64,000 nt of DNA from Candidatus Uhrbacteria bacterium RIFCSPHIGHO2_02_FULL_46_47. Lineage in GTDB: Bacteria; Patescibacteriota; Patescibacteriia; GWA2-47-26. The notes beneath the pieces are model-generated. The model saw only the letters and a list, made by a program, of their open reading frames with translations, made no database searches and was not told the origin of the DNA. A program made the position numbers and the translations under genes. Shown piece by piece: positions 1 through 64,000 of this stretch. How positions within the stretch are numbered: position 1 is the first letter of the stretch; each line of letters begins with the position of its first letter. The stretch is taken from contig MGDU01000001.1 of the NCBI GenBank assembly GCA_001790815.1, positions 2,982-66,981 on the forward strand, given 5' to 3'.

Positions 1-206
1 TTCCCACTTTCCACATCAATCCCCAAAATATCTCCAACTAAACTATGAAAAATACAAAAATCTGCGCCCGAATCAACAAGCGCAGCGTATTCTGCTTTGA
101 TGCCTTGATGTTCAATAGTGAGCGCGATGAGCGGACGCAGGGCAGTTTTACCATCCGGAAATGCGGGACAAGGCGCCACGGCTACACGCTCATAGCGAAA
201 TTTCAT
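1..206 (-). CDS. retropepsin-like (clan AA) aspartic protease, partial (runs off window start)
   Basis: Not in ORF track because truncated; minus-strand ATG at 206-204 translates MKFRYERVAVAPCPAFPDGKTALRPLIALTIEHQGIKAEYAALVDSGADFCIF... with a DSGA active-site-like motif; 4-bp ATGA overlap with ORF 203..403. Confidence 0.4.
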   Translation of the reverse strand, partial: MKFRYERVAVAPCPAFPDGKTALRPLIALTIEHQGIKAEYAALVDSGADFCIFHSLVGDILGIDVESG

Positions 207-403
207 AGATATGCGCCGCCGATATAGAAGTCCTGACTCTTGGGTACGTGATAAAGAAGCGGCACTTCCACCCCTTTGGCGCGCGCTTCCTCAAATACTT
301 TTTTCCCATCTTCTCCTGAGGCAACCACCTGACGATCTTTGGTCATCGCAACCCAAAGCCCGCGATATTTTTTATAAATTTCTGTCATGTCTATAGCTGG
401 CAT
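203..403 (-). CDS. small hypothetical protein (66 aa), translationally coupled to downstream aspartic protease
   Basis: ORF track; protein-like composition; stop/start overlap with next gene. Confidence 0.4.
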   Translation of the reverse strand: MPAIDMTEIYKKYRGLWVAMTKDRQVVASGEDGKKVFEEARAKGVEVPLLYHVPKSQDFYIGGAYL

Positions 404-440
404 ATATCTACATTATATTCAAACCGTCTTTTTATGTCAA

Positions 441-1850
441 TCAGAGCAAACGGCTCTGTTTTTTGGCTTCTAGTTTTTCTTCGGCATTGAAAATGTTGAC
501 TACTCCATACTCGCCATCATAGCCCGGCGGATTGATCTTAACGCGGCCTTCGCGCACGCGGCGGATGGCTTCTACAAACCGCTGATGCGGGGAAATCGCG
601 GCCAGTTCATCATAAGACATATTGAGCAAAATGTTGGCTTCAGTCCCGGCCTTGGCCACTAAATCCCAATACACTTTTTCCACGCTTTTGGAGCTGCGCC
701 CTTTTACTCCATTGGCTTCCGCAATAATTTTATCCAACTCCACAAGGGACCAAAACTGCGGACAATATTCTGGCCTGCGGCCTTCGGGCTGATTTGCTAA
801 CTCTTCCACGCGCGAAAGTACGCCAATCGTCATGGCTTTTTTGCATTTTGGGCAAATTCCACCGAGTTTTTTGGTTTCCCGCGGATGCAAACACACTTTG
901 CACGCGCGATGACCGTCATAGTGGTACCGGCCTTCATCAGGGATGAATTCAATGGTGCCGAGCATTTTAAATCTGCTATTAGCTATTAGCAATTTGCTAT
1001 TAGCTAATCTGGCTGGTGCGGCTTCTCGTATAGCTTGCATTATGGAATCGTATGACAAGTCACCCATATTTCCTTCAAACACCGTTGCTTCCCTTCCTAA
1101 ATTCGGCAAAGAGTGCGCATCGGCACTGGAGACCAGCGCCACTTGATCCAGTTCTTTTACGCGCCAATTCATCAGCGGATCGCTGGACAATCCGGTTTCA
1201 ATGGCAAAAATATGCGGGGTTAATTCTTCAAAACATTCTGCAATGGAGTTGAATCCGGAATTGGATCCAAAAATCGCAAACCACGGCGTCCAGGCATGCG
1301 CCGGAATTAACACATTGCGCGGATCAATTTCCAAAATAATTTTCAAAAGCTCTTTAGAATTCATGCCAATAATGGCCCGACCATCAGATCCCAGTTTGCA
1401 TCCGCGCGCAGTCAAAGCGGCATTTATTTGCGCGGCCACTTCGATGGTTGGAGCATAAATTAAATGATGCACCCGCCGCATTTTTTTCGCGCCTTGCGAA
1501 TAGATGCAAGCCAATTCAGTGCCGAGCATAAAAAGCGTGGGTTTTTGGGGCAGTGAAATCTGGGGTGGTACGGTGGGTGTGAGCCCGGGACGCAATACAT
1601 ACAAACCATCATACATAGCGGGAAGCCGAGCTTCCGTGTTTACGGAAGCTCGGCTTCCGAATATTTCCCGCGCAGGCACTAATTTCGCTTTTATCTCCTC
1701 AAACCATTTTGGGTGAGTAAAATCTCCGGTGGATAAAATATCCACGCCTTTGACGCGCGCCCAGGCGTCCATATTCTCCAGCGTGAGTTGCGGCGAACAC
1801 GCCCGCGCGTATTTGGAATGAGTATGTAAATCGGCTATAAAACGGGACAT
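441..1850 (-). CDS. PHP-domain nuclease with C-terminal zinc ribbon (endonuclease Q-like)
   Basis: N-terminus MSRFIADLHTHSKYARA matches PHP/EndoQ DLHxHSxYS motif; CKVC...CPKC zinc ribbon near C-terminus; 469 aa. Confidence 0.5.
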   Translation of the reverse strand: MSRFIADLHTHSKYARACSPQLTLENMDAWARVKGVDILSTGDFTHPKWFEEIKAKLVPAREIFGSRASVNTEARLPAMYDGLYVLRPGLTPTVPPQISLPQKPTLFMLGTELACIYSQGAKKMRRVHHLIYAPTIEVAAQINAALTARGCKLGSDGRAIIGMNSKELLKIILEIDPRNVLIPAHAWTPWFAIFGSNSGFNSIAECFEELTPHIFAIETGLSSDPLMNWRVKELDQVALVSSADAHSLPNLGREATVFEGNMGDLSYDSIMQAIREAAPARLANSKLLIANSRFKMLGTIEFIPDEGRYHYDGHRACKVCLHPRETKKLGGICPKCKKAMTIGVLSRVEELANQPEGRRPEYCPQFWSLVELDKIIAEANGVKGRSSKSVEKVYWDLVAKAGTEANILLNMSYDELAAISPHQRFVEAIRRVREGRVKINPPGYDGEYGVVNIFNAEEKLEAKKQSRLL

Positions 1851-1945
1851 AATATCGCTAGCGTATCATACTATTTTGAAAATTAAAATACGGCGTGTGA
1901 CGGTATTGTACCATCTCACGCCGATACTGCACTGAAGAACTTCTC

Positions 1946-2956
1946 CTATCCTACCGCACTCTGCCATGCTCCCTGCATCGAGTGCGGCGGCAACTTGCCC
2001 AAGAGAATCCCGAGCACGAGCGCGAGTTGCGCATGATTGTGCCGTACGAGTTCTCCCGGGGCAAGGTAATCGCTTCCCAAAAGCTTCCTGCCTGAAAGCC
2101 GTGAAAGATCACCGAACTCGACCGAATAGGCCTGATCCTTTGCCGCATACCGGACTGAGCGATCCGCGTCAATCCCGTGGCTGTGGTAAAGCACGGTATC
2201 AACCGGGCGCGGCAAAAGGTGATCAAGAGTTGTCACGAAGTCCACGACGGTGAAGTTGTCCGTCTGTCCGCGCGTGGTCACCAGATTGCAAGTGTAGATG
2301 ATCTGCGCGCGCGAGGCCGCGATCGCTTCGTATACTCCCTGAACCAGCAGTACCGGAGCGATGGAAGACCACAGATCGCCGGGCATGAGGAAGAGGAACT
2401 GCGCTCTCCTGATTACCTCAAGCGCTTCCTCCACTGCTGGCTCATTCGGATCAAGCCAGACTCTTGTGATGCGGTCACCGGGCCGAAGCAATTTTCCAAG
2501 CTGGTCAAATCTTGCTTCTCCATGGACTTCCACGCCGCGCTCCGAGACGCCGTGAAGCCGCACTTGGCCGACCGTGATGGGAAGCACATGGCCGCGCACC
2601 TTGAGAATGTCTTCAAGCTCGGCCACGGCATCCAAGAAACTGCCGCCGTGCGAAGCGGCGAAGGTGAGCACCAGATTCCCGATATTGTGTCCTCCAAGTG
2701 CCCCGCGCGTCATGCGCGTGCGCAGGATGTGACGCACCACTTCGCGCGGCAGAGTCGTGAGCGCCGTAAGACACTGCAGCAGATCTCCCGGCGGAAGCGC
2801 TCCGTACTTGTCGCGCATCTCGCCAGAGCTCTCGCCGTCGTCCGCCATGGAAACGAGCGCTGTCGGCTCAAGTTCGAGCCGACGCAATGCGCGGAGAAAC
2901 TCGTAATGACCAGTTCCGCCGCCGATCGTAACGACCTTGGGTTCCATAGGTTTCAC
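1946..2956 (-). CDS. YvcK/CofD-like (UPF0052) gluconeogenesis-factor family protein
   Basis: VVTIGGGTGHYEFLRAL and MADDGESSG motifs typical of YvcK/2-phospho-L-lactate transferase fold; locally GC-rich. Confidence 0.65.
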   Translation of the reverse strand: MKPMEPKVVTIGGGTGHYEFLRALRRLELEPTALVSMADDGESSGEMRDKYGALPPGDLLQCLTALTTLPREVVRHILRTRMTRGALGGHNIGNLVLTFAASHGGSFLDAVAELEDILKVRGHVLPITVGQVRLHGVSERGVEVHGEARFDQLGKLLRPGDRITRVWLDPNEPAVEEALEVIRRAQFLFLMPGDLWSSIAPVLLVQGVYEAIAASRAQIIYTCNLVTTRGQTDNFTVVDFVTTLDHLLPRPVDTVLYHSHGIDADRSVRYAAKDQAYSVEFGDLSRLSGRKLLGSDYLAPGELVRHNHAQLALVLGILLGKLPPHSMQGAWQSAVG

Positions 2957-2986
2957 CTTTCTTTCAATGAGCCGACTCTCATAGCT

Positions 2987-3331
2987 CTAGTGGCGCTTCT
3001 TCCACTCTTTAAGATATGCGACTCGTTGCGCGGCAAGCTCTGCGCGTTCTTCATCGCTAAAACTTACCGGAACTACGAATCCGCACTCCACCGCGACTTC
3101 CGGGTGCATACTCGTGCAGACCCAGAAGCGAATTTCCGTACTCAGCGGCCACCTGTGCATTTGCACGTGTATTCGGGCTACCTTCATCAAACAGTTGCGT
3201 CGGAATACTTGAGGACACACTGGGCAGTCAAGTATCTCTGCGTCTTCAAGCAAGACTGGCTGGTTATTGAGCAAGGAACTGAACGTACTATGCATTGGTT
3301 CATGACCAAGCACTACTCTCATGTTGTACAC
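2987..3331 (-). CDS. hypothetical protein (114 aa)
   Basis: ORF track only; same GC-rich block as the yvcK-like gene. Confidence 0.3.
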   Translation of the reverse strand: MYNMRVVLGHEPMHSTFSSLLNNQPVLLEDAEILDCPVCPQVFRRNCLMKVARIHVQMHRWPLSTEIRFWVCTSMHPEVAVECGFVVPVSFSDEERAELAAQRVAYLKEWKKRH

Positions 3332-3366
3332 CTCCTTAATTCATCCTGCGACAATTACAAGATAGA

Positions 3367-4179
3367 TTAAAGAGGCAAGGGCATGGTGTGGAAGCGCGCA
3401 GTCCCATCTAACCGTTGCTGTAAAATCTTTTCCACAAACTGAAGTTGTTCCAGCGTGTTGATACCCAGCCCTTCTTGAGGATCATCCAGCAGGACCTCCT
3501 CCACGGTTTTTCCCTCCGCAAGCGCAAGGGCCACCACATCGGTCAGATAGTATTCTCCTTGCGCATTAGTGCGCTTGAGTTGCGGAAGAGTAGCCCATAG
3601 CCAGGCGGTCTTGAACAGATAGTAGCCGGGGTTAACCGTGGTAATGGCACGCTCCTGCGCACTTGCGTCGCGGCTTTCCACAATGTGCGCAATGCGGCCG
3701 TGCCCATTGCGCACGATACGGCCGTACGCTTCAAAAAACGTAAACCAATCTTCAAAATGCGAGAGCCGTAAAGTGGTAAGGGTGATATCGGCGCGCGCGG
3801 ACAAGTGATGCGCAACCAGCGCGTCAATGGTGCGCGCGGAAACCAACGGATGATCGCCATAGAGCACGAGCACATGATCATAGCGCATGAGTTTTTCTTT
3901 AGCCGCCAGCACCGCATGACCGGTCCCAAGCTGCGATTCTTGTATAGCATAATCGCACCCTGCGCCAATGCGGTCCCGAATAATATAAAGATCCGGCGCG
4001 ATAACGATTATCGGCTTTGATTGTACCACACTCCCTTTGATGTTTTCCAAAAGATGGGTAAGGAGCGGACGGCCTAACAGCGGAGTCAGCACTTTGGGCT
4101 GCTGCGTGTTGGCGTGCATGCGCTTGCCCTTGCCGGCGGCAAGGATGACAATGCCGATATTTTTTAAAGGGTTGACCAT
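3367..4179 (-). CDS. sugar-phosphate nucleotidyltransferase (GlmU N-terminal-domain-like)
   Basis: ILAAGKGKRM nucleotide-binding motif, YGDHPLV; 270 aa with no acetyltransferase repeat domain. Confidence 0.6.
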   Translation of the reverse strand: MVNPLKNIGIVILAAGKGKRMHANTQQPKVLTPLLGRPLLTHLLENIKGSVVQSKPIIVIAPDLYIIRDRIGAGCDYAIQESQLGTGHAVLAAKEKLMRYDHVLVLYGDHPLVSARTIDALVAHHLSARADITLTTLRLSHFEDWFTFFEAYGRIVRNGHGRIAHIVESRDASAQERAITTVNPGYYLFKTAWLWATLPQLKRTNAQGEYYLTDVVALALAEGKTVEEVLLDDPQEGLGINTLEQLQFVEKILQQRLDGTARFHTMPLPL

Positions 4180-4904
4180 AGCTTTTCAAAAATCAACTGC
4201 TGGGTGCGTGCGATATTATGATCCTCAACTACAACGCCAAGCGGCATCGACGCGCGGTCAATCGCGATGTGCGCGGTCTTCGTGCCGTAAATTAAAGTAT
4301 AGGCCGGCGATCCCGCGTCTTTAGTCAGCCATTTGCGTTGCGAAAGCATATCTTCTTTTCCTCCTTCTCCAAGTGCAATAACTTTTACCTCAATACCTCG
4401 TTTAATTCGTTCCTTGGTGAATTGCGGAAAACTTTTATGCAATACGTCTCGTAAATTTGAAGAAGAGTAAACATAGTATTCCTTTTGCCGCTCGCCGCCA
4501 AGTGTTGCCAGCACATCTTGCAGAATATTTTTTACTCCGGAAAGTCCCTCGTAATACCGTGCAACTGGCTTATCGCCGCCGCGATTATACATGGATTGAA
4601 GCTCCGGGATAATACTTTGAATTTTTTCGCGCAACCGACTCATTTCTTCAAGCCGTCCATCCAAATGGCGCTCAAGTTTCATTGGATCTTCCGCCACAAA
4701 ATATTGTTTCTTTTCTTTATGATAGTAAACCACAAGACCTTGTTTCATCAGGTGTTTTAAAATATCATAAGTCGTGCCGCGGTTTATTCCGGCTGATTGC
4801 GCTATTTTACGTACTGACGCAGGGCCAAGACTAAGCAAAATCAAATACACGCGGATCTCTTTTTCATCAAAACCTAATTTTTTGAGAATTTGAACTACAT
4901 CCAT
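4164..4904 (-). CDS. TrmB-family sugar-responsive transcriptional regulator
   Basis: N-terminal wHTH (LGFDEKEIRVYLILLSLGPASVRKIAQSAGINRGTTYDILKHL) plus TrmB C-terminal domain; start moved to internal Met (MDVVQ); divergent from pfk. Confidence 0.6.
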   Translation of the reverse strand: MDVVQILKKLGFDEKEIRVYLILLSLGPASVRKIAQSAGINRGTTYDILKHLMKQGLVVYYHKEKKQYFVAEDPMKLERHLDGRLEEMSRLREKIQSIIPELQSMYNRGGDKPVARYYEGLSGVKNILQDVLATLGGERQKEYYVYSSSNLRDVLHKSFPQFTKERIKRGIEVKVIALGEGGKEDMLSQRKWLTKDAGSPAYTLIYGTKTAHIAIDRASMPLGVVVEDHNIARTQQLIFEKLWSTL

Positions 4905-5130
4905 ATGCGTGTAGCGTGTAACGTATAACGTGTAACTCAAGAACCATTTATTCCAATCTTGCGCTATACGCTACAGGTTACAAGTTACACGTCTAGCTGT
5001 CAACTTTTTCTCTGCACAATATGTGGATAAGTCAAAAACTGCCTTAAATTATAGATAATATGCGTATTTTAGTGTCAATAATGCACATGACACTCTGGAC
5101 AGCTTATATATATTAGGGTATAACTTCATT

Positions 5131-6288
5131 ATGAAAACCCTTTTAGTATTTACCGGCGGCGGGCTTGCGCCAGCGCTTAATTCCACGCTTTACGGCGTTA
5201 TTACTGAGGCGCGCAAAAAAGGCTGGCGTGTACTCGGAGGACTTTACGGCTGGGCCTCGCTTTTGCGCGGCGGCGGGCATATTGATCTTACCGCCATGGA
5301 TATTGAATCGCTGAAAGAAAATGGCGGGACAATTTTGCGTTCCTCACGCGCAAATCCGTATGCAACTTCAGATGGTATAACTCAAGTAAAAGAAGCTCTC
5401 AAAACGCTTGGCGTCGACGCGGTCGTGGCAATTGGGGGCGATGATACGCTTGGCGCCGCGGCAAAACTTGCCTTAGAAGGTATCTCAATTGTTGGCATTC
5501 CCAAAACCGTGGATAATGATTTGCCCGGAACTTACTTTACTCCCGGATTTCCTTCTGCAGCATACTATCTTGCCACTTTTGCGCAGGAAATTAAACGTGA
5601 TGCCGCTTACGCGCTCTCGCGCATTTATATTATTGAGGCCATGGGTTTCAAAGCCGGCTGGCTAACAGCCGCTGGAGCACTTGGCGGTGCGGACCTAGTT
5701 CTTCCACCAGAGTGGAAAATTTCTTGGAAACAAACGCTGGAACTGCTTTCTGAACGTTACAAAAAAAATGGAAATTTCGCAACTGTCGTAGTATCGCAAG
5801 AAGCACATTTTGATGAACCATTGCATGGAATCAGTGAAACACAACTAGGAGAACAGCACGACCATGTGCGTCAAAGTTATATTTGTCTGACGCTTCGCGA
5901 CAAACTAAAGGCGGAACTGGGGATTGAAGCAAAAGCGCTTTATCCGGGAAATTATGTAGAAACCGGAAAACCAATTCCGCTTGATCGCGATCTTGCCATC
6001 GCACTTGGCAAAAAAGCAGTTGAACTTCTTGAACGCGGTGAGATCGGACGCATGCCCTGCATTACTCGCCCTTCTGCTCAAACTCTGGATCTGGCCGTTG
6101 ATAATGTGCCGCTTGCAATTATTGCGGATAAAAAACATCGTCCGCTTGATCCTAATATGTACGATACAAATTTACTTCTTCCCACTAAAGATTTTTTTGA
6201 CTACATGGCGCCGCTGGCGTGTGATTTTCCAAAACATGAAAATGCGTACGCACAACTCATGCAATTTATTTCCTCGCACAGTGCATAA
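5131..6288 (+). CDS. pfp: 6-phosphofructokinase, pyrophosphate-dependent type
   Basis: PFK fold (FTGGGLAPALN, PKTVDND); GGDDT instead of the ATP-PFK GGDGS, i.e. the Asp signature of PPi-PFKs. Confidence 0.7.
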   Translation: MKTLLVFTGGGLAPALNSTLYGVITEARKKGWRVLGGLYGWASLLRGGGHIDLTAMDIESLKENGGTILRSSRANPYATSDGITQVKEALKTLGVDAVVAIGGDDTLGAAAKLALEGISIVGIPKTVDNDLPGTYFTPGFPSAAYYLATFAQEIKRDAAYALSRIYIIEAMGFKAGWLTAAGALGGADLVLPPEWKISWKQTLELLSERYKKNGNFATVVVSQEAHFDEPLHGISETQLGEQHDHVRQSYICLTLRDKLKAELGIEAKALYPGNYVETGKPIPLDRDLAIALGKKAVELLERGEIGRMPCITRPSAQTLDLAVDNVPLAIIADKKHRPLDPNMYDTNLLLPTKDFFDYMAPLACDFPKHENAYAQLMQFISSHSA

Positions 6289-6363
6289 CTTGTTTATTGA
6301 CTTAACTGCACCCTTTGTTAAGATACAGATGCTCTAAATGAACTATTTGCAAGGGGGCGTACC

Positions 6364-7578
6364 TTGACTATTCCAACAACTGAAACTGTAAGCTGGTCAA
6401 ACAAGGCTGCAACGCGAACCGTTGTCGTTGCTCCATCGCTCAACATCGAGACTACCGCGTCAATCTCCGCTAAGCTGTTTGAGGAACTTGTCAAAAATAC
6501 GGACGGTTTCCTCATCGTGCCTGGGCAGAAACACACAGTTAAAGAGCTCACCATCTATGACGCACCCATGGGTGGCAAGGCCGCGGACGTGGTGACGCTG
6601 ATTACCGGATACAGCCAAACAATTCCGCTTGGTCATCGAGTTTCCGAGGGAATCGCCGCAGGCAGCTCTGCCAACATCGCGAATACCATTCGCGAGCTCG
6701 GAGTCCAGGATATCGGCATTATCGGTGCGATTGGAAAGGGCGGCGGAGGTGATGCGCTCGTGACGAGTCTTGAGCGCCGCGGATTTCGCGATCTGCTCCT
6801 AGTTCGGCGTACTGGAGGAAGCGCTCAAAGTCTTTTCCTTAGAGCTCCCACGGGCGAGACCATTGCATTCGCAAAAAAACCGCCCTACGAAGTCAGTCCA
6901 GAAATCCTCGCCTACCTTACAACTCACGCGAGCCCGCGAGTGCTCATCTGCAGCGGATTTTTGGAATATGAGCTTAACCTGATCAACGCGCTTTGCGATG
7001 CCGAGCATGTCCCAGAAGCAAGAGTGCTCTCGCCGCATGTCAACTGCTTCGATACCGAGACCGGCCGCAGGTCGTGCCTGGAGCTTGCAAAAAAGGCAGA
7101 TCTGTTCCACCTCAATCAATTTGAGTTCGCGCGCCTTCTGCGTCTGGGAGGAAATGACTGGGCAATTCCAGAAGATAAGCACGAACTCATTACGATCATG
7201 AAAAAAGTGGAAGCAAAACTCGTGTGTGTGACATGCGGTGATAAAGGGAGCGTAATCTACGACAGTCAGCAAAACGACATCCTCAGACAGTCAGCGTTTC
7301 CGGTTGATACCATATGCAACACAACTGGCGCAGGAGATGTTCATCTTGCGGTGCTGACCTACTACCTTTGGCTCCGCGGACATCGGATCAAGCTTGCTCC
7401 GGCACTTGAGCTTGCGACACGGATCTGTGCAAAAAAAATCGCCTTCGAAGGTGAGGCACCGCGACCGTGGGATGGAATTCCGCCCTCGGCAGAGCGAAAG
7501 CCCTGGGTGCGTGAAGCCGCGGATCACTATCACAGCGGAGCAACGCCGCCAGACGGATACACTCCAGTTTCCAAATGA
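6364..7578 (+). CDS. PfkB-family carbohydrate kinase (ribokinase-like) with N-terminal extension
   Basis: C-terminal NTTGAGD anion-hole motif and GG dipeptide; immediately downstream of pfp. Confidence 0.55.
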   Translation: MTIPTTETVSWSNKAATRTVVVAPSLNIETTASISAKLFEELVKNTDGFLIVPGQKHTVKELTIYDAPMGGKAADVVTLITGYSQTIPLGHRVSEGIAAGSSANIANTIRELGVQDIGIIGAIGKGGGGDALVTSLERRGFRDLLLVRRTGGSAQSLFLRAPTGETIAFAKKPPYEVSPEILAYLTTHASPRVLICSGFLEYELNLINALCDAEHVPEARVLSPHVNCFDTETGRRSCLELAKKADLFHLNQFEFARLLRLGGNDWAIPEDKHELITIMKKVEAKLVCVTCGDKGSVIYDSQQNDILRQSAFPVDTICNTTGAGDVHLAVLTYYLWLRGHRIKLAPALELATRICAKKIAFEGEAPRPWDGIPPSAERKPWVREAADHYHSGATPPDGYTPVSK

Positions 7579-7669
7579 AGCCACTAACAACAAGGGGGAC
7601 AACAAATCGGCGTGCCGTAGCTGACACGCCGATCTTTTAATTGTATTAAACAAAAACAAGTCCACTTTA

Positions 7670-7788
<119 letters not shown>

Positions 7789-7958
7789 GTGAACTTGTTT
7801 TATTTTTTGAGAGTAACCGCATCCAAAGAAATCCAAATTTGTGCTTCAGTGTTTTTGACCGATTAGTAACGCTCGGCTCAAATCCTTACGGATCTTTCAC
7901 CTGCGCCCTATCAACCTCATAATCTCTAAGGAGTCAAATAAGACCTAATCTTGAGGAC

Positions 7959-7997
<39 letters not shown>

Positions 7998-8134
7998 AAC
8001 GCTGCTACTGAGCAATGCCCTTGGTAGAACAACTCATACACAGGAGGTTCGTTCTTTCCGGTCCTCTCGTACTAGGAAAGAGCCCTCTCAAGTCTTTGCG
8101 CCCGCGACAGATAGGAGACCGAACTGTCTCACGC

Positions 8135-8318
8135 ATGTATATTCATTATTTCTAATGGCATGGACTATATCTTCATCCCGATTATACATCGGGAGCCAAC
8201 GTGTAGTCTCTACGGACTCTCTGCTTTCGCAGGTTGCCTCGGTATTACCCTCTTGAACAGTTCGAAATTCAAGGAGGGCTTCACCGATACAGTTGGTGCT
8301 AGAACGGCATTACTGCCG
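8135..8318 (-). mobile_element. group I intron 1 in 23S (E. coli ~2593 region), ORF-less, boundaries approximate
   Basis: Insertion between GAACGUC and GUGAGACAG exon sequence; contains S-like GAAGAUAUAGUCC and R-like GUAGAGACUAC core elements. Confidence 0.5.
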
Positions 8319-8345
8319 CCAAACGCCATGCTCCCAGATTGGGAG

Positions 8346-8379
<34 letters not shown>

Positions 8380-8404
8380 TGGCGAACAGCCAAACCCTTG
8401 GGAC

Positions 8405-9170
8405 CTCATTTCTTGTTATCTCCGCTTACGCGGAGTACCAGACTATACCATCACCATAGTTGCAATCGTCACCGATTGAACCGTAGGTGCGAACCGTATG
8501 ATAGTGGCATAATTCATAATAATATCCAAAGCCATCTATCTCACTACGATCTTGCATCGGAGATCAGTCGTTACGGGAGCGCTTGTCTTTGATCATTGTC
8601 GCATGATTGATGCGGCGATTTTTTGATCGCACATTCAATCGCGCCAATGTATCCGCCAAACGAGCCGCCACCATCAATTCCTTAGGAGAATTGATCGTGC
8701 CACTTAGCAATCGTAATGCTTTTGTGGTTTGCTGATTCTTAATCTTGAAATAAGGTTTCAATATAGTCAACAGTTCCTTAATTTCACTTTGCTTCCGTAA
8801 AAGCCAATCATACGTAGTGCGATTTTTACGCACTAGTCCGCAATGGCATTTATTTTGCAACCAATGCAGAATTTTGGGATTGGCTTGGGTTGCTTTTAAA
8901 ACAACCCGAATACGGAAACCAAATTTTTTCTCCTTGTGCCGTTCGATCGTCGCCATTATGGCGCCGTCGGCATCAAGAAAACCAGCAATATATGCTCGCT
9001 CGACTTCAGACAATCGCTTTCCCACGGGGTTAACCTTCATACATTCAAATTATACCTGGGACCTGCGATTTACACAAGTCGATATAATTCAAATTATGAA
9101 GGCCTTCACCGTTTTGAGCTCGTTTATTACTCCGACGTTTCCGTCGGAGAGAGAAGGTTATGTTTTCTCC
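8405..9170 (-). mobile_element. group I intron 2 in 23S (~2563), carries a LAGLIDADG ORF
   Basis: Exon ...GGGGCUGGAG resumes at 9175; GGUCCCAAGGG at 8400; intervening 765 nt encodes ORF 8564..9040. Confidence 0.55.
8564..9040 (-). CDS. LAGLIDADG homing endonuclease (single motif, 158 aa), intron-encoded
   Basis: YIAGFLDADGAI motif; located inside a 23S insertion. Confidence 0.8.
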   Translation of the reverse strand: MKVNPVGKRLSEVERAYIAGFLDADGAIMATIERHKEKKFGFRIRVVLKATQANPKILHWLQNKCHCGLVRKNRTTYDWLLRKQSEIKELLTILKPYFKIKNQQTTKALRLLSGTINSPKELMVAARLADTLARLNVRSKNRRINHATMIKDKRSRND

Positions 9171-9206
9171 AGCCCCAGGATGCGATGAGCCGACATCGTA
9201 CATTAA

Positions 9207-9613
9207 TCCACGATTTCGCGTGGTGCAGACTATATCTTCATCTTGCTCCGGATCGTAGTCCCGCGGACGCGGGACATAATCTCAGTTTGATTATAGCAAG
9301 AGTCGGCGTTTTACCCGGGCGCCACTTTCTGGCGCGCCAAGTCTTCCCTTTCGGGTCAGTCGTTACGGGGTCATGAGCGCTATGCGCTAAATTACTAATT
9401 TCTAATTGTTCTAATTTCTAAATTTTAGGAATTAGGTTAATTAGGTTAATTAGATATTCACTGCTTTGCAGTGCTGACTTCCCACGGTATCGCCGGGTAG
9501 CGCGGGCGCGCTACTGACGGGTCCACCGTTATAAGCCGATTTTATTGTCTCTATCTAAACTAAATGGTTTTGACGAAAAGACTGGAAACAAATCACTTTG
9601 TATGCACCCCGAT
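9207..9613 (-). mobile_element. group I intron 3 in 23S (~2500), ORF-less
   Basis: Insertion between GAGCCGACAUCG and GGUGCCAAAC exon blocks; S-like GACUAUAUCUUC at 9228; contains AT-rich hairpin aattaggttaattaggttaattag. Confidence 0.5.
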
Positions 9614-9847
9614 ATGTTAAGGTGCCAAACCTTGCCGTCGCTATGGGCGCTTGGGCAAGATCAGCCTGTTATCCCCGGAGTAGCTTTTATCCGTTGAGCT
9701 TCGCCGGTCCTATGACCGAGCGTCGGATCACTAACTTCTACTTTCGTATCTGCTCGTCTTGTATGACTCGCAGTCAAGCAGGCTTTTGCGTTTGCACGTC
9801 ATGCTCGATTTCCATCCGAGCTAAGCCTACCTTTGTAAACGCCTCCG

Positions 9848-10513
9848 TTACCTTTTAGGCAATTGTGTTAGCCAAACCTTGGGCAACTTATACCGCATTG
9901 AAGGAATCACGAATGGTTCGATGAGAGTAAGAAATCGTTCGATGGTTTCTCCTATCACATACAATTGCATCCCATCTCGATCCTTTCGTGTATTGGTTTT
10001 AATTCCAAACTTTTTAAGTAGTGCACTCTGAAGTCGTTCCATACTCTGCAGATCGAATCCTTGCGTATTCAGAAATACAGTGCGATGATGCTTCGATTTA
10101 ATTGATCCGTCATCCATATACCATACTGCGAGCACAAGTGGTGTAAGCCATCTATGGATCAATTGTGGCACTACCTTGTTTCCTTTGCGGTAGAATTGCT
10201 GAGCACAGAATCGGAATGAACCTGAGCTTAATGTATTGAAGTAATACTTTGGATATATTCCCGAGACGCTTCGAAGTCGCACAAATCGTTCGCGAACCTT
10301 TGGTAAAGTCAACACCCACTCCCGAAATTCGTTGTGGATCCAATCCACATATTCTTTCTGCTTGAGTGTGTGCTCAATCTTTAGCCGATAGGTTCGCCCA
10401 TGATCCTGCGTTTCTAAATGTCCATCTCCAAGAAGTGTTCCTACAAGAATCTCTTGCTGACGCGAAGTCAACTTGAGTTTATTCTTATATGTTGCTATTG
10501 CATTACTATGCAT
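9848..10513 (-). CDS. LAGLIDADG homing endonuclease (two motifs, 221 aa), intron-encoded
   Basis: ILVGTLLGDGHLE and LAVWYMDDGS motifs. Confidence 0.8.
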   Translation of the reverse strand: MHSNAIATYKNKLKLTSRQQEILVGTLLGDGHLETQDHGRTYRLKIEHTLKQKEYVDWIHNEFREWVLTLPKVRERFVRLRSVSGIYPKYYFNTLSSGSFRFCAQQFYRKGNKVVPQLIHRWLTPLVLAVWYMDDGSIKSKHHRTVFLNTQGFDLQSMERLQSALLKKFGIKTNTRKDRDGMQLYVIGETIERFLTLIEPFVIPSMRYKLPKVWLTQLPKR

Positions 10514-11147
10514 AGATTTGGTGTTCGAATTATTCGAACTCTCTATGTCGCCATAGAGTTCAGACTATATCATCTCCTCCGAAGGACTTCGGAGGAGTCG
10601 AGCGTGTAGTCGTTGAGGGGCCAATTTGCCCAGATTTTTGGACTTGACTTACTTTATACTTTGTGCTATATTGCTCACCAAGGAGGTTCCCATGTCGCAG
10701 AAGGCTCGCAACACGCACCTACTCTACGGTTTGCTGATCTACGGTTTTTTCGGAACGTGCTTGATGGTGATGTTCTCCGCCATCGCCCGCGGGTGCTACT
10801 CAATGTACTTTCGCTGAGCGCAACCGCGATCGCTCTGCCAACTCACCTGTGTCGAAGACGCAGGTGGGTTCTTCTTTTTTTATTTGAAATAAGTCCAAAA
10901 ATCTGAGCAAACGGCTTCCCTGCTGATTGTCCGCAGTCCGATATTTTCACCACACTTTTAAGTGCGGTAATCGGACATACTCCGGATGTTCCAGCATATA
11001 GTCCCGACGTTCGCCTTTGGCGAAGTCGGGATCCCGATCCCTTTACGGGCATCGGGACTCAATATTGCGTTCTGCATTACTGCAGAACCGCCCCTAAGGA
11101 TTCGTCCTCCGATGTCCATCGGAGGCGTAACGGAATTGAATCCTTGT
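9870..11147 (-). mobile_element. group I intron 4 in 23S (~2066), carries a double-motif LAGLIDADG ORF
   Basis: Exon GGGGCGGAUGCCUC (11150) continues at CUAAAAGGUAACGGAGG (9868); 1.28-kb insertion with ORF 9848..10513 and an S-like element at 10560. Confidence 0.55.
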
Positions 11148-11449
11148 TGAGGCATCCGCCCCAGATAAACTGCCTACCAGGCCCTGTTCCTCTGCGTCGA
11201 TTCAGGCGCAAAGGTAAGGAGTAAAATATAGAAAGGGTGGTGTTTCATTGTCGTCCCGCTTGCGCGGGACTCCCACCTACGCTAAACATTCCATGCCCTA
11301 CCCCAAGACCAAGCTACAGTAAAGCTTCACGGGGTCTTTTCGTCTAGCCGCGGGTAACTCGCATCTTCACGAGTCTTGCAATTTCGCCGAGTCCCTCGTT
11401 AAGACAGTTCTCAAGTTGTTATGCCATTCGTGCAGGTCGGAACTCCATT

Positions 11450-11733
11450 TACTTCATCATGTTACCATGATGTTTAGACTATACTTTCATCTGGCTACAA
11501 TCATTAGGAGATATAATCTCCATGGAATGCTTTTTCAGCCAGAGCCGACGTGTTGGCCATCCCGATAGATATCGGGACAACCCTCTCCTTTCGGATCAGT
11601 CGTTACGGGGTCAGTCCGCCTAGGCGGGACGACTTCCCACGGTATTGTCCTATTGTATCATAGGATATCCACCGTTATGAGTCGGCGTACTAATGCCATG
11701 TCGCCACAGCATTCGGGCGAGTGTTCCCGACCG
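11450..11733 (-). mobile_element. group I intron 5 in 23S (~1931), ORF-less
   Basis: Exon GCGAAAUCCCUUGUCGGGUGAA (11735-11768) and ..GGAGUUCCGACCUGCACGAAUGG (11447) separated by 285 nt carrying GACUAUAC S-like and gtcagtcgttacgggg elements shared with introns 2 and 3. Confidence 0.45.
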
Positions 11734-11756
11734 GAAACATTGTTCACCCGACAAGG

Positions 11757-12040
11757 GATTTCGCTTATCGTGTTACTCATCCTATTAAGGATGGGCATGG
11801 TCATTTCTGCCATGCTCTGCATGTCGCCATGCAGATCGGACTCTATCTTCTCCACGTATTTGATACGGGAGTCTGGCATATAGTCTCTACGGACTCTCTC
11901 AACACTTTCGTGTTAAGGTTGCCTCGGTATTGTCTCGATGCTTATCGAGATGTTCACCGATATAGTCAGATTTTCTTCTACATCTTCGCAGGCATTGCGA
12001 AGTTCGAAGGGGGTCTTTCACCCCACTAAGGCAGCAATTC
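11757..12040 (-). mobile_element. group I intron 6 in 23S (~1917), ORF-less
   Basis: Exon ..GUCCUAAGGU (12045) joins AGCGAAAUCCC (11757); core gtagtctctacggactctct..ggttgcctcggtatt is nearly identical to intron 1. Confidence 0.45.
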
Positions 12041-12744
12041 CACCTTAGGACGATTATAGTTATCGCCGGCGTTCATCAGCGCTTCGGTTCAAAGCTGCCG
12101 CGCGCCTTGCGGCGCACATGACTTCTCTCCTTAACGTTCTGACACTGGCCAGGCATCAGCCCCTATACATTGTCTTACGACTTCGCAGGGACCTATGTTT
12201 TTGGTAAACAGTCACTTGAGAGACGCTTGTTGCAGCCCCGCTTGCGCGGGGCAGGCCTTATCCCTAAGTTACGGCCACTTTTTTGCCGAGTTCCTAAACG
12301 AGGGTTCTCTCGTTCACCTTGGCACAATTGTGCCCGGGGACCTGTGTCGGTTTACGGTACGGTTGCCAAAAGACAGGGCTTCAAAGCTTTTCTAGGCGTA
12401 CTCTTTACTCTCATCTGATCCACCTTGCGGCTTCACATTACCCTTTGCAGGGACGTGCGTATCCAAAAACACGCGGGAACTCCGAGAACGCGCACCTTGA
12501 AATGACTCTTTCGGCAGTGCAGGAATATTAACCTGCTGTCCATCGACTACGCCTTTCGGCCTCGCCTTAGGACCGACTAACCCTGGGACGATTTGCGTTG
12601 CCCAGGAAACCTTCCCCTTACGGTGTGAAGGGTTCTCACCTTCATTTGTGCTACTTATGCCAACATTCTCTCTTCTTGCCGCTCCATGGCGGCTCACGCC
12701 TACCACTTCAACGCAGCAAGAATGCTCCCCTACCGCCGACGCTC

Positions 12745-12885
12745 CGCGTCGGAATTTCTAATTTCTAATTGACCTAATTTCTAATAAAATTTCCAATGCC
12801 CAATGTTTAATTTCCAAGTTTGGTTATTAGGTATTGGTACTTTTGGATTTTATTAGGTGAATTAGGTGAATTAGGTGAATTAGAC
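12745..12885 (-). repeat. AT-rich palindromic expansion hairpin inside 23S (replaces E. coli helix ~1165-1185)
   Basis: aatttctaatttctaatt...attaggtgaattaggtgaattaggtgaattag arms are near reverse complements; no group I core; flanked by contiguous exon sequence. Confidence 0.5.
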
Positions 12886-12976
12886 ATTTCCCGATGCGAA
12901 GCATCGACTCTTGTCTTCGGTACGCCGCTTAAGCCCCGGTACATTTTCGGCGCGGCACGGCTCGACCAGTGAGCTG

Positions 12977-13025
<49 letters not shown>

Positions 13026-15252
13026 TTGAGCCGCACCACTTCCTTTCACACTGAGCGGTCCCGATGCCCTTGCGGGATACGGGATGCCGACTTCACGTCG
13101 GCACGATTTTGGGACCTTAGACGAAGATCAGGGCTGTATCCCTTTTGAGCGATGGAGCTTAGCCCCCATGCTCTGACTCCCAAGGTACATCATACGGCAT
13201 TCGGAGTTTGATTCGATGCGACGGATTGCTCCGCCACGATCGATTCAGTGCTCTACCTCCGCAGACAATCCTTGAGGCTATACCACAGTATATTTCGGGG
13301 AGAACCAGCTATTACCCAGTTCGATTGGCATTTCACCTCTAACCACAGATCATCCCAAAGTGTTGCACAGCTTACGGGTTCGGGCCTCCATCTGTCTTTC
13401 GACAAACTTCACCCTGTCCATGGTTAGCTCACTGGGTTTCGGGTCTTGTGCACGCTGCTTGTCCGCAGATTTATCGACGCAGATAACGCTGATACAAATC
13501 AGCGAAATCAGCGCCAAAAAATCAGCGGGGTCGCCCTTTCAGACTTGGTTTCCCTGCGCCTTCGTCCCGTAGGACTTAGACTTTGCAACGCGCAACAAAC
13601 TCGTTGGCTCATTCTTCAATAGGAACACCATAACCGCTACGTAGCAGCGGAAATCCGAATTTCGAAATCCGAATGTCGAAATTTAATTCGTCATTCGTCA
13701 TTCTGGTTTCGTCATTCCCGATGCTACGCATCGGCGTTGATTCCTTGTAAGCGTATGGTTTCAGGTTTTATTTCATCGGCCTCACCGGCCTACTTTTCAC
13801 CTTTCCCTCATGGTACTTGTTCACTATCGGTGATGGAGGAGTATTTAGCCTTGGCGCATAGTCGCGCCGGTTTCCCACGGGATTTCACGTGTCCCGCGGT
13901 ACTCAAGTATAGTCATAGTAAGGCGATAACCCCTTTCGCGTACGGGACTGTCACCCTCTTTGGTTCCGCATTCCAGCGGATTCTACTAGGGAAGCTATGC
14001 TTTGTACACCCTACCTCGCCTTTCAAGGCAGCGATCATGACAAACTTACAACTTCTTCTACTTATGTAGCCCTTGAGCCTTCCGCAACGCACGTAGCGTC
14101 ACACCTTTCGATGCAACACTCGCCTCGCTACTTAAAAGTAGAAGATCTAGGCTTTTCCCCGTTCGCTCGCCACTACTAGGGGAATATCCACAAAAAATCG
14201 GGCACGAAACTCACGAAATAATTTCGTGTCTTTTCGTGTTTCAATTTTCGTGGTCTTTATTTTCTTTTCCTCTGGTTACTGAGATGTTTCACTTCACCAG
14301 GTTTACTTCGCCCACATTGCTGTGGGAGATTATGCAGTTCAACACTGCATAGGGTTGCCCCATTCGGACATCGCCGGATCAAAGCTTGCTTGCCAGCTCC
14401 CCGACGCTTATCGCAGGCTGCTACGTCCTTCATCGCCTCTCCATCCCAAGGCATCCACCATACGCCCTTGACACTGAAGCACAAATTTAGATTCTTTTGA
14501 TAATAGTTGACTAGTCGAAACTAGCAACTCGTTTTGATGCGATTACTCTCTACTAATTAAATTGTCAAAGTTCTCCAGTTCGCACCACAGATCAGATGGT
14601 CAACCTCATCTCTGAAGCGAAAATAAAAGATCCCGCGTACGCGGGACCCGTAAATTACACCGAAAAAAGACGGCTACCCGCTAGGACAAGTTAATTTCAG
14701 AACTTTTCGCATATTTAAGCTTAAAATTCAGCCTCCTTACCGTCTGTATCTTGCACCTGCTAGTATGCCATATCCCTTAAAATGTGTCAACCCCAGCCCT
14801 TCCACAGGGTATTCACAATGGGCTACAACCGCGGCGATTCCGCGCGCGACGAAGCCAGCAACGGCCACGACCCGCGCTTCGCCTAGCCGCACCTTCCCAC
14901 CTTCCACCACGCACCCGCTCTTCACACCCACCGCAAGCAACGCCATGTCTCCCCGACCTCTGGCGTTCTTCTTTTTATGCAAAAATGTAGCCGCAGGTCT
15001 TTAGCCTGCGTTCAATTGCGCCACCTAAAGAGCGGCGACTACAATTATGATGACTCCACATAAGAAAAACACCTTGGTAAGTCAACCACATCTATCCACA
15101 CCCTACATTGACAAACTATATGAATGTGGTATGCTTACAGTGGTTATCAATTCGAGGAATCACACTCCTACGAGGAGTCACTAAGCAGCCCACAAGGGCT
15201 GTTTTGCGTTAAAGCGCTATACAATATGAATCAGGAATTTTTGATTTATTAT

Positions 15253-16578
15253 TTATCGCGAGAGTGGTCTGAATTTTTGTCCAAGTTCCCAATTAGGATC
15301 AACATCAAGTTTTTGCCAGGGAGTGAATTGTTTGGCGCGGGCCATGAAATACCCAGCCGCGGCAATCATGGCGGCGTTATCTGTTGTGTAGGCAAGAGAT
15401 GGTAGTATGTAGGACGTAGTAGGTAGTTCGGATTTAATCGTATTGGCCAATTGCTCGCGCAGGCGTTTGTTTGCCGCCACCCCACCACCAAGAAGAACTG
15501 TTTTCACCTTGTACTTTTTCGCCGCGCGCACAGTTTTGGCTACCAGCACATCCACCACGGCTTGTTCAAATGAAGCACAAATACGTACTAAAGCATCCTG
15601 CGGGAGATTTGATGCGGCCGCAGAATTTTTACCCACTTTATTTTTCGCAAGAAAATCTCTGACATAATACAAAACCGCGGTTTTGAGTCCGGAAAATGAA
15701 AAATCAAAGTCCGGCGAATCAATCATGGGGCGAGGGAAGTGAATGCCCCCTCCCCTAACCCCTCCCACAAGGGGAGGGGGATTTTCTTTTATTCCCTCTC
15801 CCTTGATGGGAGAGGGTTGGGGTGAGGGTGGTTGCCTTGGGTGGAATTTCTCGGCCAATCTTGAAATGGCTGGTCCTCCCGGATAGCCCAACCCCAACAT
15901 CTTGGCCACTTTATCAAACGCTTCTCCTGCCGCATCATCGCGCGTTGCGCCAATAATCTTGAAATCCAAGTGCTTTTTCATAAGCACCAGTTCAGTGTGG
16001 CCACCACTCACAATCAAACACAGGAGTGGAAATTGTACACCCTCACCCTGCCCTCTCCCAGAGGGAGAGGAAAATTGTGGCGGTTTTCCCTCTCCCCATG
16101 TGGGAGAGGGTGGCCGTAGGCCAGGTGAGGGAAGCCAATTCGCATACACATGCCCTGCAAGATGATTTACTGCCACCACCGGCTTGCGCCAAAGATACGA
16201 AAACGTACGCGCCACTTCCACACCGACAAGGAGTGAAGTCGCCAGTCCCGGCCCAGCCGTTACCGCGATAGCATCAATCTCCCCCTCCCCTAGCCCCTCC
16301 CACCGAGGGAGGGGAACTTCTTTTTTCTTCCTCCCCCTTGATGGGGGAGGATTGAGGAGGGGATGAACCCCTTTCAAAGCTTGCTCTACCACTGGAATAA
16401 TCTTCTCCACATGCGCTCTTGCGGCCACCTCTGGCACCACCCCGCCGGTCTTGGCATGGATCTTAATCTGCGATGCCACAATGTTACTGTGAACTGTGAA
16501 CTGTTGTCTGTGAACTTCAACTACGGCCGCCGCAGTTTCATCACACGATGTTTCAATTCCTAAAATTCGCATAATCAA
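15253..16578 (-). CDS. tsaD: tRNA N6-adenosine threonylcarbamoyltransferase TsaD (Kae1/Gcp family), lengthened by three in-frame repeat insertions
   Basis: MIMRILGIETSCDETAAAVVE N-terminus; 441 aa vs ~340 typical; extra Pro/Gly/Glu-rich segments encoded by the palindromic elements at 15727-15840, 16040-16130, 16270-16365. Confidence 0.85.
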   Translation of the reverse strand: MIMRILGIETSCDETAAAVVEVHRQQFTVHSNIVASQIKIHAKTGGVVPEVAARAHVEKIIPVVEQALKGVHPLLNPPPSRGRKKKEVPLPRWEGLGEGEIDAIAVTAGPGLATSLLVGVEVARTFSYLWRKPVVAVNHLAGHVYANWLPSPGLRPPSPTWGEGKPPQFSSPSGRGQGEGVQFPLLCLIVSGGHTELVLMKKHLDFKIIGATRDDAAGEAFDKVAKMLGLGYPGGPAISRLAEKFHPRQPPSPQPSPIKGEGIKENPPPLVGGVRGGGIHFPRPMIDSPDFDFSFSGLKTAVLYYVRDFLAKNKVGKNSAAASNLPQDALVRICASFEQAVVDVLVAKTVRAAKKYKVKTVLLGGGVAANKRLREQLANTIKSELPTTSYILPSLAYTTDNAAMIAAAGYFMARAKQFTPWQKLDVDPNWELGQKFRPLSR

Positions 16579-17264
16579 AACTCCCTTGCCTCTCCAATTT
16601 TGAGCGGGACGAATTCAATGCCGGTGTCTTTGAGGCCGGTTTGGAAAATCATATACCACGGCATCTCAGGCCAACGAAGGATGGCATCGTGGATCGGAAT
16701 TGCAAATTTCGGCTTTAATTTTTTCACAAATTCCAATCCCTCCCGCACTGCCATCCATGGGGCAACCACCGGCACCGCAAGAATTTCGGCATGCACTTCT
16801 TCCGAAGGCGCGACGCAATCCCCTGGATGCAGTAACCGTTCACCAATAAAAAATCCTACATTTTCACAGTGTGGAATGTGATCAGCAATATGGCCGTGAT
16901 CGCAGGCAATGCCGCGAATGGTCACTCCGTGTACTATGCGCTCTTCTCCGCGGCCTAACACTGCACTGCCAGTGATTCCATTTTGTTCCAACACTTTCCG
17001 CACTGCTGTGTTTGTCAAAATAACCAATTCCGAGATTGGCGCGATCGCGCCGTTTTCGGAATGCTTATTTTTGAGAATAATTTTAAGCGCTTCGGGATAG
17101 GTATGGTCTGGATGTTCGTGCGTCAAAAGTAGTACATTACACTCCGGCAAATCTTCCGGCTTGACCAAGGAATCCTTAAACACATAATTTCCCGGATCAA
17201 TCAAAATCCGCGCTTCGCCTTCCTCAATATAAAGGCATGAGTGTCCGTACTTTGTAATACGCAT
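16575..17264 (-). CDS. MBL-fold metallo-hydrolase
   Basis: LLLTHEHPDH (HxHxDH) motif. Confidence 0.6.
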   Translation of the reverse strand: MRITKYGHSCLYIEEGEARILIDPGNYVFKDSLVKPEDLPECNVLLLTHEHPDHTYPEALKIILKNKHSENGAIAPISELVILTNTAVRKVLEQNGITGSAVLGRGEERIVHGVTIRGIACDHGHIADHIPHCENVGFFIGERLLHPGDCVAPSEEVHAEILAVPVVAPWMAVREGLEFVKKLKPKFAIPIHDAILRWPEMPWYMIFQTGLKDTGIEFVPLKIGEAREF

Positions 17265-17277
17265 AATTTCACAAATA

Positions 17278-17350
17278 GCGCCACCGGGATTCGAACCCGG
17301 GTACCAAGCTTGAAAAGCTTGTGTCCTAGACCAGACTAGACGATGGCGCC
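17278..17350 (-). tRNA. tRNA-Glu (anticodon TTC)
   Basis: Reverse complement GGCGCCAUCGUCUAGUCUGGUCUAGGACACAAGCUUUUCAAGCUUGGUACCCGGGUUCGAAUCCCGGUGGCGCUA folds as a cloverleaf, anticodon loop UUUUCAA. Confidence 0.75.
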
Positions 17351-17387
17351 ATAATCGTATAAGATTAATCTAAGGATAAACTATTTT

Positions 17388-17798
17388 TTGAATTCAGTCA
17401 ATCCTATGCCGGAAAGACGAGAATCTGGACTTATTAAAATCGAACTCGAGCAAGAACCTCCGGACAATCGCGATCTTGAACAGGCGAATAAAATGATGGA
17501 TCTTGCGATAAAAGCGGCCTGGCGTATTTTTAATCGCGGAGATGGTGAACGAGAAGCTATTAATTATATAGTAGACAGAGCTACTAATGATCCTGAATTG
17601 CGCAGGGAATATTATACAAGAATCCGAGAACTTTTTCACAAAGAAGGCATTGCGGCGCTGGCGCAAACCTATCAAAATCGTGTCCGTCAACAGGATGCCA
17701 AAACTCCCAAAGCACAAGCCCGAGCAAAGTGGGCAGTTGAAGCCAAAGATGCTGGCTTTGATGATGTAGAAGATTATCTTTCCCATTTGCAAGAATAA
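17388..17798 (+). CDS. hypothetical charged alpha-helical protein (136 aa)
   Basis: The plus frame is protein-like; the overlapping minus ORF 17394..17792 is low-complexity and rejected. Confidence 0.35.
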   Translation: MNSVNPMPERRESGLIKIELEQEPPDNRDLEQANKMMDLAIKAAWRIFNRGDGEREAINYIVDRATNDPELRREYYTRIRELFHKEGIAALAQTYQNRVRQQDAKTPKAQARAKWAVEAKDAGFDDVEDYLSHLQE

Positions 17799-17837
17799 TT
17801 TGCCTTTTCTATCGTGCTGCGCTACACTATATCAAAT

Positions 17838-18233
17838 ATGCCTGACTACTCTTTAGAATTTCTCCGTCCCGAAAGCCATAGTGAAATCCCTTGGCTCACC
17901 CGTAGCGATGAGGGTGAACTTGCGGTTGATGTGTATGAAACTGACAAAGCGATTTTTGTAAAAACCGCGATCGCGGGGGTAAAACCTGAAAATCTTTCGC
18001 TTTCGCTCACCCATGATATGCTTACCATCAAAGGCAAACGGTATGATGAAGAGACTGAAAAGCGAAACTACTTATGCCAAGAATGCCATTGGGGTGCATT
18101 TAGCCGCACGATAATTTTACCTGCAGAGATAAATGTCACAAAAGCTGAAGCAATATTTCGCGGCGGCATACTTTCTATAAAACTTCCCAAAACCAAGGGT
18201 GGAAATATAAAGTTGAAGGTGGAGGAAGATTAG
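17838..18233 (+). CDS. Hsp20/alpha-crystallin small heat-shock protein
   Basis: alpha-crystallin domain (ELAVDVYETDKAIFVKTAIAGVKPENLSLSL ... AEAIFRGGILSIKLPK); start moved to internal Met. Confidence 0.65.
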   Translation: MPDYSLEFLRPESHSEIPWLTRSDEGELAVDVYETDKAIFVKTAIAGVKPENLSLSLTHDMLTIKGKRYDEETEKRNYLCQECHWGAFSRTIILPAEINVTKAEAIFRGGILSIKLPKTKGGNIKLKVEED

Positions 18234-18235
18234 TT

Positions 18236-18448
18236 ATGAAGGCCATATTGGATCGATTTGAGGGAAGTTCTGCGATTCTGCGTATTGAAGGCGGACAGGA
18301 GTTAGTTATGCCAAAAGAAGAGCTCCCCAAAGAAGCCAAGGAAGGCGCGGCGCTCTTTCTCATGATTTCCCAAAGCGCCTCGGAAGAAGAAGCACGGGAA
18401 AAACTGGCCAAATCAATTTTGAACGAAATTTTGAATACTGAAGTATGA
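18236..18448 (+). CDS. DUF3006-like small protein
   Basis: MKAILDRFEGSSAILRIEGGQELVMPKEELPKEAKEGAAL pattern typical of DUF3006. Confidence 0.4.
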   Translation: MKAILDRFEGSSAILRIEGGQELVMPKEELPKEAKEGAALFLMISQSASEEEAREKLAKSILNEILNTEV

Positions 18449-20298
18449 ACGGGTTTATCCCCGCGCCGGGAGCACCACAACCAAAAAAACGGCGGCTTTT
18501 CGTAGCGGCCGTTTTTGGTGTACTTATTATTGGCGCACCGCTATTTGACGCCTTTGCCACGCGCGGGGAAATTTATCCGCATGTCCGCGTTGCCGCTGTT
18601 GAGATCGGTGGGCAAAGTACTGCGAGTGCGCGTAAAGAGTTGCAAGCGCGATTTGAAGAATTCAGCAATACTCCGCTTACTTTTATTGCGGACTCTACGC
18701 GGGCCGCTGTGCCGCTTGCGGATATTGTTTCCTTTGATGTAGATGCAACTATCAGTCAAGCACAGACAATCGGAAATTCCGGCTCATCACTTAAACGTTT
18801 TAATGAACGACTGACCGCGCGCGTCTCAGGAATTACGATCGCGCCAGTTGTTGATCTCAATGAAGAAGTGCTGAGCAAAACCCTGCATGAGGCGTTTGCC
18901 AGCATTGAAAGCGACCCTAAAAACGCCGCCTTTGCAGTTACCTTTCAAGATGGTAAAGCCACAGTTACAATCACGCCGGATGTGTCAGGAAACATGATTG
19001 ACATGGAAAGCGTAGCGAAAAAACTCACAGAATATGCCAGCACGCTCACCCTTGCTCCTCTTGAGCTTGCTCTGCAACCTATATCTGCGGAAATAATGAC
19101 TGATGATCTTCTAAAGCAGGTAGATGAGGCAGAGACGCTTTTTAAGCACGGCGCGCCTGAGGTAACACTGCAAGATAAAAAATGGATGATTTCCTATGAA
19201 ACTCTTGCGGACTGGTTAACTGCAAAAAAAGATGGGGACAAAATCGCTGTAGCGCTTGATGAAGTAAAAATCGCGACCTGGCTTGATACAATCGTAAAAG
19301 AAGTGGAGCGAAAACCGATAAATGCGATCTTTGAACTAAGCGAGGATGGTAAAAAAGTTATAGAATTTGATCTTGGCACGCCCGGCATAGAATTGCCGCG
19401 CGAAGAAAATGCCGCAGCAATCGCAAGCGCGATTCTTGCGCAAAAACCCATTGCCCTTGCGGTTAAAGAGTTGGCTCCACGCGTTACCCCTCAAAAAGGC
19501 GCGGCGGATTTTGGAATTAAAGAACTGGTCGGACGCGGCACAACGAGCTTTAAAGGTAGTCCGGTAAACCGCGTTAAAAATATCAAACGCGGAGCGGCAA
19601 TTTTGGACGGCACGCTTATCGCGCCAGGCGAAGAATTTTCTTTGCTTGAACATCTGCGCCCTTTTACTGAAGAAAACGGCTATTTGCCAGAACTGGTTAT
19701 CAAAGCGTCCGAAGGACGCACTACGCCAGAGATCGGCGGCGGGCTTTGCCAGATTGGAACAACCATGTTTCGTGTGGTGCTAAATGCCGGACTTCCGGTA
19801 ACTGCGCGCGCCAATCACTCTTACCGGGTTTCCTACTACGAACCGCCTGTTGGCATGGATGCCACAATTTATGATCCGGCTCCGGATTTTAAGTTTATCA
19901 ATGACACCGGCAATTGGCTTTTACTTACCACTCATGTCAGCGGATCAACACTGACCTTTGATCTTTGGGGAACCAAGGATGGCCGTATTGCGAAAACAAC
20001 GGAACCGGAAATTTCCAACATTAAAAAACCTCCGGAGAAAAAAATTATTGAAACTACCGAGCTTCCACCGGGAAAAACCAAATGCACGGAAAAAGCGCAT
20101 ATTGGCTCAGACGCGCGCTTCACCTACATTGTTACTTACGCTGACGGCACGGTAAAAGAAAAAGAATTTTTTAGCCGCTATCGGCCATGGCAGGAAGTCT
20201 GCTTGCTCGGCGTTGAAAAACTTACTGCGCCAGAGCCGTTGCCGGAAGAAGTGCCGCTTACGCCCGATACCGCGCCGCCAATCGTTGTGCAAAATTAA
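18445..20298 (+). CDS. VanW-family protein with N-terminal TM anchor
   Basis: GGGLCQIGTTMFRVVLNAGLPV...YYEPPVGMDATIY VanW signature; N-terminal hydrophobic helix. Confidence 0.65.
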   Translation: MNGFIPAPGAPQPKKRRLFVAAVFGVLIIGAPLFDAFATRGEIYPHVRVAAVEIGGQSTASARKELQARFEEFSNTPLTFIADSTRAAVPLADIVSFDVDATISQAQTIGNSGSSLKRFNERLTARVSGITIAPVVDLNEEVLSKTLHEAFASIESDPKNAAFAVTFQDGKATVTITPDVSGNMIDMESVAKKLTEYASTLTLAPLELALQPISAEIMTDDLLKQVDEAETLFKHGAPEVTLQDKKWMISYETLADWLTAKKDGDKIAVALDEVKIATWLDTIVKEVERKPINAIFELSEDGKKVIEFDLGTPGIELPREENAAAIASAILAQKPIALAVKELAPRVTPQKGAADFGIKELVGRGTTSFKGSPVNRVKNIKRGAAILDGTLIAPGEEFSLLEHLRPFTEENGYLPELVIKASEGRTTPEIGGGLCQIGTTMFRVVLNAGLPVTARANHSYRVSYYEPPVGMDATIYDPAPDFKFINDTGNWLLLTTHVSGSTLTFDLWGTKDGRIAKTTEPEISNIKKPPEKKIIETTELPPGKTKCTEKAHIGSDARFTYIVTYADGTVKEKEFFSRYRPWQEVCLLGVEKLTAPEPLPEEVPLTPDTAPPIVVQN

Positions 20299-20546
20299 AA
20301 TCACTCCCAAGTATTCGCGCTCAAGAAGATTAGTATTAGGGGAAGCCGAGTCGGAGACCAAGCTACCCTAGAAATTAACCTCCATGCTTGTCGTGAGCGC
20401 GAGTATCCAGGAGTGAATATGCAAAAACGGGGTTCCTCCCCGCTTTTTAATTGTCAACGCCCTAGTATATCATGCCTATTTCCCATTGTCAAGGCCACCC
20501 AAACCATACTAAAAGCGGCCTTTTCAGGCCGCTTTTTTATTGAATT

Positions 20547-21974
20547 TTATGCCGCTTTTACCATGCCGGCAATTCTTTCTTTCCTTTCAGGTGTAGCTGA
20601 GCGTATCGTGGCTTCCAGACCACGGCGCAAGGCACGAATTTCCGCACCTTCAGGATTACTGATATTTTCGCTTCCAAGCTGAATTGCGCCTTGAAGAGCT
20701 CTAATCTCTTTTTCGTTTTCAACCCAATCCTTCATCCATTCTCGTAAACTCGCACGTTCTGCCCGCTTGCCAAAACCGCGCAACTCCTTACTAAGCTGTT
20801 TGATCAACTTATCTCTGGCGGACTGATCACTCGCCACTTCTTCCATGTCAAAATTCTTAATTTTAAACTTTGCTTCAAATAATGTTTCCACATCCTGGAT
20901 CAATTGATTTCTTTTTGTTTCCGCTTTTTTAAGATCTGCTTCATTATTTTTCAACCGCTCTTCCGGCGTCTTTTTTCTGGCTTCTGCTTCTGCTTTGGCC
21001 TGTGGTGTTGCAAATAATTCTCCTTTCGCAATCGCGTCTTGGCGGCGCGCTTGACGAGCTTCGAACTTAGCAGCGGCTTGTTCTTTTTCCTCATCTGACG
21101 CGTCAGATGGCACATCGTAATCAGGCATAAGCCAAGCATTCATTTCCGAATCATCTTCTATGCGCGGTATCTCTTTTAATCTTTCTCGTCCTTCTGCTGC
21201 GTCAATTGCCGCATCCATTAAATCTTGAGAATGGCCCTCAAGCCATTTCTTAATAACATCTTTTTGACCGGGAATCTCTAACTCAGTCCCTTCCAAAATT
21301 TCTTCTGTTTGCTTCTCAAATTGTGCCTTGGCTTCGGCTTCAGTTTTCGCCTTCTCGCGTTCCAGACGACGCTCCGCCACTGTTTGGCGTAAAACATTAA
21401 GCATCTCTTCCGCTCGCTCGCGCTGCTTTTGCGTAAAATTTTCGGCTTGCATCTCTTGTACGCGCGCGCTGATCAAAGCATCAAAATCTTTGTCGCTTCC
21501 AATTGCAACCATTGCCCCTTCTACTTGTCCTTGCTCTTCGCTTATCTCAGTTGCAAACTCAGTCAGATCCTCTATTTCATCAGCTTGCTCTGTTAATTTT
21601 TTTGCGGTTTCCGGCGCTACGACTTTTGCCTCAGCCAAAGAATTAAATAATCCTTTAAGCGAATCCATACTCCGTCTCATGCGGTTAAAAATACTTGCTT
21701 TTTCATTTTTTAATTCTTGCCGGTTTGCTTCTAATTGTTGAGCAGCAGCTGATTCTTTTTCCATGCGTTCTCCATTTTTGAAAAATTCACGCTCTGCTTC
21801 TGTCTCCACAACTTCTCCTTTTCCTTTGCCTCCTTCAATAATGGTTAGTTTGGGTTTTTTAGATTCTGCACCTATCTCTCCAGAGACGGTTTTTCCGCCT
21901 GCAGTATCAGGAGTAACCGCATAGGGTTTTTCCGATTCCGGAACAGGTTTCCGTGCTTCAGCATTGCGTGCCAT
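20547..21974 (-). CDS. hypothetical highly charged coiled-coil protein (475 aa)
   Basis: Long E/K/A/R-rich ORF with no recognisable catalytic motifs. Confidence 0.45.
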   Translation of the reverse strand: MARNAEARKPVPESEKPYAVTPDTAGGKTVSGEIGAESKKPKLTIIEGGKGKGEVVETEAEREFFKNGERMEKESAAAQQLEANRQELKNEKASIFNRMRRSMDSLKGLFNSLAEAKVVAPETAKKLTEQADEIEDLTEFATEISEEQGQVEGAMVAIGSDKDFDALISARVQEMQAENFTQKQRERAEEMLNVLRQTVAERRLEREKAKTEAEAKAQFEKQTEEILEGTELEIPGQKDVIKKWLEGHSQDLMDAAIDAAEGRERLKEIPRIEDDSEMNAWLMPDYDVPSDASDEEKEQAAAKFEARQARRQDAIAKGELFATPQAKAEAEARKKTPEERLKNNEADLKKAETKRNQLIQDVETLFEAKFKIKNFDMEEVASDQSARDKLIKQLSKELRGFGKRAERASLREWMKDWVENEKEIRALQGAIQLGSENISNPEGAEIRALRRGLEATIRSATPERKERIAGMVKAA

Positions 21975-22060
21975 ATAAAAATATCAAAAGTTAGTTATTT
22001 ATAGTATCACACAACATTGAGTTTGTCAAATAAACCTGAGGGAAGTACACTATATAAACT

Positions 22061-23575
22061 ATGTCGCTTACTCGCGCGGTGGCCAGAAATACTTTTGTTC
22101 AACTTATTGGCCGCGTTATATCCATTGCGCTCGCGCTGATTGTAGTGGCAATAATGACCCGCGCCTTAGGGCCGGATGGCTTTGGCGGCTACTCCATTAT
22201 CATTGCTTTTTTGCAATTCTTCGGCATCACGGTTGATTTTGGACTGACCCTCACGGCTAATCGGATGTTGAGTGAAATACATAACTCCCCCCAACCCCCT
22301 CTTACCTTAAGAGGGGGAGACAATTCAAACCCTCCCCTTAAGATAAGGGGAGGTGCAGGAGGGGTTATGAACGATGCATCCCGCCTGATGTCCAACTTAA
22401 TGACCCTCCGTTTCGTGTCAGCAATCGTCTTTCTCGGTCTTGCGCCACTTGTCGCGCTCTTCTTTCCTTATCCACCTGAAGTAAAACAGGGAATTCTCCT
22501 GACAAGTTTTTCCTTTCTAGCCGTGATCATGGGGCAAACGCTCACGCCGATTTTTCAAAAAGAATTGCGCATGGGTTATGTAGTTGTGGCAGAGTTGATT
22601 GGCCGCGTGGTGCTTCTGGCCGGCGTAACATTGGCTGCCTATTTTAGTGCGGGACTGCTTTGGTTTATGGCCGCGGTTGTGGCCGGCAGTATTGCACAAT
22701 ATATTGCCACTCGTAAGGCGGCTTCCAAATTTATCAAACTGCGCTTTGCCTTTGACCGCGAAATATGGAAAAAAATTATTCGGACTTCCTGGCCTATTGG
22801 CGTGTCAATAATTTTCAATTTAATTTATCTTAAAGCTGACACTATAATCCTCTCGGTTTTGCGGCCGCAAGCTGAGGTGGGATTTTACGGCGCGGCCTAT
22901 CGGGTCATTGATCAATTTACCGCTGTAGCGACCATGTTTATCGGACTTGTTCTCCCACCACTTACTGCCGCATGGGTGGCTGGCAATCGCGAAAGATTTA
23001 CAAGAATATACCAAGGTGCCTTTGATGCCTACACAATTATCGCTTTTCCCTTGATGGTTGGCGCGCTAATGCTTGGCACAAAACTTATGGCTTTTGTTGC
23101 CGGTGCTAATTTTGCCGCTTCCGGTACAGTGCTGGGAATTTTAATGCTGGGCATGGTGGCGATATTTTTTTCCACGCTGTTTGGACATGTAATTGTAGTA
23201 TTGAACAAGCAAAAACCGATGATTTTGGGATATGCCGCAACTGCCGTGCTTGGCCTCACGGCCTACGCGCTGGTTATTCCGCATTATGGAATGTTTGGCG
23301 CGGCTTGGACAACAGTGGGAACAGAGTTTTTGATTATGCTCATCACCTTTATGGTGGTCTCCCGCGTGACTAAATTAAAACCTAATAACTTTGTGCTCTG
23401 GCGAAGTATTTTGGCTTCCGCCATCATGGGCTATACCCTTTACATTTTCTCCACCTATCATTTCCTTGTACTTTTATTTGGCGGCACATTAATCTATGGC
23501 ATAGCGCTGTTTGCGTTGGGCGGTATTAAAAAAGAAATGATTCGAGAAATCCTTTCAATACGTTCCCTCCCTTAA
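22061..23575 (+). CDS. MOP/Wzx-type polysaccharide biosynthesis flippase, carrying an in-frame repeat insertion
   Basis: ~12-14 predicted TM helices; N-terminus RNTFVQLIGRVISIALALIVVAIMTRALGPDGFGGYS typical of the family; insertion at 22283-22365. Confidence 0.6.
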   Translation: MSLTRAVARNTFVQLIGRVISIALALIVVAIMTRALGPDGFGGYSIIIAFLQFFGITVDFGLTLTANRMLSEIHNSPQPPLTLRGGDNSNPPLKIRGGAGGVMNDASRLMSNLMTLRFVSAIVFLGLAPLVALFFPYPPEVKQGILLTSFSFLAVIMGQTLTPIFQKELRMGYVVVAELIGRVVLLAGVTLAAYFSAGLLWFMAAVVAGSIAQYIATRKAASKFIKLRFAFDREIWKKIIRTSWPIGVSIIFNLIYLKADTIILSVLRPQAEVGFYGAAYRVIDQFTAVATMFIGLVLPPLTAAWVAGNRERFTRIYQGAFDAYTIIAFPLMVGALMLGTKLMAFVAGANFAASGTVLGILMLGMVAIFFSTLFGHVIVVLNKQKPMILGYAATAVLGLTAYALVIPHYGMFGAAWTTVGTEFLIMLITFMVVSRVTKLKPNNFVLWRSILASAIMGYTLYIFSTYHFLVLLFGGTLIYGIALFALGGIKKEMIREILSIRSLP

Positions 23576-23598
23576 GATAAGGGAGGGCAGGGTGGGTT

Positions 23599-25086
23599 AT
23601 GAATTACTACTACATACTACTTACTACGTTCTACATACTATTTACAGTTCTTGCGTGGAAACGCCTAAACTGGGCTGTACTTTTTGTAATTGCCGCACTT
23701 CCGTCTTATCTAATTCGCTTCCGCGTTGGCCCGATTCCGATGACTGTACTGGAGGGAATGATTCTCATAATTTTTGCTGTCTGGTTCGTCAAACGAAATT
23801 CGCGAATTCATAACCCCTCCTCACCTCCCCTTAACTTAAGGGGAGGCAGGGTAGGGTTATCATTTTACATTCCGCTGTTACTTTTTCTCCTTGCCTCCAC
23901 TCTTTCTATGTTTGTTTCTCCGGACTTGCGTGCCGCTTCCGGGATTTGGAAAGCATATTTTGTAGAACCAATATTATTTTTCTTTGTGCTCCGCGATCTT
24001 ATTCGAAACCACGTTACACGTTACACGTTACACGTTACGCAAATCATAGCCGCCCTTTCCCTTACTGCTCTAGCACTCTCCCTCTACGCCATTTACCAAC
24101 GCTTCACGGGCTTTGGAATTCCACCACCCTGGGATACAGAGTTGCGCGTGACCAGCATTTTCCCCTACCCCAACGCGCTTGCGCTTTTCCTTGCTCCGCT
24201 TGTGCCATTGTTTATTGCACAACTTCTCACTAAATTTCGTCATTCTGAGCGTAGCGAAGAATCTCGCGCGAATGCGCGGCAGTTATTTGTTATTGGTTAT
24301 TGGTTGTTAGTCACAATTGCGACAATTGTTGCGATTGTCTTTGCAAAATCCACCGGCGCGATGGTGGGGATTGCGGCCGGACTTTTATTAATATATGCAC
24401 TTTGGTTCGTGCGGTCAAAAACCTACGATCGTAGTAAATTGACCGCAACGAAATTCTACATACTACATACTACATACTACATACTTGCGATCGCCGGACT
24501 GACTATACTTTTACTGCGGGTTATGCCAAGTATAAAGGACGAGCTATTATTGCGCGACTGGTCCGGCCATGTGCGGCGCACGCAGTGGACGGAAACTTGG
24601 CAAATGCTTAAAGACACCTCCACGCCACTCGGTGCAGGTCGCCCAATCCTTGGCGCTGGCCTAGCGGGCTATAAAGAAACGCTTGCGCCATACCACAAAG
24701 CAACCTACCTTGAGATTTTTGAATATCCACACAATATCGTGCTCAATTTCTGGTCAGAAACCGGACTACTGGGCCTCTTCGCCTTTGTGTGGCTTATCAT
24801 AATTTTCTTTCGCACAACATTCCCCTCCCTTAGGTCCGACGCTTCAGTCGGACTCCGACCCAGCAGGGCGTCGGAGATAAGGGAGGGTAGGGTGGGTTAT
24901 GAACCGTATACCATCGCGGTCATGACCAGTATGGTCGTCGTATTGATCCACGGCCTCGTTGACGTTCCATACTTCAAAAACGATCTTGCTATTTTGTTCT
25001 GGATCGTGTATGCTTTGGGAATGGAACTTTCAAAATCAACGCTTTCGCAACCCCTCTTGACAACAGATAAGGACGTGATATACTAG
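23599..25086 (+). CDS. O-antigen ligase (Wzy_C/WaaL-like) family membrane protein with in-frame repeat insertions
   Basis: Polytopic protein; YPHNIVLNFWSETGLLGL matches the H..N..L...E.G..G ligase motif; start ATG lies inside a repeat element. Confidence 0.55.
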   Translation: MNYYYILLTTFYILFTVLAWKRLNWAVLFVIAALPSYLIRFRVGPIPMTVLEGMILIIFAVWFVKRNSRIHNPSSPPLNLRGGRVGLSFYIPLLLFLLASTLSMFVSPDLRAASGIWKAYFVEPILFFFVLRDLIRNHVTRYTLHVTQIIAALSLTALALSLYAIYQRFTGFGIPPPWDTELRVTSIFPYPNALALFLAPLVPLFIAQLLTKFRHSERSEESRANARQLFVIGYWLLVTIATIVAIVFAKSTGAMVGIAAGLLLIYALWFVRSKTYDRSKLTATKFYILHTTYYILAIAGLTILLLRVMPSIKDELLLRDWSGHVRRTQWTETWQMLKDTSTPLGAGRPILGAGLAGYKETLAPYHKATYLEIFEYPHNIVLNFWSETGLLGLFAFVWLIIIFFRTTFPSLRSDASVGLRPSRASEIREGRVGYEPYTIAVMTSMVVVLIHGLVDVPYFKNDLAILFWIVYALGMELSKSTLSQPLLTTDKDVIY

Positions 25087-25088
25087 GA

Positions 25089-25706
25089 TTGTTAATCCCA
25101 CTGCCTTCTCTCGCTTCGGCGGGGGACGGCAGTTTTGATTATAGTATGACAAAAGCATTCGTATTTATTGATGGAAGCAATTTTTACTTCCGATTAAGAG
25201 ATTTATCGGAACAAGTCAACGGAAAGTACAGCTTGCTTAATTTCAATTTTCGCGGGCTTGCGGAATGGATTGTACAACCTGATACCCTAATGGAAGCACA
25301 CTACTATGTTGGCGCAATACGTCGTCAACGTAATAACGAGAAAGCTGAAAAAATGTATGCGAATCAACAAAAACTAATTGCAAAATTACAACAACAAAAA
25401 ATATTCATAACACTGGGACAACTTATTCAACATCCGGATAAAACATTCCATGAAAAAGGCGTTGATGTACGGCTTGCCGTAGAGATGATCCGTTTTGCTC
25501 GCGAAAATAAATATGACATTGCGTATTTACTCAGCTCGGACACGGACTTAGTGGCGGCGGTTGAAGAAGTAAAATCATTTGGTAAAAAGGTTCAGTATGT
25601 CGGGATTGCAAAAGGACAATCCTTTGGCTTGACGAAAGTTGCCAATGATGTGCGATTGCTCCGTCCAGAAGATATTAAACCGTTCTTATCGAAATCGCTT
25701 ATATAA
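25089..25706 (+). CDS. NYN-domain (LabA-like) protein
   Basis: VFIDGSNFYF and LSSDTDLVAAVEEV motifs. Confidence 0.55.
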   Translation: MLIPLPSLASAGDGSFDYSMTKAFVFIDGSNFYFRLRDLSEQVNGKYSLLNFNFRGLAEWIVQPDTLMEAHYYVGAIRRQRNNEKAEKMYANQQKLIAKLQQQKIFITLGQLIQHPDKTFHEKGVDVRLAVEMIRFARENKYDIAYLLSSDTDLVAAVEEVKSFGKKVQYVGIAKGQSFGLTKVANDVRLLRPEDIKPFLSKSLI

Positions 25707-25710
25707 TAAT

Positions 25711-25950
25711 GGAGGGGTGCTCCGAATGGCTAACCCCGCACCAGAGCAGAGCTCGATGCGGGGCATGGGAACCGGCGGTGTCCCGTATGGAGAGCGGAGG
25801 GTTGTGCCGAACGGCTAAGGCACTGGTCTCGAAAACCAGCGGGCGCAAGCCCTTGCAGGTTCGAATCCTGCACCCTCCGCTCTCTCGTGCGGGATTTCGA
25901 AAACCGGCGCTCGCAAGGGCATGTGGGTTCGACTCCCACCCCCTCCGCCA
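25711..25950 (+). ncRNA. outer tRNA-like structure whose halves flank tRNA-Ser (split/intron-containing or rearranged second tRNA-Ser copy?)
   Basis: 5' GGAGGGGUGCUCCGAAUGGCUAA is homologous to the tRNA-Ser 5' end; 3' ..UUCGAAAACCGG-CGCUCGCAAGGGCAU-GUGGGUUCGACUCCCAC-CCCCUCC-G-CCA is homologous to the tRNA-Ser 3' half and pairs with the 5' GGAGGGG as an acceptor stem; encoded CCA. Confidence 0.3.
25796..25879 (+). tRNA. tRNA-Ser (anticodon CGA), class II with long variable arm
   Basis: GGAGGGU/ACCCUCC acceptor, U8, anticodon loop CUCGAAA, variable arm CGGGCGCAAGCCCUU, T arm GCAGGUUCGAAUCCUGC. Confidence 0.75.
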
Positions 25951-26065
25951 GAAAGGATTTTGCAAGGATTCGCCACGCTCCGCGTGGCGTGAATGAAAGC
26001 GCGCGGTTCTGAATCAGGAAGTGTGATAATTTGCTAAAAATGATCCGCCTCACTAATAAGCGAAT

Positions 26066-26515
26066 ATGATCAATCCACACTATATTAGTGGTTTAATCGA
26101 TGGTGAGGGAACCTTCACCTATACAAAAAATGGAGGAAGGGTTTATCCCTATTTTGCCATCAAGCTTAATGTAAAAGATCTGCCTTTACTTGAAAAAATT
26201 AAAGAATTTTTTGGTTGTGGAGAGATATACCATAGTCCTGCGCGAACATATACTATGAACGGTTTCACATATACTTCCGGAGAATTAGTAAACTTAAAGG
26301 TTTTTCGTATGGATGAGTTGATGAAGCTGGTGTGGCATTTTTTGGATTACCCTTTGGAAGGTAAAAAAGCAGAAGCCTTCAAAATTTGGAAAGAAATGGT
26401 TATGATTAAAACTGTGAATCGAAAAGAAGACTGGCCAAAACTACATGATCTTGCAGAAAAGCTTACTTTGGCCAATGGAGGAAAAAAGAAAAGACCTCGC
26501 AAGGGCAAGACTTGA
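26066..26515 (+). CDS. free-standing LAGLIDADG homing endonuclease (single motif, 149 aa)
   Basis: YISGLIDGEGTF motif; basic C-terminal tail. Confidence 0.7.
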   Translation: MINPHYISGLIDGEGTFTYTKNGGRVYPYFAIKLNVKDLPLLEKIKEFFGCGEIYHSPARTYTMNGFTYTSGELVNLKVFRMDELMKLVWHFLDYPLEGKKAEAFKIWKEMVMIKTVNRKEDWPKLHDLAEKLTLANGGKKKRPRKGKT

Positions 26516-26792
26516 CAGATTTTTGGCCCTCCATTATACTATTGCCAGCTTTCGTCACTGCACGGAAGAAAAGGAGGAAACCGGCAACATGTCGGAATAA
26601 AGCTCATGTGGAGTAAGCCATGTACCTGGCACTGCATGAGCGCCTGAACCTATAACAGAAGAGGTACATTCTTCTGGGCTCCACAGGATGGAGCATAACC
26701 CACGAAAGTGGGAAAAGCGCCCGAACTTTCCGGGCAAATCGGAAGCGAGGCCTAGGTAGACCCTAGAAAACTCGCTACCACAAGACACTGCT

Positions 26793-27746
26793 ATGGCTCA
26801 AAGCAGAAGGTCTTGGTCCAGGGGAAGAGCCAGAACAACAGGAGAAAAGACCTTGAACACGGTCAAGCGGACAGAGTTTCACCCCGACAAGTTCGCCGTG
26901 CTTGCGGCGATCGACCCGAACCTGCGGATCGAGCAGATTCGCGGGGTCTGCGTGGCGCCCGACGGCCAGAACATCGCCCTCTTCACGACGGAGGCGGGCC
27001 AGCGGATCGGCGAGAAGCGCGCGCTCGGCGTGTACGAGTACGGCAAGGACCACGCCGTCGACACGTTCACCGAGGTGGAGGGCGTGCAGTTGCTCTCCGG
27101 CACTCCGGGCATCCAGAACAACCCCGCGCGCGCGAGCATCGTCAAGGGCCTGAAGGGGCTGTTCGTGCGCGAGGACAAGAACGTGCTCGTGTGCAGCAAG
27201 CCCACGGGCGTGATCGGCTACTACCTCTACTCGAGCCCGACGGCGGAGCCGATCGACCTCACGACGCAGGACCTGGACTTCACCGAGGTGGTGTTCCTGC
27301 CCAAGCCCCGTGGCTACGTGGCTCGCGAGGCAAGGAGCAACTGCCTGTGGTTCCTGCCATTCGCAACCGCCAAGACGGGCACGGCCGGGCGGGTCGCCTG
27401 GAACATGAGCAACGCGCTACCCGGCGTCTCGGCGATCATGTCGCTACCGCCGCGGATCCAGAACAACCGCGCGGTGCTCTGCTCGACGCTCGAAGGCGAT
27501 CGGCAGTGCAGCGACACGCTCAACCTGTCGAGCATCGGAAGCAGTCAGATCACGAGCGTCGCGCGCGAGGGCGATGTCAACAGCATCGTCTTCCGCTGCT
27601 TCGCGAGCCACGAGGTCGCGATCATCGAGGTGGGCGTCGGGGCCAAGACGCTGGAACCCGGGACCTGGCAGGTTCCGACGGCTGATCTGCCGGAGCTCTT
27701 CGGCAAGGCAGGCGCCGCGCTCGTCTCGGCTTCGGCTCCGCTCTAG
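26793..27746 (+). CDS. hypothetical protein in a 68%-GC island
   Basis: Only frame with balanced composition; other overlapping ORFs are Arg/Ala-rich GC artefacts. Confidence 0.4.
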   Translation: MAQSRRSWSRGRARTTGEKTLNTVKRTEFHPDKFAVLAAIDPNLRIEQIRGVCVAPDGQNIALFTTEAGQRIGEKRALGVYEYGKDHAVDTFTEVEGVQLLSGTPGIQNNPARASIVKGLKGLFVREDKNVLVCSKPTGVIGYYLYSSPTAEPIDLTTQDLDFTEVVFLPKPRGYVAREARSNCLWFLPFATAKTGTAGRVAWNMSNALPGVSAIMSLPPRIQNNRAVLCSTLEGDRQCSDTLNLSSIGSSQITSVAREGDVNSIVFRCFASHEVAIIEVGVGAKTLEPGTWQVPTADLPELFGKAGAALVSASAPL

Positions 27747-27916
27747 TCGCCAGCGACGGCGACAAGCCCTGCCCGTGAGTTGGTAGGGAGCACCTTCCAA
27801 GTACATCAGTACGAGTGAATTCCAGGCCAAGCTGGTCTTGGTCTGAGAGTTTCCGCCGGCACCGACGCGCAAGCGCACGGGCCGGTCTTTTAATTTTGTG
27901 ATAAGATAAGCATACT

Positions 27917-30439
27917 ATGTCCAAAGAACGCTTTATGATAATTGACGGCAATGCCCTGGTGCACCGGGCATTTCATGCGCTTCCGCCGCTTTCCACCAAA
28001 GACGGTAAAATAGTCAATGCCGTATATGGATTTACAACAGTTTTGATGAAGGCATTGAAGGAGCTCAAGCCGGAATACGCGGCGGTAACTTTTGATTTAG
28101 CCGCGCCGACTTTTCGGCACAAGTTATACAAAGAATATAAAGCGCAACGTATAAAACAGCCGCAAGAATTATATGATCAACTGCCACTGGTTAAAGAAGT
28201 GGTGCGCGCGTTTGATATTCCGGTAGTGGAGAAAGAGGGATTTGAAGCTGATGATGTAATCGCGACTTTGTCGCGAAAATCCCAAATCCCAAGCACCAAA
28301 TCACAAATCGAAACGATTATTGTAACTGGAGACATGGACACATTGCAACTTGTGGATGAGAATACCAAAATTTACAGTTTTCGCAAAGGATTTTCCGATA
28401 CATTTATCTATGATGCACAAGCAGTGCAAGAGCGCTATGGACTCACGCCGGAGCAAATGGTGGATTACAAGGCCTTGCGCGGCGACCCATCTGACAATAT
28501 TCCGGGTGTGCGCGGTATTGGCGAAAAAACTGCTGTGGAATTATTGAAGGAGTTTAGCTCAGTAGAAAAACTATACAAAGAAATTGATAAAGAAAGTGTA
28601 CGCGCTAAAACAATACGGCCCAAAGTGTTGGAGCTGTTAAAACAATATCGAGAAGACGCAATGCTTGGCAAGAAGCTGGTGGAATTGGTAAAAGATGTGC
28701 CGCTTTCAGTATCGCTCAAAGATTGTAAACTAAGCGAACCAGATAAGAATAAGTTGAAAGAGATTTTTGAAAAATTTGAATTCAGGAATTTGTTGGCGCG
28801 ATTGGAAAAAAAAGATGTAGCCGCAGGTCTTCAGCCTGCGCAAAAAGCACAAGGATCGTTGTTGGGTAACCCCTCACCTGACCTTCAGTCATCCTCTCCA
28901 TCAGGGAGAGGGAAGGGTGAGGGTGGGATGTCACCCCTTTATGTTCGTGAAGGCAACACCATCATCGGCCACGATCTAAAATCAATACTACATACTACCC
29001 CCTACGCACTACCTCCTCCATTTTTTGACACCATGATTGCCTCTTATCTTTTGCATCCGGGAAGAGGCATGCATGACTTTGAAAGTGTTTTGCGTGAGCA
29101 CAATATGGAGCTGAATGGTCAAGCAGTGGTATTGCTTGCACAAAAACTTCAAGGGGAGCTGGCAAAAGAGAATCTCACGCCAGTATTTGAAAGTATTGAA
29201 ATGCCGCTTATTCCAGTGCTTGCGAAAATGGAGGGGATTGGCATTAAAGTGGATACGCCCTATTTAAAAAAATTATCTGTGCAATTTGCCAAAGAGTTAG
29301 ACGGATTTCAGAAAAAAATCCACAAACTCGCGGGCGAGGAATTTAATATTGCCTCACCAATGCAGTTACGCGAGGTGCTGTTTGAAAAAATGAAACTAGC
29401 TCCGGAAACTGGTCGCATTAAAAAAACCGCCAAAGGCAAAGTTGCCTCCACTGCCGCGGGCGAGCTTGAAAAATTGCGCGGACTACACCCCATTGTGGAT
29501 TTAATTTTTGATTATCGCGAGATTGCCAAATTGCAATCCACCTATACTGACGCTCTTATAGAATTAGTTGATAAAAAAGACGGCCGGGTGCACACTACTT
29601 TTAATCAAGCTGTAACTGCTACGGGTCGACTCTCCTCATCAAGTCCTAATTTGCAAAATATTCCGATTCGCACTGAAACCGGACGCCTGATTCGCAAAGC
29701 CTTTGTGGCTGAAAAAGGATATGTGCTTTTGTCTGCGGATTATTCGCAAATTGAATTGCGCGTAGCGGCTTCGCTTTCCGGCGATCCTGAACTTATTAAG
29801 GCATTTAAAAGTGGACATGATTTTCATGCCCATACCGCCTCATTGATGTTTGGTGTAGCTGAGGATAAAGTAACCAAGGAGATGCGGCGCAATGCCAAAG
29901 CCATTAATTTTGGAATTATTTATGGCATGGGTGCCACTGCGCTTGCGCAATCAACCGGTATGCCGCGCTATGAAGCCGAACAATTTATCGCGCGTTATTT
30001 TGAAGTGTTTAATGGCTTGCGCGATTATTTGGAAGGGTTAAAAGAGAAAGCCCGCACCAAAGGATATGTAGAAACGCTTTTTGGCCGCCGGCGATATCTT
30101 CCGGAAATAAATTCCGGTGTGCAACAAGTCCGCGCCGCGGCCGAGCGCATGGCCATTAATATGCCGGTTCAAGGCACCGCAGCAGATTTGATGAAAATGG
30201 CCATGATTAAAATTCATCAAGAACTACGTGCTACTTCCTACATACTACATACTAATGCACGCATGCTTCTCCAAGTGCATGATGAATTGGTCTTTGAAAT
30301 TAAAGAAGATCAAGTGACAGAAATTGCACCAAAAATTAAATCCATCATGGAAACCGTGCACACTTTCAAAGTCCCAATCCTTGTAGAACTCAAAACAGGC
30401 AAAAATTGGGGAGAGCTTTCTCCATTTTCCTCCCCTTAG
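27917..30439 (+). CDS. polA: DNA polymerase I
   Basis: 5'-3' exonuclease N-terminus (IIDGNALVHRAFHAL); polymerase motifs (RRNAKAINFGIIYG, QVHDELVFE); contains in-frame repeat insertions and a repeat-encoded C-terminus. Confidence 0.9.
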   Translation: MSKERFMIIDGNALVHRAFHALPPLSTKDGKIVNAVYGFTTVLMKALKELKPEYAAVTFDLAAPTFRHKLYKEYKAQRIKQPQELYDQLPLVKEVVRAFDIPVVEKEGFEADDVIATLSRKSQIPSTKSQIETIIVTGDMDTLQLVDENTKIYSFRKGFSDTFIYDAQAVQERYGLTPEQMVDYKALRGDPSDNIPGVRGIGEKTAVELLKEFSSVEKLYKEIDKESVRAKTIRPKVLELLKQYREDAMLGKKLVELVKDVPLSVSLKDCKLSEPDKNKLKEIFEKFEFRNLLARLEKKDVAAGLQPAQKAQGSLLGNPSPDLQSSSPSGRGKGEGGMSPLYVREGNTIIGHDLKSILHTTPYALPPPFFDTMIASYLLHPGRGMHDFESVLREHNMELNGQAVVLLAQKLQGELAKENLTPVFESIEMPLIPVLAKMEGIGIKVDTPYLKKLSVQFAKELDGFQKKIHKLAGEEFNIASPMQLREVLFEKMKLAPETGRIKKTAKGKVASTAAGELEKLRGLHPIVDLIFDYREIAKLQSTYTDALIELVDKKDGRVHTTFNQAVTATGRLSSSSPNLQNIPIRTETGRLIRKAFVAEKGYVLLSADYSQIELRVAASLSGDPELIKAFKSGHDFHAHTASLMFGVAEDKVTKEMRRNAKAINFGIIYGMGATALAQSTGMPRYEAEQFIARYFEVFNGLRDYLEGLKEKARTKGYVETLFGRRRYLPEINSGVQQVRAAAERMAINMPVQGTAADLMKMAMIKIHQELRATSYILHTNARMLLQVHDELVFEIKEDQVTEIAPKIKSIMETVHTFKVPILVELKTGKNWGELSPFSSP

Positions 30440-30598
30440 GTCCGACGTTCCAGTCGGACTCCGTACCGCAGCGTCGGAGATAAGGAAGAGCTAGAGGGGT
30501 TTATGAAACATGCTATAATACCAATACTATGAACGCATTTGAATGGGCCAAGGCAAAAGAAGCAGTAATACCGCCAATGAAGTGCATTAAAATAATCT

Positions 30599-30877
30599 AT
30601 GCGAGTTGATATCAGTAAATTTGGGGAATCTTTACTTTCAAGACCTGCCGGACGGGAGGCCGCTTTGGCATTGCAAGCAAATGTATTGCGCGATCTTAAG
30701 GAGGGAGAGCTTATTGAATTAGATTTTGGGAAAGTATTGGTTTTAACACCTTCATGGGCAGATGAGTTTCTTACTATGTTGCACGCACAATATGGAAAAC
30801 GCATTAAGATACTTCCATCAGACAATCCCAGTGTTCAGCTTACGCTTAAGACGATTGGTGAGCCAGTGCCGGTATAG
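30599..30877 (+). CDS. STAS-like small protein (DUF4325-like)
   Basis: 92 aa; ELDFGKVLVLTPSWADEFL pattern; followed by a hairpin terminator. Confidence 0.35.
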   Translation: MRVDISKFGESLLSRPAGREAALALQANVLRDLKEGELIELDFGKVLVLTPSWADEFLTMLHAQYGKRIKILPSDNPSVQLTLKTIGEPVPV

Positions 30878-30897
30878 ATGACCATTATAATTTGCAA

Positions 30898-31050
30898 GCA
30901 AAAAATCCGCCTGCCATGGCGGATTTTTTGTAATAAAATGATAACGGCTCAATATTTTGCGATCGCAAATACTTGAGTCGTTTGTTTTTAATGGGTGGAT
31001 AAAAAGAAAGGGCCGGGGGGAACGTGCCCGGCGCACGGAAGGATGGTTAT
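30898..31050 (+). repeat. 155-bp direct repeat, copy 1 (includes a terminator hairpin)
   Basis: aaatccgcctgccatggcggat...taataaaatgataacggctcaatattttgcgatcgcaaatacttgagtcgtttgtttttaatgggtgga...gtgcccggcgcacggaagga, nearly identical to 32024-32180. Confidence 0.8.
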
Positions 31051-31404
31051 GGTAGAAGTGCGAGCAGTTTCTTTTGAGCAGTTTCGCGGGGCTTGCCGCA
31101 CTTCAGGCAGAAGCGATCCCAATCACCAATGATATGGCCACACTGCCCGCAATCCTTGTAGGTGATGATGCATCTTGAGGTTTTCTGCTTAGGGTTGCTT
31201 GGCAACAATTGTGGAAGCGATTGTGATATAATGGTGTAGCCCCTCGACTAAGCTCGGGGAATACTAAGAGGAGATTGCCGCGGCCTTTGGCCTCGCAATG
31301 ACAAACTTAACTATGCCGCAGACGTATACTATTAATGCCTTCGCGATTGGCAGGGGGATGGATTTGACAAAGGAAGCAGAATTAGATAAAGTAGAATTAT
31401 CATT

Positions 31405-31617
31405 ATGGCTACCACCACCGCCCAGCAACTTAACACACAATTAAAGAAAATAGAGCATCAGCTCGCGGATATTCGCGGGCATCTTGTCCTACTTGAAGGA
31501 GATACGCAAAATAAACGCGCCCAAGTGCTTCAACGCACTGCCGGGGCTCTTAAGCATAAAGTTATGGATGATGTAGTGGCATGGCAAAAAAGGATTCGGT
31601 CAGAATGGGATGCGTAA
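31405..31617 (+). CDS. putative antitoxin (70 aa) paired with VapC
   Basis: Small helical ORF ending 7 bp before the PIN gene. Confidence 0.4.
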   Translation: MATTTAQQLNTQLKKIEHQLADIRGHLVLLEGDTQNKRAQVLQRTAGALKHKVMDDVVAWQKRIRSEWDA

Positions 31618-31623
31618 GATGAT

Positions 31624-31983
31624 ATGCGTATTTTACTTGATACTAATATTCTTTTGCTCCATCTTAAGGAGGGCATTCTTAAAAGGGTTCCTCCAGAGAT
31701 GGAGCTTTGTGTATCAGTGATCACTGTTGCGGAAGCCCTTCGATATCCGGGATTGGGAGATAATGATCTCAAAATTATTAGTGATCTTCTTGATATTATG
31801 GTGACTTTTGATATTGACTTGTTGATTGCGCGCCGTGCCGCCGAACTTGGGAGAACAAGGGCAACAAAACTCCCAGATCTTCTCATTGCGGCAACTGCGC
31901 TTGAGATGCATGCACCGCTTATTACTAAAAATATCCATGATTTTAAGGGAATTCCAGAACTCATCGCGCGAGAACATATTTAA
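31624..31983 (+). CDS. vapC: PIN-domain toxin (VapC-like)
   Basis: ILLDTNILL ... DLLIAATALEMHAPLITKNIHDF acidic PIN residues. Confidence 0.7.
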   Translation: MRILLDTNILLLHLKEGILKRVPPEMELCVSVITVAEALRYPGLGDNDLKIISDLLDIMVTFDIDLLIARRAAELGRTRATKLPDLLIAATALEMHAPLITKNIHDFKGIPELIAREHI

Positions 31984-32023
31984 TGAATTCATTTCCCGCC
32001 TAGCATTTTAACAAAATAATAAA

Positions 32024-32180
32024 CAAGAAATCCGCCTGCCATGGCGGATGTTTAGTAATAAAATGATAACGGCTCAATATTTTGCGATCGCAAATACTTG
32101 AGTCGTTTGTTTTTAATGGGTGGAGAAAAGAAAAAGCCGGGATTGAAACGTGCCCGGCGCACGGAAGGAACGTGGAAGGA
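32024..32180 (+). repeat. 155-bp direct repeat, copy 2
   Basis: See copy 1; the copies diverge after ..gcacggaagga. Confidence 0.8.
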
Positions 32181-32198
32181 TGATTTGTTTTTAGTGAA

Positions 32199-32969
32199 CT
32201 ATGCGTCCTGTGGATGAGTCTGCGCAGCGGCGCGGCGGACGCGCAGCCCTTGGAGCCAACGCTCGCGCAGGCTTGGCGGGGCAAAGGCGCTGATCTGCTC
32301 GAGCCGCTCGCGCGCTTCCTGCCCGATCTTGGACTTGGTGCGATCACGCGACTCCTTGAGCCAGTCAATCGTCTCGTAGACGCCGACGCCCAAGTGGTCA
32401 AGTCCCAGCACCATGCTTTCAAAGTCGGCCACGCTTGAGAAACGCGCCACGATCGGCAGTAGCCGCAGGACCGGAAGCGCAAGCCCATGTCCCCACTTAT
32501 CGCGAATCCACACGACCTCCAGTCCGTTCCAGGCGTGTGACACGGTCCAGAAGCAGGCGGGCGCCATGCCCACGACCTTGCCCGGCTTGCGAAACCAGCC
32601 GCCGTGGCGGACTTGGATGTAGACCGCGGGCTGCGGATAGGGCAGAGCCGTGTGGATGTGCTCGGTCCCGTCTTGGCCGAGAAAGAGATAGAGGATTCGA
32701 CCGATGATGTTGCGCCCGACGAACAGCCACAGCCCAGTCGTCATAATCAGGAAGATGAGGATGAGGACCAGGAATACGACCACCGTCAGAAAGGCCACGG
32801 ACCAGTAGTGATGCGCCTGGAAATCGACTACTAACCAGTAGAACGTGGAGCCCAGGAGGACGACGAACAGCACGTAGAGCAGAATATACATGGACTCGCG
32901 CCAGAGCATCGGGCCCACGGTTTTATCCTGAAGACACTCCTCACACCTCTTGTATTTCGTTGTCATCAT
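32199..32969 (-). CDS. hypothetical membrane protein in a ~62%-GC block
   Basis: Two or three N-terminal TM helices; other-frame ORFs here are GC artefacts. Confidence 0.4.
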   Translation of the reverse strand: MMTTKYKRCEECLQDKTVGPMLWRESMYILLYVLFVVLLGSTFYWLVVDFQAHHYWSVAFLTVVVFLVLILIFLIMTTGLWLFVGRNIIGRILYLFLGQDGTEHIHTALPYPQPAVYIQVRHGGWFRKPGKVVGMAPACFWTVSHAWNGLEVVWIRDKWGHGLALPVLRLLPIVARFSSVADFESMVLGLDHLGVGVYETIDWLKESRDRTKSKIGQEARERLEQISAFAPPSLRERWLQGLRVRRAAAQTHPQDA

Positions 32970-33162
32970 GCCGAACCTCCTAGCTCATAGGCCCTTGTCC
33001 CACGAGCGGAAGTGCCAAGGCCGGCCATCTTGCACCATGCAAGCAGCCCGTCCAGGGCATTTTTGAAGAACTAGATTGATTAAAACAAAAAAAGCGTGTT
33101 TTGTCAATACTTCGACATGAATAGGGGGAAGCGGTATAATTAGTGTGTTAAGTAAAAGCAAT

Positions 33163-33942
33163 ATGCCACAAACATATTCAATCAATGCCTTTGCAATTGG
33201 CAGGGGGATGGATTTGACGCGGATGTTGAAAAAGCCGCCGTTTCCGGTGGCGGAGAAAGAGCGCAATTTGGTAGTATTACAACCGGGTGGAGAATCGTAT
33301 ATTTTTGCGTTTTCATTTGGCGCTTTGGTCTTTTTCAATGTCAAAAACGAAAAGAAAGTAGCAGGCAGTTTCCGTAAATACGCGCACGCGGTAATTCCAA
33401 AACTGATTCGCGAAGATTACAGTGTGGCCATTGGCAATGAAACTGACGCGGTAACTTTTGACGAGGTGCGTATTAAGGAATTTTCTTTGGATAAATTGAT
33501 TTTGATTGCCACAGTGCTGGCTCAATCAGTATCAGTAGAGCACATTGAAAATGTGGTGGAAACCGTACTGCATAAATTTGAGCGCATTAATTTGAATTTG
33601 GAACGCGAAAGCAAACTGCGCGTGCGCGGTAGTGATCTGATTAAGATTCTGGGTACGACCAATTTGATTTTACAGCAGATTCTTTCGCGTCTTTCTCTGT
33701 TGGACAAGCCGGATATTACTTGGGATTCGCCGGAATTGGAAACGCTGTTTGGGCACATGCGCAAAATGTACGAACTGGATGATCGTTTTCGGGCTGTGGA
33801 GTTTAAGTTGGATTCCATTCAAGATAATTCAAAAGCGCTCTTGTCCATTTTGCAAACTAGACGATCAGAGCGCCTTGAAATTATAATTGTGGCGTTGATT
33901 TTGATTGAGGTGGTGCTGTTCGTGTATGAGTTGTTTCGATGA
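33163..33942 (+). CDS. DUF155 / RMD1-family protein with C-terminal TM helix
   Basis: Domain-level similarity; its first ~57 nt (MPQTYSINAFAIGRGMDL) are duplicated at 31314-31370. Confidence 0.5.
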   Translation: MPQTYSINAFAIGRGMDLTRMLKKPPFPVAEKERNLVVLQPGGESYIFAFSFGALVFFNVKNEKKVAGSFRKYAHAVIPKLIREDYSVAIGNETDAVTFDEVRIKEFSLDKLILIATVLAQSVSVEHIENVVETVLHKFERINLNLERESKLRVRGSDLIKILGTTNLILQQILSRLSLLDKPDITWDSPELETLFGHMRKMYELDDRFRAVEFKLDSIQDNSKALLSILQTRRSERLEIIIVALILIEVVLFVYELFR

Positions 33943-33951
33943 TTGCGCAGG

Positions 33952-35235
33952 CTAAAGACCTGCGGCTACCTGTTTTAGCCAGTTAATCACTTTTCGATTC
34001 ATAAGTATGTTGGTTAGATATTGTCGAGCGCCGACAGAGCGGATTTGTTCATGCTGTTCTGGCGCGTCTTTGTATAATTCCAAAACACGCGCGACTTCCG
34101 CGTCAATTTCTTCTTCGGTTGCGGAGATGTTTTGGGTGTGCGCCAATTTGCGCATTAAGAGCGCTGTTTTAACTCGCTTTATCGCTTGCGGCGCAAAGTC
34201 CAGCCGCAGTTGATCGCGTGTTTTGCCAATTTTTTGCAAGTAGTCGTTGAATTCCAGACCTTGCCGCGCAATACCGTCTTCCAGCTCAGCCAGCATTTTG
34301 TGTGTTTCTTCATTTACTAAAATATCCGGCACATCGGAAAATTTAGTTTTTTCAATGGCCTTTTCCAAAAGCTCAATTTCGCCGCGCTCCTCGTCTTTTT
34401 GCTTGGCCTCGTGCTCTAAATTACCGTGAATAATGGTTTTAAGATCAGCAATGGTTTTTTGACCAAGCTCTTGCGCAAATTCATCCGTAAGTTCCGGCCG
34501 CGTCAGTTCAAACACATCTTTGATTTCAATTTTAAAATCCACATCCTTGCCCGCAATCATTTTCTGATAATGTTCTTTAGGGAATTTAAGTTGAAATTCC
34601 TTAGTGTCGCCTTTTTTCAGTCCAACCAGTTGTTCTTTAAGGCCCGGCACATAATATTCCTCATCCATATAAACCGCGTGATCTTTGGTCACTCCGCCAT
34701 CAAGTGGCACGCTGTCCAGCGACATCGCCATATCCAATACAACTTTGTCCTCCGCCAAGGCGGGGCGGCTTGCCACCACTTCTTTGGTTTGCATTTTGCG
34801 CAAATCTTTAAGGACTTTATCTACTTTTGCAGCTTCAACTGTTGTAGTTTTTCTTTCCAATTTTATTGATGAATAATCACCCAGGGTTACCTCTGGCAAA
34901 AGCGCAATAGTGGCTTTAAAAATAAATGGGTTATCCGCGGCGAGTTTAATGACTGCAATTTCCGGAGAGCCAATAGTTTCCAGATTTTCTTTTTTTACCG
35001 TCTCAGTAAAGGAGCGCGGCACCGCAAGTTGCGCGGCTTCTTCCCAAACACGCTGTGCTCCAAAGCGGGCCACGACTTGTTCATAGGGCGCTTTACCCGG
35101 ACGAAATCCCGGAATAGAGGACTCACTGCTCATTTGCGCGGCCGCTTTCTGCAAATACGATTGCATGTCCTCCGGCGCAAGTTCAATGGTAATCTCTACA
35201 GCACTTTTGGGTAAGGATTTGAGGGTGTGTTTCAT
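33952..35235 (-). CDS. tig: trigger factor
   Basis: N-terminal ribosome-binding domain with GFRPGKAP motif, central PPIase-like and C-terminal domains; 427 aa. Confidence 0.85.
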   Translation of the reverse strand: MKHTLKSLPKSAVEITIELAPEDMQSYLQKAAAQMSSESSIPGFRPGKAPYEQVVARFGAQRVWEEAAQLAVPRSFTETVKKENLETIGSPEIAVIKLAADNPFIFKATIALLPEVTLGDYSSIKLERKTTTVEAAKVDKVLKDLRKMQTKEVVASRPALAEDKVVLDMAMSLDSVPLDGGVTKDHAVYMDEEYYVPGLKEQLVGLKKGDTKEFQLKFPKEHYQKMIAGKDVDFKIEIKDVFELTRPELTDEFAQELGQKTIADLKTIIHGNLEHEAKQKDEERGEIELLEKAIEKTKFSDVPDILVNEETHKMLAELEDGIARQGLEFNDYLQKIGKTRDQLRLDFAPQAIKRVKTALLMRKLAHTQNISATEEEIDAEVARVLELYKDAPEQHEQIRSVGARQYLTNILMNRKVINWLKQVAAGL

Positions 35236-35303
35236 AGTGGTAAAAGTTTATCATAATTTCCTAAGTATGACAAGGGTCTGCATTAAAAACACGCCGCCAA
35301 GAA

Positions 35304-35930
35304 TTACCTTGGTGGCGTAGAATGTCGTTCTCCTGGAGCCGAATAGGGCTCCCAGATATCAAAGATGTCATATAGAACTTGCAGAGTATTGCCTGCGGAA
35401 AAGCTGCCGTCCATTCGCTCCATGTCGGTTTCGTGCATATTGTCGTCAAACAGAAGAGCGACGAGCGTTATTGACCATGGGGAGGCATCATCCGTCCGTC
35501 TCACATTGATGTAGAACGCCGCGTGTTCAATCGGGCGGCTGATCTCTTGTGCGTGCTTGAGCATCTTTTCAAACTTCGTACTCAGCGTGAGGTACTCCCC
35601 GATTGCAAAGCGGATTTCCCGGTTTTGTCCAAACGATATTCCGTCGCATACCCGGATAACCGCCACTGAGTCGTAGGAAATTGATGTAAATGAATGCCAC
35701 AAATATCCTGCGCACTTCATGGGGGTTTTCCGCTGACCGAGCCGATTATTTCTCTCCAGCATTGTTAAGGCCAGTGAGGAGCGGTGGTATTCTTCCACCA
35801 CAAAGGCTCGTGAACCCATCAGGGTGAAAAGTGGACCTGACGCGTACACGACGGCAGAAGAGGATGGCTTGGGCGTGGCGGCAGTTCTGCATCCCAGCAA
35901 ACATACAAAAAGAGCAATGGCCATTTTCAT
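35304..35930 (-). CDS. hypothetical lipoprotein
   Basis: Signal peptide with LLGC lipobox. Confidence 0.4.
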   Translation of the reverse strand: MKMAIALFVCLLGCRTAATPKPSSSAVVYASGPLFTLMGSRAFVVEEYHRSSLALTMLERNNRLGQRKTPMKCAGYLWHSFTSISYDSVAVIRVCDGISFGQNREIRFAIGEYLTLSTKFEKMLKHAQEISRPIEHAAFYINVRRTDDASPWSITLVALLFDDNMHETDMERMDGSFSAGNTLQVLYDIFDIWEPYSAPGERHSTPPR

Positions 35931-35976
35931 GGTCTTCCTCCTTGTCTCACCTTACTCTTTAGAGAAAAAATGTCAA

Positions 35977-37950
35977 CTATCTTATAAGAAACCCGACAAT
36001 AAGAAGTGCGACAATGTTCATTATTTTAATCATCGGATTGATCGCTGGGCCAGCAGTATCTTTATACGGATCGCCGACCGTGTCGCCGGTAACCGCGGCT
36101 TTATGCGCATCTCCACCTTTGCCGCCATGATGTCCGGCTTCAATGTATTTTTTGGCATTATCCCAGGCCGCGCCGCCGGTGGTCATGGAGATCGCCACAA
36201 ATAACCCGGTAATGATAGATCCAACGAGCAATCCGCCGAGCGCTTTTGGTCCCAGTAAAAATCCCACCGCAATTGGCGCGACAACCGGAATAAGCGCCGG
36301 AACAATCATGTGCGCAATAGCCGCGCGCGTAACAATATCAACTGCCGCGCTATAATTCGGTTTGCCTTCCCCGGTCATAATGCCTTTGATTTCTTTGAAT
36401 TGTCGGCGCACTTCATTAACCACTGCTCCGGCTGCTTTACCCACTGCCTCCATCCCCAGCGCGCCAAACCAATAAGGTAAAAGCCCGCCAATAAAGAGTC
36501 CTACTAAAACCTTCGGATCTCCAAGTTCAAATACAATGCGTACTCCCCGAGCGGCAAACTCTTCTGTGTAGGCGGCAAAAAGCACCAGCGCGGCAAGACC
36601 GGCAGAGGCAATCGCGTAGGCTTTGGTGACTGCTTTTGTTGTGTTGCCAACGGCATCAAGCGGATCTGTCACCGCGCGTACCTCAGAAGGAAGTTCTGCC
36701 ATTTCCGCAATGCCGCCGGCATTGTCGGTAATCGGGCCAAAGGCGTCAATTGTTACAATAATACCGGTAAGCGAGAGCATGGACATAGCCGCGATTGCCA
36801 CGCCGTAAAGACCGGCCAGTTCATAGGCGCCAAGCATGCCTGCGGCAATCACAAGTACCGGAAGCGCGGTTGATTTCATGGAAATCGCCAAGCCCTGAAT
36901 TATGTTGGTTCCATGTCCGGTTTCCGAGGCTTTGGCAATAGATTGCACTGGCTTATGATTTGTTCCGGTGTAGTAATCGGTAATCCAGATCATCAGCGCT
37001 GTAACAACCAAACCGACAAGCGCGCTTAAAAATAGATTGGTCGCATTTGCTCCGGTTGGCGCAACGCGCGGAATAACAAAATAAAATGACAGCGCCGCAA
37101 GAATACCGGCAACCGCCAGTCCTTTATACAGCGCGCTCATAATTTTATTTCCGGAAAGGCGGATAAACAAAGTCCCGGCAATGGAAGCGATTATTGCCAG
37201 TCCGCCCATTATCAAGGGGAGCATTACGGCTGAAGCACCAAAAGTGAGCGACCCCAAAAGCATTGCCGCCACCGCGGTAACGGCATAGGTTTCAAAAAGA
37301 TCAGCAGCCATGCCGGCGCAGTCGCCAACATTATCCCCGACGTTGTCCGCAATGACCGCGGGATTGCGCGGATCATCTTCGGGAATGCCAGCTTCTAATT
37401 TTCCAACAAGATCAGCGCCTACATCCGCCGCCTTAGTGTAGATGCCGCCGCCAAGCCGCGCAAATACTGAGATAAGCGAACCGCCAAAGCCAAGCCCCAC
37501 CAGCGCGTTCAGATCGCGGGTGAGGTAGTAATAACCAGCCACGGCGAGAAGTGCAAGGCCAACAACCAAAAGTCCGGTAACAGTACCACCCTGAACCGCG
37601 ACATTCATGGCCTCCTTCAGTCCGGTTTTTGCCGCCTGCGTTGTGCGGACATTGGCGCGCACGGATATAAGCATACCGATAATTCCCGCCAGCGCGGAAA
37701 ATACGGCGCCGACCAAAAATCCCAGCGCGATTTTGAAATTCAGTCCAAATCCCAGAATTAAAAACAGCGCCAGCCCGATAGGCGCCACAGCTTTATATTG
37801 TCTTATTAAATAGGCCTTGGCGCCTTCTTGAATCGCTCGCGCAATGCCGATCATCTTGCCTTCTCCTCCCGAGAGTTTCATGATGCGCGAAGCCAGAACC
37901 AGTCCCCAAATAATTGCAAGGCTCGCAGAGCCGAGTATGAAAAGAAACAT
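35977..37950 (-). CDS. hppA: membrane-bound proton/sodium-translocating pyrophosphatase
   Basis: 657 aa polytopic protein; conserved H+-PPase blocks ([47 protein letters not shown]). Confidence 0.9.
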
Positions 37951-38136
37951 AGTGAATACTTAAGGAATTATGAACTCCGACGCTTTGGTCGGAGCCCCGA
38001 TCCACAAAAGGCATCGGGGTTATGAAGTTGAATTATGATACCAGAATCTTATATATTGATCAAGGATAGCATGTCCACAAGGTGTGGGTATCTACCCTTG
38101 ACATTTTAGCTTATTTATGGTATCTTATAGCCTGTC

Positions 38137-39435
38137 ATGAAAGCATCTTTATTTCGCCTAACCATCCGATTCTGCATCAAATTATTGGCCTTTTTTGTAA
38201 TCCTTGGCAAATGGATAAATATATTTGGCCGTGCTGGCGGAAGAATTTTGCGCAGGGGTTTACATTATACATTGCCGGTTGTGCTGTTTTTCTATCTACG
38301 CGCGCGCAAACTTAAAGCACGATTTTTTCAATTCATCGCGCCAATTAAGGGACGCCTTATATATCTATTTGGACATCGTTATTTTATACACGCCCTGGTT
38401 GTACTTATCGTAGCAGTTGCCGCCTTCCCTTCATTTAGAGTTGCGGATGCCTCAGTAGGAAATCGCAGTGAAGAAATACCCTTGCGCATGCTTGTGCCAG
38501 ATGAAGATGAAGGAGAAAGCTTGATAGACGATACGCTTCCAGCGGAAGAACTTGAAAGTTATTTGGAGGCGTTTTTCCAGGATCAGCCCCCTTTGAAAAT
38601 GGAGAAAATAGAGGAAGATTTACCACTCAGTCTTGACGATGGCGCGCTTTTGCGTAAAGAATTGCCCGGCACGCGCATTCTTCCCACGCGTACAGATATT
38701 GTTGAGTATGAGGTGCGGGAGGGCGACACACTATGGGCTATTGCCGAGCAGTTTGGCCTTTCGGTCGCAACTGTTCTTTGGGAAAATAAACTCACCCTCT
38801 ACAGTACGATCAGGCCTGGACAAAAGCTGGCAATTCTTCCGATCTCCGGAGTCTCACATATTGTACGCAAGGGAGAAACGCTTGGCGCAATTTCAAAGCG
38901 ATACAGCACAGCACTTGATGAAGTTGTTGAACTCAATCAGCTTGCGGATGCGACAGCAGCGCTTACTCCCGGTATGAAATTAGTGATTCCAGGCGGCCGT
39001 CCATATAGCGCGCCACTGCCAGTTTTGCCGCGGCGCGAGGTGATCACGCCTCCATCGCGTGTTGCAACGCTAGGAGGAAAACTGCTTTGGCCGATTATTT
39101 CAAAGCGAATTACTCAGTATTTCACCTGGCGTCATGCTGGACTTGACATTGGCGATAAGACCGGTGCCCCAATCTATGCGATAGAGGACGGCGTAGTTGA
39201 AGCGGCAGGGTGGGGCCGCGGCGGTTGGGGTAATATGGTACTGGTGAATCATGGCAATGGCATGAAGACGCGTTACGCGCACGCCTCAAAAGTGCTGGTC
39301 AAGGCCGGTCAGCAAGTGACAAAAGGGCAAACCATCGCATCTGTGGGATCAACTGGGCGTTCTACCGGGCCACACCTGCACCTTACGATCTATGTAAATG
39401 GCCGGCCAGTGAATCCATTGCAGTACTTGCGCTAA
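38137..39435 (+). CDS. LysM-domain M23 family peptidoglycan endopeptidase
   Basis: Two LysM repeats (YEVREGDTLWAIAEQFG; HIVRKGETLGAISKRY) and a C-terminal M23 domain (HAGLDI, HLHLTIYVNG). Confidence 0.8.
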   Translation: MKASLFRLTIRFCIKLLAFFVILGKWINIFGRAGGRILRRGLHYTLPVVLFFYLRARKLKARFFQFIAPIKGRLIYLFGHRYFIHALVVLIVAVAAFPSFRVADASVGNRSEEIPLRMLVPDEDEGESLIDDTLPAEELESYLEAFFQDQPPLKMEKIEEDLPLSLDDGALLRKELPGTRILPTRTDIVEYEVREGDTLWAIAEQFGLSVATVLWENKLTLYSTIRPGQKLAILPISGVSHIVRKGETLGAISKRYSTALDEVVELNQLADATAALTPGMKLVIPGGRPYSAPLPVLPRREVITPPSRVATLGGKLLWPIISKRITQYFTWRHAGLDIGDKTGAPIYAIEDGVVEAAGWGRGGWGNMVLVNHGNGMKTRYAHASKVLVKAGQQVTKGQTIASVGSTGRSTGPHLHLTIYVNGRPVNPLQYLR

Positions 39436-39539
39436 GGCGGATATGACAACAATGCTGCCGCAATAGTAATTATTAACACATACAAACAAAACAACGCGGT
39501 GAAAATCCGCGTTGTTTTTAAATGAACCTCCCCGCAGCA

Positions 39540-39680
39540 AGCTGCGGGGTATCCTAAAATCTCCCCTCCCTTGACGGGAGGGGACTGAAACATCCTTAAT
39601 GGATGTTTCAGGGGAGGGTGAAAACAACATTCTATCACCCCCACCCTAACCCTCCCCCATCAAGGGGGAGGGAACTATAA
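39540..39680. repeat. intergenic cluster of three GC-rich palindromic mini-elements
   Basis: cccctcccttgacgggaggggac..., cagggga gggtg..., ccctcccccatcaagggggagggaac; same family as the in-gene insertions. Confidence 0.8.
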
Positions 39681-39985
39681 GGTAACCCTGTAGCAAGCTA
39701 CAGGGAATTGCAAGATTAAAAATTTTCTTTCCCCCAAAATGCGAAATCGTGAATTCGTTTTTGCCCCCAAAATCCAATACCAAGGAGATGACCCCACATC
39801 CTCAAGCCGAAGCATTTTCGCTTCGGCTTTTCTCTTTCCTAAGTTCCTGTGGTATAATGATTTTGATAAGCATCAAGGATATGCGCCACAATTATAAAAT
39901 AAAAACTTGGTCCGGCTATATTTGATTAGGATACTTTTCTAGTCAGCATTATTTTGCCACCACTAACCTATCTAATCTAATCATT

Positions 39986-40681
39986 ATGAAATACTTTCAT
40001 CAATTCATAACAAAGAAAAATGTGCTCTTTATAACCATTTTTGTGATTCTTGGATTTATCGCTTTACAGATTCCAGTAGCGCAACTGGCGGGATCGAAGG
40101 TCAAGTTTACCATCTATGACGCGTTTGCGCCTGTCGCAGGCTCGTTTATCGGAAGTATTCCAGGCGCAATAGCCGTCTTTCTTATGCAGTTTTTTAATTT
40201 TTTGGTTCACGGAGCGCAAATTGAAGACGCAGGAACGGTTATTCGCTTCTTCCCCCTGCTTTTTGCCGTGCTTTATTTCGCAAAGAAAGGAAAAGTAAAT
40301 ATCATCATACCCGTGCTCGCCATCGCGGCATTCATCGCGCATCCAATCGGTCGGACGGTCTGGTACTTCTCGATTTTCTGGCTTATCCCCATTGCCGCGC
40401 ATTTCTTCCGCGACCGGTTTCTCCTTGTCCGCGCGCTCGGGGCCACATTCACCGCGCACGCGGTTGGAGGCGCGTTGTGGATTTGGGTTTTTGCGCTTCC
40501 GGCCCCGGTTTGGAATTCCCTTATTCCCGTCGTTATCACAGAACGGCTGCTCTTTGCGCTTGGCATCAGCGGATCGTTTATTCTCGTAAATAACCTTCTT
40601 GGTTTCTTAGAAAAAAAACATCTTCTAAACATCGGCTTTTACATTGATCAGAAATATCTCGCTCCCATTCTTCGCCGTTAA
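39986..40681 (+). CDS. polytopic membrane protein (possible ECF-type substrate-capture component)
   Basis: 6 predicted TM helices, 231 aa; weak family assignment. Confidence 0.4.
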   Translation: MKYFHQFITKKNVLFITIFVILGFIALQIPVAQLAGSKVKFTIYDAFAPVAGSFIGSIPGAIAVFLMQFFNFLVHGAQIEDAGTVIRFFPLLFAVLYFAKKGKVNIIIPVLAIAAFIAHPIGRTVWYFSIFWLIPIAAHFFRDRFLLVRALGATFTAHAVGGALWIWVFALPAPVWNSLIPVVITERLLFALGISGSFILVNNLLGFLEKKHLLNIGFYIDQKYLAPILRR

Positions 40682-40685
40682 CAAA

Positions 40686-41228
40686 ATGCGCCCCCAACAT
40701 CTTCTACAACGTAAAACGCGTTTTATCGCGTTCGTTGCCGCAAGCATTGATGGACGCATTTCACTGTCAGAAAAGACTTTGCCGCGATGGACGAGTAAGG
40801 AAGATTGGCGATTTTTGGAACGTTCACTTTCGCGCGCGGATGCCGTTGTTGTCGGCCGTAATACCTACGCAGCGGCCGCGAAGCGATTACGCAAACGAAA
40901 TACGTTTGTTCTCTCAAACCGCTTGAAAGCGATGGCGCGCAGGGGAAGTGTAACATTCGTTAATCCAGCGAACGTTGATCTAGCCTCCTTGCTTGCAAAA
41001 TATAAGACAGTGGCCGTACTCGGTGGTGGAACGGTATACCGCTTCATGTTGGAAAGTGGACTTCTGGACGAGATTTTTATTACTGTTGAGCCGCTCATCT
41101 TCGGTCACGGAAAGGAGATGTTTGTCGGCGGCACTGTAACAACACGAGTTAGTTTGCTGTCTGTAAAACGGCTCAATCGCGCCGGCACGCTCTTGCTTCA
41201 CTATCAGATTAACCATCAACAACTATGA
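40686..41228 (+). CDS. RibD C-terminal-domain / DHFR-like reductase family protein
   Basis: FVAASIDGRISL and VLGGGTVYRF motifs. Confidence 0.55.
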   Translation: MRPQHLLQRKTRFIAFVAASIDGRISLSEKTLPRWTSKEDWRFLERSLSRADAVVVGRNTYAAAAKRLRKRNTFVLSNRLKAMARRGSVTFVNPANVDLASLLAKYKTVAVLGGGTVYRFMLESGLLDEIFITVEPLIFGHGKEMFVGGTVTTRVSLLSVKRLNRAGTLLLHYQINHQQL

Positions 41229-41935
41229 TCATCCGACCAATTAAAACGCATGTTTTTCAAGAGGGTGACGATTTGTTTGCTTTCATTACGGACTACTTCA
41301 AAAAGCTTCCAGAAAAATCCGTAGTTGTCATTACTTCCAAAATCGTCGCCCTTGCGGAAAGACGAACGGCTATCGCAGAAAATGCGCAGATGAAAGAGAA
41401 ACTGATCCGCGCAGAAAGCGAGTTTGCCATTCCCACTAAATACGTTTGGCTCACAGTTAAGGATGGAATGGTCATGGCTTCTGCTGGAATTGACGAGTCA
41501 AACGCAAACGGCAAGCTCATTCTTCTGCCAAAAGACAGTTTTAAAACTTCTCGCTTTCTGCGCAATAAATTGCGAGAGCATTATGACGTGAAACATCTCG
41601 GCGTTCTGATTACCGACAGCCGTATAATACCGCTTCGCGTCGGCGTGACCGGCTTCGCTCTCGGATATGCTGGTTTTCGTGGTGTGAAAGACTATCGCGG
41701 AACGCCGGATATTTTCGGGAGAAAATTCAAATTTTCTCGCACCGATGTTGCCGATAGTCTCGCAACAGCCGCAACTTGCGTCATGGGCGAAGGAAACGAA
41801 CAGCAACCTTTGGCAATTATTGAAAAGGCACCGATTGAATTTTGTGATAAAATTCACCGCAAGGAATTGCATATCGACATTCAGGAAGATATGTACCGAC
41901 CTCTCTTTTCAAAATTGCCCAAACCGAAAAGATAA
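41225..41935 (+). CDS. CofE-like (F420-0:gamma-glutamyl ligase family, PF01996-like) protein
   Basis: VVVITSKIVALAE...ASAGID...LGVLITDS pattern; 4-bp overlap with the reductase gene. Confidence 0.5.
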   Translation: MIIRPIKTHVFQEGDDLFAFITDYFKKLPEKSVVVITSKIVALAERRTAIAENAQMKEKLIRAESEFAIPTKYVWLTVKDGMVMASAGIDESNANGKLILLPKDSFKTSRFLRNKLREHYDVKHLGVLITDSRIIPLRVGVTGFALGYAGFRGVKDYRGTPDIFGRKFKFSRTDVADSLATAATCVMGEGNEQQPLAIIEKAPIEFCDKIHRKELHIDIQEDMYRPLFSKLPKPKR

Positions 41936-42275
41936 TTTACTGCATTTTCACTTCGTTCAAATGCAGTATTCTTGAATTAGTCCGAACGCATTTCGCCGCC
42001 TGCGGCGGCGAGGGAGTCCCCTCGCGAAATTCCGAAATCTCGGCTCCGCCGCACCGCTGACAATTTTCCCGCCACATATTTTAAACTTTTGGAAGGCGGG
42101 ATTGCGTTTTGTAACTTCGCTTCGCTCAGACAAAACGGGAACAAGTTTTTCTTTGGTGGCAAATTCTTTTATGAAAATTCTTAATTCAAAAATTAAAAAA
42201 GAAAGCGGGCGGGACACTTATCGTGCCACGCCCGTGATTGTGCGGTTGCCATCTTCGTACCGCCGCGGTTATGAG

Positions 42276-42695
42276 TCAGCGATGACTCTGGTCGGCGTCG
42301 AGGACCGCTTGGCTTCCGCCGATGAACAGAGCGTGGAAGTAGCTGTCGCGGAGCGCTTCCTTGATTTCGTCCAGATTCGGCGCGTCCTCGTAGCCCTGCG
42401 GCGTCAGAATGACCCGCTGATCGTTCACCGGCTTGCCATGGAAGACGTGGTTTCCGTCTGTGAGGCCGATGTACCAGCCGCGGTCGAACTCGCACTCCTT
42501 CAGTGCACAGGTGTTGGGGCCTCCGGTGGGAACTGCCGTCGCCTTGACTGGGGGGTCGAAGCGATAATACTTCCCACGAACCAGTTTCTGCTGCGCCGCG
42601 TTGTTGGCGACGACATGGTCTGCCGTCATTGTGTCTCTCATCGGAAACTGCATGGCGTTTTGCCTCCTCTCAAGGTTCAGGTTTCGTCGCCGCAA
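42276..42695 (-). CDS. hypothetical protein (GC-rich), copy 1 of the tandemly duplicated gene
   Basis: Most protein-like frame in the repeat unit; likely start at internal MQFPMRD. Confidence 0.4.
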   Translation of the reverse strand: MRRRNLNLERRQNAMQFPMRDTMTADHVVANNAAQQKLVRGKYYRFDPPVKATAVPTGGPNTCALKECEFDRGWYIGLTDGNHVFHGKPVNDQRVILTPQGYEDAPNLDEIKEALRDSYFHALFIGGSQAVLDADQSHR

Positions 42696-43195
42696 CGTGC
42701 AGGCAACGACTATCGGTCTATGATTCCGATAATGTTCAATGTTAGCATACTACGCCATAAAAGTCAAGAGGCGGCAAGTGCCGCCTCTTGGGAGTATTTG
42801 AAAAATTTTTCTTTTCTGCTTCTACAAAATATGGTTCCCGCTCAAATCTTATTTGAGCGAGGCTCGCTCAGATTTCTGAGCGGCGAGCCGACCTGCGCTT
42901 CGCCGAGGCTTCGGCAAGGCGAGTGTTTTTCTACGGGTTCTTTTGCGGTTTTGATTCGTGCGGCGGAGCCGCACCGCTGACAATTTTCCCGCCACATATT
43001 TTAAACTTTTGGAAGGCGGGATTGCGTTTTGTAACTTCGCTTCGCTCAGACAAAACGGGAACAAGTTTTTCTTTGGTGGCAAATTCTTTTATGAAAATTC
43101 TTAATTCAAAAATTAAAAAAGAAAGCGGGCGGGACACTTATCGTGCCACGCCCGTGATTGTGCGGTTGCCATCTTCGTACCGCCGCGGTTATGAG

Positions 43196-43615
43196 TCAGC
43201 GATGACTCTGGTCGGCGTCGAGGACCGCTTGGCTTCCGCCGATGAACAGAGCGTGGAAGTAGCTGTCGCGGAGCGCTTCCTTGATTTCGTCCAGATTCGG
43301 CGCGTCCTCGTAGCCCTGCGGCGTCAGAATGACCCGCTGATCGTTCACCGGCTTGCCATGGAAGACGTGGTTTCCGTCTGTGAGGCCGATGTACCAGCCG
43401 CGGTCGAACTCGCACTCCTTCAGTGCACAGGTGTTGGGGCCTCCGGTGGGAACTGCCGTCGCCTTGACTGGGGGGTCGAAGCGATAATACTTCCCACGAA
43501 CCAGTTTCTGCTGCGCCGCGTTGTTGGCGACGACATGGTCTGCCGTCATTGTGTCTCTCATCGGAAACTGCATGGCGTTTTGCCTCCTCTCAAGGTTCAG
43601 GTTTCGTCGCCGCAA
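43196..43615 (-). CDS. hypothetical protein, copy 2 (100% identical)
   Basis: Identical translation to 42276..42695. Confidence 0.4.
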   Translation of the reverse strand: MRRRNLNLERRQNAMQFPMRDTMTADHVVANNAAQQKLVRGKYYRFDPPVKATAVPTGGPNTCALKECEFDRGWYIGLTDGNHVFHGKPVNDQRVILTPQGYEDAPNLDEIKEALRDSYFHALFIGGSQAVLDADQSHR

Positions 43616-44151
43616 CGTGCAGGCAACGACTATCGGTCTATGATTCCGATAATGTTCAATGTTAGCATACTACGCCATAAAAGTCAAGAGGCGGCAAGTG
43701 CCGCCTCTTGGGAGTATTTGAAAAATTTTTCTTTTCTGCTTCTACAAAATATGGTTCCCGCTCAAATCTTATTTGAGCGAGGCTCGCTCAGATTTCTGAG
43801 CGGCGAGCCGACCTGCGCTTCGCCGAGGCTTCGGCAAGGCGAGTGTTTTTCTACGGGTTCTTTTGCGGTTTTGATTCGTGCGGCGGAGCCGCACCGCTGA
43901 CAATTTTCCCGCCACATATTTTAAACTTTTGGAAGGCGGGATTGCGTTTTGTAACTTCGCTTCGCTCAGACAAAACGGGAACAAGTTTTTCCCTGCCTGC
44001 CGGCAGGCAGGTTTGGCGGCATTCAATCCAAGAATTCGCGAAGCGAATATTTAAAGAATATAGGATTTTAAAAATGATGACAACAACGACAATGAGAAAA
44101 GAGAAACAGGCCGAACGCTCTTACGAACGCTGGCCTGTTGGTTGTGGTTTC

Positions 44152-44643
44152 TCACGGCAGTTCTCCGTTCAGGATTTCCTGCCACGAGTTCACCTGCTTG
44201 ACCCGGTTGAGGAAGCGAGCGTATCGCCGCACTTCATCGGGACGTGGCTGAAAGAGATAGAGCGTGCTCACCGTGGCGAGGTTGCCCAAGATTTCCAATC
44301 GGTCGTCAACGAAGTGGGTGATGCCCAACTCCTCGCAGATACTGGCCTTCTCGTGTCTCTCACGGCAGAAGCGAACACGCTCGCGTCCGATTCCGGTGAG
44401 GTCGTAGAAGCGGTGATGGTCGAGCCATTGCAGGGTTTTGTCCTGCACGCGCTGACCGCACTTCGAGACAAGGAATACCTTGTCGCCGAACCGCTTCTCC
44501 ACGAGCTGGCGCAGAGCGTCGAAGACGCCCGGCACTGCCGTAGTCCGCAGGTAATTGTCAGTGAAGAACGAGGTATCGGTTCCGTCGTTCACTCGGTTGA
44601 TGATGACGCCGCCGATATCGACGCCAAGCGTTTCTGCATTCAA
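44152..44643 (-). CDS. hypothetical HAD-like / 5'-nucleotidase-like protein (GC-rich)
   Basis: N-terminal GVDIGGVII resembles HAD motif I; the opposite-strand ORF 43843..44679 is rejected. Confidence 0.35.
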   Translation of the reverse strand: MNAETLGVDIGGVIINRVNDGTDTSFFTDNYLRTTAVPGVFDALRQLVEKRFGDKVFLVSKCGQRVQDKTLQWLDHHRFYDLTGIGRERVRFCRERHEKASICEELGITHFVDDRLEILGNLATVSTLYLFQPRPDEVRRYARFLNRVKQVNSWQEILNGELP

Positions 44644-44878
44644 CGTTCTGTCCTCCTATCAAGGTACGTTTTAACCTAAGCACCATGCCTAGATTTGAAA
44701 GCAATCATAGCATATCCAGTCTAATACGTCAAGAAGCGGCGTTTGGCCGCTTCTTGGAAAGAATCAGTAGGATTAAAAAATTTTCTTCCCCCAAAATTAA
44801 AATATGGTTCCCGCTCAAATCTTATTTGAGCGAGGCTCGCTCAGATTTCTGAGCGGCAAGCCGATGTTTTTTCCTAAT

Positions 44879-44950
44879 TGCGCCCGGAGGGAATCGAACC
44901 CCCACCAACAGGTTCGAAGCCTGTTATGATATCCATTTCACCACGGGCGC
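44879..44950 (-). tRNA. tRNA-Arg (anticodon TCG)
   Basis: Reverse complement GCGCCCGUGGUGAAAUGGAUAUCAUAACAGGCUUCGAACCUGUUGGUGGGGGUUCGAUUCCCUCCGGGCGCA; anticodon loop CUUCGAA. Confidence 0.7.
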
Positions 44951-44963
44951 GTTACAATGTTTT

Positions 44964-45662
44964 TTAAATTTTCTCTTCCCACTTGCTTTTGAGAGCCGCT
45001 TCAGCCGCGGACATCTGCGCTTCTTGTTTGGAAGTGCCAAAGCCCTCGGCAATCATAATGTCGCCGATGTAAACCCCGATTTTAAATTGTTTGGCATGAT
45101 CCGGACCAATCTCGGAGAGTACGCGGTAAGAAGGAGTCATTGCCATTTTTTCCTGCACTAGTTCTTGAAAATGGCTCTTGGCGTCCACATATAATCCGTA
45201 CTCAATAATATGCGGAAGTTTTGTAAGAACTTCGCGTTTGGTAAAAGTTGTGGCAACTTCCATCCCCTGATCAAGATAAATCGCGCCAATGACCGCTTCA
45301 ATCGCGTTGGCCAAAATAATCTGACGCGCTTTGGATCCGGTGTCTTTGGCTTCTCCGCGCGACAAAAATAAATAATCATCCAAACCAATGTCCTTAGCAA
45401 TTTCCGCCATCATTTTCGCGTTAACCAGCGCCGCGCGCCAGTTGGTAAGCTCTCCTTCGGGATTGGGGTAGTGATTGTATAGGTGTTCGGTAACGGCAAG
45501 CTCCAGAACCGCGTCGCCCAGAAATTCCAGCCGTTCGTTTTGCGGAAGATGGAATGCGGGATTCTCATTAAGATAAGAGCGATGGACAAGCGCTTGCTTT
45601 AAAAGGTCCTGATTTTTAAATGTGACACCAAGGGTGTGTTCAAGTTTTGACCAATCTTTCAT
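44964..45662 (-). CDS. rnc: ribonuclease III
   Basis: ERLEFLGDAVLELAVTEHLY RNase III signature plus C-terminal dsRBD. Confidence 0.85.
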   Translation of the reverse strand: MKDWSKLEHTLGVTFKNQDLLKQALVHRSYLNENPAFHLPQNERLEFLGDAVLELAVTEHLYNHYPNPEGELTNWRAALVNAKMMAEIAKDIGLDDYLFLSRGEAKDTGSKARQIILANAIEAVIGAIYLDQGMEVATTFTKREVLTKLPHIIEYGLYVDAKSHFQELVQEKMAMTPSYRVLSEIGPDHAKQFKIGVYIGDIMIAEGFGTSKQEAQMSAAEAALKSKWEEKI

Positions 45663-45709
45663 ATTGAGTCGTCAGTTATCAGTCAGCAGTTCACAGCATT
45701 GAAATTTAA

Positions 45710-46186
45710 TTACTGCGAACCGTGAACTGATGTCTGTGAACTACGTTTGTCCACTTCTTTAATTTCTCCCTGCGCGGTCATATCCCGATAGATTGCGCCA
45801 AGTACCCCGTTTATAAATTTTCCCGAGGATTCGCCGCCAAAAGTCTTAGCCAGCTCAATAGCTTCGTTAATTGCCACTCGCGCTGGAATTTCAGGGTTAA
45901 ACCTAAGCTCGTAGACGCCGATGCGCAAGACATTGCGGTCAACCAGGGTAATTTGCTCAAGCGGCCATTGCGGCGCGTACTTGGTAATCAGTCCTTCAAT
46001 TGCGTCAAGATTTGTGAGAATTCCGTTTACTGTGGTTTCTACAAACTGCACATCATCAAACTCAGGCGCGAATTCTTTAAGATTGCCTTCAAGCGATCGT
46101 TGCAATTCCTCAACATCCTTGCCACGAAAATCCCATTGGTAAAGGGATTGCATGATGATCGTGCGCCCTAAGTGGCGGTTGGCCAT
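45710..46186 (-). CDS. nusB: transcription antitermination factor NusB-like
   Basis: [14 protein letters not shown]...[15 protein letters not shown] pattern; start moved to internal Met. Confidence 0.65.
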
Positions 46187-46187
46187 A

Positions 46188-46382
46188 CTATTTTTTCTTT
46201 CCCTTGAGGGGAATAGCAATAACTTGTCGGCCCTTGTAATAGCCGCAGTGCGGGCAGACGTGGTGAGGCAAGACTGCTTTGCCGCAGTGCGGGCACTTGG
46301 TAGTTCCTGCTCCAGCAAGCGCAAAATGCGCCGCGCGGCGGCGTTTATGAGAAGAGGTCCTTCGATGTCCAGGTAAACCCAT
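46188..46382 (-). CDS. rpmF: 50S ribosomal protein L32
   Basis: KRRRAAH... CPHCG...[10 protein letters not shown] zinc-ribbon L32 signature. Confidence 0.7.
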
Positions 46383-46496
46383 ATAAATATGATACGAATC
46401 TACAAATTATTATACGAATCAACTAATATACGAATCCACGAATAATTCGTATATTCGGAGATTCGTCAGATATTCGCTGATTCGTATCCTACTATA

Positions 46497-48947
46497 TCAC
46501 ACAAACGTTACGCTGGCAACTCTGTCGTTCACTTCTTTAAATCTCATCACCCTGACACCTTGGGTAGCGCGACCCTGCAGTGAAATGGTGCGGAAGGCAG
46601 TGCGCAGAACTTGTCCTTTTTTGGAAATTACAATCAGATCGCGTTCATCTTTAGCGTTGGCAATAAAGGCGCCAATAACATCGCCGGTTTTCTCAGTTAC
46701 TTTTGCCGTTTTAATGCCTGATCCGCCACGACGTTGTATTTTATAAGATTTTACATCGGTGCGTTTGCCAAACCCATTTTCCATCAGTACAAAAAGTTCC
46801 ATCATGCCTTTTTCAACAAGTTTGCTATCCAGCACATCCATGCCAATTACCCGATCTTTTCCCTTAAGGCGCGCGCCGCGCACGCCGGAGGCCACCCTTC
46901 CCATTGGTCGCACATCCGCTTCCTTAAAGCGGATAGATTGTCCCAGTGAAGTAATCAACATCACTTCATCTTTGCCGGACGACGGTTTTACCCATTCCAG
47001 ATTGTCTTCCGGTTTAAGTTTAATAGCAATGAGTCCTGAACGGCGTACTACTTCAAAATCTTCCAAATCCACTTTTTTAATTAAACCCTTGCTGGTAACC
47101 ATGACCAGATATTTATAATCGCCAAGCTCTTTCAAGGAAAGCACATCCGATACTTTTTCACCCGGCGCAAGTTCTAAGAAATTTACAACCGCCTGACCTT
47201 TTGCAGTTCTGGTGGCTTGTGGAACTTCATAGGCCTTAAGCTTAAATACCCGGCCGCGGCTGGTAAAGAAAAGCAGATCCGCATGAGTTGTGGTGGTAAA
47301 AAGATGTTCTACCACATCTTCTTCTTTGGTGGTCACCCCGATTACTCCTTTGCCACCACGCCCTTGTCGTTTAAAAGTTTCCGGCGGCAGGCGCTTGATA
47401 TAGCCGTCAGCAGTAATCATAACAATGGTGGCCTCATCCGGGATAAGATCCTCAGCGCGGAATTCTTTAACCGCATGGGCGACAATCTCCGTGCGTCGCT
47501 TGTCGCTATATTTTTTTGTGAGCTCCTCAATTTCATTTTTGATAATGCTCAGGATTTTTTTTGAGGAAGCCAGAATAGATTCTAATTCTTTAATAAGTTC
47601 AAGTTTTTCCTTAAGTTCGGTTTCAACTTTGAGTCGTTCAAGATTGGCAAGCTGCTGCAGGCGCATCTCTAAAATAGCAATGGCTTGGATTTCCATGAGT
47701 TTAAATTTTTTAATTAAGTTTTCCTTGGCCTCATCGCGATCCTCAGATTTTTTGATGGTGGAAATTACTTGATCAATGTGAAGGATTGCGATTTTAAGAC
47801 CTTCAAGGATATGCGCCCGTTCTTTGGCGCGCGCAAGATCGTAAGAGGTGCGCTTGCGGATGACATCTTGACGATGTTTTAGATATTCTTCCAAAATACT
47901 TTTAAGATTCAATACGCGCGGTTGAATTCCATCAACCAGCGCAAGCATGTTGACATGAAAAGTGGTTTGGAGCGAGGTAGAATCAAATAATTGATTAAGA
48001 ACCTTTTTGGGATAAGCGTCTTTTTTAAGTTCAACAACAATGCGCACGCCTTCTTTATTGTTGCTCTCATCCCGCAAGTCGCGGATGCCCTCCAATTTTT
48101 TATCACGCACAAGATCCGCGATGTGCGTTAGAAGATCGGCTTTATTTACGCCATAAGGAACTTCAGTCACGATAATTTTGGAAACATCAACAATTTCCGC
48201 TCGCCCGCGCATGACAATGGATCCTTTGCCAGTTGCGTAGGCCTGCTTAATATCTTCTTTGTTATAGATGATGCCGCCGGTTGGAAAATCCGGCCCGGGC
48301 ACGAATTTTATAAGATCTTCAACTGTACACTCCGGATTTTCAATAAGATGCGCGGTGGCCTGACAAATCTCGCCTACATTATGCGGCGGGATATTTGTAG
48401 CCATGCCAACCGCGATGCCTAAAGTGCCATTTAAAAGCAAGTTAGGAAGTTTCGCGGGAAGCACGCGCGGTTCTTTATGAGTGCCGTCATAGTTGGGGAC
48501 AAAAGCAACTGTTTCTTTTTCAATATCTTGCAAAAGTTCTTCGGAAATTCCTGCCAGCTTTGCCTCGGTATACCTCATAGCCGCCGCAGCATCCCCATCC
48601 ATGGAACCAAAGTTGCCCTGTCCCCAGATAAGCGGGTAGCGTAAAGAAAAATCCTGTGCCATGCGCACCATGGAATCGTAAACGGCCACATCGCCGTGCG
48701 GATGATATTTGCCAAGCACTTCACCAACCACCGTTGCGGATTTGCGGAATTTCGCGCCAGGTTTAAGCCCGACGTTCCACATCGCGTACAAAATCCTGCG
48801 GTGCACGGGCTTTAATCCATCGCGCACGTCAGGCAGCGCGCGGGCGACAATAACCGACATTGCGTAATCCAAATAGGACTCCTGCATTTCATCCACAATA
48901 GGGCGGGCTTCCAGTTTTCCTACGCGATTTATTTTTTCATTCGGCAT
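46497..48947 (-). CDS. gyrA: DNA gyrase subunit A
   Basis: [33 protein letters not shown] region; C-terminal beta-pinwheel repeats; 816 aa. Confidence 0.9.
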
Positions 48948-48953
48948 ACCATA

Positions 48954-49190
48954 CTATTTTAGGCGATCAAGTTGTTGTTTGAAATCATCCCAGCTTCCTC
49001 CAAGTTGTTTCTGAGTTTGTTTTAAGGCGGATAGCGGGGAAGGATATTTTTTTTGATTAAGCGAAAAGGTCGTGCGCAAGGATACAAGCCAGATGGTGAA
49101 TACAACGGCGGCCACGCACACCACGCCAACTACTAATAATTGGCGTCTGGCTTTGGCTATTTTTTCTTCCTCTTCCATACTTCGCCACAC
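48954..49190 (-). CDS. small single-TM hypothetical protein
   Basis: ORF track; one hydrophobic helix. Confidence 0.3.
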   Translation of the reverse strand: MWRSMEEEEKIAKARRQLLVVGVVCVAAVVFTIWLVSLRTTFSLNQKKYPSPLSALKQTQKQLGGSWDDFKQQLDRLK

Positions 49191-49192
49191 AT

Positions 49193-49840
49193 TTATGCTT
49201 TTTCCAACACCACTACCTTCATTTCATCGGCCGGCAAATCTTTTCGCGTGACTTTGAACTTTGGCATCTGCTCTGATTTTGCGCCAACTATTTTTAAGAA
49301 TGGTTCTACTCCCTCGGCTTTCAATTTTAATCCTTCCACTTTGTACAGCATTGGCATTACCACTCGCGCCTCCAGCTCCGATGCTAATTCCGCCGCCTTT
49401 TTGGCGTCCAACGCAGTGCCTCCGCCAACCGGTACCATAAGCAGATCCACTCCTTCAATTGCCTGCAGTTCAGTTTCGCTTAGGACGCGGGTGAGACTCC
49501 CGGTGTGCAAAATTACTATTCCTTCGGCTTCAATCCAAAATACAAATTCCGGGGGGCTATTTTGATTGGAAAAGGGGATAGCATATACAAACACGCCTCT
49601 CACCTCATATTCGCCCGGGGTTTCAATAACAAAAGGCTTTTTACCCTCGCGCCCTTCAATCGGATATTTCACCTCCGGATCGCTTTTGAGCACAATATCT
49701 GCCGTAAGAGTTCGCGGCAATTTAAGTCCCACAACCGCGGGATCAAAAGGATCAGTGATAATCGTCACCTCTTCATTTTGCGATTTAATGTCAATTTTGA
49801 AACAGGATTGTCCAAGCCAAGTGATGATCATATTTTTCAT
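49193..49840 (-). CDS. MBL-fold metal-dependent hydrolase (UPF0173-like)
   Basis: ITWLGQSCFKIDI N-terminus typical of UPF0173. Confidence 0.55.
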   Translation of the reverse strand: MKNMIITWLGQSCFKIDIKSQNEEVTIITDPFDPAVVGLKLPRTLTADIVLKSDPEVKYPIEGREGKKPFVIETPGEYEVRGVFVYAIPFSNQNSPPEFVFWIEAEGIVILHTGSLTRVLSETELQAIEGVDLLMVPVGGGTALDAKKAAELASELEARVVMPMLYKVEGLKLKAEGVEPFLKIVGAKSEQMPKFKVTRKDLPADEMKVVVLEKA

Positions 49841-49924
49841 GTATCATGAAGCATAAAACATGTAACAATAATATCATAAATAAAGACGGGGCACAAGGCC
49901 CCGTCTTTGGTAGGTTCTGTATGT

Positions 49925-51103
49925 TTATTTCACTTCCGGCCGGTAGATTTCAAGCTCTTTAAGCTCGCCATTTTCTACTTTCTTTACGCTATAAGGCAGT
50001 CCGACCGGATCGCCATTTTTATCAAAGGTGAGCGAGCCCAGCGCATGTTTCCACTCTTTGAGTTCATAAAGATAATCGCGCAATTTTTCCGTATCAAGCC
50101 CCACCTTTTCAATGGCATCTTTGATAAGATAAAACTGGCTGTACATGTTTGCCATAAACGAAGGAAACGGCGCGTCCTCATTATATTTCTGTTTATAGGT
50201 GGTGAGCATTTTTGCCGCCAGATCTCCTTTTTCATCAAACCAATTTTCAATGCCAACTACACCCTCCATTTCTTTTTTGTTTTCTGCAACGATGTTGCGG
50301 CCGATCAGCACCTCCGCAGTAAGCCGCGACGCAGAAACGCCGTTTGCGGCAAGCTGTTTTAAGATAAGGATGCCCGGAGAAGAAGTTTGCGGCAAAATAT
50401 ATACTACATCTGGATTTGCGGACTTTATCTTTAGAATTTGGGTACGAAAATCTGTATCGCCACTATTGTAAGTTTCATCTGCTACCACCTCACCGCCACT
50501 CGCCTTGAATTTTTCAGTAAATACACGGCGTAATCCTTGAGCGTAATCTTTGGTTTCAGAGATGACCGCGGCTTTGCGTGCCCCCACTTTACTCATAGCG
50601 TACTGCGCCGCTACATCTCCCGCGGTGGCATCAGATGGGGCGGTGCGGAAGATAAAATCTCCTGCGCCGGTGATGTCCGGGCTCGTGGCTGAGGGTGAGA
50701 CGATCAGCACTTTTGCCGTTTCAGCAAGCGGCGCCATTGCTAGAGTTTCAGATGAGCATACCCCGCCAAATATCATTTTTGTATCATCAATATTAATGAG
50801 TTTTTGCGCGGCTACGCTTGCCTCTTTGGCGTCACATTTGCCATCTTCCCAAACTACCTCAAACGGCCGGCCATTTACTCCTCCGGCAGCATTGATTTCC
50901 TCAACCGCGAGCAATCCGGCGCGCTGAATTGGCAAACCATACGCGGCGCTGTCCCCGGTAAGAGGTACAACCGCTCCAATTTTTATTGGTCCAGTCTCTG
51001 AAGCGGAAGGTTTTTGTACTGAAGGCGTGCGCGCAAGCGCTACAATCACAATAATTATGGCAAGGACTACTAGTCCCCAAAATAATTTAACTCCTTTGGC
51101 CAT
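49925..51103 (-). CDS. ABC transporter substrate-binding protein, branched-chain amino acid (LivJ-like, type I PBP)
   Basis: Signal/TM anchor then IKIGAVVPLTGDSAAYGLPIQRAGLLAVEEINAAGGVNGRP. Confidence 0.65.
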   Translation of the reverse strand: MAKGVKLFWGLVVLAIIIVIVALARTPSVQKPSASETGPIKIGAVVPLTGDSAAYGLPIQRAGLLAVEEINAAGGVNGRPFEVVWEDGKCDAKEASVAAQKLINIDDTKMIFGGVCSSETLAMAPLAETAKVLIVSPSATSPDITGAGDFIFRTAPSDATAGDVAAQYAMSKVGARKAAVISETKDYAQGLRRVFTEKFKASGGEVVADETYNSGDTDFRTQILKIKSANPDVVYILPQTSSPGILILKQLAANGVSASRLTAEVLIGRNIVAENKKEMEGVVGIENWFDEKGDLAAKMLTTYKQKYNEDAPFPSFMANMYSQFYLIKDAIEKVGLDTEKLRDYLYELKEWKHALGSLTFDKNGDPVGLPYSVKKVENGELKELEIYRPEVK

Positions 51104-51521
51104 ATGTTTTTAACATAATGAGTATTAATCCTGCAAAGATTAGTATATCAGCGATATTGATTGTGGCAAGACCCATGATATGCACATAGTCAATCACACC
51201 GCCGTATGCGAAACGGTCAAAGACATTGGAGGCGCCGCCGAGGAGAACAGGGACTAAGAAGGGCAAGGACTTAGCATGTAGCATGTAGTAAGTAGTAATA
51301 ACAACAAGAATCACAAGGGCAAGATAGGGAATGAATCTCCAAGCCGGGAAAAAGAAAAGCGCTGGATTAAGGTAATAGCCAAGATCCAGTCTCGGCACAA
51401 ACGCAAACACCTTCCCCAGCGGAAGGTGCGAAACAACAAACTTGAGGATGCGATCCAAGATGAACCCGATTATTGCAAGCGCAATGATCAGCTGGTGAGC
51501 TGTTTTTTGCAGTTGATACAT
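51087..51521 (-). CDS. lspA: lipoprotein signal peptidase II
   Basis: GGASNVFDRFAYGGVIDY and 4 TM helices; carries a heptamer-repeat-encoded YYMLHA segment. Confidence 0.7.
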   Translation of the reverse strand: MYQLQKTAHQLIIALAIIGFILDRILKFVVSHLPLGKVFAFVPRLDLGYYLNPALFFFPAWRFIPYLALVILVVITTYYMLHAKSLPFLVPVLLGGASNVFDRFAYGGVIDYVHIMGLATINIADILIFAGLILIMLKTYGQRS

Positions 51522-51853
51522 GAGGAGGAAGTCGGACGAGCTAAAAGTCGCCGTTCATCAATTGGATTTTTACAGTATTTGCAAATGCCGTAGGTTCCCT
51601 TTTTCATTGCTTCCAGCGCGTTTTTTACATCGCGTAGTGCTGACTCAAGCGTTCGCTCCAGAGTTAAGTTGTCGCTATATTGAGCAACCTCGGTAGCATT
51701 GTCTTCTTCTTTTTCTCCAAATTGTGGAAAAACCGCATTGTAATCATCCGGATTATGAATGTTTTTGGCGGAAAACTGAGCAAGCTGTGTTTCCAGTTTC
51801 TCTTTTTCTGTAATAAGTTGTGATTCAATTTTTTTAAGCGTAGTGGTGTCCAT
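51488..51853 (-). CDS. DksA/TraR-family C4 zinc-finger protein
   Basis: C-terminal CKYC...CINC; coiled-coil N-terminus; start moved to internal Met. Confidence 0.5.
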   Translation of the reverse strand: MDTTTLKKIESQLITEKEKLETQLAQFSAKNIHNPDDYNAVFPQFGEKEEDNATEVAQYSDNLTLERTLESALRDVKNALEAMKKGTYGICKYCKNPIDERRLLARPTSSSCINCKKQLTS

Positions 51854-51949
51854 ATAGATAGGGTAGGTGGAGATAACCATACTAGATAAAGGTAACATGG
51901 AGTATATCAATAGTGACATTTTGTGTCAATCCCTTTTAGAATGAAACAG

Positions 51950-52225
51950 GGCGCCGTTAGGCGCCCCGGTTTGTTTCCCTGTAAAGTGGAAAGTCAAAGT
52001 ATTCCGAGACCTAACAACGCCCAAACCCTTAAGTGTTCTTCGCACTCACACTGATGAGTGTAAGTTTGAAGATTTCGCACTTTTAGGGTGAAAGGACTGT
52101 GCCTTTCTACCTTTCTTGGGTGATACTCGCAACCGCGAGATCTCCCAATTAGCACTTTTGTTTTTGTAGTCCCGCAATGCGGGATTAGGAAGAAGAGTAG
52201 AAAGGAGGAGGTTGTTAAAGACCAA
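51950..52225 (-). ncRNA. candidate small RNA (~275 nt) bracketed by a consensus promoter and an intrinsic terminator
   Basis: Minus strand TTGACA-17nt-TATTAT at 52268-52235; GGGGCGCC-UAAC-GGCGCCC hairpin plus U-run at 51975-51948; no plausible ORF. Confidence 0.3.
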
Positions 52226-52378
52226 CTTCCACTCTTTATAATATCAGATTATCAACAAATTGTCAACAATTTGCCTTAAATAAGCCAAAATTTAGCAGTT
52301 TGAGAGCTATTTTAAGTACTCTGGACAAATTTTGTGTACAAGGACTTATCCCCAGATACAACAACTTATCCACATATG

Positions 52379-54661
52379 TTAGTGATCTCGGCGACTGCGT
52401 CCGCCAAAGCCAAAGCCTCGGTGTGGCGGCCGGCCGCCGCGTCCGCTTGAAAATCCGCCACGGTCTCCGCCGCCTTCACCATATCCCGGAGGCGGAGTTT
52501 CCGCGCCCGGATCAATCAATGCTTTGCGCGACAAATTAATCCGTCCCATTTCGTCAATTTCATTTACTTTGACTTTTACAGTATCGCCGATGTTAAGAAC
52601 GTCCGTAACTTTGTTTACGCGGTAGTGCGCCAATTCCGAAATATGCACCAATCCTTCTTGTTTGGGCAGAACTTCCACAAACGCGCCAAAATCCATAATG
52701 CGCGTTACTTTGCCTTCAAATATTTCACCGGCTTTTACTTCGCGGGTCAAGTTTTTAATCCAGGTTACGGCTTTATCCGAAGCTTCGGGAGAAGTGGAAG
52801 TAATCATCACTAATCCGTCATCTTCAATGTCAATAGTTACGCCGGTTGCGTCAATAATTTCGTTAATCATTTTTCCACCCGGACCAATCACATCGCGGAT
52901 CCGGTCTACCGGAATACGGAATGAGATAATACGCGGCGCCCACTTACTAAGCTCAGCTCGCGGAGTGGCAATGACCGCGTCCATCGCGTCCAAAATTTTC
53001 ATGCGCGCCTCTTTTGCCTGTGCAAATGTCTCGCGCACCACCTTTTGGGTAAGTCCTTTGGTTTTTGTATCAAGCTGAATTGCAGTCACGCCATCGCGCG
53101 TGCCAGCTACTTTGAAATCCATCCCGCCTTTGCCATCTTCCAAATCTTGCAGGTCAGTAATAATTTTGTATTGACCATCCTCTGTTGAAGCTAAACCCAT
53201 AGCAATGCCGGCCACTTGTTTTTTAATCGGCACGCCGGCATCCATAAGCGCGAGGGAAGAGGCACAGGTTGAGCCCATTGATGAAGATCCGTTTGAAGCC
53301 AGCACCTCAGAAACCACCCGAATTGTATAAGGAAAAGTCTCTTTATCTGTTGGCAACATTGGCCAAAGCGCGCGCTCGGCAAGCGCGCCATGTCCAACCT
53401 CGCGACGGCCTGGACCAAACATGCGTCCAGTTTCACCAACCGAGTAGGGGGGGAAATTGTAATGATGGAAAAAACGGCGCTTGCCTGAAACATCCATGCC
53501 CTCCAGGGTTTGCTCAAGTCCTGGGGCGCCAAGGGTAACGGTTGAAAGCACTTGAGTATCGCCGCGGGAAAATAGCGCTGAACCATGGGTGCGCGGCGGA
53601 ACAGCCACCTCCACTTTAAGCGGTCGGACATCAGTAAGTCCTCGGCCGTCTACGCGCTTTCCTTCCCTAAGTATTGCCTGCGTGACTAATTTTTCAACGC
53701 CATCTTCTACTGAGGACAGACCGGTTTTGCGCGCGTCTTTTGACAAGTCAAGGGCGGCAAGATGTTCTTCAATGAGGAGATAGAGTTGATCTTTGACCGC
53801 GCGTCGCTCAATTTTGCTGGCATGGGGCTCAGCAAATAGCATATCGCGCTTTGACTCCAGAAATTTCTGTGTTTCTTCAACTGCGCGGCGATTTTCTTCT
53901 TTGAGTTTTATAGCTTCATCAGTGGCCGGTATAATTTCCGGGGAGCGTTTTGGCTTTCCGGCTTTTGCGCGTACTTCTTCAATAAGCGTAATAATTTTGC
54001 GCAAGTGTTTTTGTCCAAATTCTATGCCTTCGGCAATAAGCTCTTCAGACATCTCGTCTGATCCGGCTTCCAGCATGAGCACTTTTTGATCCGTACCAGA
54101 AACCACTAAATCAAGTTTGGATTTTCCACGCGCTTCAAAGGTCGGGTTTAAAACCCATTCCCCGCCTTTGCCGCCGGTTGCCTCTGCGGATGGAATGAAT
54201 CCTACGCGCGCGCCCGCAATCGGGCCATCCCATGGAATGTCTGATAACATAATCGCGCACGAGGCCGCGATAAGTGCAGGGATGTCAGAATCGTTTTCTC
54301 CGTCAACTGAAAATACTGTGAGAATCACTTGAATGTCACGGCGAATAGTAGCCGGAAAAAGAGGCCGAATTGAGCGATCAATAAGCCTACCGGTAAGTAT
54401 TGCTTCATCAGAGGGACGACCTTCACGTTTAATAAAGCGCGAGCTCTTTATTTTACCGGCGGCGTAAAGTTTTTCTTCGTATTCAACTGAGAGCGGTAAA
54501 AAATCCACCTCGCGGGGATGGTGCGACATTACCGCGGTGGCGAGCACGAGAGTATCTCCGTATTGAACCGTGCATGATCCATTTGCTTGATGCGCGAGTT
54601 TTCCGGTTTCAATGATTAAATTTTTTCCTCCCCAATTTGTTTCAAAACGTTCAATTGACAT
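52379..54661 (-). CDS. pnp: polynucleotide phosphorylase with Gly/Arg-rich C-terminal tail
   Basis: Two RNase PH domains, KH and S1 domains; 760 aa. Confidence 0.9.
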   Translation of the reverse strand: MSIERFETNWGGKNLIIETGKLAHQANGSCTVQYGDTLVLATAVMSHHPREVDFLPLSVEYEEKLYAAGKIKSSRFIKREGRPSDEAILTGRLIDRSIRPLFPATIRRDIQVILTVFSVDGENDSDIPALIAASCAIMLSDIPWDGPIAGARVGFIPSAEATGGKGGEWVLNPTFEARGKSKLDLVVSGTDQKVLMLEAGSDEMSEELIAEGIEFGQKHLRKIITLIEEVRAKAGKPKRSPEIIPATDEAIKLKEENRRAVEETQKFLESKRDMLFAEPHASKIERRAVKDQLYLLIEEHLAALDLSKDARKTGLSSVEDGVEKLVTQAILREGKRVDGRGLTDVRPLKVEVAVPPRTHGSALFSRGDTQVLSTVTLGAPGLEQTLEGMDVSGKRRFFHHYNFPPYSVGETGRMFGPGRREVGHGALAERALWPMLPTDKETFPYTIRVVSEVLASNGSSSMGSTCASSLALMDAGVPIKKQVAGIAMGLASTEDGQYKIITDLQDLEDGKGGMDFKVAGTRDGVTAIQLDTKTKGLTQKVVRETFAQAKEARMKILDAMDAVIATPRAELSKWAPRIISFRIPVDRIRDVIGPGGKMINEIIDATGVTIDIEDDGLVMITSTSPEASDKAVTWIKNLTREVKAGEIFEGKVTRIMDFGAFVEVLPKQEGLVHISELAHYRVNKVTDVLNIGDTVKVKVNEIDEMGRINLSRKALIDPGAETPPPGYGEGGGDRGGFSSGRGGRPPHRGFGFGGRSRRDH

Positions 54662-54664
54662 AGA

Positions 54665-55348
54665 TTATTCAGACCACGGTGTAATAATTGGATAAATGCT
54701 TGACTGCGATTCTTCAGTTTCCTCACTTTTGCGTCCTCCCCGCACCCGACGAAGCCCGCGTCCAAATCCACGCGATGCTGTTTGTTTTTCACTTTGTGCT
54801 CGCTTATCGCGTTCATGATCTCCACTGCCACCGCCTCTGCCAATCTCTCCGGTCTTCATCAAATATCGCTTTGGATCAGAAGAAAGATCTGTATAGCCAT
54901 CCACAATTTCAAGAAGCTTGGAAGAAGTAGTTTCTCTAAAACTCATAACTTCTACAAGGCAGCCCTTCACACCCTTCAGATATTCAAGCAATGGATAAAA
55001 ATCGCCATCACCAGAAGCAATAACAATCGCGTCAACTTTATCCGCGAGTTTAATCGCATCTACCGCAATGCCCACATCCCAGTCGGCTTTTTTCATGCCT
55101 CCGTATATTTGCAGTTCTTTTTCTTTAGTTTCAATGCCCGCGCCTTTAAGGGCTTCAAAAAATGGCCGCTCTTCGCCGGTTTTTGTGGCCACTACATAGG
55201 CAATCGCGCGGGTAAGCTTGCGTCCGGATACCGCGTCTTCAACAATATTTTTAAAATTGACTCGCGCTCCAAAGAGATTGCGCGCCGAATAATACATATT
55301 TTGTGTGTCAATAAAAATCGCGACACGCTGTTCTGGATGTTTAATCAT
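54665..55348 (-). CDS. NYN-domain (LabA-like) protein, second paralog
   Basis: [12 protein letters not shown] and IASGDGDF motifs; Gly/Arg-rich tail. Confidence 0.55.
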
Positions 55349-55605
55349 AATTTAAGTTTTTTCTTCAATGCCGCCACGCGATCTTTGCTTTCAATGTCCA
55401 AATATTTTAAAAGCCGTCTCCGTTCAGAGACTTTCCGCAAAAGACCGCGGCGGGATGAAAAATCTTTTTTGTGCTGGTTGAGGTGCTCTTGCAAATCCTC
55501 AATTTCCGCACTTAAAAGCGCAATTTGCACTTCTGGCGATCCTGTATCTCCCTCATGAGTCGCGTATTTTTTAATTAAAGATTCCTTCTTTTTCTTATCC
55601 AACAT
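55345..55605 (-). CDS. rpsO: 30S ribosomal protein S15
   Basis: [26 protein letters not shown]... matches S15 throughout. Confidence 0.85.
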
Positions 55606-55765
55606 ATTTTATCTGTGGCCACGTTGTTCCAAGTGAATCGTCGTTGGGTACGATAAACCGAGAACAACGCCAAACCAGGTAAATTTAAGATTAAATGAGT
55701 ATATCACAACATCAATATTGTGGCAAGAGCGCCATACTGTTATACTAGAATGTGCGACACAAAGT

Positions 55766-56800
55766 ATGACACTTGATACATTAGTGCGACAATTTTTGGA
55801 ATATATTGAGGTGGAACGAGGACGGAGCAAAAGGACGATTGAAAATTACCAGTTTTATCTAGGGCGGTTTTTGATGTGGTCTGCGGATCATGGGGTAAAG
55901 AGTCCGGCTGGCATAACGCAAGATACAGTGCGCGAGTATCGGCTGTGGCTGAATCGCTACAGGGCTAAGCCCTTAAAGCATACAGGGCTTAGCCCTGACG
56001 AGGGACTTAAAAAAAATACTCAAAACTATCATCTTATTGCATTGCGCGCGTTTTTAAAATATCTTTCCAAGCGCGATATCAAAACCCTTGTGCCGGAAAA
56101 AATTGAATTGGGCAAAATGCCTACGCGGCAAGTGGATTTTCTTGAGGCAGAAGATTTGGAACGGATGCTTAAGGCGCCGCTTATCCCCTCACCTGACCTG
56201 CGGTCTTCCTCTCCCGAGGGGGTCGAAGACGGGCCGAGCGGGCGTAGGCCCCGGGGAGGGCAGGGAGAGGGCAGTATTGTGCAACTTCGCGACAAGGCAA
56301 TTTTGGAAATGTTGTTTTCAACAGGCCTGCGCGTGTCCGAGCTTGCTGGACTCAAACGTACGGATGTGAATCCAAAAAAAGAAGAGTTTACCGTGCGCGG
56401 TAAAGGAAGCAAATTACGCGTGGTCTTTATGTCGCCGGGAGCGCGGGAGTGGCTTAAAAAATATTTGGACGCGCGCGGTGATATGGCGCCATATTTGTTT
56501 GTCCGCCATGATAAAGCCCGTCTCAAAAGCGGAGAAGGCGGCGCGCTTACGCCGCGTTCAATACAAAGAATTGTGGAGAAGTATGCCAAAGCCGCGGGAA
56601 TTACCAAACGCATTTCCCCGCACACCCTCCGACACACATTCGCTACTGACCTTTTGCGCAATGGCGCCGATATTCGCAGTGTGCAAGCTTTGCTTGGCCA
56701 TTCCTCCATTACCACCACCCAAATCTACACTCATGTTACCGACACCCAGCTTCGCGAGGTGCACAAGGCATTTCATGCACGGCAAAGAGCAGAGGATTGA
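55766..56800 (+). CDS. tyrosine recombinase XerC/XerD family, carrying an in-frame repeat insertion
   Basis: HTLRHTFATDLLRNGADIRSVQALLGHSSITTTQIYTHV catalytic region; insertion at 56188-56285. Confidence 0.8.
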   Translation: MTLDTLVRQFLEYIEVERGRSKRTIENYQFYLGRFLMWSADHGVKSPAGITQDTVREYRLWLNRYRAKPLKHTGLSPDEGLKKNTQNYHLIALRAFLKYLSKRDIKTLVPEKIELGKMPTRQVDFLEAEDLERMLKAPLIPSPDLRSSSPEGVEDGPSGRRPRGGQGEGSIVQLRDKAILEMLFSTGLRVSELAGLKRTDVNPKKEEFTVRGKGSKLRVVFMSPGAREWLKKYLDARGDMAPYLFVRHDKARLKSGEGGALTPRSIQRIVEKYAKAAGITKRISPHTLRHTFATDLLRNGADIRSVQALLGHSSITTTQIYTHVTDTQLREVHKAFHARQRAED

Positions 56801-56939
56801 CTTTTGTAAAAATTTATGATAGTTTATAGTCAACTTCGCCCCTGTAGCCCCGAAGCACTTTATGGTCGGGGAGCCGACCTCCGACGCGGTGGTCGGAGCA
56901 TGTGGAGCGTCGGCTTTCAATGGACCCCGCACCTTCTGC

Positions 56940-57012
56940 GCCCCCATAGCTCAATGGATAGAGCAGTGCTCTTCTAAGGCATTGATGTACGTTCGACTCG
57001 TGCTGGGGGCAG
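56940..57012 (+). tRNA. tRNA-Arg (anticodon TCT)
   Basis: GCCCCCA/UGGGGGC acceptor, U8, anticodon loop CUUCUAA; embedded in a 14-bp inverted repeat (ccccgcaccttctg ... cagagaaggtgcgggg). Confidence 0.65.
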
Positions 57013-57053
57013 AGAAGGTGCGGGGCAGATAGAACTGTGAATTTCTCAATAGT

Positions 57054-57129
57054 GGGGTGCCTATGGTGTAATGGCAGCACAGAGCCCTGTGGAGGCTTTA
57101 GTTCGGGTTCGAATCCCGATAGGCACCCC
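57054..57129 (+). tRNA. tRNA-His (anticodon GTG) with encoded G-1
   Basis: Extra 5' G pairing with C73; anticodon loop CUGUGGA; T arm GGGUUCGAAUCCC. Confidence 0.7.
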
Positions 57130-57182
57130 ATTGTTGAGAAAGAAACGAGGCCAAAAGGCCTCGTTTTCTGTTTTCCCGCAAT

Positions 57183-58277
57183 ATGTTATACTGTATGACT
57201 ATGCACATGTTAGACAACCCGGAACATTTTAAAAAATACGATAAGCATAAAGTGCTGGAGTCAATTATCGCGCTTCCCAAGCAGTGTCAGCAGGCCTGGG
57301 CAGAGACAACTCAGATAAAATTCCCAGCATCTTACCACAAGGTGAAAAATGTTGTAATTGCCGGCATGGGAGGGTCAACGCTGGGCGGCTACATGATCAA
57401 AAGTATTTACGAGAAAGAATTGCGCGTGCCGATGGAAGTGGTTAATCATTACAATCTGCCGGAATACGTCAATCGTGATACTTTGGTTATTGTCGCTAGT
57501 TATTCCGGCGGCACCGAAGAAACTTTGGCGGCGGCTCAAGAGGCAAAAAAACGAGGTGGGAAAATAATGGGAATTACTACAGGTGGAACGCTTGGCAAGT
57601 GGCTTGCGGCACATAAAGTGCCGCGCTACGTTTTTGTGCCTACACACAATCCTTCAGGCCAGCCACGGCTGGGTACGGGGTATACGATGATCGGAATGCT
57701 GGCGATGCTGTGTTCAGCAGGTGTTTTTGGTAGCCGCCGGTCTTTAGCCGGCGATATTGCGCGCAGCCTAAAGAGCTGCGACTACAATCGGTTGTTTGGT
57801 TCATTCGCACCTACAACAAAAAACCCTGCAAAACAAATGGCGGAAAAATTAAAAAATCGCGGGGTTTTGATTTTTGCCTCGCAGCATTTGATTGGAAATG
57901 CGCATACCATGGCCAACCAGATCAATGAGAGCGCAAAACAATTTGCCGTGTCATTCCCGCTTCCGGAGGCGAACCATCATTTAATGGAAGGGTTGACTTT
58001 TCCTAAAACCAATTCGCGAAATCTGGCCGGGCTTTTTCTGGAATCCAATCTTTATCATCCGCGCGTGGCCAAACGCTATCCAATTTCCCGTGAGGTACTG
58101 CAAAAACAGCACATCCCCGCCTATGCATGGGCGCCACGCGGGAACAACCGCTTATTACAGGCATTAGAAGCTCTTTCCTTTGGCAGTTTTCTCTCTTTTT
58201 ATCTAGCGATGCAAAATAATCTTGATCCATCTCAGATTCCGTGGGTGGATTATTTTAAAAGAAAGCTTGGGGCATGA
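57183..58277 (+). CDS. bifunctional phosphoglucose/phosphomannose isomerase (SIS domain)
   Basis: Family-typical N-terminus and SIS motifs (IAGMGGSTLGG). Confidence 0.6.
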   Translation: MLYCMTMHMLDNPEHFKKYDKHKVLESIIALPKQCQQAWAETTQIKFPASYHKVKNVVIAGMGGSTLGGYMIKSIYEKELRVPMEVVNHYNLPEYVNRDTLVIVASYSGGTEETLAAAQEAKKRGGKIMGITTGGTLGKWLAAHKVPRYVFVPTHNPSGQPRLGTGYTMIGMLAMLCSAGVFGSRRSLAGDIARSLKSCDYNRLFGSFAPTTKNPAKQMAEKLKNRGVLIFASQHLIGNAHTMANQINESAKQFAVSFPLPEANHHLMEGLTFPKTNSRNLAGLFLESNLYHPRVAKRYPISREVLQKQHIPAYAWAPRGNNRLLQALEALSFGSFLSFYLAMQNNLDPSQIPWVDYFKRKLGA

Positions 58278-58972
58278 AGGTCGCTGTTATTATTCCTACT
58301 TACAACGAGCGAGCAAATATCAAAAAGCTCGTGAAGCAAATTTTTGCGCTGAATATTTCCGAATTGGAAGTAATTGTAGTTGATGATTCTTCAAATGACG
58401 GCACGCTTGAGGTGGTGCGCGCTCTGCGCAAGCGTTTTCCGGTTACGCTTATTTTGCGTCCTAAAAAACTCGGCCTGGGCAGTGCTTTGCGCGACGGACT
58501 AACTTTGGCCGTGCAACATGGTGCGACAGTGACCATTACCATGGATGCGGATTTTTCGCATGATCCGCAATTGCTTCCAAAAATGATTTCCGAAATTGTG
58601 CAGGGCAAGGATTTGGTAATCGGTTCCCGTAGAATTTCTGGGGGAGAGATTATCGGCTGGGGGCCATGGCGGACATTTATGAGCCGGGCGGCAATGGAGT
58701 TTTCCCGGCGCGTACTTGATATTTCGGCGCGCGATGTAACCTCTGGTTTTCGCGCGTATCGCCGGCGAGTGCTGGAAATAATTGATCTTTCACGCATATC
58801 AAGCACTGGGTATGCGTTTCAGGAAGAAATGCTGTACAAAGCCCAGCGCGCGGGATTTAAAATTGCGGAAATTCCCATTGTGTTTAATGATCGCCGGCAC
58901 GGAAAATCAAAATTGGGAATAAGAGATATTGCGGAATTCTTCGTGACAGTGGTACGATTAAAGTTATCTTAA
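58274..58972 (+). CDS. GT2 glycosyltransferase, polyprenol-phosphate mannose/glucose synthase (Dpm1-like)
   Basis: VIIPTYNERANI...VVDDSSNDGT...DADFSHDP motifs; C-terminal TM. Confidence 0.75.
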   Translation: MKVAVIIPTYNERANIKKLVKQIFALNISELEVIVVDDSSNDGTLEVVRALRKRFPVTLILRPKKLGLGSALRDGLTLAVQHGATVTITMDADFSHDPQLLPKMISEIVQGKDLVIGSRRISGGEIIGWGPWRTFMSRAAMEFSRRVLDISARDVTSGFRAYRRRVLEIIDLSRISSTGYAFQEEMLYKAQRAGFKIAEIPIVFNDRRHGKSKLGIRDIAEFFVTVVRLKLS

Positions 58973-59074
58973 ATGACGAGTGACGAAATCCGAATGACGA
59001 ATCAATGCCTAAATTATTGAATGCATTAAAACATTAGGGCTTCATTCGTCATTAGTCATTCGGGCTTCGGATTT

Positions 59075-60769
59075 ATGCGACAACATAAACTAATTTTAAT
59101 CGGCATTATTCTTCTTGGCCTTTTTTTGCGTCTCTTTATTTTATCTCAAAGAGGTTCGCTTTGGTTTGATGAGGCATTTTCCGTGCATTTTGCAGAAATG
59201 CCGCTTAAACAGATGCTTCATTATTTGCAGTTTGAAAATAATCCGCCGTTATATTTTATTCTGCTTCATTTTTGGATGAAACTTTTCGGAAGCGGAGAGC
59301 TTGCGGTGCGCGCGCTTTCCATGATTTTTGGCATGGCAAGCATTCCGATGGTATATGTGCTGGGCGTGCGGCTTTTTACTCCTCTCGCCCAAACCCCCTC
59401 ACCCGATCTCGCTTCCGCTCAATCACCCTCTCCCCAAGGGAGAGGGCAGGGTGAGGGACGAGTGGCCGGACTTTTTGCGGCATTTCTTCTTGCAATTTCC
59501 ACATTCCAGGTTTATTACGCAACCGAAACGCGGATGTATACGCTGTATTTGTTTTTAGCATTGCTTGCGGTTTGGTTGTTCGTTAGATTACAGATTAAAG
59601 ATTTAAGATTAAAGACAGCATATCAGGCGAATCCGTCACTGAGTGATAAGGGTGCCCATCACTCAGTGACGAAATTTGTTCCTCTTTTCTTAGTTCTACT
59701 CCTACTTATCTGGACGCATATCACTGCTTGGATGATTATCGCCGCATTATTAATTTACCTTTTGTGGCAATCGCAATTCAACATTAAACAATTCATAATT
59801 CATAATTCTAGATTCATAATTCTTGGAGCACTTTTAGTGCTCCAATTCCTGCCCTGGGCTGTTAATTTTATTAAACTCAAAATTATTACGCCAATATCAC
59901 AAGGATATTTTTTTTATCTTCCGCCTGATAAGAATTTTTTTCTTTCAATCCTTGAAATGTTTTTGGTGTTTGGGCAGGATAATGCTTTTATTGTAACACT
60001 TTTAAGTGTGGTGATTGTGGGGCTACTTTGGTTTGCATTGCGTAGTGCCTTCACCCCAACTCCTCTCCCTGAGGGAGAGGGTAGGGTGAGGGGGGTACGA
60101 TTGCTATTTTCATGGCTACTTGTTCCACTTCTTATTGGTTTTGCGTTTTCAAATGCCATCCCGCGTTACTTTATTGCAGTAGCGCCGGCATTGTATTTGT
60201 TGCTGGGAATCGGGTTTGCCAATTTTGTTGAGCGAATAAAAGGTAAATTTACTTTAAGACAATTCTACTTACTACATACTACCTTCTACCTACTCATGCT
60301 CGCGTTGATTTTTCCGGATTTACCATCACTTGTAAAAATTGGGCATCGTGAGTGGGATAAATTGACAGGGTGGGTAGAGCAAATGCAAAATGTAAAATGT
60401 AAAATTAAAAATGAGTGTCTTGTGTTAATAAATCCGCATAGTGAGATTTTGCCGTTTGAACGATATTACAAGGGTTCATTGCCAGTGGTCGGCTTTTATC
60501 CGCGCGATGATCAAGATGATCGCGATACACGTATTGTAAAGACAAATTGGATCTCGCTTAATACAAAAGAAAATGTCCCGCGGCTGCGGGACATAACGCG
60601 CGGATATAATCACGTATTTTTGGTAACCGGCGGGATTGATCCGATTGGCCGCAATCTAGTGCCGGCCTGGTTTTGGGATAATGGGTGGAAGAGGGTTGAG
60701 TCTCAGGAGTTTGGAAGAATATCAGTGATGGTGTTGGAACGGTTGCCCCTCACCCAACCCTCTCCCTAA
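59075..60769 (+). CDS. ArnT/PMT-family (GT39/GT83-like) polyprenol-phosphate-sugar-dependent glycosyltransferase with in-frame repeat insertions
   Basis: Polytopic; N-terminal DEAFSVHFAEM loop typical of GT-C mannosyltransferases; follows a Dpm1-like donor synthase. Confidence 0.6.
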   Translation: MRQHKLILIGIILLGLFLRLFILSQRGSLWFDEAFSVHFAEMPLKQMLHYLQFENNPPLYFILLHFWMKLFGSGELAVRALSMIFGMASIPMVYVLGVRLFTPLAQTPSPDLASAQSPSPQGRGQGEGRVAGLFAAFLLAISTFQVYYATETRMYTLYLFLALLAVWLFVRLQIKDLRLKTAYQANPSLSDKGAHHSVTKFVPLFLVLLLLIWTHITAWMIIAALLIYLLWQSQFNIKQFIIHNSRFIILGALLVLQFLPWAVNFIKLKIITPISQGYFFYLPPDKNFFLSILEMFLVFGQDNAFIVTLLSVVIVGLLWFALRSAFTPTPLPEGEGRVRGVRLLFSWLLVPLLIGFAFSNAIPRYFIAVAPALYLLLGIGFANFVERIKGKFTLRQFYLLHTTFYLLMLALIFPDLPSLVKIGHREWDKLTGWVEQMQNVKCKIKNECLVLINPHSEILPFERYYKGSLPVVGFYPRDDQDDRDTRIVKTNWISLNTKENVPRLRDITRGYNHVFLVTGGIDPIGRNLVPAWFWDNGWKRVESQEFGRISVMVLERLPLTQPSP

Positions 60770-60802
60770 GGGAGAGGGGGATTGTAGGTTTGGTGAGGGA
60801 GA

Positions 60803-61465
60803 TTAGTCAAAGATATTGCTGTCCCGACCAACTGCGTCAGTAGCTTTTTCTTGGCACTCTTGCCATTTGTCATAGGCATTATTGACATCTTCTTCTGTGG
60901 CTGAACCCCCCACTCCGAAAGGCCCAGTCTGAAGTTGAGTATTTTGATAGGCATTCCATTCATTGCAACAGGTTGCTCGCCCAATAGCTTCGCCAGAAGT
61001 TGCACAGCTTTGCACCTGGCTTGCAAATTGCTCACGAATGGAATTGAGCAAACCGCGTGTTACAAAAAACGCGATACTATAGGAAGTCCAAATAATTGTC
61101 GTGCCGACCGCGGCGCGGGTAATAATTTTTTTTGCGGTGCCGATTTTTTCGTCATTTCCTTGCGAAGTCATGTATATTACTCCGCCATAGACAAGATAAA
61201 CAATCAGAATCAAGCCGACAAAGCCCAAAGACCAACGCGTAATTTTCAAAACATACACGCGAATATCTACTGCCGCAAGCGCGCTTTCTCCCAACCCAAC
61301 TACCGCGGCTTGTTGAGCAGTGCCGCGAATGCCTTCTTGCAGACCTGGGGAGATTTGCGCGTGGGCAGTGGGAATTAAAAATGTAAAATGAAAAATGAAA
61401 AATGAAATTACAAAAATAAATGCTAAATACTTTGCATTTTTAATTTTCAATTTTGTATTCTTCAC
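60803..61465 (-). CDS. pilin-like small membrane protein, paralog 1 (Cys-rich C-terminal ectodomain)
   Basis: Signal peptide; two TM helices flanking YGGVIYMTSQGNDEKIGTAKKIITRAAVG. Confidence 0.5.
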   Translation of the reverse strand: MKNTKLKIKNAKYLAFIFVISFFIFHFTFLIPTAHAQISPGLQEGIRGTAQQAAVVGLGESALAAVDIRVYVLKITRWSLGFVGLILIVYLVYGGVIYMTSQGNDEKIGTAKKIITRAAVGTTIIWTSYSIAFFVTRGLLNSIREQFASQVQSCATSGEAIGRATCCNEWNAYQNTQLQTGPFGVGGSATEEDVNNAYDKWQECQEKATDAVGRDSNIFD

Positions 61466-61815
61466 ATGTTTGCTTTAGCATTAAGGATGATTCTTGCTAG
61501 TATCTTACCAAGTTCTCGGCATTCCTGCAAAAGCATCTCAACTGTTTTCCTGTCAATCCAAGCGAGTTCAATCAGAATTTCAAGCCAAAGCTCGGTTTCA
61601 CGCAATTCCTTAAGAGCAATGCCCATACAACTGACAAATTCCGGTTTAGATCGCGCGCTAGCAGCTTCACGCGCATTAGCGGCCGGTGATGTGCCAGAAC
61701 CAACTAGTTGGTTGGCAATTCGGAAAGCACCGGGTATGCGAAGCAATTTTTGTGAAAGTCGTATTGTATCAATTGCAAATCTTTTAAGGCGTTGATGTAT
61801 TTCCTTTTCTTCCAT
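61462..61815 (-). CDS. four-helix-bundle protein (23S rRNA intervening-sequence protein family)
   Basis: 117 aa; SQKLLRIPGAFRIANQLVGSGTSPAANAREA ... ELRETELWLEI pattern of TIGR02436/PF05635; flanked by AT-rich inverted repeats. Confidence 0.6.
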   Translation of the reverse strand: MEEKEIHQRLKRFAIDTIRLSQKLLRIPGAFRIANQLVGSGTSPAANAREAASARSKPEFVSCMGIALKELRETELWLEILIELAWIDRKTVEMLLQECRELGKILARIILNAKANM

Positions 61816-61848
61816 TTTACATTTTAAATTTTTAATTTTACATTACCC

Positions 61849-62343
61849 CTACCTTTGTTCCAATCTAAACGGCCCATATTCCAATCCTCCGCGTGAGGGA
61901 CCGCTGGGCTTAAATGCGACATTTAAAATGAAGTTGGTGATAATCCAAGAGCCCAGCATAATGGCCAGGCCAATGGTTGCCCGCACTATGCGCGTGCGCG
62001 CTTTTTTTACGGTTTCTTCATTGCCGCCAGCCATCATCCATTGAATTCCGGAATAAACTGTGAAAATTAAGAAAGCAAGGCCGGCAAGCAAAAATGCAGT
62101 ATTGGCCAAAACGCCAATGCGCGTGGCAATCGGGTTGGGTGCGCTTCCCAATCCGCCAATCGCATCATCAGTAGCTGATGGACCAAAAAGAGTTTTGGCG
62201 CGGCAGACAATTGGATCAAGAGATGCCGCGCAGGGATCAGGATTGGGGGGTGGCGGCTCATCAGCCAAGACAGGCAAAGAAGCCAGAAGCAAAAAGCCAA
62301 AAGCCAGAATTGTTATTAAAATTAATTTTGGGACTTGTTTCAT
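61849..62343 (-). CDS. pilin-like small membrane protein, paralog 2
   Basis: Signal peptide; YSGIQWMMAGGNEETVKKARTRIVRATIGL. Confidence 0.5.
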   Translation of the reverse strand: MKQVPKLILITILAFGFLLLASLPVLADEPPPPNPDPCAASLDPIVCRAKTLFGPSATDDAIGGLGSAPNPIATRIGVLANTAFLLAGLAFLIFTVYSGIQWMMAGGNEETVKKARTRIVRATIGLAIMLGSWIITNFILNVAFKPSGPSRGGLEYGPFRLEQR

Positions 62344-62669
62344 AGAGTAGTGCTACTGGTCAGAATTTCGGCAACTGTGCGGGTAATAATTAAGGCCAAA
62401 AGGGTAATCGCAAAGCCAACTATTGCTCTCAAAATATAGGTGCGCGCTTTTTTTACTTGTTCTTCATTGCCGCCAGCAGTGAGCCAAAGATATCCGCCGT
62501 AAAGAATCACCAGAAAAAAAATCACGCCCACAAACGAAAGCGCGACTGATACAAGACCGGCAAAAATGGATCTGATATCCTTACCTTCGCCCGATACATA
62601 TCCGGCTTTTTCCAAAAATATCTCAGTAGGGGTTTGGGGCATATCTGCTATTGGCCAATGAGCACACAT
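62340..62669 (-). CDS. pilin-like small membrane protein, paralog 3
   Basis: YGGYLWLTAGGNEEQVKKARTYILRAIVGF. Confidence 0.5.
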   Translation of the reverse strand: MCAHWPIADMPQTPTEIFLEKAGYVSGEGKDIRSIFAGLVSVALSFVGVIFFLVILYGGYLWLTAGGNEEQVKKARTYILRAIVGFAITLLALIITRTVAEILTSSTTL

Positions 62670-63337
62670 TTTGCATCATAATCCCATATTTCCAAAGCAC
62701 TCCAGCCACTGCCCCGATCAACTACTAGTCCATATCCGTCAGGACAGGTATAAAATGGGCTGGGTTCTACCTCAGTAGGTATGGCTCCTCCTTCTGAAGG
62801 AGGCGTTACTGGCCGCGCCACATAGCCAGTAACAAAACGAGTAATTGAGGCGGCAAAAAGCACAATTAAAATTCCAATTGCGGCGCGGACAATTGTGTGT
62901 TTGGCTTTTTTTACCTGCTCTTCATTGCCGCTAGCGGTTAAGTACAGCGCACCGCCATACAAGGTCAGGGCGAAAAAAATAACTCCGATAAGCAGGAGCG
63001 CGGCATTTACAATATTGCCGGTAAAAATTGCTAAGTCTGTTTCTCCGGTTCCAAGTGGGGCTAGTTCTCCGCCGCCGGCTTTGAGCAGTTTTTGAAGCAC
63101 TGCACCTTTGCCTGTTTCAAATGCCGGGGAATGTTCCTCACCCGGCATATGTGTGGCATGCACGGCAGGCGCTGGAAATGCGGCAATGAATATGATTGCC
63201 GCAAGAATAATGAATTTGAAATATCGGGAAGCTGAGCTTCTGTAACTACGGAAGCTCAGCTTCCATTTATAATTCCTGCCTGCCCCGCGCCTCCCGCCTT
63301 GGCGGGATGGTGCGGGGATTCCTGATTCCTGGTTCAT
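62648..63337 (-). CDS. pilin-like small membrane protein, paralog 4 (with C-terminal ectodomain)
   Basis: YGGALYLTASGNEEQVKKAKHTIVRAAIGI. Confidence 0.5.
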   Translation of the reverse strand: MNQESGIPAPSRQGGRRGAGRNYKWKLSFRSYRSSASRYFKFIILAAIIFIAAFPAPAVHATHMPGEEHSPAFETGKGAVLQKLLKAGGGELAPLGTGETDLAIFTGNIVNAALLLIGVIFFALTLYGGALYLTASGNEEQVKKAKHTIVRAAIGILIVLFAASITRFVTGYVARPVTPPSEGGAIPTEVEPSPFYTCPDGYGLVVDRGSGWSALEIWDYDAKCVLIGQ

Positions 63338-63338
63338 A

Positions 63339-63686
63339 TTACTGATATGAGGCCAAAATTACCGTGCTGACAATGTAGCTTGTAATCGCGTAAGCGCCGA
63401 CAACAACGATGAATCCAATAGTTGCGGTGGTCAAAATACCAATTGATTTTTTTACCTGCTCCTCATTTCCCCGCGCAGTCATCCAAAGATATCCACCGTA
63501 AATAACAAGAATGCCAAAAATCACGCCAATCATAATCATGGCGCCCTGAATAATCTTGCCAATAATAACCTCCGGAGCTTGAGGCGCTCCACCAAATCCG
63601 GCTTTTTCTCCAAATTTAGTAACAAAAAACCCTGCTCTTTGTAATCCGGTTGACGGTGGCGCAGTGGTATTGTTGGCAATCAACAT
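63339..63686 (-). CDS. pilin-like small membrane protein, paralog 5
   Basis: YGGYLWMTARGNEEQVKKSIGILTTATIGF. Confidence 0.5.
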   Translation of the reverse strand: MLIANNTTAPPSTGLQRAGFFVTKFGEKAGFGGAPQAPEVIIGKIIQGAMIMIGVIFGILVIYGGYLWMTARGNEEQVKKSIGILTTATIGFIVVVGAYAITSYIVSTVILASYQ

Positions 63687-63688
63687 AT

Positions 63689-64000
63689 TTATTGCACTTG
63701 TAGCAAGAGTCGGGTAACAATGAAGTTTGTTATGGTATAGGAAAGAAAGACCACAATCAGGCCGATGGTGGCGTCTTTAATAAGTTCTTGCGCTTTTTTT
63801 ACTTTTTCTTCATTGCCCCGCGCGGTCATCCATATAATTCCGCCATAAATCGCCAAAGCAAAAAAGATAACGCCCACAAAACTTAAAAGATAGCCCACAA
63901 GCTCTCCAGCAACTTCAGCCGGTTGTCTTGCTGTTGCCCCTGCGCGTGTTAATCCGGCTTTTTCCGCGGTTTTGAGAAGACCTGCTTTAACTTCTTCTGC
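63689..64000 (-). CDS. pilin-like small membrane protein, paralog 6 (5' end beyond window)
   Basis: YGGIIWMTARGNEEKVKKAQELIKDATIGL; the reading frame continues open upstream to the window edge (..KAGLLKTAEKAGLTRAG..). Confidence 0.5.
   Translation of the reverse strand, partial: AEEVKAGLLKTAEKAGLTRAGATARQPAEVAGELVGYLLSFVGVIFFALAIYGGIIWMTARGNEEKVKKAQELIKDATIGLIVVFLSYTITNFIVTRLLLQVQ

Follow-up and report, generated by a model that had tools for sequence, protein, structure and literature searches.

The locus raises the question of why the TsaD protein encoded in this DNA is so long and where its additional sequence comes from. The window, as the whole analysed stretch of 64,000 nt is called here, is from a groundwater CPR bacterium of Candidatus Uhrbacteria with a genome of ~47% GC.

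Three inserted segments in TsaD

The tsaD product is 441 aa long, compared with ~330-345 aa for a typical TsaD, and is 100% identical to that of Candidatus Uhrbacteria RIFCSPLOWO2_01_FULL_47_24. An earlier note on this DNA had reported the length and three insertions. The length was confirmed, and alignment to the TsaD proteins of T. maritima and E. coli (PDB 6n9a and 4ydu) revealed three extra segments, at aa ~72-99, 158-183 and 249-279. The gene and its inserts are as follows (the element types are described below).

15253..16578, minus strand: tsaD, host gene, 441 aa (Pfam TsaD, 7e-80)
15744..15832, unstranded: insert 3, type A inverted doublet, units at 15748-15780 (minus) and 15793-15828 (plus); peptide aa 249-279, QPPSPQPSPIKGEGIKENPPPLVGGVRGGGI
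16040..16128, unstranded: insert 2, type A inverted doublet; peptide aa 151-180, SPGLRPPSPTWGEGKPPQFSSPSGRGQGEG
16282..16362, unstranded: insert 1, inverted doublet, blocks CCCCTCCC/GGGAGGGG and CCTCCCCC/GGGGGAGG; peptide aa 73-99, PLLNPPPSRGRKKKEVPLPRWEGLGEG

The AlphaFold model of TsaD had a core with pLDDT values of >90 and the three inserts as coil at 37 to 71 (37 to 54 for insert 2 and 43 to 60 for insert 3), to which low values a shallow alignment may contribute. In keeping with the expected location in loops, the inserts were low-confidence coil between well-predicted core elements. An example of a predicted peptide that would cross a TsaD insert junction is GEGIKENPPPLVGGVR. The predicted RNA folds were -56.4 kcal/mol (z -3.8) for insert 1, -62.1 kcal/mol (z -6.8) for insert 2, where loop 2 of the second unit contains a further small hairpin (GGCC-GTA-GGCC), and -57.6 kcal/mol (z -4.7) for insert 3.

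Insert 1 was also found in the ortholog L001 (91.5% identity, with flanks at 69-75%) and was missing in L002 and L004. Insert 3 was common to L002 and absent from L001. At the site of insert 2, L001 had a related but different doublet, and L002 and L004 had other repeats. Insert 1 is therefore shared with L001 only and insert 3 with L002 only, a conflict which calls for loss, parallel gain or recombination; a comparison of tsaD segment identities for a mosaic origin gave no clear pattern of mosaicism either way. Other CPR TsaD proteins carried unrelated inserts in the same three loops, and many, of 328-344 aa, had none of the three.

A family of three-block elements

The inserts belong to a family whose unit consists of a short pyrimidine block, a complementary purine block with which it forms a hairpin, and a second, mirror-image purine block. 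Judging from its sequence, the single-stranded unit has the potential for three structures, namely a hairpin, a purine-motif intrastrand triplex and a G-quadruplex. Units may be single or take the form of a symmetric palindrome or of an inverted doublet of 80-90 nt, and the inserts of tsaD and of a flippase gene are doublets with two units around an A/T-rich spacer of 12-17 nt. The arm variants described earlier are present, but they represent two subfamilies. In type A, the blocks are 8-10 nt (CCCTCTCCC / GGGAGAGGG / GGGTGAGGG), and in type B they are 7 nt (CCCTCCC-TTAAGATAA-GGGAGGG-CA-GGGTGGG-TTATGA). Two type B copies (24823 and 30427) have an extra inner hairpin nested in the loop. Type B was rare, occurring in 19 contigs among 241 million metagenome records, and appears to be a narrow, new subfamily.

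The sequences described in the earlier note were present at 14/14 of its listed places. Pyrimidine-arm hairpins numbered 18 in the window, 16 of them at these places, and 0 in each of five shuffles. A stricter scan required a pyrimidine block, a complementary purine block and a mirror purine block, the relaxed TMECO pattern allowing block lengths of 7-10, a loop 2 of 1-5 nt and one mismatch. It returned 16 units, compared with 0 in 20 second-order Markov simulations. The palindromic, multi-copy nature of the elements is supported. In all, the window holds 15 element loci and 16 three-block units, and simulated sequence held none. Under the mirror rule, which was imposed in the scan and compares the third block with the second for putative G.G-C and A/T.A-T triads, the 16 units pass with at most one mismatch. 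All 12 canonical G4 motifs of the window lay within elements (0-2 in simulations), predicted folds ranged from -20 to -62 kcal/mol across the elements, and in the doublet consensus pairing was kept through double changes in 12 of 25 pairs.

Copies in other genes

Ten of the 15 loci lie in frame within ORFs (three in tsaD, one each in the flippase, polA and xerD-like genes, and two each in the Wzy-like and GT39 genes), 3 straddle a gene end and contribute a stop or start codon, and a single intergenic spacer holds the remaining 2. The statement that most copies sit inside ORFs with the frame unbroken therefore stands for the 10 internal loci, but not for three of the listed copies (23563-23598, 30427-30503 and 60746-60799), which are at gene ends. 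The copies outside tsaD are as follows.

22283..22369, unstranded: type B inverted doublet in the flippase (Polysacc_synt) gene; aa 75-103, NSPQPPLTLRGGDNSNPPLKIRGGAGGVM
23563..23598, plus strand: type B single unit, the entire flippase-Wzy junction; flippase stop TAA in the hairpin loop, Wzy ATG next at 23599
23812..23860, unstranded: type B symmetric palindrome in the Wzy-like gene; aa 72-88, NPSSPPLNLRGGRVGLS
24823..24899, plus strand: type B unit whose loop contains a second, nested hairpin (GGTCCGACG...CGTCGGA); Wzy aa 409-434
28870..28925, plus strand: type A single unit in polA, with the block CCCCTCACC upstream of it; aa 318-337 (NPSPDLQSSSPSGRGKGEGG), within the linker that follows the 5' nuclease domain
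30427..30503, plus strand: degenerate type B copy with a long loop, at the 3' end of polA; codons SSP and TAG stop (30437-30439), the remainder intergenic
39561..39673, unstranded: intergenic cluster; hairpin 39561-39585 and three-block unit 39638-39673 on the minus strand
56188..56270, plus strand: degenerate type A copy in the xerD-like gene, its loop long and GC-rich; aa 157-185, within the linker that precedes the catalytic domain
59394..59457, plus strand: type A single unit in the GT39 (ArnT-like) gene, with the block CCCCCTCACCC upstream of it; aa 107-128, TPSPDLASAQSPSPQGRGQGEG
60052..60095, unstranded: type A symmetric palindrome in the GT39 gene; aa 326-341, FTPTPLPEGEGRVRGV
60746..60799, minus strand: type A unit at the GT39 3' end; C-terminal extension PLTQPSP (~7 codons) and TAA stop (60767-60769) in the hairpin loop

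The flippase ortholog in L004 (67% identity) exhibited a clean 27-aa gap at the doublet, which has a predicted fold of -47.3 kcal/mol (z -6.2). The Wzy palindrome at 23812 consists of an outer C block, a C block, the loop, a G block and an outer G block and folds at -32 kcal/mol (z -6.3); the ortholog has unrelated sequence at this site. At the 24823 site, the L004/L005 ortholog has a plain unit (PSLKIREGRVGYE), so that the inner hairpin of the window copy is a later addition. The first GT39 copy (fold -37.7 kcal/mol, z -5.2) was missing from 6/7 orthologs, and at the second the orthologs either lacked the element or had a replacement. The polA region around 28870..28925 is variable and aligned poorly to Taq polymerase, and the L002 ortholog provided no clean empty site for this copy. 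The copy in the xerD-like gene is in frame, as had been noted, and lies in a linker, but it is degenerate, and its fold did not stand out from those of shuffles (z -0.5). In its 5' part it is very similar to the polA and GT39 copies (peptide PSPDL.S).

Two copies previously taken for internal insertions lie at 3' ends. The one given as polA 30420-30510 contributes no more than the final 3 codons and the TAG, and the one given as GT39 60745-60800 supplies the last ~7 codons and the TAA, the GT39 orthologs ending at ...LERL. A third copy, which the earlier note placed at 23557-23600 and credited with supplying an ATG, is at the gene junction with the Wzy ATG, but the element itself holds the flippase stop and the ATG follows directly after it. 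The orthologous junction in L004 has the same element, and its GGGAGGG may possibly be a Shine-Dalgarno sequence. Whether the GGGTGGG-TTATGA end is a portable Shine-Dalgarno sequence plus start codon was also considered. This idea was mostly rejected: among ~20 type B copies, the terminal ATG opens a long ORF at the one orthologous flippase-Wzy junction (495 and 425 aa) and perhaps in one other contig (126 aa).

Reading frames of the elements

In 10/10 internal copies the frame was kept and an open frame was used, though some had only one open frame of six; in 24823..24899, 1/6 frames was open and was the frame in use, and in the gene-end copy 30427..30503 there were 0/6. These copies read as Pro/Ser/Gly/Glu/Arg-rich segments, as had been noted. 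The proposal that the elements are free of stops in every frame was rejected, since 42/90 frames were open across whole elements compared with 45.7 for random window segments, and several elements had 0-2; the core unit in other bacteria had a mean of 4.5 of 6 frames open. The G-rich blocks were on the sense strand in 5/5 single units inside ORFs, a small sample with all units on the plus strand, and an orientation bias was not upheld, since 8 in-frame cases from other phyla split 4:4.

Proteins of normal length would be expected if the segments were removed before maturation by an intron-like or intein-like process or by ribosome bypass. The very stable structures in essential genes and the group I introns in the 23S rRNA of the same genome are consistent with such removal. 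We nevertheless consider it very improbable, since the kept frames and avoided stops of all 10 internal copies would then be needless. Moreover, no ribozyme, intron or other RNA family reached the gathering score in the elements, which gave weak hairpin-like matches below threshold, and segments of 15-31 aa are far too short for inteins and are without intein motifs.

Identity with the BoxC/PIT/TMECO motif

The earlier note knew of no equivalent family described for CPR genomes. By its sequence, the family can instead be assigned to the BoxC / PIT / TMECO intrastrand-triplex (also G-quadruplex-hairpin) motif, CCCTCNCCC-loop-GGGNGAGGG-loop-GGGNGAGGG, known from E. coli and >260 genomes (PMC4666352, PMC5100583, PMC2267715). 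This motif, with HPG1-HPG2, was treated by Bachellier et al. (1990s), Hoyne et al. (2000), Holder et al. (2015, PMC4666352) and Kaplan et al. (2016, PMC5100583). The part of tsaD insert 3 at 15794-15828 exactly fits the published pattern 5'-CCCTCNCCC N3-6 GGGNGAGGG N3 GGGNGAGGG-3' (PMC4666352), and the G-rich halves are the HPG1/HPG2 sequences of PMC5100583. A 51-nt piece of this insert (15786-15836) matched 4991 of 5426 E. coli genomes directly, at 80-95% identity and at a median of 15 places per genome; among the eight matches listed, none lay on an annotated feature.

The elements thus share with BoxC/PIT/TMECO the three-block sequence, a DNA similarity of 80-95%, dispersal in multiple copies, single units as well as inverted pairs (which occur in E. 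coli also), a G4-capable purine half and the lack of a linked transposase, as likewise found for E. coli (PMC4666352). They differ in that the second loop is often 2 nt, not 3, and in the CPR host and the rare type B form (TTAAGATAA loop and TTATGA end). They also differ in location: E. coli copies are reported to be always intergenic (23/23 in K-12), whereas here 10/15 are in ORFs and 3 at gene ends. The intergenic location is a property of the E. coli copies and lies outside the motif definition. The motif was present in many phyla and in viral contigs. Copies lying in frame within real genes were found in Planctomycetota, Nitrospirota, Acidobacteriota and Chloroflexota, and the proteins that carry the motif in other phyla include LigA (a 27-aa insert relative to E. 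coli LigA), transketolase, MeaB-MCM, YgiQ, GlnE and a Fer4/CCG protein. A search of the literature on palindromic elements or MITEs in CPR/Patescibacteria found no relevant paper, and the coding residence, the density and the narrow type B subfamily appear to be what is new here.

Insertion, conservation and mobility

Alignments to PDB structures (TsaD, XerD and Pol I) and to orthologs (TsaD, flippase, Wzy and GT39) identify the segments as insertions that are specific to the lineage and located in loops or linkers. The internal and terminal copies lie in loops, domain linkers or termini, and orthologs are without the segments or have other sequence at the same sites, so that ancestral conserved protein regions are not indicated. 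Assembly chimeras were excluded as well, because the same inserts, identical, are retained in several MAGs and independent assemblies. The elements were therefore gained at numerous sites in this lineage of Uhrbacteria, ORFs among them.

Evidence for movement was sought in several ways. Among strains of at least 90% identity (TsaD and Pol I clusters) there was no difference in the presence of the inserts, and recent mobility was rejected, as all members of both clusters carry the same inserts and the shorter members are truncated gene calls. The copies are 10-25% diverged from each other, and thus no recent movement is seen. No consistent target-site duplication was found across copies; the only clean filled/empty pair, that of the flippase, had a possible AAC repeat, and its flanking CATAAC/GTTATG belongs to the palindrome itself. 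The ~46 ORFs scanned in the 64-kb window included no transposase or RAYT-like gene, and no parent IS element with matching terminal repeats was found there; the only mobiliser candidates among them were the XerD-like recombinase and two LAGLIDADG endonucleases in the 23S introns. That the elements are selfish and mobile, as the parallel to Rickettsia elements drawn in the earlier note implies, is an interpretation; no transposase, clear target-site duplication or recent presence/absence polymorphism was found.

The same findings could be read to mean that the segments are not discrete movers and arose in place, through replication slippage, hairpin-primed synthesis or break repair copying another locus, possibly as gene conversion or filler DNA. 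Besides the missing transposase and target duplication, this reading gains from the same TsaD loop being struck repeatedly by different repeats, from the inner hairpin nested in an older unit, and from a report tying the motif to local instability, deletions and replication problems (PMC4666352). Against it, near-identical multi-block sequences recur in genes that are unrelated, in E. coli and across many phyla, as well as in viral contigs, and we judge it to be quite unlikely. Such dispersed near-identity requires a pre-existing template in any case, so that in-place origin differs from our preferred explanation only in the copying mechanism.

Alternatively, the elements might be host-beneficial modules under selection, acting as hairpin, G4 or triplex switches in DNA or mRNA or as flexible linkers, with possible roles in translation pausing, mRNA stability or recombination hot spots, and not selfish passengers. 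Orthologous copies were conserved as well as their flanks or better (91.5% vs 69-75% and 78.7% vs 61-74%), hairpins were retained via compensatory changes, the flippase-Wzy junction (stop, SD-like sequence and ATG) was conserved in the window and L004, and all G4 motifs of the window were in elements. But the copies are patchy in orthologs, relatives have unrelated repeats in the same loops, the host genes are functionally unrelated, and the terminal ATG serves as a start at one orthologous junction among the ~20 type B copies. Palindrome-templated correction could keep the pairing without selection, and the E. coli motif had neither promoter nor terminator activity, its triplex not being seen in vivo (PMC4666352). 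Selection for a benefit to the host is therefore considered unlikely.

Comparison with other repeat families

The tsaD and flippase inserts, in which two short hairpin units lie inverted on either side of a spacer, resemble in architecture the replicating unit of REPINs, which Bertels and Rainey (2011) reportedly described as inverted REP doublets moved by RAYT transposases. Unlike these elements, REPINs are extragenic, and neither a Y1 transposase (RAYT) in the window nor a GTAG-type 5' tetranucleotide in the copies was found. Mycobacterial MIRUs lie between genes with overlapping stop and start codons, and the flippase-Wzy junction copy is likewise at a stop/start boundary. MITEs have terminal inverted repeats matching an IS and target duplications, whereas no such repeats and no clear target duplication were found in the window; in-frame fusions by small repeats of this kind are documented for intragenic MITEs (ERIC, Correia, QMITE1 and Anabaena MITEs) (PMC10969869).

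The earlier note had drawn a parallel to the Rickettsia palindromic elements (RPEs; Ogata et al. 2000, as outlined in the summary of PMC10969869). This parallel holds for behaviour but probably not for membership, as composition and length differ and the best match is to BoxC. The window elements are palindromic, multi-copy, in frame, patchy in orthologs, in low-confidence coil (in TsaD) and not artefacts, and in this their behaviour parallels that of RPEs. As far as that outline goes, both are palindromic non-coding repeats in frame in unrelated housekeeping genes and also between genes, both add peptide segments at fold-compatible sites, and both have a small-genome host; the window elements do reside in frame in unrelated protein genes, at sites where the structure tolerates them. 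By the same outline, RPEs are ~100-150 nt and lineage-restricted, whereas the elements described here are apparently unrelated in sequence, GC-rich, 36-89 nt long and part of a family that spans phyla, and they encode low-complexity P/S/G/E/R peptides with no conserved family peptide.

Proposed origin and implications

Taken together, the window elements are probably copies of the pan-bacterial BoxC/PIT/TMECO motif that were gained, including inside ORFs, are translated, and were spread by a trans-acting or replication/repair-linked process. Such a process is suggested because the element encodes nothing. The copies would be transcribed and translated as part of the host gene, giving disordered segments rich in Pro, Ser, Gly, Glu and Arg, and the survivors would be insertions of a multiple of three, in an open frame and at tolerant sites. 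A few copies may have been co-opted as gene boundaries, the loop providing the stop codon and the end providing GGGAGG plus ATG. More tentatively, and as a generalisation about which we are more doubtful than confident, BoxC/TMECO repeats might be a general, hitherto unnoticed source of in-frame insertions in bacterial proteins. They would settle in loops and linkers of housekeeping enzymes across phyla (TsaD, Pol I and XerD here, LigA, transketolase and MeaB-MCM elsewhere), at very high density in small CPR genomes, and would spread across phyla, possibly on phages, without a dedicated transposase and with the 80-90-nt inverted doublet as the copied unit.

The finding links two literatures, that on BoxC/triplex/G4 repeats as intergenic oddities and that on Rickettsia-type palindrome colonisation of coding sequence. 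The low-complexity PSP...GEG...GVRG segments that are common in predicted proteins, and some of the length inflation of CPR proteins, could be explained in this way. Annotation calls for caution, such segments being repeat-derived and not conserved protein features. It also provides natural cases of very stable hairpin/G4 structures in essential mRNAs, and it sharpens the question of how an enzyme-less motif of 35-90 nt is common to E. coli, a CPR bacterium and viral contigs.

Structure of the GC-rich elements

The earlier note had named 14 places in the window as carrying GC-rich palindromes, and these were present at all of them, far beyond chance. The window contained 18 pyrimidine-arm hairpins (16 within those places), versus none in each of five shuffles, and 16 three-block units, where twenty second-order Markov simulations yielded none. 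The elements also accounted for every one of the 12 canonical G4 motifs in the window (0 to 2 in simulations).

The basic unit consists of a pyrimidine block, a loop of 3 to 9 nt, a complementary purine block, a loop of 1 to 3 nt and a second purine block which mirrors the first. In type A the blocks are CCCTCTCCC, GGGAGAGGG and GGGTGAGGG or close variants, while type B reads CCCTCCC-TTAAGATAA-GGGAGGG-CA-GGGTGGG, followed by TTATGA. Units were seen alone, as symmetric palindromes flanked on each side by an outer block, and as inverted doublets of 81 to 89 nt with an A/T-rich spacer. All three inserts in tsaD, and the one in the flippase gene, are such doublets. In two copies of type B (24823 and 30427) an additional hairpin is nested in the loop; since the ortholog has a plain unit at the site of the Wzy copy (24823), the inner hairpin of that copy is a later addition. 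RNA folds of the elements ranged from -20 to -62 kcal/mol, in most cases far more stable than those of shuffled sequences. Seven aligned doublets gave a three-way junction; of its 25 pairs, 12 still pair through changes on both sides.

Copies within host genes are in-frame insertions

The three tsaD inserts lie in the following gene.

15253-16578 (-): tsaD, 441 aa (Pfam TsaD, 7e-80), enclosing the region 15727-16365

The product is 100% identical to a protein of Candidatus Uhrbacteria bacterium RIFCSPLOWO2_01_FULL_47_24, a CPR/Patescibacteria MAG. Alignment with the T. maritima and E. coli proteins revealed extra segments at aa 72-99, 158-183 and 249-279 (inserts 1 to 3), and 24 CPR homologs spanned 328-443 aa, several being without any of the three. 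In the AlphaFold model (mean pLDDT 84.9) the core was confident and all three inserts were low-confidence coil. At the DNA level, insert 1 was common to L001 only and insert 3 to L002 only (both relatives' loci with tsaD orthologs), and the same loops in other relatives held unrelated repeats instead. To account for this discordant distribution of inserts 1 and 3, loss, parallel gain or recombination has to be invoked. In CPR TsaD homologs P0004, P0007, P0011, P0026, P0046 and P0103, and in the L004 ortholog (10001-11302), the three loops were also seen to be occupied by unrelated insertions resembling repeats, for example HSGLEPESRKQELLDSRWSLPRTTMRGGND, NPKSEIRNPKQISNHKFQIQ and the palindrome GCAAAATCATATGCGG...CGCACATGATTTTGC; the loops are thus general hot spots for insertions.

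The flippase insert corresponds to a clean 27-aa gap in an ortholog of 67% identity. The first copy in the GT39 gene was missing in six of seven orthologs, the second was absent from orthologs or had other sequence in its place, and the third was a C-terminal extension relative to orthologs. In xerD the copy falls within the linker preceding the catalytic domain, and in polA within a variable linker, for which no clean empty site was found in the comparisons made. Orthologous copies were conserved at least as well as their flanks (91.5% versus 69-75%, and 78.7% versus 61-74%). Compared with orthologs the copies are insertions, and they were shown to preserve the reading frame at variable, low-confidence sites. 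The likeness to the Rickettsia palindromic elements proposed in the earlier note is therefore right for behavior. Because identical inserts are carried by several MAGs and independent assemblies, they are not chimeras.

The listed genes occupy 82% of the window. The placement of copies inside genes held for 10 of the 15 loci, which are internal and in frame, but not for three listed copies which sit on gene ends.

23563-23598: junction copy, whose loop holds the flippase TAA; the Wzy ATG comes after
Element at 30427: polA-end copy, containing the polA TAG
Element at 60746: GT39-end copy, containing the GT39 TAA

The junction is the sole site at which the terminal ATG of type B is used as a start, an arrangement kept in L004.

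Stop codons are not scarce in whole elements (42 of 90 frames open, versus 45.7 expected), and some have just one open frame. Because all 10 internal copies nevertheless use an open frame, the survivors are probably a filtered subset of more numerous gains. No intron or other RNA family matching the elements was found, and the internal copies are probably translated as part of the host protein, since there would be no point in keeping an open frame in segments that are removed. There was no transposase among about 46 window ORFs scanned, no consistent target duplication was visible, and no recent presence/absence polymorphism of the inserts was seen among the MAGs and assemblies compared.

Other repeats and genes in the window

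The Wzy-like gene has another insert (24235-24288), missing from its ortholog and encoding RHSERSEESRANAR. The source of this insert is an CATTCTGAGCGTAGCGAAGAATCTC-type repeat; coding sequence in the window has thus been invaded by more than one family of repeats. Two copies of a different palindrome family, GGGAAGCYGAGCTTCYGT-N4-ACGGAAGCTCRGCTTCC, lie at 1619-1660 and 63225-63266, inside the ORF at 441-1850 (-) and the pilin-like ORF at 62648-63337 (-), respectively. Three consecutive ORFs at 60803-63337 (-) gave weak matches to a type IV secretion system pilin (PF18895). CCCYGYAGC-AA-GCTRCRGGG hairpins at 39530-39549 and 39686-39705, which possibly represent a third family of small hairpins, flank the intergenic triplex-motif cluster. 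A direct repeat of about 100 nt (30905-31000 and 32030-32125, 1.1 kb apart) comprises a terminator-like hairpin (AAATCCGCC...GGCGGATTTTTT) and then a 40-nt palindrome centered on GCGATCGC. In the region 7668-14467 (-), the 23S rRNA gene is stretched over 6.6 kb and split by insertions, and no 16S gene adjoins it.

7668-7785: 5S gene
8142-8356 and 11817-12051 (-): group I introns in 23S
8564-9040 and 9848-10513 (-): LAGLIDADG endonuclease ORFs in 23S

The elements belong to the BoxC/TMECO family

When one genome per GTDB species was scanned for a 25-base form of the motif, at least 120 stretches matched, with a chance expectation of at most about one. The matches listed included Pseudomonadota, Planctomycetota, Chloroflexota, Acidobacteriota, Cyanobacteria, Verrucomicrobiota, Nitrospirota, Omnitrophota, Actinomycetota and others. 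TMECO, earlier named BoxC and PIT, was defined by Holder et al. 2015 as CCCTCNCCC N3-6 GGGNGAGGG N3 GGGNGAGGG, with 3610 copies in 262 proteobacterial genomes (PMC4666352). The 23 copies of E. coli K-12 are always intergenic, five forming inverted pairs; the loci show local instability, no link to transposases was reported, and triplex formation occurs in vitro but was not observed in vivo (PMC4666352). The same purine halves constitute a G-quadruplex-hairpin-duplex switch (Kaplan et al. 2016, PMC5100583), and BoxC is listed among E. coli stem-loop families (Cozzuto et al. 2008, PMC2267715).

One window copy fitted the published pattern exactly, and a 51-nt piece of a tsaD insert matched 4991 of 5426 complete E. 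coli genomes at 80-95% identity, in a median of 15 places per genome; no annotated feature lay under the eight matches listed. Together with the matches in many phyla, these data show that the window elements are members of a known pan-bacterial family and no CPR invention, and the suggestion that the family was undescribed was wrong. Type B is far narrower: a set of 241 million metagenome records yielded 19 contigs with it, most having a moderate or low GC content. The motif also occurred in more than 120 IMG/VR contigs; the cause could be carriage by phages, or host DNA included in proviral calls. In Pseudomonas crudilactis (L010, 232-756) and P. chlororaphis (L033) it was observed as arrays repeating about every 151 bp, with the flanking sequence conserved (...caggtcgacgtacc...cggtcggccc plus the unit), which suggests a larger repeat carrying the unit.

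Residence in coding sequence is not special to CPR bacteria

Several matches in other phyla fell within genuine genes without breaking the frame, and Pfam domains flanked them on either side.

Nitrospirota: transketolase
Nitrospirota: Fer4/CCG protein
Acidobacteriota: MeaB-MCM fusion
Anaerolineales: YgiQ radical SAM protein
Planctomycetota: GlnE
Planctomycetota: LigA, with a 27-aa insert between residues 159 and 162 (versus E. coli LigA)

Coding residence of the motif is thus not special to CPR. Whereas none of the 23 E. coli K-12 copies is inside a gene, 10 of the 15 window loci are internal to ORFs, and what is distinctive for the window is the density of copies. A repeat known from intergenic DNA is present, in frame and at high density, in essential genes of a CPR genome, and there is evidence that other phyla have such in-frame copies too.

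What the first reader, a model, noticed from the sequence alone, without database searches (positions are those of the whole stretch)
25711..25950. tRNA-Ser(CGA) nested inside a second, split tRNA-Ser-like structure
A complete class II tRNA-Ser lies at 25796-25879. The 85 nt before it begin like the 5' end of a tRNA, GGAGGGGUG-CUCCGAAUGGCUAA. The tRNA-Ser itself begins GGAGGGUUG-UGCCGAACGGCUAA. The 70 nt after it match the tRNA-Ser segment by segment from the anticodon loop to the end: UUCGAAAACCGG / CGCUCGCAAGGGCAU / GUGGGUUCGACUCCCAC / CCCCUCC-G-CCA. The outer 5' GGAGGGG pairs perfectly with the outer 3' CCCCUCC as an acceptor stem with encoded CCA. The inner tRNA is closed by a GGAGAGC/GCUCUCU plus CCCG/CGGG helix. 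The outer molecule lacks a D-stem 3' strand and the 5' strand of the anticodon stem. It could be an intron-containing or split tRNA, with the inner tRNA released from the intron. It could be a rearranged duplicate. It could also be an attachment-site remnant; a LAGLIDADG gene and a 68%-GC island lie immediately downstream.
Basis: seen in the sequence. Interest (0 to 1): 0.55.

Follow-up and report, generated by a model that had tools for sequence, protein, structure and literature searches.

The report
tRNA gene nested inside interrupted tRNA
A complete serine tRNA gene sits inside a second serine tRNA gene that is cut into three pieces by hairpin-like insertions; the same odd arrangement recurs in several distantly related ultra-small (CPR) bacteria, which hints at a kind of tRNA-gene interruption not described in bacteria.

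Summary
The window comes from a Candidatus Uhrbacteria genome (Patescibacteria/CPR).

- **Inner gene.** A complete tRNA-Ser(CGA) lies at 25796-25879.
- **Outer gene.** It is not missing parts. Its D-stem 3' strand and anticodon-stem 5' strand are the 9-nt block 25767-25775, which lies between two insertions (25734-25766 and 25776-25894). With both insertions removed, ARAGORN calls an 88-nt tRNA-Ser(CGA) with encoded CCA.
- **Recurrence.** At least seven other Patescibacteria lineages have the same nesting. The insertion point (after nucleotide 30) and the closing helix (CCCGYA...TRCGGG) are the same.
- **Outer stems.** They keep 20-21 of 21 base pairs in 6 of 7 lineages, although stem sequences are only about 55% identical. 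Covariation is as strong as in the inner tRNA.
- **Close relative.** One lacks insertion 1 and has unchanged exon sequence.
- **What it is not.** The insertions are neither group I introns nor archaeal bulge-helix-bulge (BHB) introns.

Evidence against a needed outer gene: some lineages and strains carry broken or mismatched outer halves, the arrangement is rare, and homing-endonuclease genes sit next to two loci.

Best reading: a family of helix-bounded intervening sequences in a tRNA gene, one of which carries a replacement tRNA. Whether the outer tRNA is rejoined is unproven (about 0.3).

The parts
25702..25707 (+). TATAAT, a -10-like box 4 nt upstream of the outer 5' end. Putative promoter for the whole composite transcript.
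   Evidence: Read from the sequence. It overlaps the stop codon of the NYN gene. TANNNT or similar AT-rich boxes lie 4-22 nt upstream of the outer 5' end in most other lineages. The consensus scan, which also requires a -35 box, found nothing on the + strand. Inferred, not shown.
25711..25733 (+). Outer tRNA-Ser exon 1: acceptor 5' strand GGAGGGG, U8 and G9, D-stem 5' strand, D-loop with G18 G19.
   Evidence: The first 20 nt are identical in relative L226 despite 36% third-codon-position divergence in the neighbouring gene.
25734..25766 (+). Insertion 1 in the outer D-loop: hairpin CCCCGCA...TGCGGGG followed by CAT.
   Evidence: Hairpin in the MFE fold. Absent from relative L226, where the exons are contiguous. 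Hairpins with the same kind of termini sit at the same D-loop site in L119 and L176, and one whose termini match less clearly sits there in L145. Its termini (CCCCGCACC / TGCGGGGCA) equal those of the helix around tRNA-Arg(TCT) in this window.
25767..25775 (+). Outer exon 2: GGGA (D-stem 3' strand), A26, CCGG (anticodon-stem positions 27-30).
Evidence: CCGG pairs with CCGG at 25904-25907 in the MFE fold.
25776..25795 (+). Insertion 2, 5' part: spacer CGGTG, then helix strand TCCCGTATGGAGAGC, which is the leader of the inner tRNA.
   Evidence: Pairs with 25879-25895. Across 7 lineages the helix is 96% paired, 4 pairs change on both sides, and the core CCCG.A / T.CGGG is invariant.
25796..25879 (+). 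Inner tRNA-Ser(CGA), class II, with no encoded CCA. The working tRNA.
   Evidence: ARAGORN. Rfam RF00005 at 51.9 bits. 84 of 84 nt identical in relative L227. All 21 stem pairs checked are intact in all 7 lineages.
25880..25894 (+). Insertion 2, 3' part: helix strand CTCTCTCGTGCGGGA, which is the trailer of the inner tRNA.
25895..25950 (+). Outer exon 3: U31, anticodon loop UUCGAAA (anticodon CGA at 25898-25900), anticodon-stem 3' strand, long variable arm, T-arm, acceptor 3' strand CCCCTCC, G73, CCA.
   Evidence: This T-arm is the only one in the window that lies outside a tRNA called by ARAGORN.
26066..26515 (+). Free-standing LAGLIDADG homing-endonuclease gene, 115 nt downstream of the outer 3' end. 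A neighbour that may drive rearrangement at tRNA loci.
   Evidence: Pfam PF00961, E = 1.3e-15. Homologues at 58-84% identity lie downstream of tRNA-Ala(CGC) and tRNA-Arg(CCT) in relatives, next to short duplications of tRNA 3' ends.
56925..57025 (+). Comparator in the same window: tRNA-Arg(TCT) at 56940-57011, enclosed by a 13-bp leader/trailer helix CCCCGCACCTTCT (56925-56937) / AGAAGGTGCGGGG (57013-57025).
   Evidence: duplex -30.6 kcal/mol. The orthologous helix in L174 is CCCCACTCCAT / ATGGAGTGGGG, which shows covariation. It indicates that the helix of insertion 2 is the usual leader/trailer stem of a tRNA unit in these genomes.

Best explanation
The locus is a complete tRNA-Ser(CGA) gene (outer) interrupted by two intervening sequences of one helix-bounded family.

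**Anatomy.** Insertion 1 is a 33-nt hairpin in the D-loop. Insertion 2 (119 nt) lies after nucleotide 30 of the anticodon stem. It is a standard Patescibacteria 'tRNA unit': a 16-bp leader/trailer helix capped by a second, complete tRNA-Ser(CGA) (inner).

**Proposed working.**
1. One transcript starts just upstream of 25711 and runs through 25950. Inferred.
2. It folds as nested cloverleaves: the outer acceptor, variable and T arms, a 4-5 bp outer anticodon stem, and a long helix that continues into the inner acceptor stem. Supported by the fold and by covariation.
3. The inner tRNA is cut out by the ordinary pre-tRNA enzymes. These would be RNase P at 25795/25796, RNase Z after G25879 because no CCA is encoded, and then CCA addition. 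The inner tRNA is the working tRNA-Ser(CGA). Inferred from established tRNA processing.
4. In most lineages the outer exons are still constrained. I therefore lean towards the outer pieces also being used: the hairpins are removed and the exons are rejoined, or held together by their stems, to give a second tRNA-Ser(CGA) with encoded CCA. The chemistry is unknown. It is neither group I self-splicing nor archaeal BHB/EndA splicing.

I put step 4 at about 0.3-0.35. Steps 1-3 and the 'intervening-sequence family with a cargo tRNA' anatomy I hold with much higher confidence. The confidence figure of 0.45 given for this explanation is for the whole account, including the lean in step 4 that the outer RNA is still used in some form.
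For: **The outer gene is complete.** ARAGORN calls the outer sequence tRNA-Ser(CGA) after removal of 25734-25766 and 25776-25894. The same holds for the equivalent constructs of L174, L176 and L084.

**The architecture recurs.** Scans of genome and metagenome collections found the same nesting in three labelled groups: Parcubacteria (L058, L174), Saccharibacteria (L084) and Peribacteria (L091). Three further metagenome lineages also have it (L119, L176, L145). All have the insertion after nt 30 and the helix CCCGYA...TRCGGG abutting the anticodon loop. All carry anticodon CGA, although the second pattern allowed NGA.

**Outer stems are kept.** They are 91% paired. 17 of 21 pairs change on both sides. 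The covariation score is 0.689 against 0.25 in shuffles (0 of 500), and 0.10-0.23 when the partners are slid. This is similar to the helix plus inner tRNA (0.625). 20-21 of 21 pairs are intact in 6 of 7 lineages, while stem identity between lineages is only 0.53-0.55, against 0.59 for the inner tRNAs. The outer acceptor pairs differ from the inner ones in the same genome, so copying from the inner tRNA cannot explain them.

**Insertion 1 behaves like an intron.** Relative L226 lacks it, yet the roughly 29 nt of flanking exon carry no substitutions (two 1-nt length differences). The adjacent gene differs at 36% of third codon positions.

**Extra insertions spare the exons.** They are hairpins placed in loops or at junctions: 17/18, 20/21, 26/27, 56/57 and 57/58. 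The exon halves stay intact, for example GCGAG TTC | 30 nt | GAAT CTCGC in L176.

**The closing helix is a normal tRNA feature here.** Leader/trailer helices of the same type flank ordinary tRNAs in these genomes.

**Other points.** A -10-like box lies just upstream of the outer 5' end, and no comparable box was seen by eye before the inner tRNA except in L084. No paper describing this was found.
Against: - No bacterial machinery is known for removing such insertions. The junctions do not form a BHB motif, and Rfam finds no intron family here.
- Both tRNAs carry the same anticodon, so the outer one is redundant.
- The outer gene is dispensable or broken in several cases. Strains L123, L058, L141 and L202 belong to the same species as L174, but their outer 3' half (acceptor strand CGCCTCC) cannot pair with the outer 5' strand GGAGAGG. 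L145 keeps only 11 of 21 pairs. L091 lacks a D-stem 3' strand. In L227, a close relative of the window, the outer 5' fragment differs (17 of 23 nt identical) and abuts the inner leader without the middle exon.
- The window's own outer D-stem is weak (C10.A25, U11.G24).
- The arrangement is rare and scattered. Only three species among 185,579 genomes matched the first pattern.
- Homing-endonuclease genes sit next to two loci.
- A tRNA-Ile nest in a Berkelbacteria genome (L092) has outer halves identical to the inner tRNA and lacks A35. This looks like a fresh, non-functional rearrangement.
- The exon segments used for the covariation count were extracted by hand, and the search patterns required an intact outer anticodon loop, which is an ascertainment bias.
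Confidence: 0.45

Rival explanations
1. Insertion with replacement, followed by decay. A site-specific selfish element, consisting of the helix-bounded tRNA unit, inserted into the resident tRNA-Ser(CGA) gene after nucleotide 30. It may spread by homing driven by neighbouring free-standing endonuclease genes. Its cargo tRNA replaces the destroyed gene, so the insertion costs nothing. The outer halves are dead DNA that is young in some lineages and decayed in others. Insertion 1 and the T-loop hairpins are further insertions tolerated in a dead gene.
For: - Distribution is sporadic and rare.
- Outer halves are defective or mismatched in L123-type strains, L145, L091 and L227.
- Strain-level differences begin exactly at the outer anticodon loop and include an HNH-like gene cassette (L174 against L123).
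- A LAGLIDADG gene lies next to the window locus, and its relatives sit beside other tRNA genes with duplicated 3' ends.
- L202 carries tandem 69-nt repeats of the 3' half.
- The fresh-looking tRNA-Ile nest in L092 lacks A35.
- Relative L226 could be the empty site for insertion 1.
Against: - Six of seven lineages keep 20-21 of 21 outer pairs, although the stems are as diverged as those of functional tRNAs. That requires either selection or many independent recent insertions.
- The inner tRNAs are lineage-specific (stem identity 0.59), so there is no sign of recent horizontal spread of a common cargo.
- Small, streamlined genomes of this kind are generally thought to lose unused DNA quickly (my own background knowledge, not tested here). 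Yet the outer halves persist and gain hairpins only at loop positions.
- No substitutions occur in about 29 nt of exon between the window and L226.
- No transposase or integrase lies nearby, and the hairpins are not dispersed repeats.
Confidence: 0.35
2. Processing scaffold. The outer tRNA-like halves are never joined. They are kept because their pairing (acceptor, T and variable arms) clamps the two ends of the precursor into a tRNA-shaped body. That body would protect the transcript or recruit tRNA-processing enzymes for maturation of the inner tRNA.
For: - Outer stems covary.
- The transcript appears to start at the outer 5' end.
- The whole 240 nt folds far better than shuffles.
- Leader/trailer helices are a common feature of tRNA units in these genomes.
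Against: - A simple clamp would not need a conserved anticodon loop, G18 G19, the T-loop sequence, G73 or an encoded CCA.
- T-loop halves are preserved on either side of an insertion in L176 and L119. That only matters if the insertion is removed.
- Other tRNAs in the same genomes manage without such a scaffold.
- Strains with mismatched outer halves exist.
Confidence: 0.1
3. Attachment-site debris. The outer 5' and 3' pieces are leftovers of integrase-mediated insertions and excisions of genetic elements at a tRNA gene, or of unequal recombination. They have no relation to each other.
For: - The outer 3' piece starts at the anticodon loop and runs to the 3' end.
- Ordinary examples were seen in passing. 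L051 and L071 share 4.6 kb starting in the tRNA-Gln T-arm. 5'-truncated tRNA-Ser(CGA) copies follow other tRNA-Ser genes in Bacteroidia and Coriobacteriaceae.
Against: - No integrase or element genes lie between or beside the pieces.
- The anticodon loop is not repeated at the left junction.
- The two outer pieces are complementary to each other, not to the inner tRNA, in lineage after lineage.
- The middle exon 25767-25775 completes the outer tRNA.
- The same junction and the same helix occur in three labelled groups (Parcubacteria, Saccharibacteria, Peribacteria).
Confidence: 0.05

Closest known systems
Archaeal disrupted tRNA genes: multiple non-canonical introns, split and tri-split tRNAs, and intron transposition in Thermoproteales (reviewed in PMC4090602, PMC4390854; summarised in PMC10714607)
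   Same: - A tRNA gene is interrupted at several non-canonical positions. Here these are the D-loop, 26/27, 30/31 and the T-loop.
- The introns are short, form helices and resemble one another.
- Intron presence varies between relatives while exon sequence stays the same.
- Exons are held together by complementary sequences.
   Different: - The host is a bacterium.
- The junctions do not form a bulge-helix-bulge motif (checked by hand on the sequence). No EndA is known in these organisms (one search found no paper).
- The largest intervening sequence contains a complete second tRNA of the same specificity. I know of no report of that, and the literature searches found none.
Box C/D small RNA encoded in the intron of archaeal pre-tRNA-Trp (from my own knowledge: Clouet d'Orval et al. 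2001)
   Same: A functional small RNA is encoded inside a tRNA intron and released from the same precursor.
   Different: That intron is a BHB intron at the canonical position, and its cargo is a guide RNA. Here the cargo is a whole tRNA, and the intron type is unknown.
Bacterial group I introns in tRNA anticodon loops (cyanobacterial tRNA-Leu(UAA) and others; established knowledge)
   Same: They are the main known class of interruption in bacterial tRNA genes (rare group II cases aside). They also lie in the anticodon region and have a sporadic distribution.
   Different: Rfam finds group I introns in the 23S rRNA gene of this window but none at this locus. The 33-nt and 119-nt insertions are too small for a group I core, and they lie in the D-loop and anticodon stem, not in the anticodon loop.
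Intervening sequences of bacterial 23S rRNA removed by RNase III without ligation, and the short uncharacterised insertions in CPR rRNA genes (PMC11270868)
   Same: - Both are extended hairpins inserted into a structured RNA gene.
- They are sporadic and occur in reduced genomes.
- A long perfect helix, here 23 bp including the inner acceptor stem, is a plausible RNase III substrate.
   Different: The host is a tRNA. A tRNA left in three or four fragments has no precedent as a working molecule. Insertion 1 has only a 7-bp helix plus a 4-bp helix.
tRNA-gene attachment sites of integrative elements (my recollection of Williams 2002, not checked here) and free-standing homing endonucleases that act near tRNA genes (for example SegB in the phage T4 tRNA cluster; my own knowledge)
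   Same: - tRNA genes act as hot spots.
- A 3' piece starting at the anticodon loop is duplicated.
- Endonuclease genes lie next door.
- Strain polymorphism starts at the anticodon loop.
   Different: There is no integrase and no core repeat at the left junction. The outer halves are nested and mutually complementary, and a small middle exon completes the gene.

Membership tests
tRNA (inner gene, 25796-25879) | Cloverleaf with conserved D-loop and T-loop nucleotides, scored by a tRNA model | tested here: met
   ARAGORN calls tRNA-Ser(CGA). Rfam RF00005 scores 51.9 bits against a gathering score of 29.
tRNA (outer gene, exons 25711-33 + 25767-75 + 25895-25950) | Cloverleaf detectable once the proposed intervening sequences are removed | tested here: met
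   ARAGORN calls tRNA-Ser(CGA) for the window construct and for those of L174, L176 and L084. It does not for L119, L145 or L091. I chose the exon boundaries by hand. For insertion 1 they are independently supported by the insertion-free relative L226.
Archaeal/eukaryal protein-spliced tRNA intron | Bulge-helix-bulge motif (3-nt bulge, 4-bp helix, 3-nt bulge) spanning both splice sites | tested here: not met
   Read from the sequence. The last nucleotides of exon 2 (ACCGG) cannot pair with the nucleotides 4-7 before the end of insertion 2 (UGCG). The same failure holds for insertion 1 (CUAA against GGGG). Both junctions lie at the base of a plain hairpin, facing an internal loop of 4-5 by 8 nt.
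Archaeal/eukaryal protein-spliced tRNA intron | Splicing endonuclease (EndA) and ligase (RtcB) encoded by the organism | not testable with these tools
   Only 64 kb of the genome is available. No paper links EndA or RtcB to Patescibacteria.
Group I intron | Conserved catalytic core (P3-P9) recognised by the Rfam model; size above about 200 nt | tested here: not met
   RF00028 matches twice in the 23S rRNA gene of the window but not at 25650-26060, even at E up to 10. The insertions are 33 and 119 nt.
Integrase attachment-site duplication at a tRNA gene | Direct repeat of the tRNA segment containing the crossover core at both junctions, with an integrase-bearing element between or beside them | tested here: not met
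   The anticodon-loop sequence is not repeated at the left junction. There is no integrase among the neighbouring ORFs. The outer halves are complementary to each other, not to the inner tRNA.
RNase III-type intervening sequence (as in 23S rRNA) | Extended, nearly perfect double helix of about two turns at the insertion, excised without ligation | tested here: inconclusive
   The helix of insertion 2 plus the inner acceptor stem gives 23 stacked pairs with one bulge, which is long enough. Insertion 1 has only 7 + 4 pairs. Cleavage cannot be tested here.
Dispersed palindromic repeat / MITE | Many copies of the same hairpin elsewhere in the genome, often with target-site duplications | tested here: not met
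   CCCGYA is not over-represented in the window (50 found, 59 expected). Only one other such hairpin exists in 64 kb. The insert hairpins of L119 and L188 are unique within their loci. No target-site duplications are present.

The most novel reading that the evidence does not exclude
Patescibacteria possess a tRNA splicing pathway that is neither group I nor BHB/EndA. It would remove helix-bounded intervening sequences from a tRNA-Ser(CGA) precursor at several positions. The largest of these introns encodes a second tRNA, so one transcript would yield two tRNAs, one of them by splicing. The intron family would also move between sites and lineages, as archaeal tRNA introns do.
Probability: 0.3. 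Interest if true: 0.9.

Novelty: new variant of a known kind. Interest (0 to 1): 0.7.

Why it matters
Apart from rare group II cases, interruptions of bacterial tRNA genes are known only as self-splicing group I introns. Multiply interrupted and split tRNA genes have been regarded as an archaeal feature, with a few eukaryotic cases, tied to the BHB endonuclease.

A bacterial tRNA gene cut at the D-loop, the anticodon stem and the T-loop by plain hairpin insertions, with exons that covary across distant CPR lineages, points to one of two things:
- an unknown RNA processing and joining route in these reduced bacteria; or
- a new kind of selfish insertion that neutralises its own damage by carrying a replacement tRNA.

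Either outcome bears on how disrupted tRNA genes arise. It also matters in practice. Standard tRNA finders report only the inner gene, so similar interrupted tRNAs would be invisible in CPR genome annotations.

The question is directly testable with existing groundwater metatranscriptomes.

Tried and rejected
- **Synteny through the upstream NYN gene.** The protein is 70-80% identical across Parcubacteria, but its neighbourhood is not conserved (L007-L012). Only the two closest relatives (L226, L227) kept the tRNA next to it.
- **Synteny through DNA polymerase I.** The nearest homologues are 71% identical and have no tRNA-Ser nearby.
- **LAGLIDADG as a marker of the nest.** Its homologues sit beside tRNA-Ala and tRNA-Arg instead.
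- **BHB motif, kink-turn and target-site duplication at the junctions.** None fits the sequence.
- **Group I or any other Rfam family at the locus.** None found.
- **Dispersed hairpin repeat (REP/MITE).** Not supported.
- **Viral contigs.** 11 pattern matches, none of them a tRNA nest.
- **Inner-versus-outer tree to date the duplication.** The sequences are too short and saturated to separate clades.
- **Automatic alignment of the spliced outer tRNAs.** Variable arms and L091 were misaligned. I replaced it with a fixed-length extraction of stems.
- **First splice guess.** It was one nucleotide off and gave an 8-nt anticodon loop. Corrected.
- **Assembly artefact.** Rejected, because the sequence is identical in six assemblies and the architecture recurs.
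Full report
**1. What is in the window**

The window comes from a Patescibacteria (CPR) genome.
- The LAGLIDADG protein encoded at 26066-26515 is identical to a protein named from Candidatus Uhrbacteria bacterium RIFCSPLOWO2_01_FULL_47_24.
- The neighbours are a NYN-domain gene (25089-25706) and DNA polymerase I (27917-30439).
- The 23S rRNA gene carries group I introns.

ARAGORN and Rfam report one tRNA at the site, tRNA-Ser(CGA) at 25796-25879/80, scoring 51.9 bits. The 240 nt fold at -130.2 kcal/mol, with z = -5.3 against shuffles.

In that fold:
- GGAGGGG (25711-17) pairs with CCCCTCC (25940-46).
- CCGG (25772-75) pairs with CCGG (25904-07).
- A 16-bp helix (25780-95 with 25879-95) continues into the inner acceptor stem.

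**2. The outer tRNA is complete**

Both are present, in the 9-nt block GGGAACCGG (25767-75), which lies between two insertions.
- Insertion 1 (25734-66) is a hairpin, CCCCGCA...TGCGGGG, followed by CAT.
- Insertion 2 (25776-25894) is a 5-nt spacer, the leader strand of the helix, the inner tRNA and the trailer strand.

Joining 25711-33, 25767-75 and 25895-25950 gives an 88-nt sequence that ARAGORN calls tRNA-Ser(CGA). U31, supplied by the 3' block, pairs with A39. My first attempt was one nucleotide off.

The locus is identical in six independent metagenome assemblies, so it is not an artefact.

**3. The architecture recurs**

The first pattern described an inner T-loop, a short gap, a Ser(CGA) anticodon loop and a second T-loop. 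It found 101 places in 185,579 genomes. Most were chance matches or tandem or truncated tRNAs. Three were true nests, all in Patescibacteria:
- L058, Parcubacteria GW2011_GWD2_43_10;
- L084, Saccharibacteria;
- L091, Peribacteria.

All three showed a helix CCCGTA...TACGGG ending right at the outer anticodon loop, although the pattern did not ask for it.

The second pattern used that helix and allowed any NGA anticodon. In metagenomes it found more nests: L119 (= L191), L123 (= L141), L174 (= L183), L202, L145 and L176 (= L185; L188 differs by one base). Every one has anticodon CGA.

In all lineages the insertion lies after outer nucleotide 30, and the 3' exon starts with nucleotide 31.

Further hairpin insertions occur in the outer gene:
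- D-loop, at 17/18 in L174 and L119;
- D-loop, at 20/21 in the window, L119, L176 and L145;
- 26/27 in L084;
- T-loop, at 56/57 in L176 and 57/58 in L119.

In each case the exon halves stay intact, for example GCGAG TTC | 30 nt | GAAT CTCGC followed by CCCTTCC G CCA in L176.

**4. Pairing is maintained**

On an alignment of insertion 2 from seven lineages, the closing helix is 96% paired. Four pairs change on both sides, and the core CCCG.A / U.CGGG is invariant.

For the outer stems I extracted fixed-length segments: acceptor, anticodon stem including the 31:39 pair, four variable-arm pairs and the T-stem. The results:
- 91% of cells are paired.
- 17 of 21 pairs change on both sides.
- The covariation score is 0.689, against 0.25 in shuffles (0 of 500 reach it) and 0.10-0.23 for slid partners.

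By lineage, 20-21 of 21 outer pairs are intact in six lineages and 11 of 21 in L145. Stem identity between lineages is 0.53-0.55 for the outer tRNAs and 0.59 for the inner tRNAs. The outer acceptor pairs differ from the inner ones in the same genome, so copying from the inner gene does not explain them.

Two caveats apply. I chose the segments by hand, and the search patterns required an intact outer anticodon loop.

**5. Close relatives**

Two contigs keep the NYN-tRNA neighbourhood.
- **L226.** Its NYN gene is 82.8% identical in nucleotides and differs at 36% of third positions within identical codons. The sequence reads GGAGGGGTGCTCCGAATGGC-AA-GGAACCG up to the contig end. This is exon 1 joined directly to exon 2, without insertion 1 and with no substitution in about 29 nt. 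That is how an intron-free allele, or an empty insertion site, would look.
- **L227.** Its NYN gene is 86.5% identical. The inner tRNA is identical at 84 of 84 nt. The outer 5' fragment is different (GGTGGGGTGGCTGAGTGGCCAAA, 17 of 23 identical). It is followed after 14 nt by the inner tRNA, with no middle exon and no CCCGTA helix.

The outer gene is therefore conserved in one relative and disrupted or replaced in another.

**6. Polymorphism and decay**

L174, L123, L202 and L058 belong to one species (99.3-99.7% identical). They are identical up to the outer anticodon loop and then differ.
- L174 carries a 3' half that matches the outer 5' strand (CCTCTCC with GGAGAGG). It is followed by an HNH-like gene and another ORF.
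- L123 and L058 carry a 3' half of the inner type (CGCCTCC), which cannot pair with the outer 5' strand.
- L202 carries two tandem 69-nt copies of that 3' half.

L145 has lost its outer T-arm and anticodon stem, and L091 lacks the D-stem 3' strand. The outer tRNA is therefore not essential.

**7. Context of the helix and of the endonuclease**

The closing helix is not peculiar to the nest.
- tRNA-Arg(TCT) in this window is enclosed by CCCCGCACCTTCT / AGAAGGTGCGGGG.
- Its orthologue in L174 is enclosed by CCCCACTCCAT / ATGGAGTGGGG.
- tRNA-Phe in L174 has a 13-bp leader/trailer helix.

Insertion 2 is thus an ordinary 'tRNA unit' of these genomes placed inside another tRNA gene. Insertion 1 shares its termini with the tRNA-Arg helix.

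The motif is not a dispersed repeat.

Homologues of the LAGLIDADG gene lie downstream of tRNA-Ala(CGC) and tRNA-Arg(CCT) in relatives, beside short duplications of tRNA 3' ends. This endonuclease family lives at tRNA loci in general.

A separate nest of tRNA-Ile(GAT) occurs in a Berkelbacteria genome (L092). Its outer halves are identical to the inner gene, A35 is missing, and an inverted repeat encloses the inner tRNA. Nests can therefore arise as fresh rearrangements.

**8. What it is not**

- Not a group I intron: no Rfam match even at E = 10, and too small.
- Not a BHB intron: the exon ends cannot form the 4-bp central helix with the intron ends, and both junctions lie at the base of plain hairpins (sequence).
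- Not an integrase footprint: there is no integrase, no core repeat at the left junction, and the outer halves are mutually complementary.

No paper describing tRNA interruptions of this kind in CPR bacteria was found. A study of CPR rRNA insertions does report many short uncharacterised insertions (PMC11270868).

**9. Interpretation**

*Shown:*
- a complete outer tRNA-Ser(CGA) gene interrupted by helix-bounded insertions of one family;
- a complete tRNA-Ser(CGA) as cargo of the largest insertion;
- recurrence with a fixed insertion point in distant CPR lineages;
- pairing of the outer stems maintained through compensatory change.

*Inferred:*
- one transcript starting near 25711, from the TATAAT box at 25702-07;
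- release of the inner tRNA by RNase P, RNase Z and CCA addition.

*Unresolved:* whether the outer pieces are rejoined.
- For use of the outer gene: intact pairing in 6 of 7 lineages despite saturated stem divergence, the insertion-free relative with unchanged exons, and the loop-only placement of the hairpins.
- Against it: redundancy with the inner tRNA, broken or mismatched copies, rarity, neighbouring endonuclease genes, and the absence of any known enzyme.

My estimates are about 0.3-0.35 that a spliced or assembled outer tRNA is made, 0.35 that the outer gene is a relic of an insertion that brought its own replacement tRNA, 0.1 for a cis-acting scaffold, and 0.05 for attachment-site debris.

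**10. Verdict**

The finding is real and unusual. I could not find it described. It can be tested directly with RNA data from the source samples.

Noticed in passing
window 56925-57025: tRNA-Arg(TCT) (56940-57011) is enclosed by a perfect 13-bp leader/trailer helix, CCCCGCACCTTCT / AGAAGGTGCGGGG, with the same terminal motif as the insertions in the tRNA-Ser locus. The orthologous helix in L174 covaries. tRNA-His (57057-57130) has a weaker helix of this kind. This suggests a common precursor-processing stem for some tRNAs in these bacteria.
   Followed up: partly
L092 (Berkelbacteria MEZY01000050.1), minus strand, about 4636-4905 in reverse-complement coordinates: A second kind of nest. A complete tRNA-Ile(GAT) is flanked 85 nt upstream by its own nucleotides 1-34 and 29 nt downstream by nucleotides 36-76. 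Both pieces are identical to the inner gene and A35 is missing. An inverted repeat, AAGTATTTTCGA / TCGAAAATACTT, encloses the inner tRNA.
   Followed up: partly
L035, L040, L067 (Peribacteria): Complete tRNA-Thr(GGT) or tRNA-Ser(GGA) genes are followed by a conserved ~50-nt segment (CCACTCGAAATRCCATTNAAGGYATTTCTCCG) and then a repeat of the tRNA 3' end. The same small insert sits at two different tRNAs.
   Followed up: no
L220, L223, L225 (relatives carrying LAGLIDADG homologues): The LAGLIDADG gene family of the window sits downstream of tRNA-Arg(CCT) and tRNA-Ala(CGC), preceded by a conserved hairpin (ACATAAGCC...GGCTTATGT). Short duplications of tRNA 3' ends lie nearby: ATTCGCGCTGGGGGCA twice in L220 and GGTCCACCA twice in L225.
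   Followed up: partly
L174 reverse-complement coordinates 12963-13547; L123 and L202 at the same place: Strains of one Parcubacteria species differ by alternative cassettes that start exactly in the outer anticodon loop. One cassette has an HNH-like ORF (194 aa; Pfam HNH E = 0.0019, below the cut-off). It ends with a degenerate copy of the helix motif plus the last 12 nt of the outer tRNA. L202 has two tandem 69-nt copies of a tRNA 3' half.
   Followed up: partly
window 25089-25706; L010 1077-2333: The NYN-domain protein next to the locus is unusually conserved: 70-80% identity across Parcubacteria and 739 homologues with E <= 0.001. In one relative it directly follows a LigT-type 2'-5' RNA ligase / phosphoesterase gene. 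It could be an RNA-processing enzyme, but its link to the tRNA locus is not conserved.
   Followed up: partly
window 26793-27746: A GC-rich ORF (317 aa; 63.7% GC in 27001-28000) has no Pfam match. Its called length varies (290-317 aa, plus shorter calls cut by contig ends) among otherwise identical contigs L001-L006. Similar unannotated ORFs follow the LAGLIDADG gene in relatives.
   Followed up: no
L051 and L071 (Paceibacterota / Parcubacteria): Two species share 4.6 kb at 89% identity, starting in the T-arm of different tRNA-Gln(CTG) genes. This is probably an integrated element. L051 also has a 5' fragment of tRNA-Gln (18 nt identical), followed by hairpins and by GGACAACTG, upstream of the complete gene.
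   Followed up: partly
L083, L101 (Coriobacteriaceae); L054, L076 (Bacteroidia): A complete tRNA-Ser(GGA or TGA) is followed within a few nucleotides by a tRNA-Ser(CGA) that lacks its first ~20 nt. The variable arm of the truncated copy differs between the two Coriobacteriaceae species by compensatory changes.
   Followed up: no
window 7855-14467, minus strand: The 23S rRNA gene is split into three Rfam matches, with two group I intron matches (8142-8356 and 11817-12051) and further unassigned insertions. No 16S rRNA gene is present in the window.
   Followed up: no

Follow-up and report, generated by a model that had tools for sequence, protein, structure and literature searches.

The window (the whole stretch of DNA that was analysed, 64 kb long) comes from a Candidatus Uhrbacteria genome, within a group of tiny groundwater bacteria. 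Between polA (27917-30439) and an intact DUF155 gene, 2.7 kb are wedged in, and they include a small toxin-antitoxin (TA) cassette bracketed by direct repeats. The locus holds the following features:

30524..30564, plus strand: N-terminal remnant (MNAFEWAKAKEA..) of the gene found ahead of DUF4325 in the related locus L020 (blastn, 83% to L020 945-985)
30599..30877, plus strand: DUF4325 (STAS-like) gene, 92 aa (Pfam PF14213, E=1e-6)
30896..31043, no strand: R1, three terminator hairpins stacked between convergent genes (T1 30898-30931, H2 30943-30982, T3 31012-31032)
31047..31208, minus strand: zinc-ribbon ORF of 53 aa, start codon TTG (DZR E=4e-6, right on the curated cut-off)
31220..31311, plus strand: putative displaced native DUF155 promoter and leader (extended -10 TGATATAAT at 31224-31232, read from sequence)
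31312..31368, plus strand: D1, the orphaned first 19 codons of DUF155 (MPQTYTINAFAIGRGMDL), with cassette DNA joined at 31369
31364..31392, plus strand: promoter-like site TTGACA-17-TAAAGT across the D1/cassette junction (10/12 consensus matches only)
31405..31617, plus strand: 70-aa putative antitoxin (two long helices; C-terminal motif TAGAL..VAWQ(K/R)R.R.EW)
31624..31983, plus strand: 119-aa PIN-domain VapC toxin (PF01850 E=2e-9; quartet D6, E37, D85, D106 intact)
32021..32169, no strand: R2, the second copy of the repeat (T1 32030-32049, H2 32068-32107, T3 32136-32158)
32199..32969, minus strand: 256-aa orphan membrane-protein gene in a ~62% GC island (about 32190-33065)
33112..33140, plus strand: P2, promoter-like TCGACA-17-TATAAT before the intact DUF155 gene (11/12 consensus matches)
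33163..33942, plus strand: intact DUF155/RMD1-family gene (Pfam PF02582 E=5e-31), whose first 56 nt belong to D2

All features reported in a first-pass annotation of this DNA are present, although its positions were off by 1-10 nt. The zinc-ribbon ORF at 31047-31208 on the minus strand was absent from its listing.

Genes between polA and DUF155

The second member of the pair had been called a PIN/VapC toxin, and profile and structure searches agree: the 119-aa protein scores 38.5 bits against PF01850 (cut-off 23.6), and 20 toxin homologues all keep D6 and E37, and nearly all keep D85 and D106. The profile of the toxin family matches solved VapC structures (7by2, 3.5e-15), tRNA(fMet) endonucleases included, and the protein itself scores far below the cut-offs of the NCBIfam VapC equivalogs. 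Few close relatives were seen among the matches listed in a metagenome scan with the VapC profile. The toxin gene follows the 70-aa ORF in the same operon after a gap of 6 nt, and a homologous partner of 66-84 aa lies upstream of the VapC homologues in L044-L051. The 70-aa protein is without a match in Pfam, NCBIfam, PADLOC or PDB. A VapB-like fold, which had been suggested as a check on this ORF, did not emerge: the AF2 model (single-sequence input, pLDDT 78) consists of two long helices only, Foldseek returned no match to it, and across domain searches, model and structure search no AbrB/SpoVT, RHH, Phd/YefM or HTH DNA-binding domain was detected. The family has 19 cluster representatives, the window protein included, 17 of which are proteins of 65-96 aa; judged by clustering and predicted fold, the putative antitoxin belongs to a small, unannotated two-helix family. 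Taken together, the two genes are apparently an intact type II TA operon, in which a VapC PIN protein would act as an RNase and its partner as antitoxin. A literature search on TA cassettes that are flanked by direct repeats, or that occur in CPR bacteria, returned nothing specific.

The neighbours of the pair are of mixed origin. DUF4325 is the first gene of the insertion region after polA, and its protein has 70% identity to its counterpart in L020 and 56% to that in L044, both orthologues; the gene that precedes it in L020 is deleted in the window apart from the short N-terminal remnant. The zinc-ribbon ORF, located between R1 and D1, has its end 3 nt beyond R1 and a GC3 of 0.59. It is possibly the remnant of a longer gene, and no homologue of it was found in related loci. 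Between R2 and DUF155 there is, as described earlier, a membrane-protein gene of ~62% GC, whose 256-aa product has 2-3 TM helices by hydropathy. Its GC1/2/3 values are 0.63/0.40/0.79 and the GC3 of neighbouring genes is 0.33-0.48, a composition that marks a real coding sequence whose codon usage is foreign. In a search of 5.8 billion clustered proteins the 256-aa protein matched itself alone, and it has no Pfam, NCBIfam or PADLOC family.

A high-GC segment inside a 45% GC genome could in principle be the product of a chimeric contig or of a mis-join at the repeat, and some contigs do break in R2 (three end inside it). However, 3.6 kb of the locus is 100% identical in all 19 independent contigs whose DNA was compared, out of 23 and 24 contigs covered by two look-ups, save one 4-SNP R2 variant and one SNP; all 19 share one arrangement. 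These contigs, from NCBI, ENA and JGI samples, represent many samples, three data sources and different assemblers, and many of them span all junctions. Because of this identity the locus is not an assembly artefact, an explanation to which we give practically no weight. Contigs carrying DUF4325 yielded no deletion or empty-site variant: all were identical, and what appeared to be "94-aa PIN" variants differ only in their gene calls.

Terminator repeats and a duplicated gene start

Alignment upholds the ~155-bp direct repeats that had been reported on either side of the TA pair: R1 and R2 align over 143-150 nt with 92-93% identity (blastn E=1e-54), and weak similarity continues to about 31049/32180. 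The identical core common to both is ~75 nt long, and a 40-nt core of R was reproduced in 0 of 100 shuffles. Both of the hairpins noted earlier in each repeat are there, but each copy has three (T1, H2 and T3), in the same order in R1 and R2. T1 (AAAAAATCCGCC..GGCGGATTTTTT) is a bidirectional terminator, degraded in R2 by erosion of its A- and T-tracts. H2 is a 40-nt hairpin with GCGATCGC at its centre and an A- and a T-tract at its flanks. T3 is formed by GCCGGG..CCCGGC and followed by a T-run on the minus strand, which marks it as the terminator of the minus-strand gene. As a whole, the stack closes off DUF4325 (plus strand) and the following minus-strand gene. RNAalifold, run on the window and L044 repeats, gave support for T1 only; H2 was misaligned by MAFFT, and its covariation was read from separate folds only. 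No known RNA was found by Rfam in R or in the rest of the locus at gathering or E-value thresholds.

Two of the three hairpins (T1 and T3) have orthologues in L020. T1 of R1 is contiguous with DUF4325, homology to L020 spans 30598-30931 of the window (blastn), and T1 is orthologous to the DUF4325 terminator there. The right part of R2 is 86% identical to L020 2680-2721 (blastn), and the T3-like hairpin of L020 sits downstream of that locus's minus-strand gene. This 86% match is to the R2 copy; the likeness of T3 in R1 to the L020 hairpin was judged by eye. Because T1 and T3 are orthologous to host terminators, R is the host's own terminator stack in duplicate, and not the ends of a mobile element.

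The same orthology bears on whether R is instead a REP- or MITE-like dispersed repeat with two copies here by chance, unrelated to the TA insertion. Other structured intergenic repeats do exist in the window (for example, 24818-24903 / 30423-30507), a further GCGATCGC-centred hairpin lies at about 17011-17078, and GCGATCGC itself occurs 7 times where 1.9 are expected. However, R has only two copies in the 64 kb, both at the TA locus, and it lacks terminal inverted repeats and target duplications. Moreover, the L020 orthologues of its parts are terminators present in single copy, and a duplication around vapBC is found in L044 too. A dispersed repeat is thus a highly improbable origin for R.

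The start of DUF155 is indeed duplicated upstream of the TA pair, as first proposed: D1 (31312-31368) matches D2 (33162-33218) over 57 nt with 86% identity (E=9e-11). The match begins one base 5′ of the DUF155 ATG, and its coding part is the first 56 nt of the gene (33163-33218; copy 31313-31368). Of the 8 differences, 7 fall on third codon positions, and one amino acid is changed (p=2e-4, a test on only these 8 substitutions). The differences are almost only synonymous, so D1 and D2 would descend from two functional alleles and not from pseudogene drift of one duplicate. The sequence upstream of D1 looks native: 31220-31263 has 86% identity with the DNA immediately preceding DUF155 in L020, and 31289-31372 is 76% identical to the DUF155 upstream region of L015. 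The P2 region, upstream of the intact gene, is without homology to this displaced promoter region. A further sign of two sources comes from the gene itself. DUF155 is 90% identical to its orthologue in GW2011_GWA2_47_26 (L011) and the adjacent tig only 65%; the corresponding third-codon identities are 0.63 and 0.44, and the value for tig equals the saturation level of all other pairs. By these identities, the ancestry of the locus is mosaic.

The junction in related genomes

In at least 12 other Patescibacteria loci, polA is followed directly by DUF155, with a gap of 1-240 nt in L018, L022, L023, L025, L027-L031 and L033-L035. Comparison with related genomes had been proposed along with the first-pass annotation, and it leaves the unusual character of the locus standing: distant relatives do not have an identical, syntenic arrangement, and polA adjoins DUF155 in them instead. 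Where the junction does carry cargo, the cargo differs. The L020 insert comprises DUF4325 and the gene partnered with it, a high-GC gene, TrmB and an RHH-PIN pair that is unrelated and encoded on the opposite strand. In L032 the junction is occupied by two different genes. L044, which has lost DUF155, carries DUF4325 together with an orthologous vapBC. Because polA and DUF155 are adjacent in relatives and the cargo differs among these three loci, the comparison supports an insertion hotspot at the junction. In the closest DUF155 relative, all four contigs break 170-215 nt upstream of the gene.

Duplications accompany related cassettes at some of these insertions. In L044, 83 nt comprising T1 and H2 are duplicated around the orthologous vapBC, and the right junction, from vapC to T1, is common to L044 and the window. 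In L056, the ruvX-like gene downstream of a related PIN cassette has its first 52 nt repeated in front of that cassette; the differences between the copies are 4/4 synonymous (p=3e-3, on only 4 substitutions). L045 has a target duplication of 35 nt. The flanking repeats in L045 and L056 are unrelated target sequences with no site in common, and direct repeats around vapBC homologues are absent in L048, L049, L127, L130 and L131. A defined cassette end was considered on the ground of nearly equal spacing between the gene start and the antitoxin ATG (36 nt in the window, 34 nt in L056) and was rejected; a further point to the contrary is that the antitoxin C-terminus differs in L056.

TA pairs are typical integron cargo, and structured direct repeats bracket the cassette in two species. 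The locus could therefore be taken for a site-specific mobile cassette (integron-like, or a miniature integrative element), with the R hairpins or the 23-nt end of D as its site and the recombinase encoded elsewhere. The duplication D resembles the att duplication that rebuilds the end of a target gene, and the three contigs that end inside R2 could also fit. Several observations nonetheless make this reading improbable. First, the gene and Pfam list for 10 kb to each side contains no recombinase, integrase or transposase, and the 1.85-kb D1-D2 interval contains only vapBC, R2 and the 256-aa gene. Second, no conserved recombination site of the att or attC type was found at the locus: the sequences that flank H2 (TGATAAC, GTTTGTT) depart from the attC boxes RYYYAAC..GTTRRRY, the H2 counterpart in L044 is without AAC/GTT ends, and the 23-nt identical "core" of D is the most conserved part of DUF155, identical in L011 too. 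Third, the flanks in L045 and L056 are unrelated target sequences, and T1 and T3 are orthologous host terminators. Finally, none of the 19 contigs compared showed an excised, circular or empty-site form, and the H2 hairpin pattern had 0 matches in 185,579 species genomes, a set that apparently does not include the source genome. The earlier proposal of stepwise insertion and duplication at an integration hotspot or cassette site is supported by the comparison with relatives, with the caveat that the repeats are duplicated host terminators and not mobile ends.

A proposed history and its precedents

The history that we favour, though by a modest lean, is recombination-driven insertion with duplication at a hotspot, followed by gene conversion and gain of the high-GC orphan gene. 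Since D1 and D2 appear to come from two functional alleles, recombination with a diverged, vapBC-bearing relative would be the most likely start: such a relative, already carrying vapBC at this locus, may have donated DNA by homologous or illegitimate recombination, in an insertion-duplication of the Campbell or "ends-in" type. Cassette DNA is joined to DUF155 after codon 19, and DUF155 survived because its start is present again beyond the cassette, behind another promoter. R1/R2 gene conversion would have come later, as would the arrival of the high-GC gene. Transcription of vapBC could start at the native promoter of DUF155, now displaced, or at the one across the junction, R2 could end the transcripts of both vapBC and the convergent 256-aa gene, and DUF155 would now be driven by P2.

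Two observations complicate this history. The unit interiors (31044-31311 and 32170-33161) have no homology above shuffled controls in local alignment; since they share nothing detectable, a single clean duplication would be insufficient and several events would be needed. In addition, R1 and R2, which are non-coding, are more alike (92%) than the coding D1 and D2 (86%), and a foreign-allele origin of R2 fits only with the help of gene conversion. At 4 of 4 T1 variant sites of R2, one JGI contig carries the R1-type base, a pattern in which R1/R2 gene conversion appears evident. Neither a donor haplotype (vapBC-R-256aa-DUF155 alone) nor an empty site was found.

The duplication could also have arisen in situ, from no foreign allele, if the segment from R to codon 19 was duplicated in tandem, or as a long target duplication, when vapBC inserted; the copies would then have diverged, and the minus-strand gene and promoter of one copy would later have been replaced. 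The order R1-D1-vapBC-R2-D2 is what one unit duplicated around an insert is expected to give. The vapC-to-T1 junction common to L044 implies that the insertion is old, T1 of R2 has derived, terminator-degrading changes relative to L020 and L044, and the apparent gene conversion fits as well. However, a pseudogenised D1 should gain mostly non-synonymous changes, and the bias here is the opposite, as it is in L056. The unit interiors have nothing in common, promoter included, and DUF155 is anomalously near to L011 compared with tig. An in-situ origin therefore seems rather unlikely to us, and recombination with a diverged relative the better account of the two start copies.

The locus is a clean example of a streamlined CPR genome acquiring and tolerating selfish or foreign cargo at one junction: between conserved genes there now lie a TA module, remnants of genes and an orphan gene whose codon usage is foreign. 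It also illustrates that direct repeats flanking a TA cassette need not mark a mobile element, and it brings to light a small antitoxin family that is absent from all libraries searched here. As a kind of genome scar it is ordinary and well documented, and it leaves the current view of TA systems and genome plasticity unchanged. A wider conjecture, which we hold only tentatively and think doubtful, is that Patescibacteria PIN TA cassettes with this antitoxin may spread without any recombinase, through diverged-allele recombination that duplicates the start of a target gene and the terminators, the target surviving on a new promoter and the cassette capturing the old one. If true, selfish TA modules of tiny-genome bacteria would have a general means of spread that resembles transformation.

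Compared with known systems, the pair is like VapBC in its operon of two genes, a small one in front and the PIN toxin gene 6 nt behind it, and in the intact D-E-D-D quartet; it is unlike VapBC in its 70-aa two-helix partner, which is without an AbrB, RHH, Phd or HTH DNA-binding domain. Integron cassettes and attC arrays offer a likeness in the small, promoter-poor cassette followed by an imperfect palindrome that is repeated on both sides, and in the TA cargo. They differ in that the locus has no IntI gene and no attC boxes, that there are only two repeats and these are host terminators, and that independent insertions have unrelated flanks. Integrative elements with att sites in genes likewise leave a direct repeat, derived from the end of the target gene, that rebuilds an intact gene. 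Here, however, there is no integrase, the repeat is 86% identical rather than an identical core with unrelated arms, and the "element" holds a second copy of the host terminators. A conceptual precedent is found in merodiploids formed by transformation: when a cassette is transformed into an essential gene, cells retain the gene in both interrupted and intact form, with repeats at the borders (PMC3784515). The present locus similarly combines a cassette-interrupted gene with an adjacent intact copy and repeat borders, and no dedicated recombinase is needed. The merodiploid duplications in pneumococcus span 100-900 kb (Johnston et al., 2013, PMC3784515), whereas the scale here is 0.5-1.2 kb, the copies are diverged alleles and the mechanism is one that we only infer. 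Together with homology-facilitated illegitimate recombination, these merodiploids are among the closest known systems to the arrangement seen here.

Repeats and terminators between polA and DUF155

By its VapC and 256-aa proteins the window was assigned to contig MGEJ01000001.1 of Candidatus Uhrbacteria bacterium RIFCSPLOWO2_01_FULL_47_24 (GCA_001791295.1). The arrangement of the locus is not an assembly artefact, because many of the 19 contigs compared, which come from samples at NCBI, ENA and JGI, span all of its junctions. Positions 30400 to 34000 (3.6 kb) agree in every one of these contigs (100% identity) save for a 4-SNP variant of R2 and one further SNP; three contigs terminate within R2, the behaviour expected at a repeat.

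Gene order at the locus (plus strand unless stated)
27917-30439: polA, first in the gene order
30599-30877: DUF4325 gene, between polA and R1
30896-31043: R1, repeat copy
31047-31208, minus strand: 53-aa zinc-ribbon ORF, TTG start only
Between the zinc-ribbon ORF and the 70-aa gene: promoter/leader and D1 (31312-31368), displaced DUF155 start
31405-31617: 70-aa gene, putative antitoxin
31624-31983: 119-aa PIN gene
32021-32169: R2, repeat copy
32199-32969, minus strand: 256-aa membrane-protein gene, ~62% GC
Between the 256-aa gene and DUF155: promoter
33163-33942: intact DUF155 gene, beginning with D2 (33162-33218)
After DUF155, minus strand: tig

A first-pass annotation had described direct repeats of about 155 bp, each with a terminator and a GCCGGG..CCCGGC hairpin. 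The repeats are real: the alignment of R1 with R2 covers 143-150 nt (92-93% identity) and includes an identical core of ~75 nt, and on folding each copy forms both of those hairpins (T1 and T3) plus a third, H2. T1 (AAAAAATCCGCC-loop-GGCGGATTTTTT) is a bidirectional intrinsic terminator. H2, 40 nt long, has GCGATCGC at its centre and an A-tract and a T-tract on its flanks; the window contains this core hairpin two times and no more, and shuffled sequences do not contain it. T3 (GCCGGG..CCCGGC), with a T-run next to it on the minus strand, is the terminator of a minus-strand gene, which ends 3 nt from the repeat at R1 and 30 nt from it at R2. Given this make-up, in which the hairpins close the adjoining genes, each R copy is an entire intergenic region between two convergent genes. 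The GCGATCGC motif has seven sites in the window (1.9 expected), and at three of them (17041 and both H2 copies) a long hairpin flanked by A- and T-tracts is centred, one hairpin region being 17011-17078.

L020, the junction of another Uhrbacteria lineage (polA 74% and DUF4325 70% identical), shows where T1 and T3 come from. Homology is unbroken from DUF4325 through T1 (window 30598-30931), and T3, matched via its R2 copy, is 86% identical to a hairpin downstream of L020's minus-strand high-GC gene. T1 and T3 both having counterparts there, they are inherited host terminators and not element ends. A different toxin-antitoxin pair (RHH antitoxin and PIN, opposite strand) lies between T1 and T3 in L020, and the gene lying before DUF4325 in that relative survives in the window as a 40-nt remnant (30524-30564). 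R1 keeps the state of L020 or L044 (a locus with an orthologous pair) at 3 of 4 T1 variant sites, and T1 of R2 carries changes that disrupt its A- and T-tracts. In one JGI contig R2 carries the R1-type base at each of the four sites, a sequence pattern indicative of gene conversion between the two copies.

Other repeats and interrupted genes occur in the window. A structured repeat of ~75-85 nt (24818-24903 and 30423-30507, 82% identity, nested palindromes CCTCCCTTAGGTCCGACG..GTCGGACTCCG..CGTCGGAGATAAGGGAGG), whose second copy provides polA's last codons and stop codon, is possibly a REP-like element. A heptamer-like motif (CTACATA / CTACTTA) occurs in runs at 23602, 24448, 28980, 30216 and 60257, in intergenic DNA and inside polA, where the runs encode short insertions missing from relatives. 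A 920-bp unit is present in three tandem copies (42041-44864, 97-100% identical) ending beside tRNA-Arg (44879-44950), with a 66-nt hairpin-rich segment repeated at 42826, 43746 and 44799. At 61998-63880 a 91-nt segment recurs as five diverged copies (67-76%) at intervals of 350-540 nt, which probably reflects small paralogous genes arranged in tandem. Large insertions, two group I introns (8142-8356 and 11817-12051) among them, split the 23S rRNA gene (7668-14467, minus strand), downstream of which lies 5S rRNA.

The duplicated start of DUF155

The DUF155 start is duplicated upstream of the gene pair, as the annotation had held: D1 and D2 form a 57-nt repeat, 86% identical, covering the first 19 codons. 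Seven of the eight differences are synonymous third-codon changes and one exchanges Thr and Ser (p=2e-4 for at most one amino-acid change among eight random substitutions). Pseudogene drift would not give such a bias, and D1 and D2 thus derive from two functional alleles. In-situ duplication alone is a possible origin of the whole structure, but it fits this synonymous bias poorly. Upstream of D1 the sequence matches the native DUF155 upstream region (86% over 44 nt in L020, 76% over 85 nt in L015), and upstream of D2 there is no match to either of these regions or to unit 1, the R1-to-D1 side.

The region is a mosaic of lineages, because neighbouring genes differ in their identity to GW2011_GWA2_47_26: the intact DUF155 protein is 90% identical (third-codon identity 0.63), whereas the adjacent tig is 65% identical (0.44, the saturated level of all other relatives). 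In each of four independent assemblies of that lineage (L011-L014, first 215 nt) the sequence breaks off 170-215 nt upstream of DUF155, suggestive of a repeat or of strain variation at the break point; the upstream sequence they retain holds a perfect DnaA-box-like TTATCCACA.

The toxin-antitoxin pair, its junction and related insertions

The annotation's call of a PIN/VapC toxin is right: the 119-aa protein scores above threshold against PF01850, keeps D6, E37, D85 and D106, and its family profile matches solved VapC RNases. Pfam, NCBIfam, PADLOC and the PDB all gave no match for its 70-aa partner. An exhaustive HMMER search gave 19 cluster representatives including the window's own, 17 of them small proteins (65-96 aa) with the common motif L..TAGAL...VAWQ(K/R)K.R.EW, and homologues lie upstream of VapC homologues at other loci. 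The single-sequence AlphaFold model has two long helices (pLDDT 78), and a fold search with it found no match. The pairing with VapC is therefore conserved, and a canonical VapB DNA-binding fold is unsupported. This unannotated antitoxin family is a minor new element.

Relatives' junctions were collected by a DUF155 profile scan of species-representative genomes followed by tblastn with the window proteins. At L018, L022, L023, L025, L027-L031 and L033-L035 DUF155 comes immediately after polA, at a distance of 1-240 nt (DUF155 is duplicated in tandem in L029), and this adjacency is the ancestral state. Far from being identical or syntenic in relatives, the locus differs in its cargo.

Expanded or altered polA-DUF155 junctions
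Window: 2.7 kb expansion
L020: 3.4 kb; partner gene plus DUF4325, RHH-PIN, high-GC gene and TrmB
L032: 1.7 kb; includes a homologue of L020's high-GC gene
L044: DUF4325 and orthologous vapBC; DUF155 lost

The high-GC genes of L020 (2841-3281, minus) and L032 (5747-6388, plus), at the junctions of two other Uhrbacteria lineages, have no Pfam family and share the motif VIDCDAAPF..HRKGGQ..VLDYLLA. In the window, the 256-aa gene is a recent foreign acquisition, given its GC3 of 0.79 and the lack of any homologue for its protein. A second high-GC island, a 317-aa ORF just upstream of polA (26793-27746, plus; GC3 0.89, no Pfam family), adjoins a free-standing LAGLIDADG endonuclease gene (26066-26515) and tRNA-Ser (25796-25880), and by its sequence looks like recent foreign DNA too.

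Duplications derived from the target recur at insertions elsewhere but are not universal. In L044 (VapC 78% identical) the orthologous vapBC lies between copies of an 83-nt duplication made of T1 and an H2-like hairpin, which has the window's CGATCG centre and a different stem sequence; the vapC-to-T1 junction is similar to the window's. At another locus (L045) 35 nt from the end of the upstream gene are duplicated and flank the pair. Ahead of a more distant PIN cassette (L056) stands a second copy of the first 52 nt of the downstream ruvX-like gene; the two copies differ at four positions, in every case synonymously (p=3e-3). L048, L049, L127, L130 and L131 showed no flanking repeats, and in L046, L127 and L128 the pair lies between tandem paralogues. 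This recurrent duplication of the target gene's start is a minor new element. T4SS-pilin-like paralogue arrays flank the vapBC homologues in L045, L046 and L128, and L127 (GCA_030688725.1, 1-5711) has three ~596-aa paralogous genes alternating with three small-gene/PIN pairs, one after each large gene.

The duplicated sequences are unrelated between insertions, which argues against a common recombination site. A site-specific cassette is unlikely, since there is no recombinase within 10 kb, no attC-type box and no site common to the insertions. The annotation's picture of stepwise insertion and duplication at a hotspot or cassette site holds in outline.

Origin of the locus

The best reading of the structure is a recombination-driven insertion accompanied by duplication, for which we infer the following mechanism and order of events. 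Donor DNA carrying vapBC and flanking sequence of the same locus from a diverged relative would have recombined with the resident locus, so that one side kept the resident set of terminators, promoter and gene start and the other received a second set. Later steps would be gene conversion between the R copies, decay of the left unit (the zinc-ribbon ORF with its TTG start only) and arrival of the 256-aa gene. There is a conceptual precedent in pneumococcus: transformation of a cassette into an essential gene gives cells that have the gene twice, once interrupted and once intact, with repeats at the borders (PMC3784515). The kind of event is a known one, and the locus is a well-resolved example.
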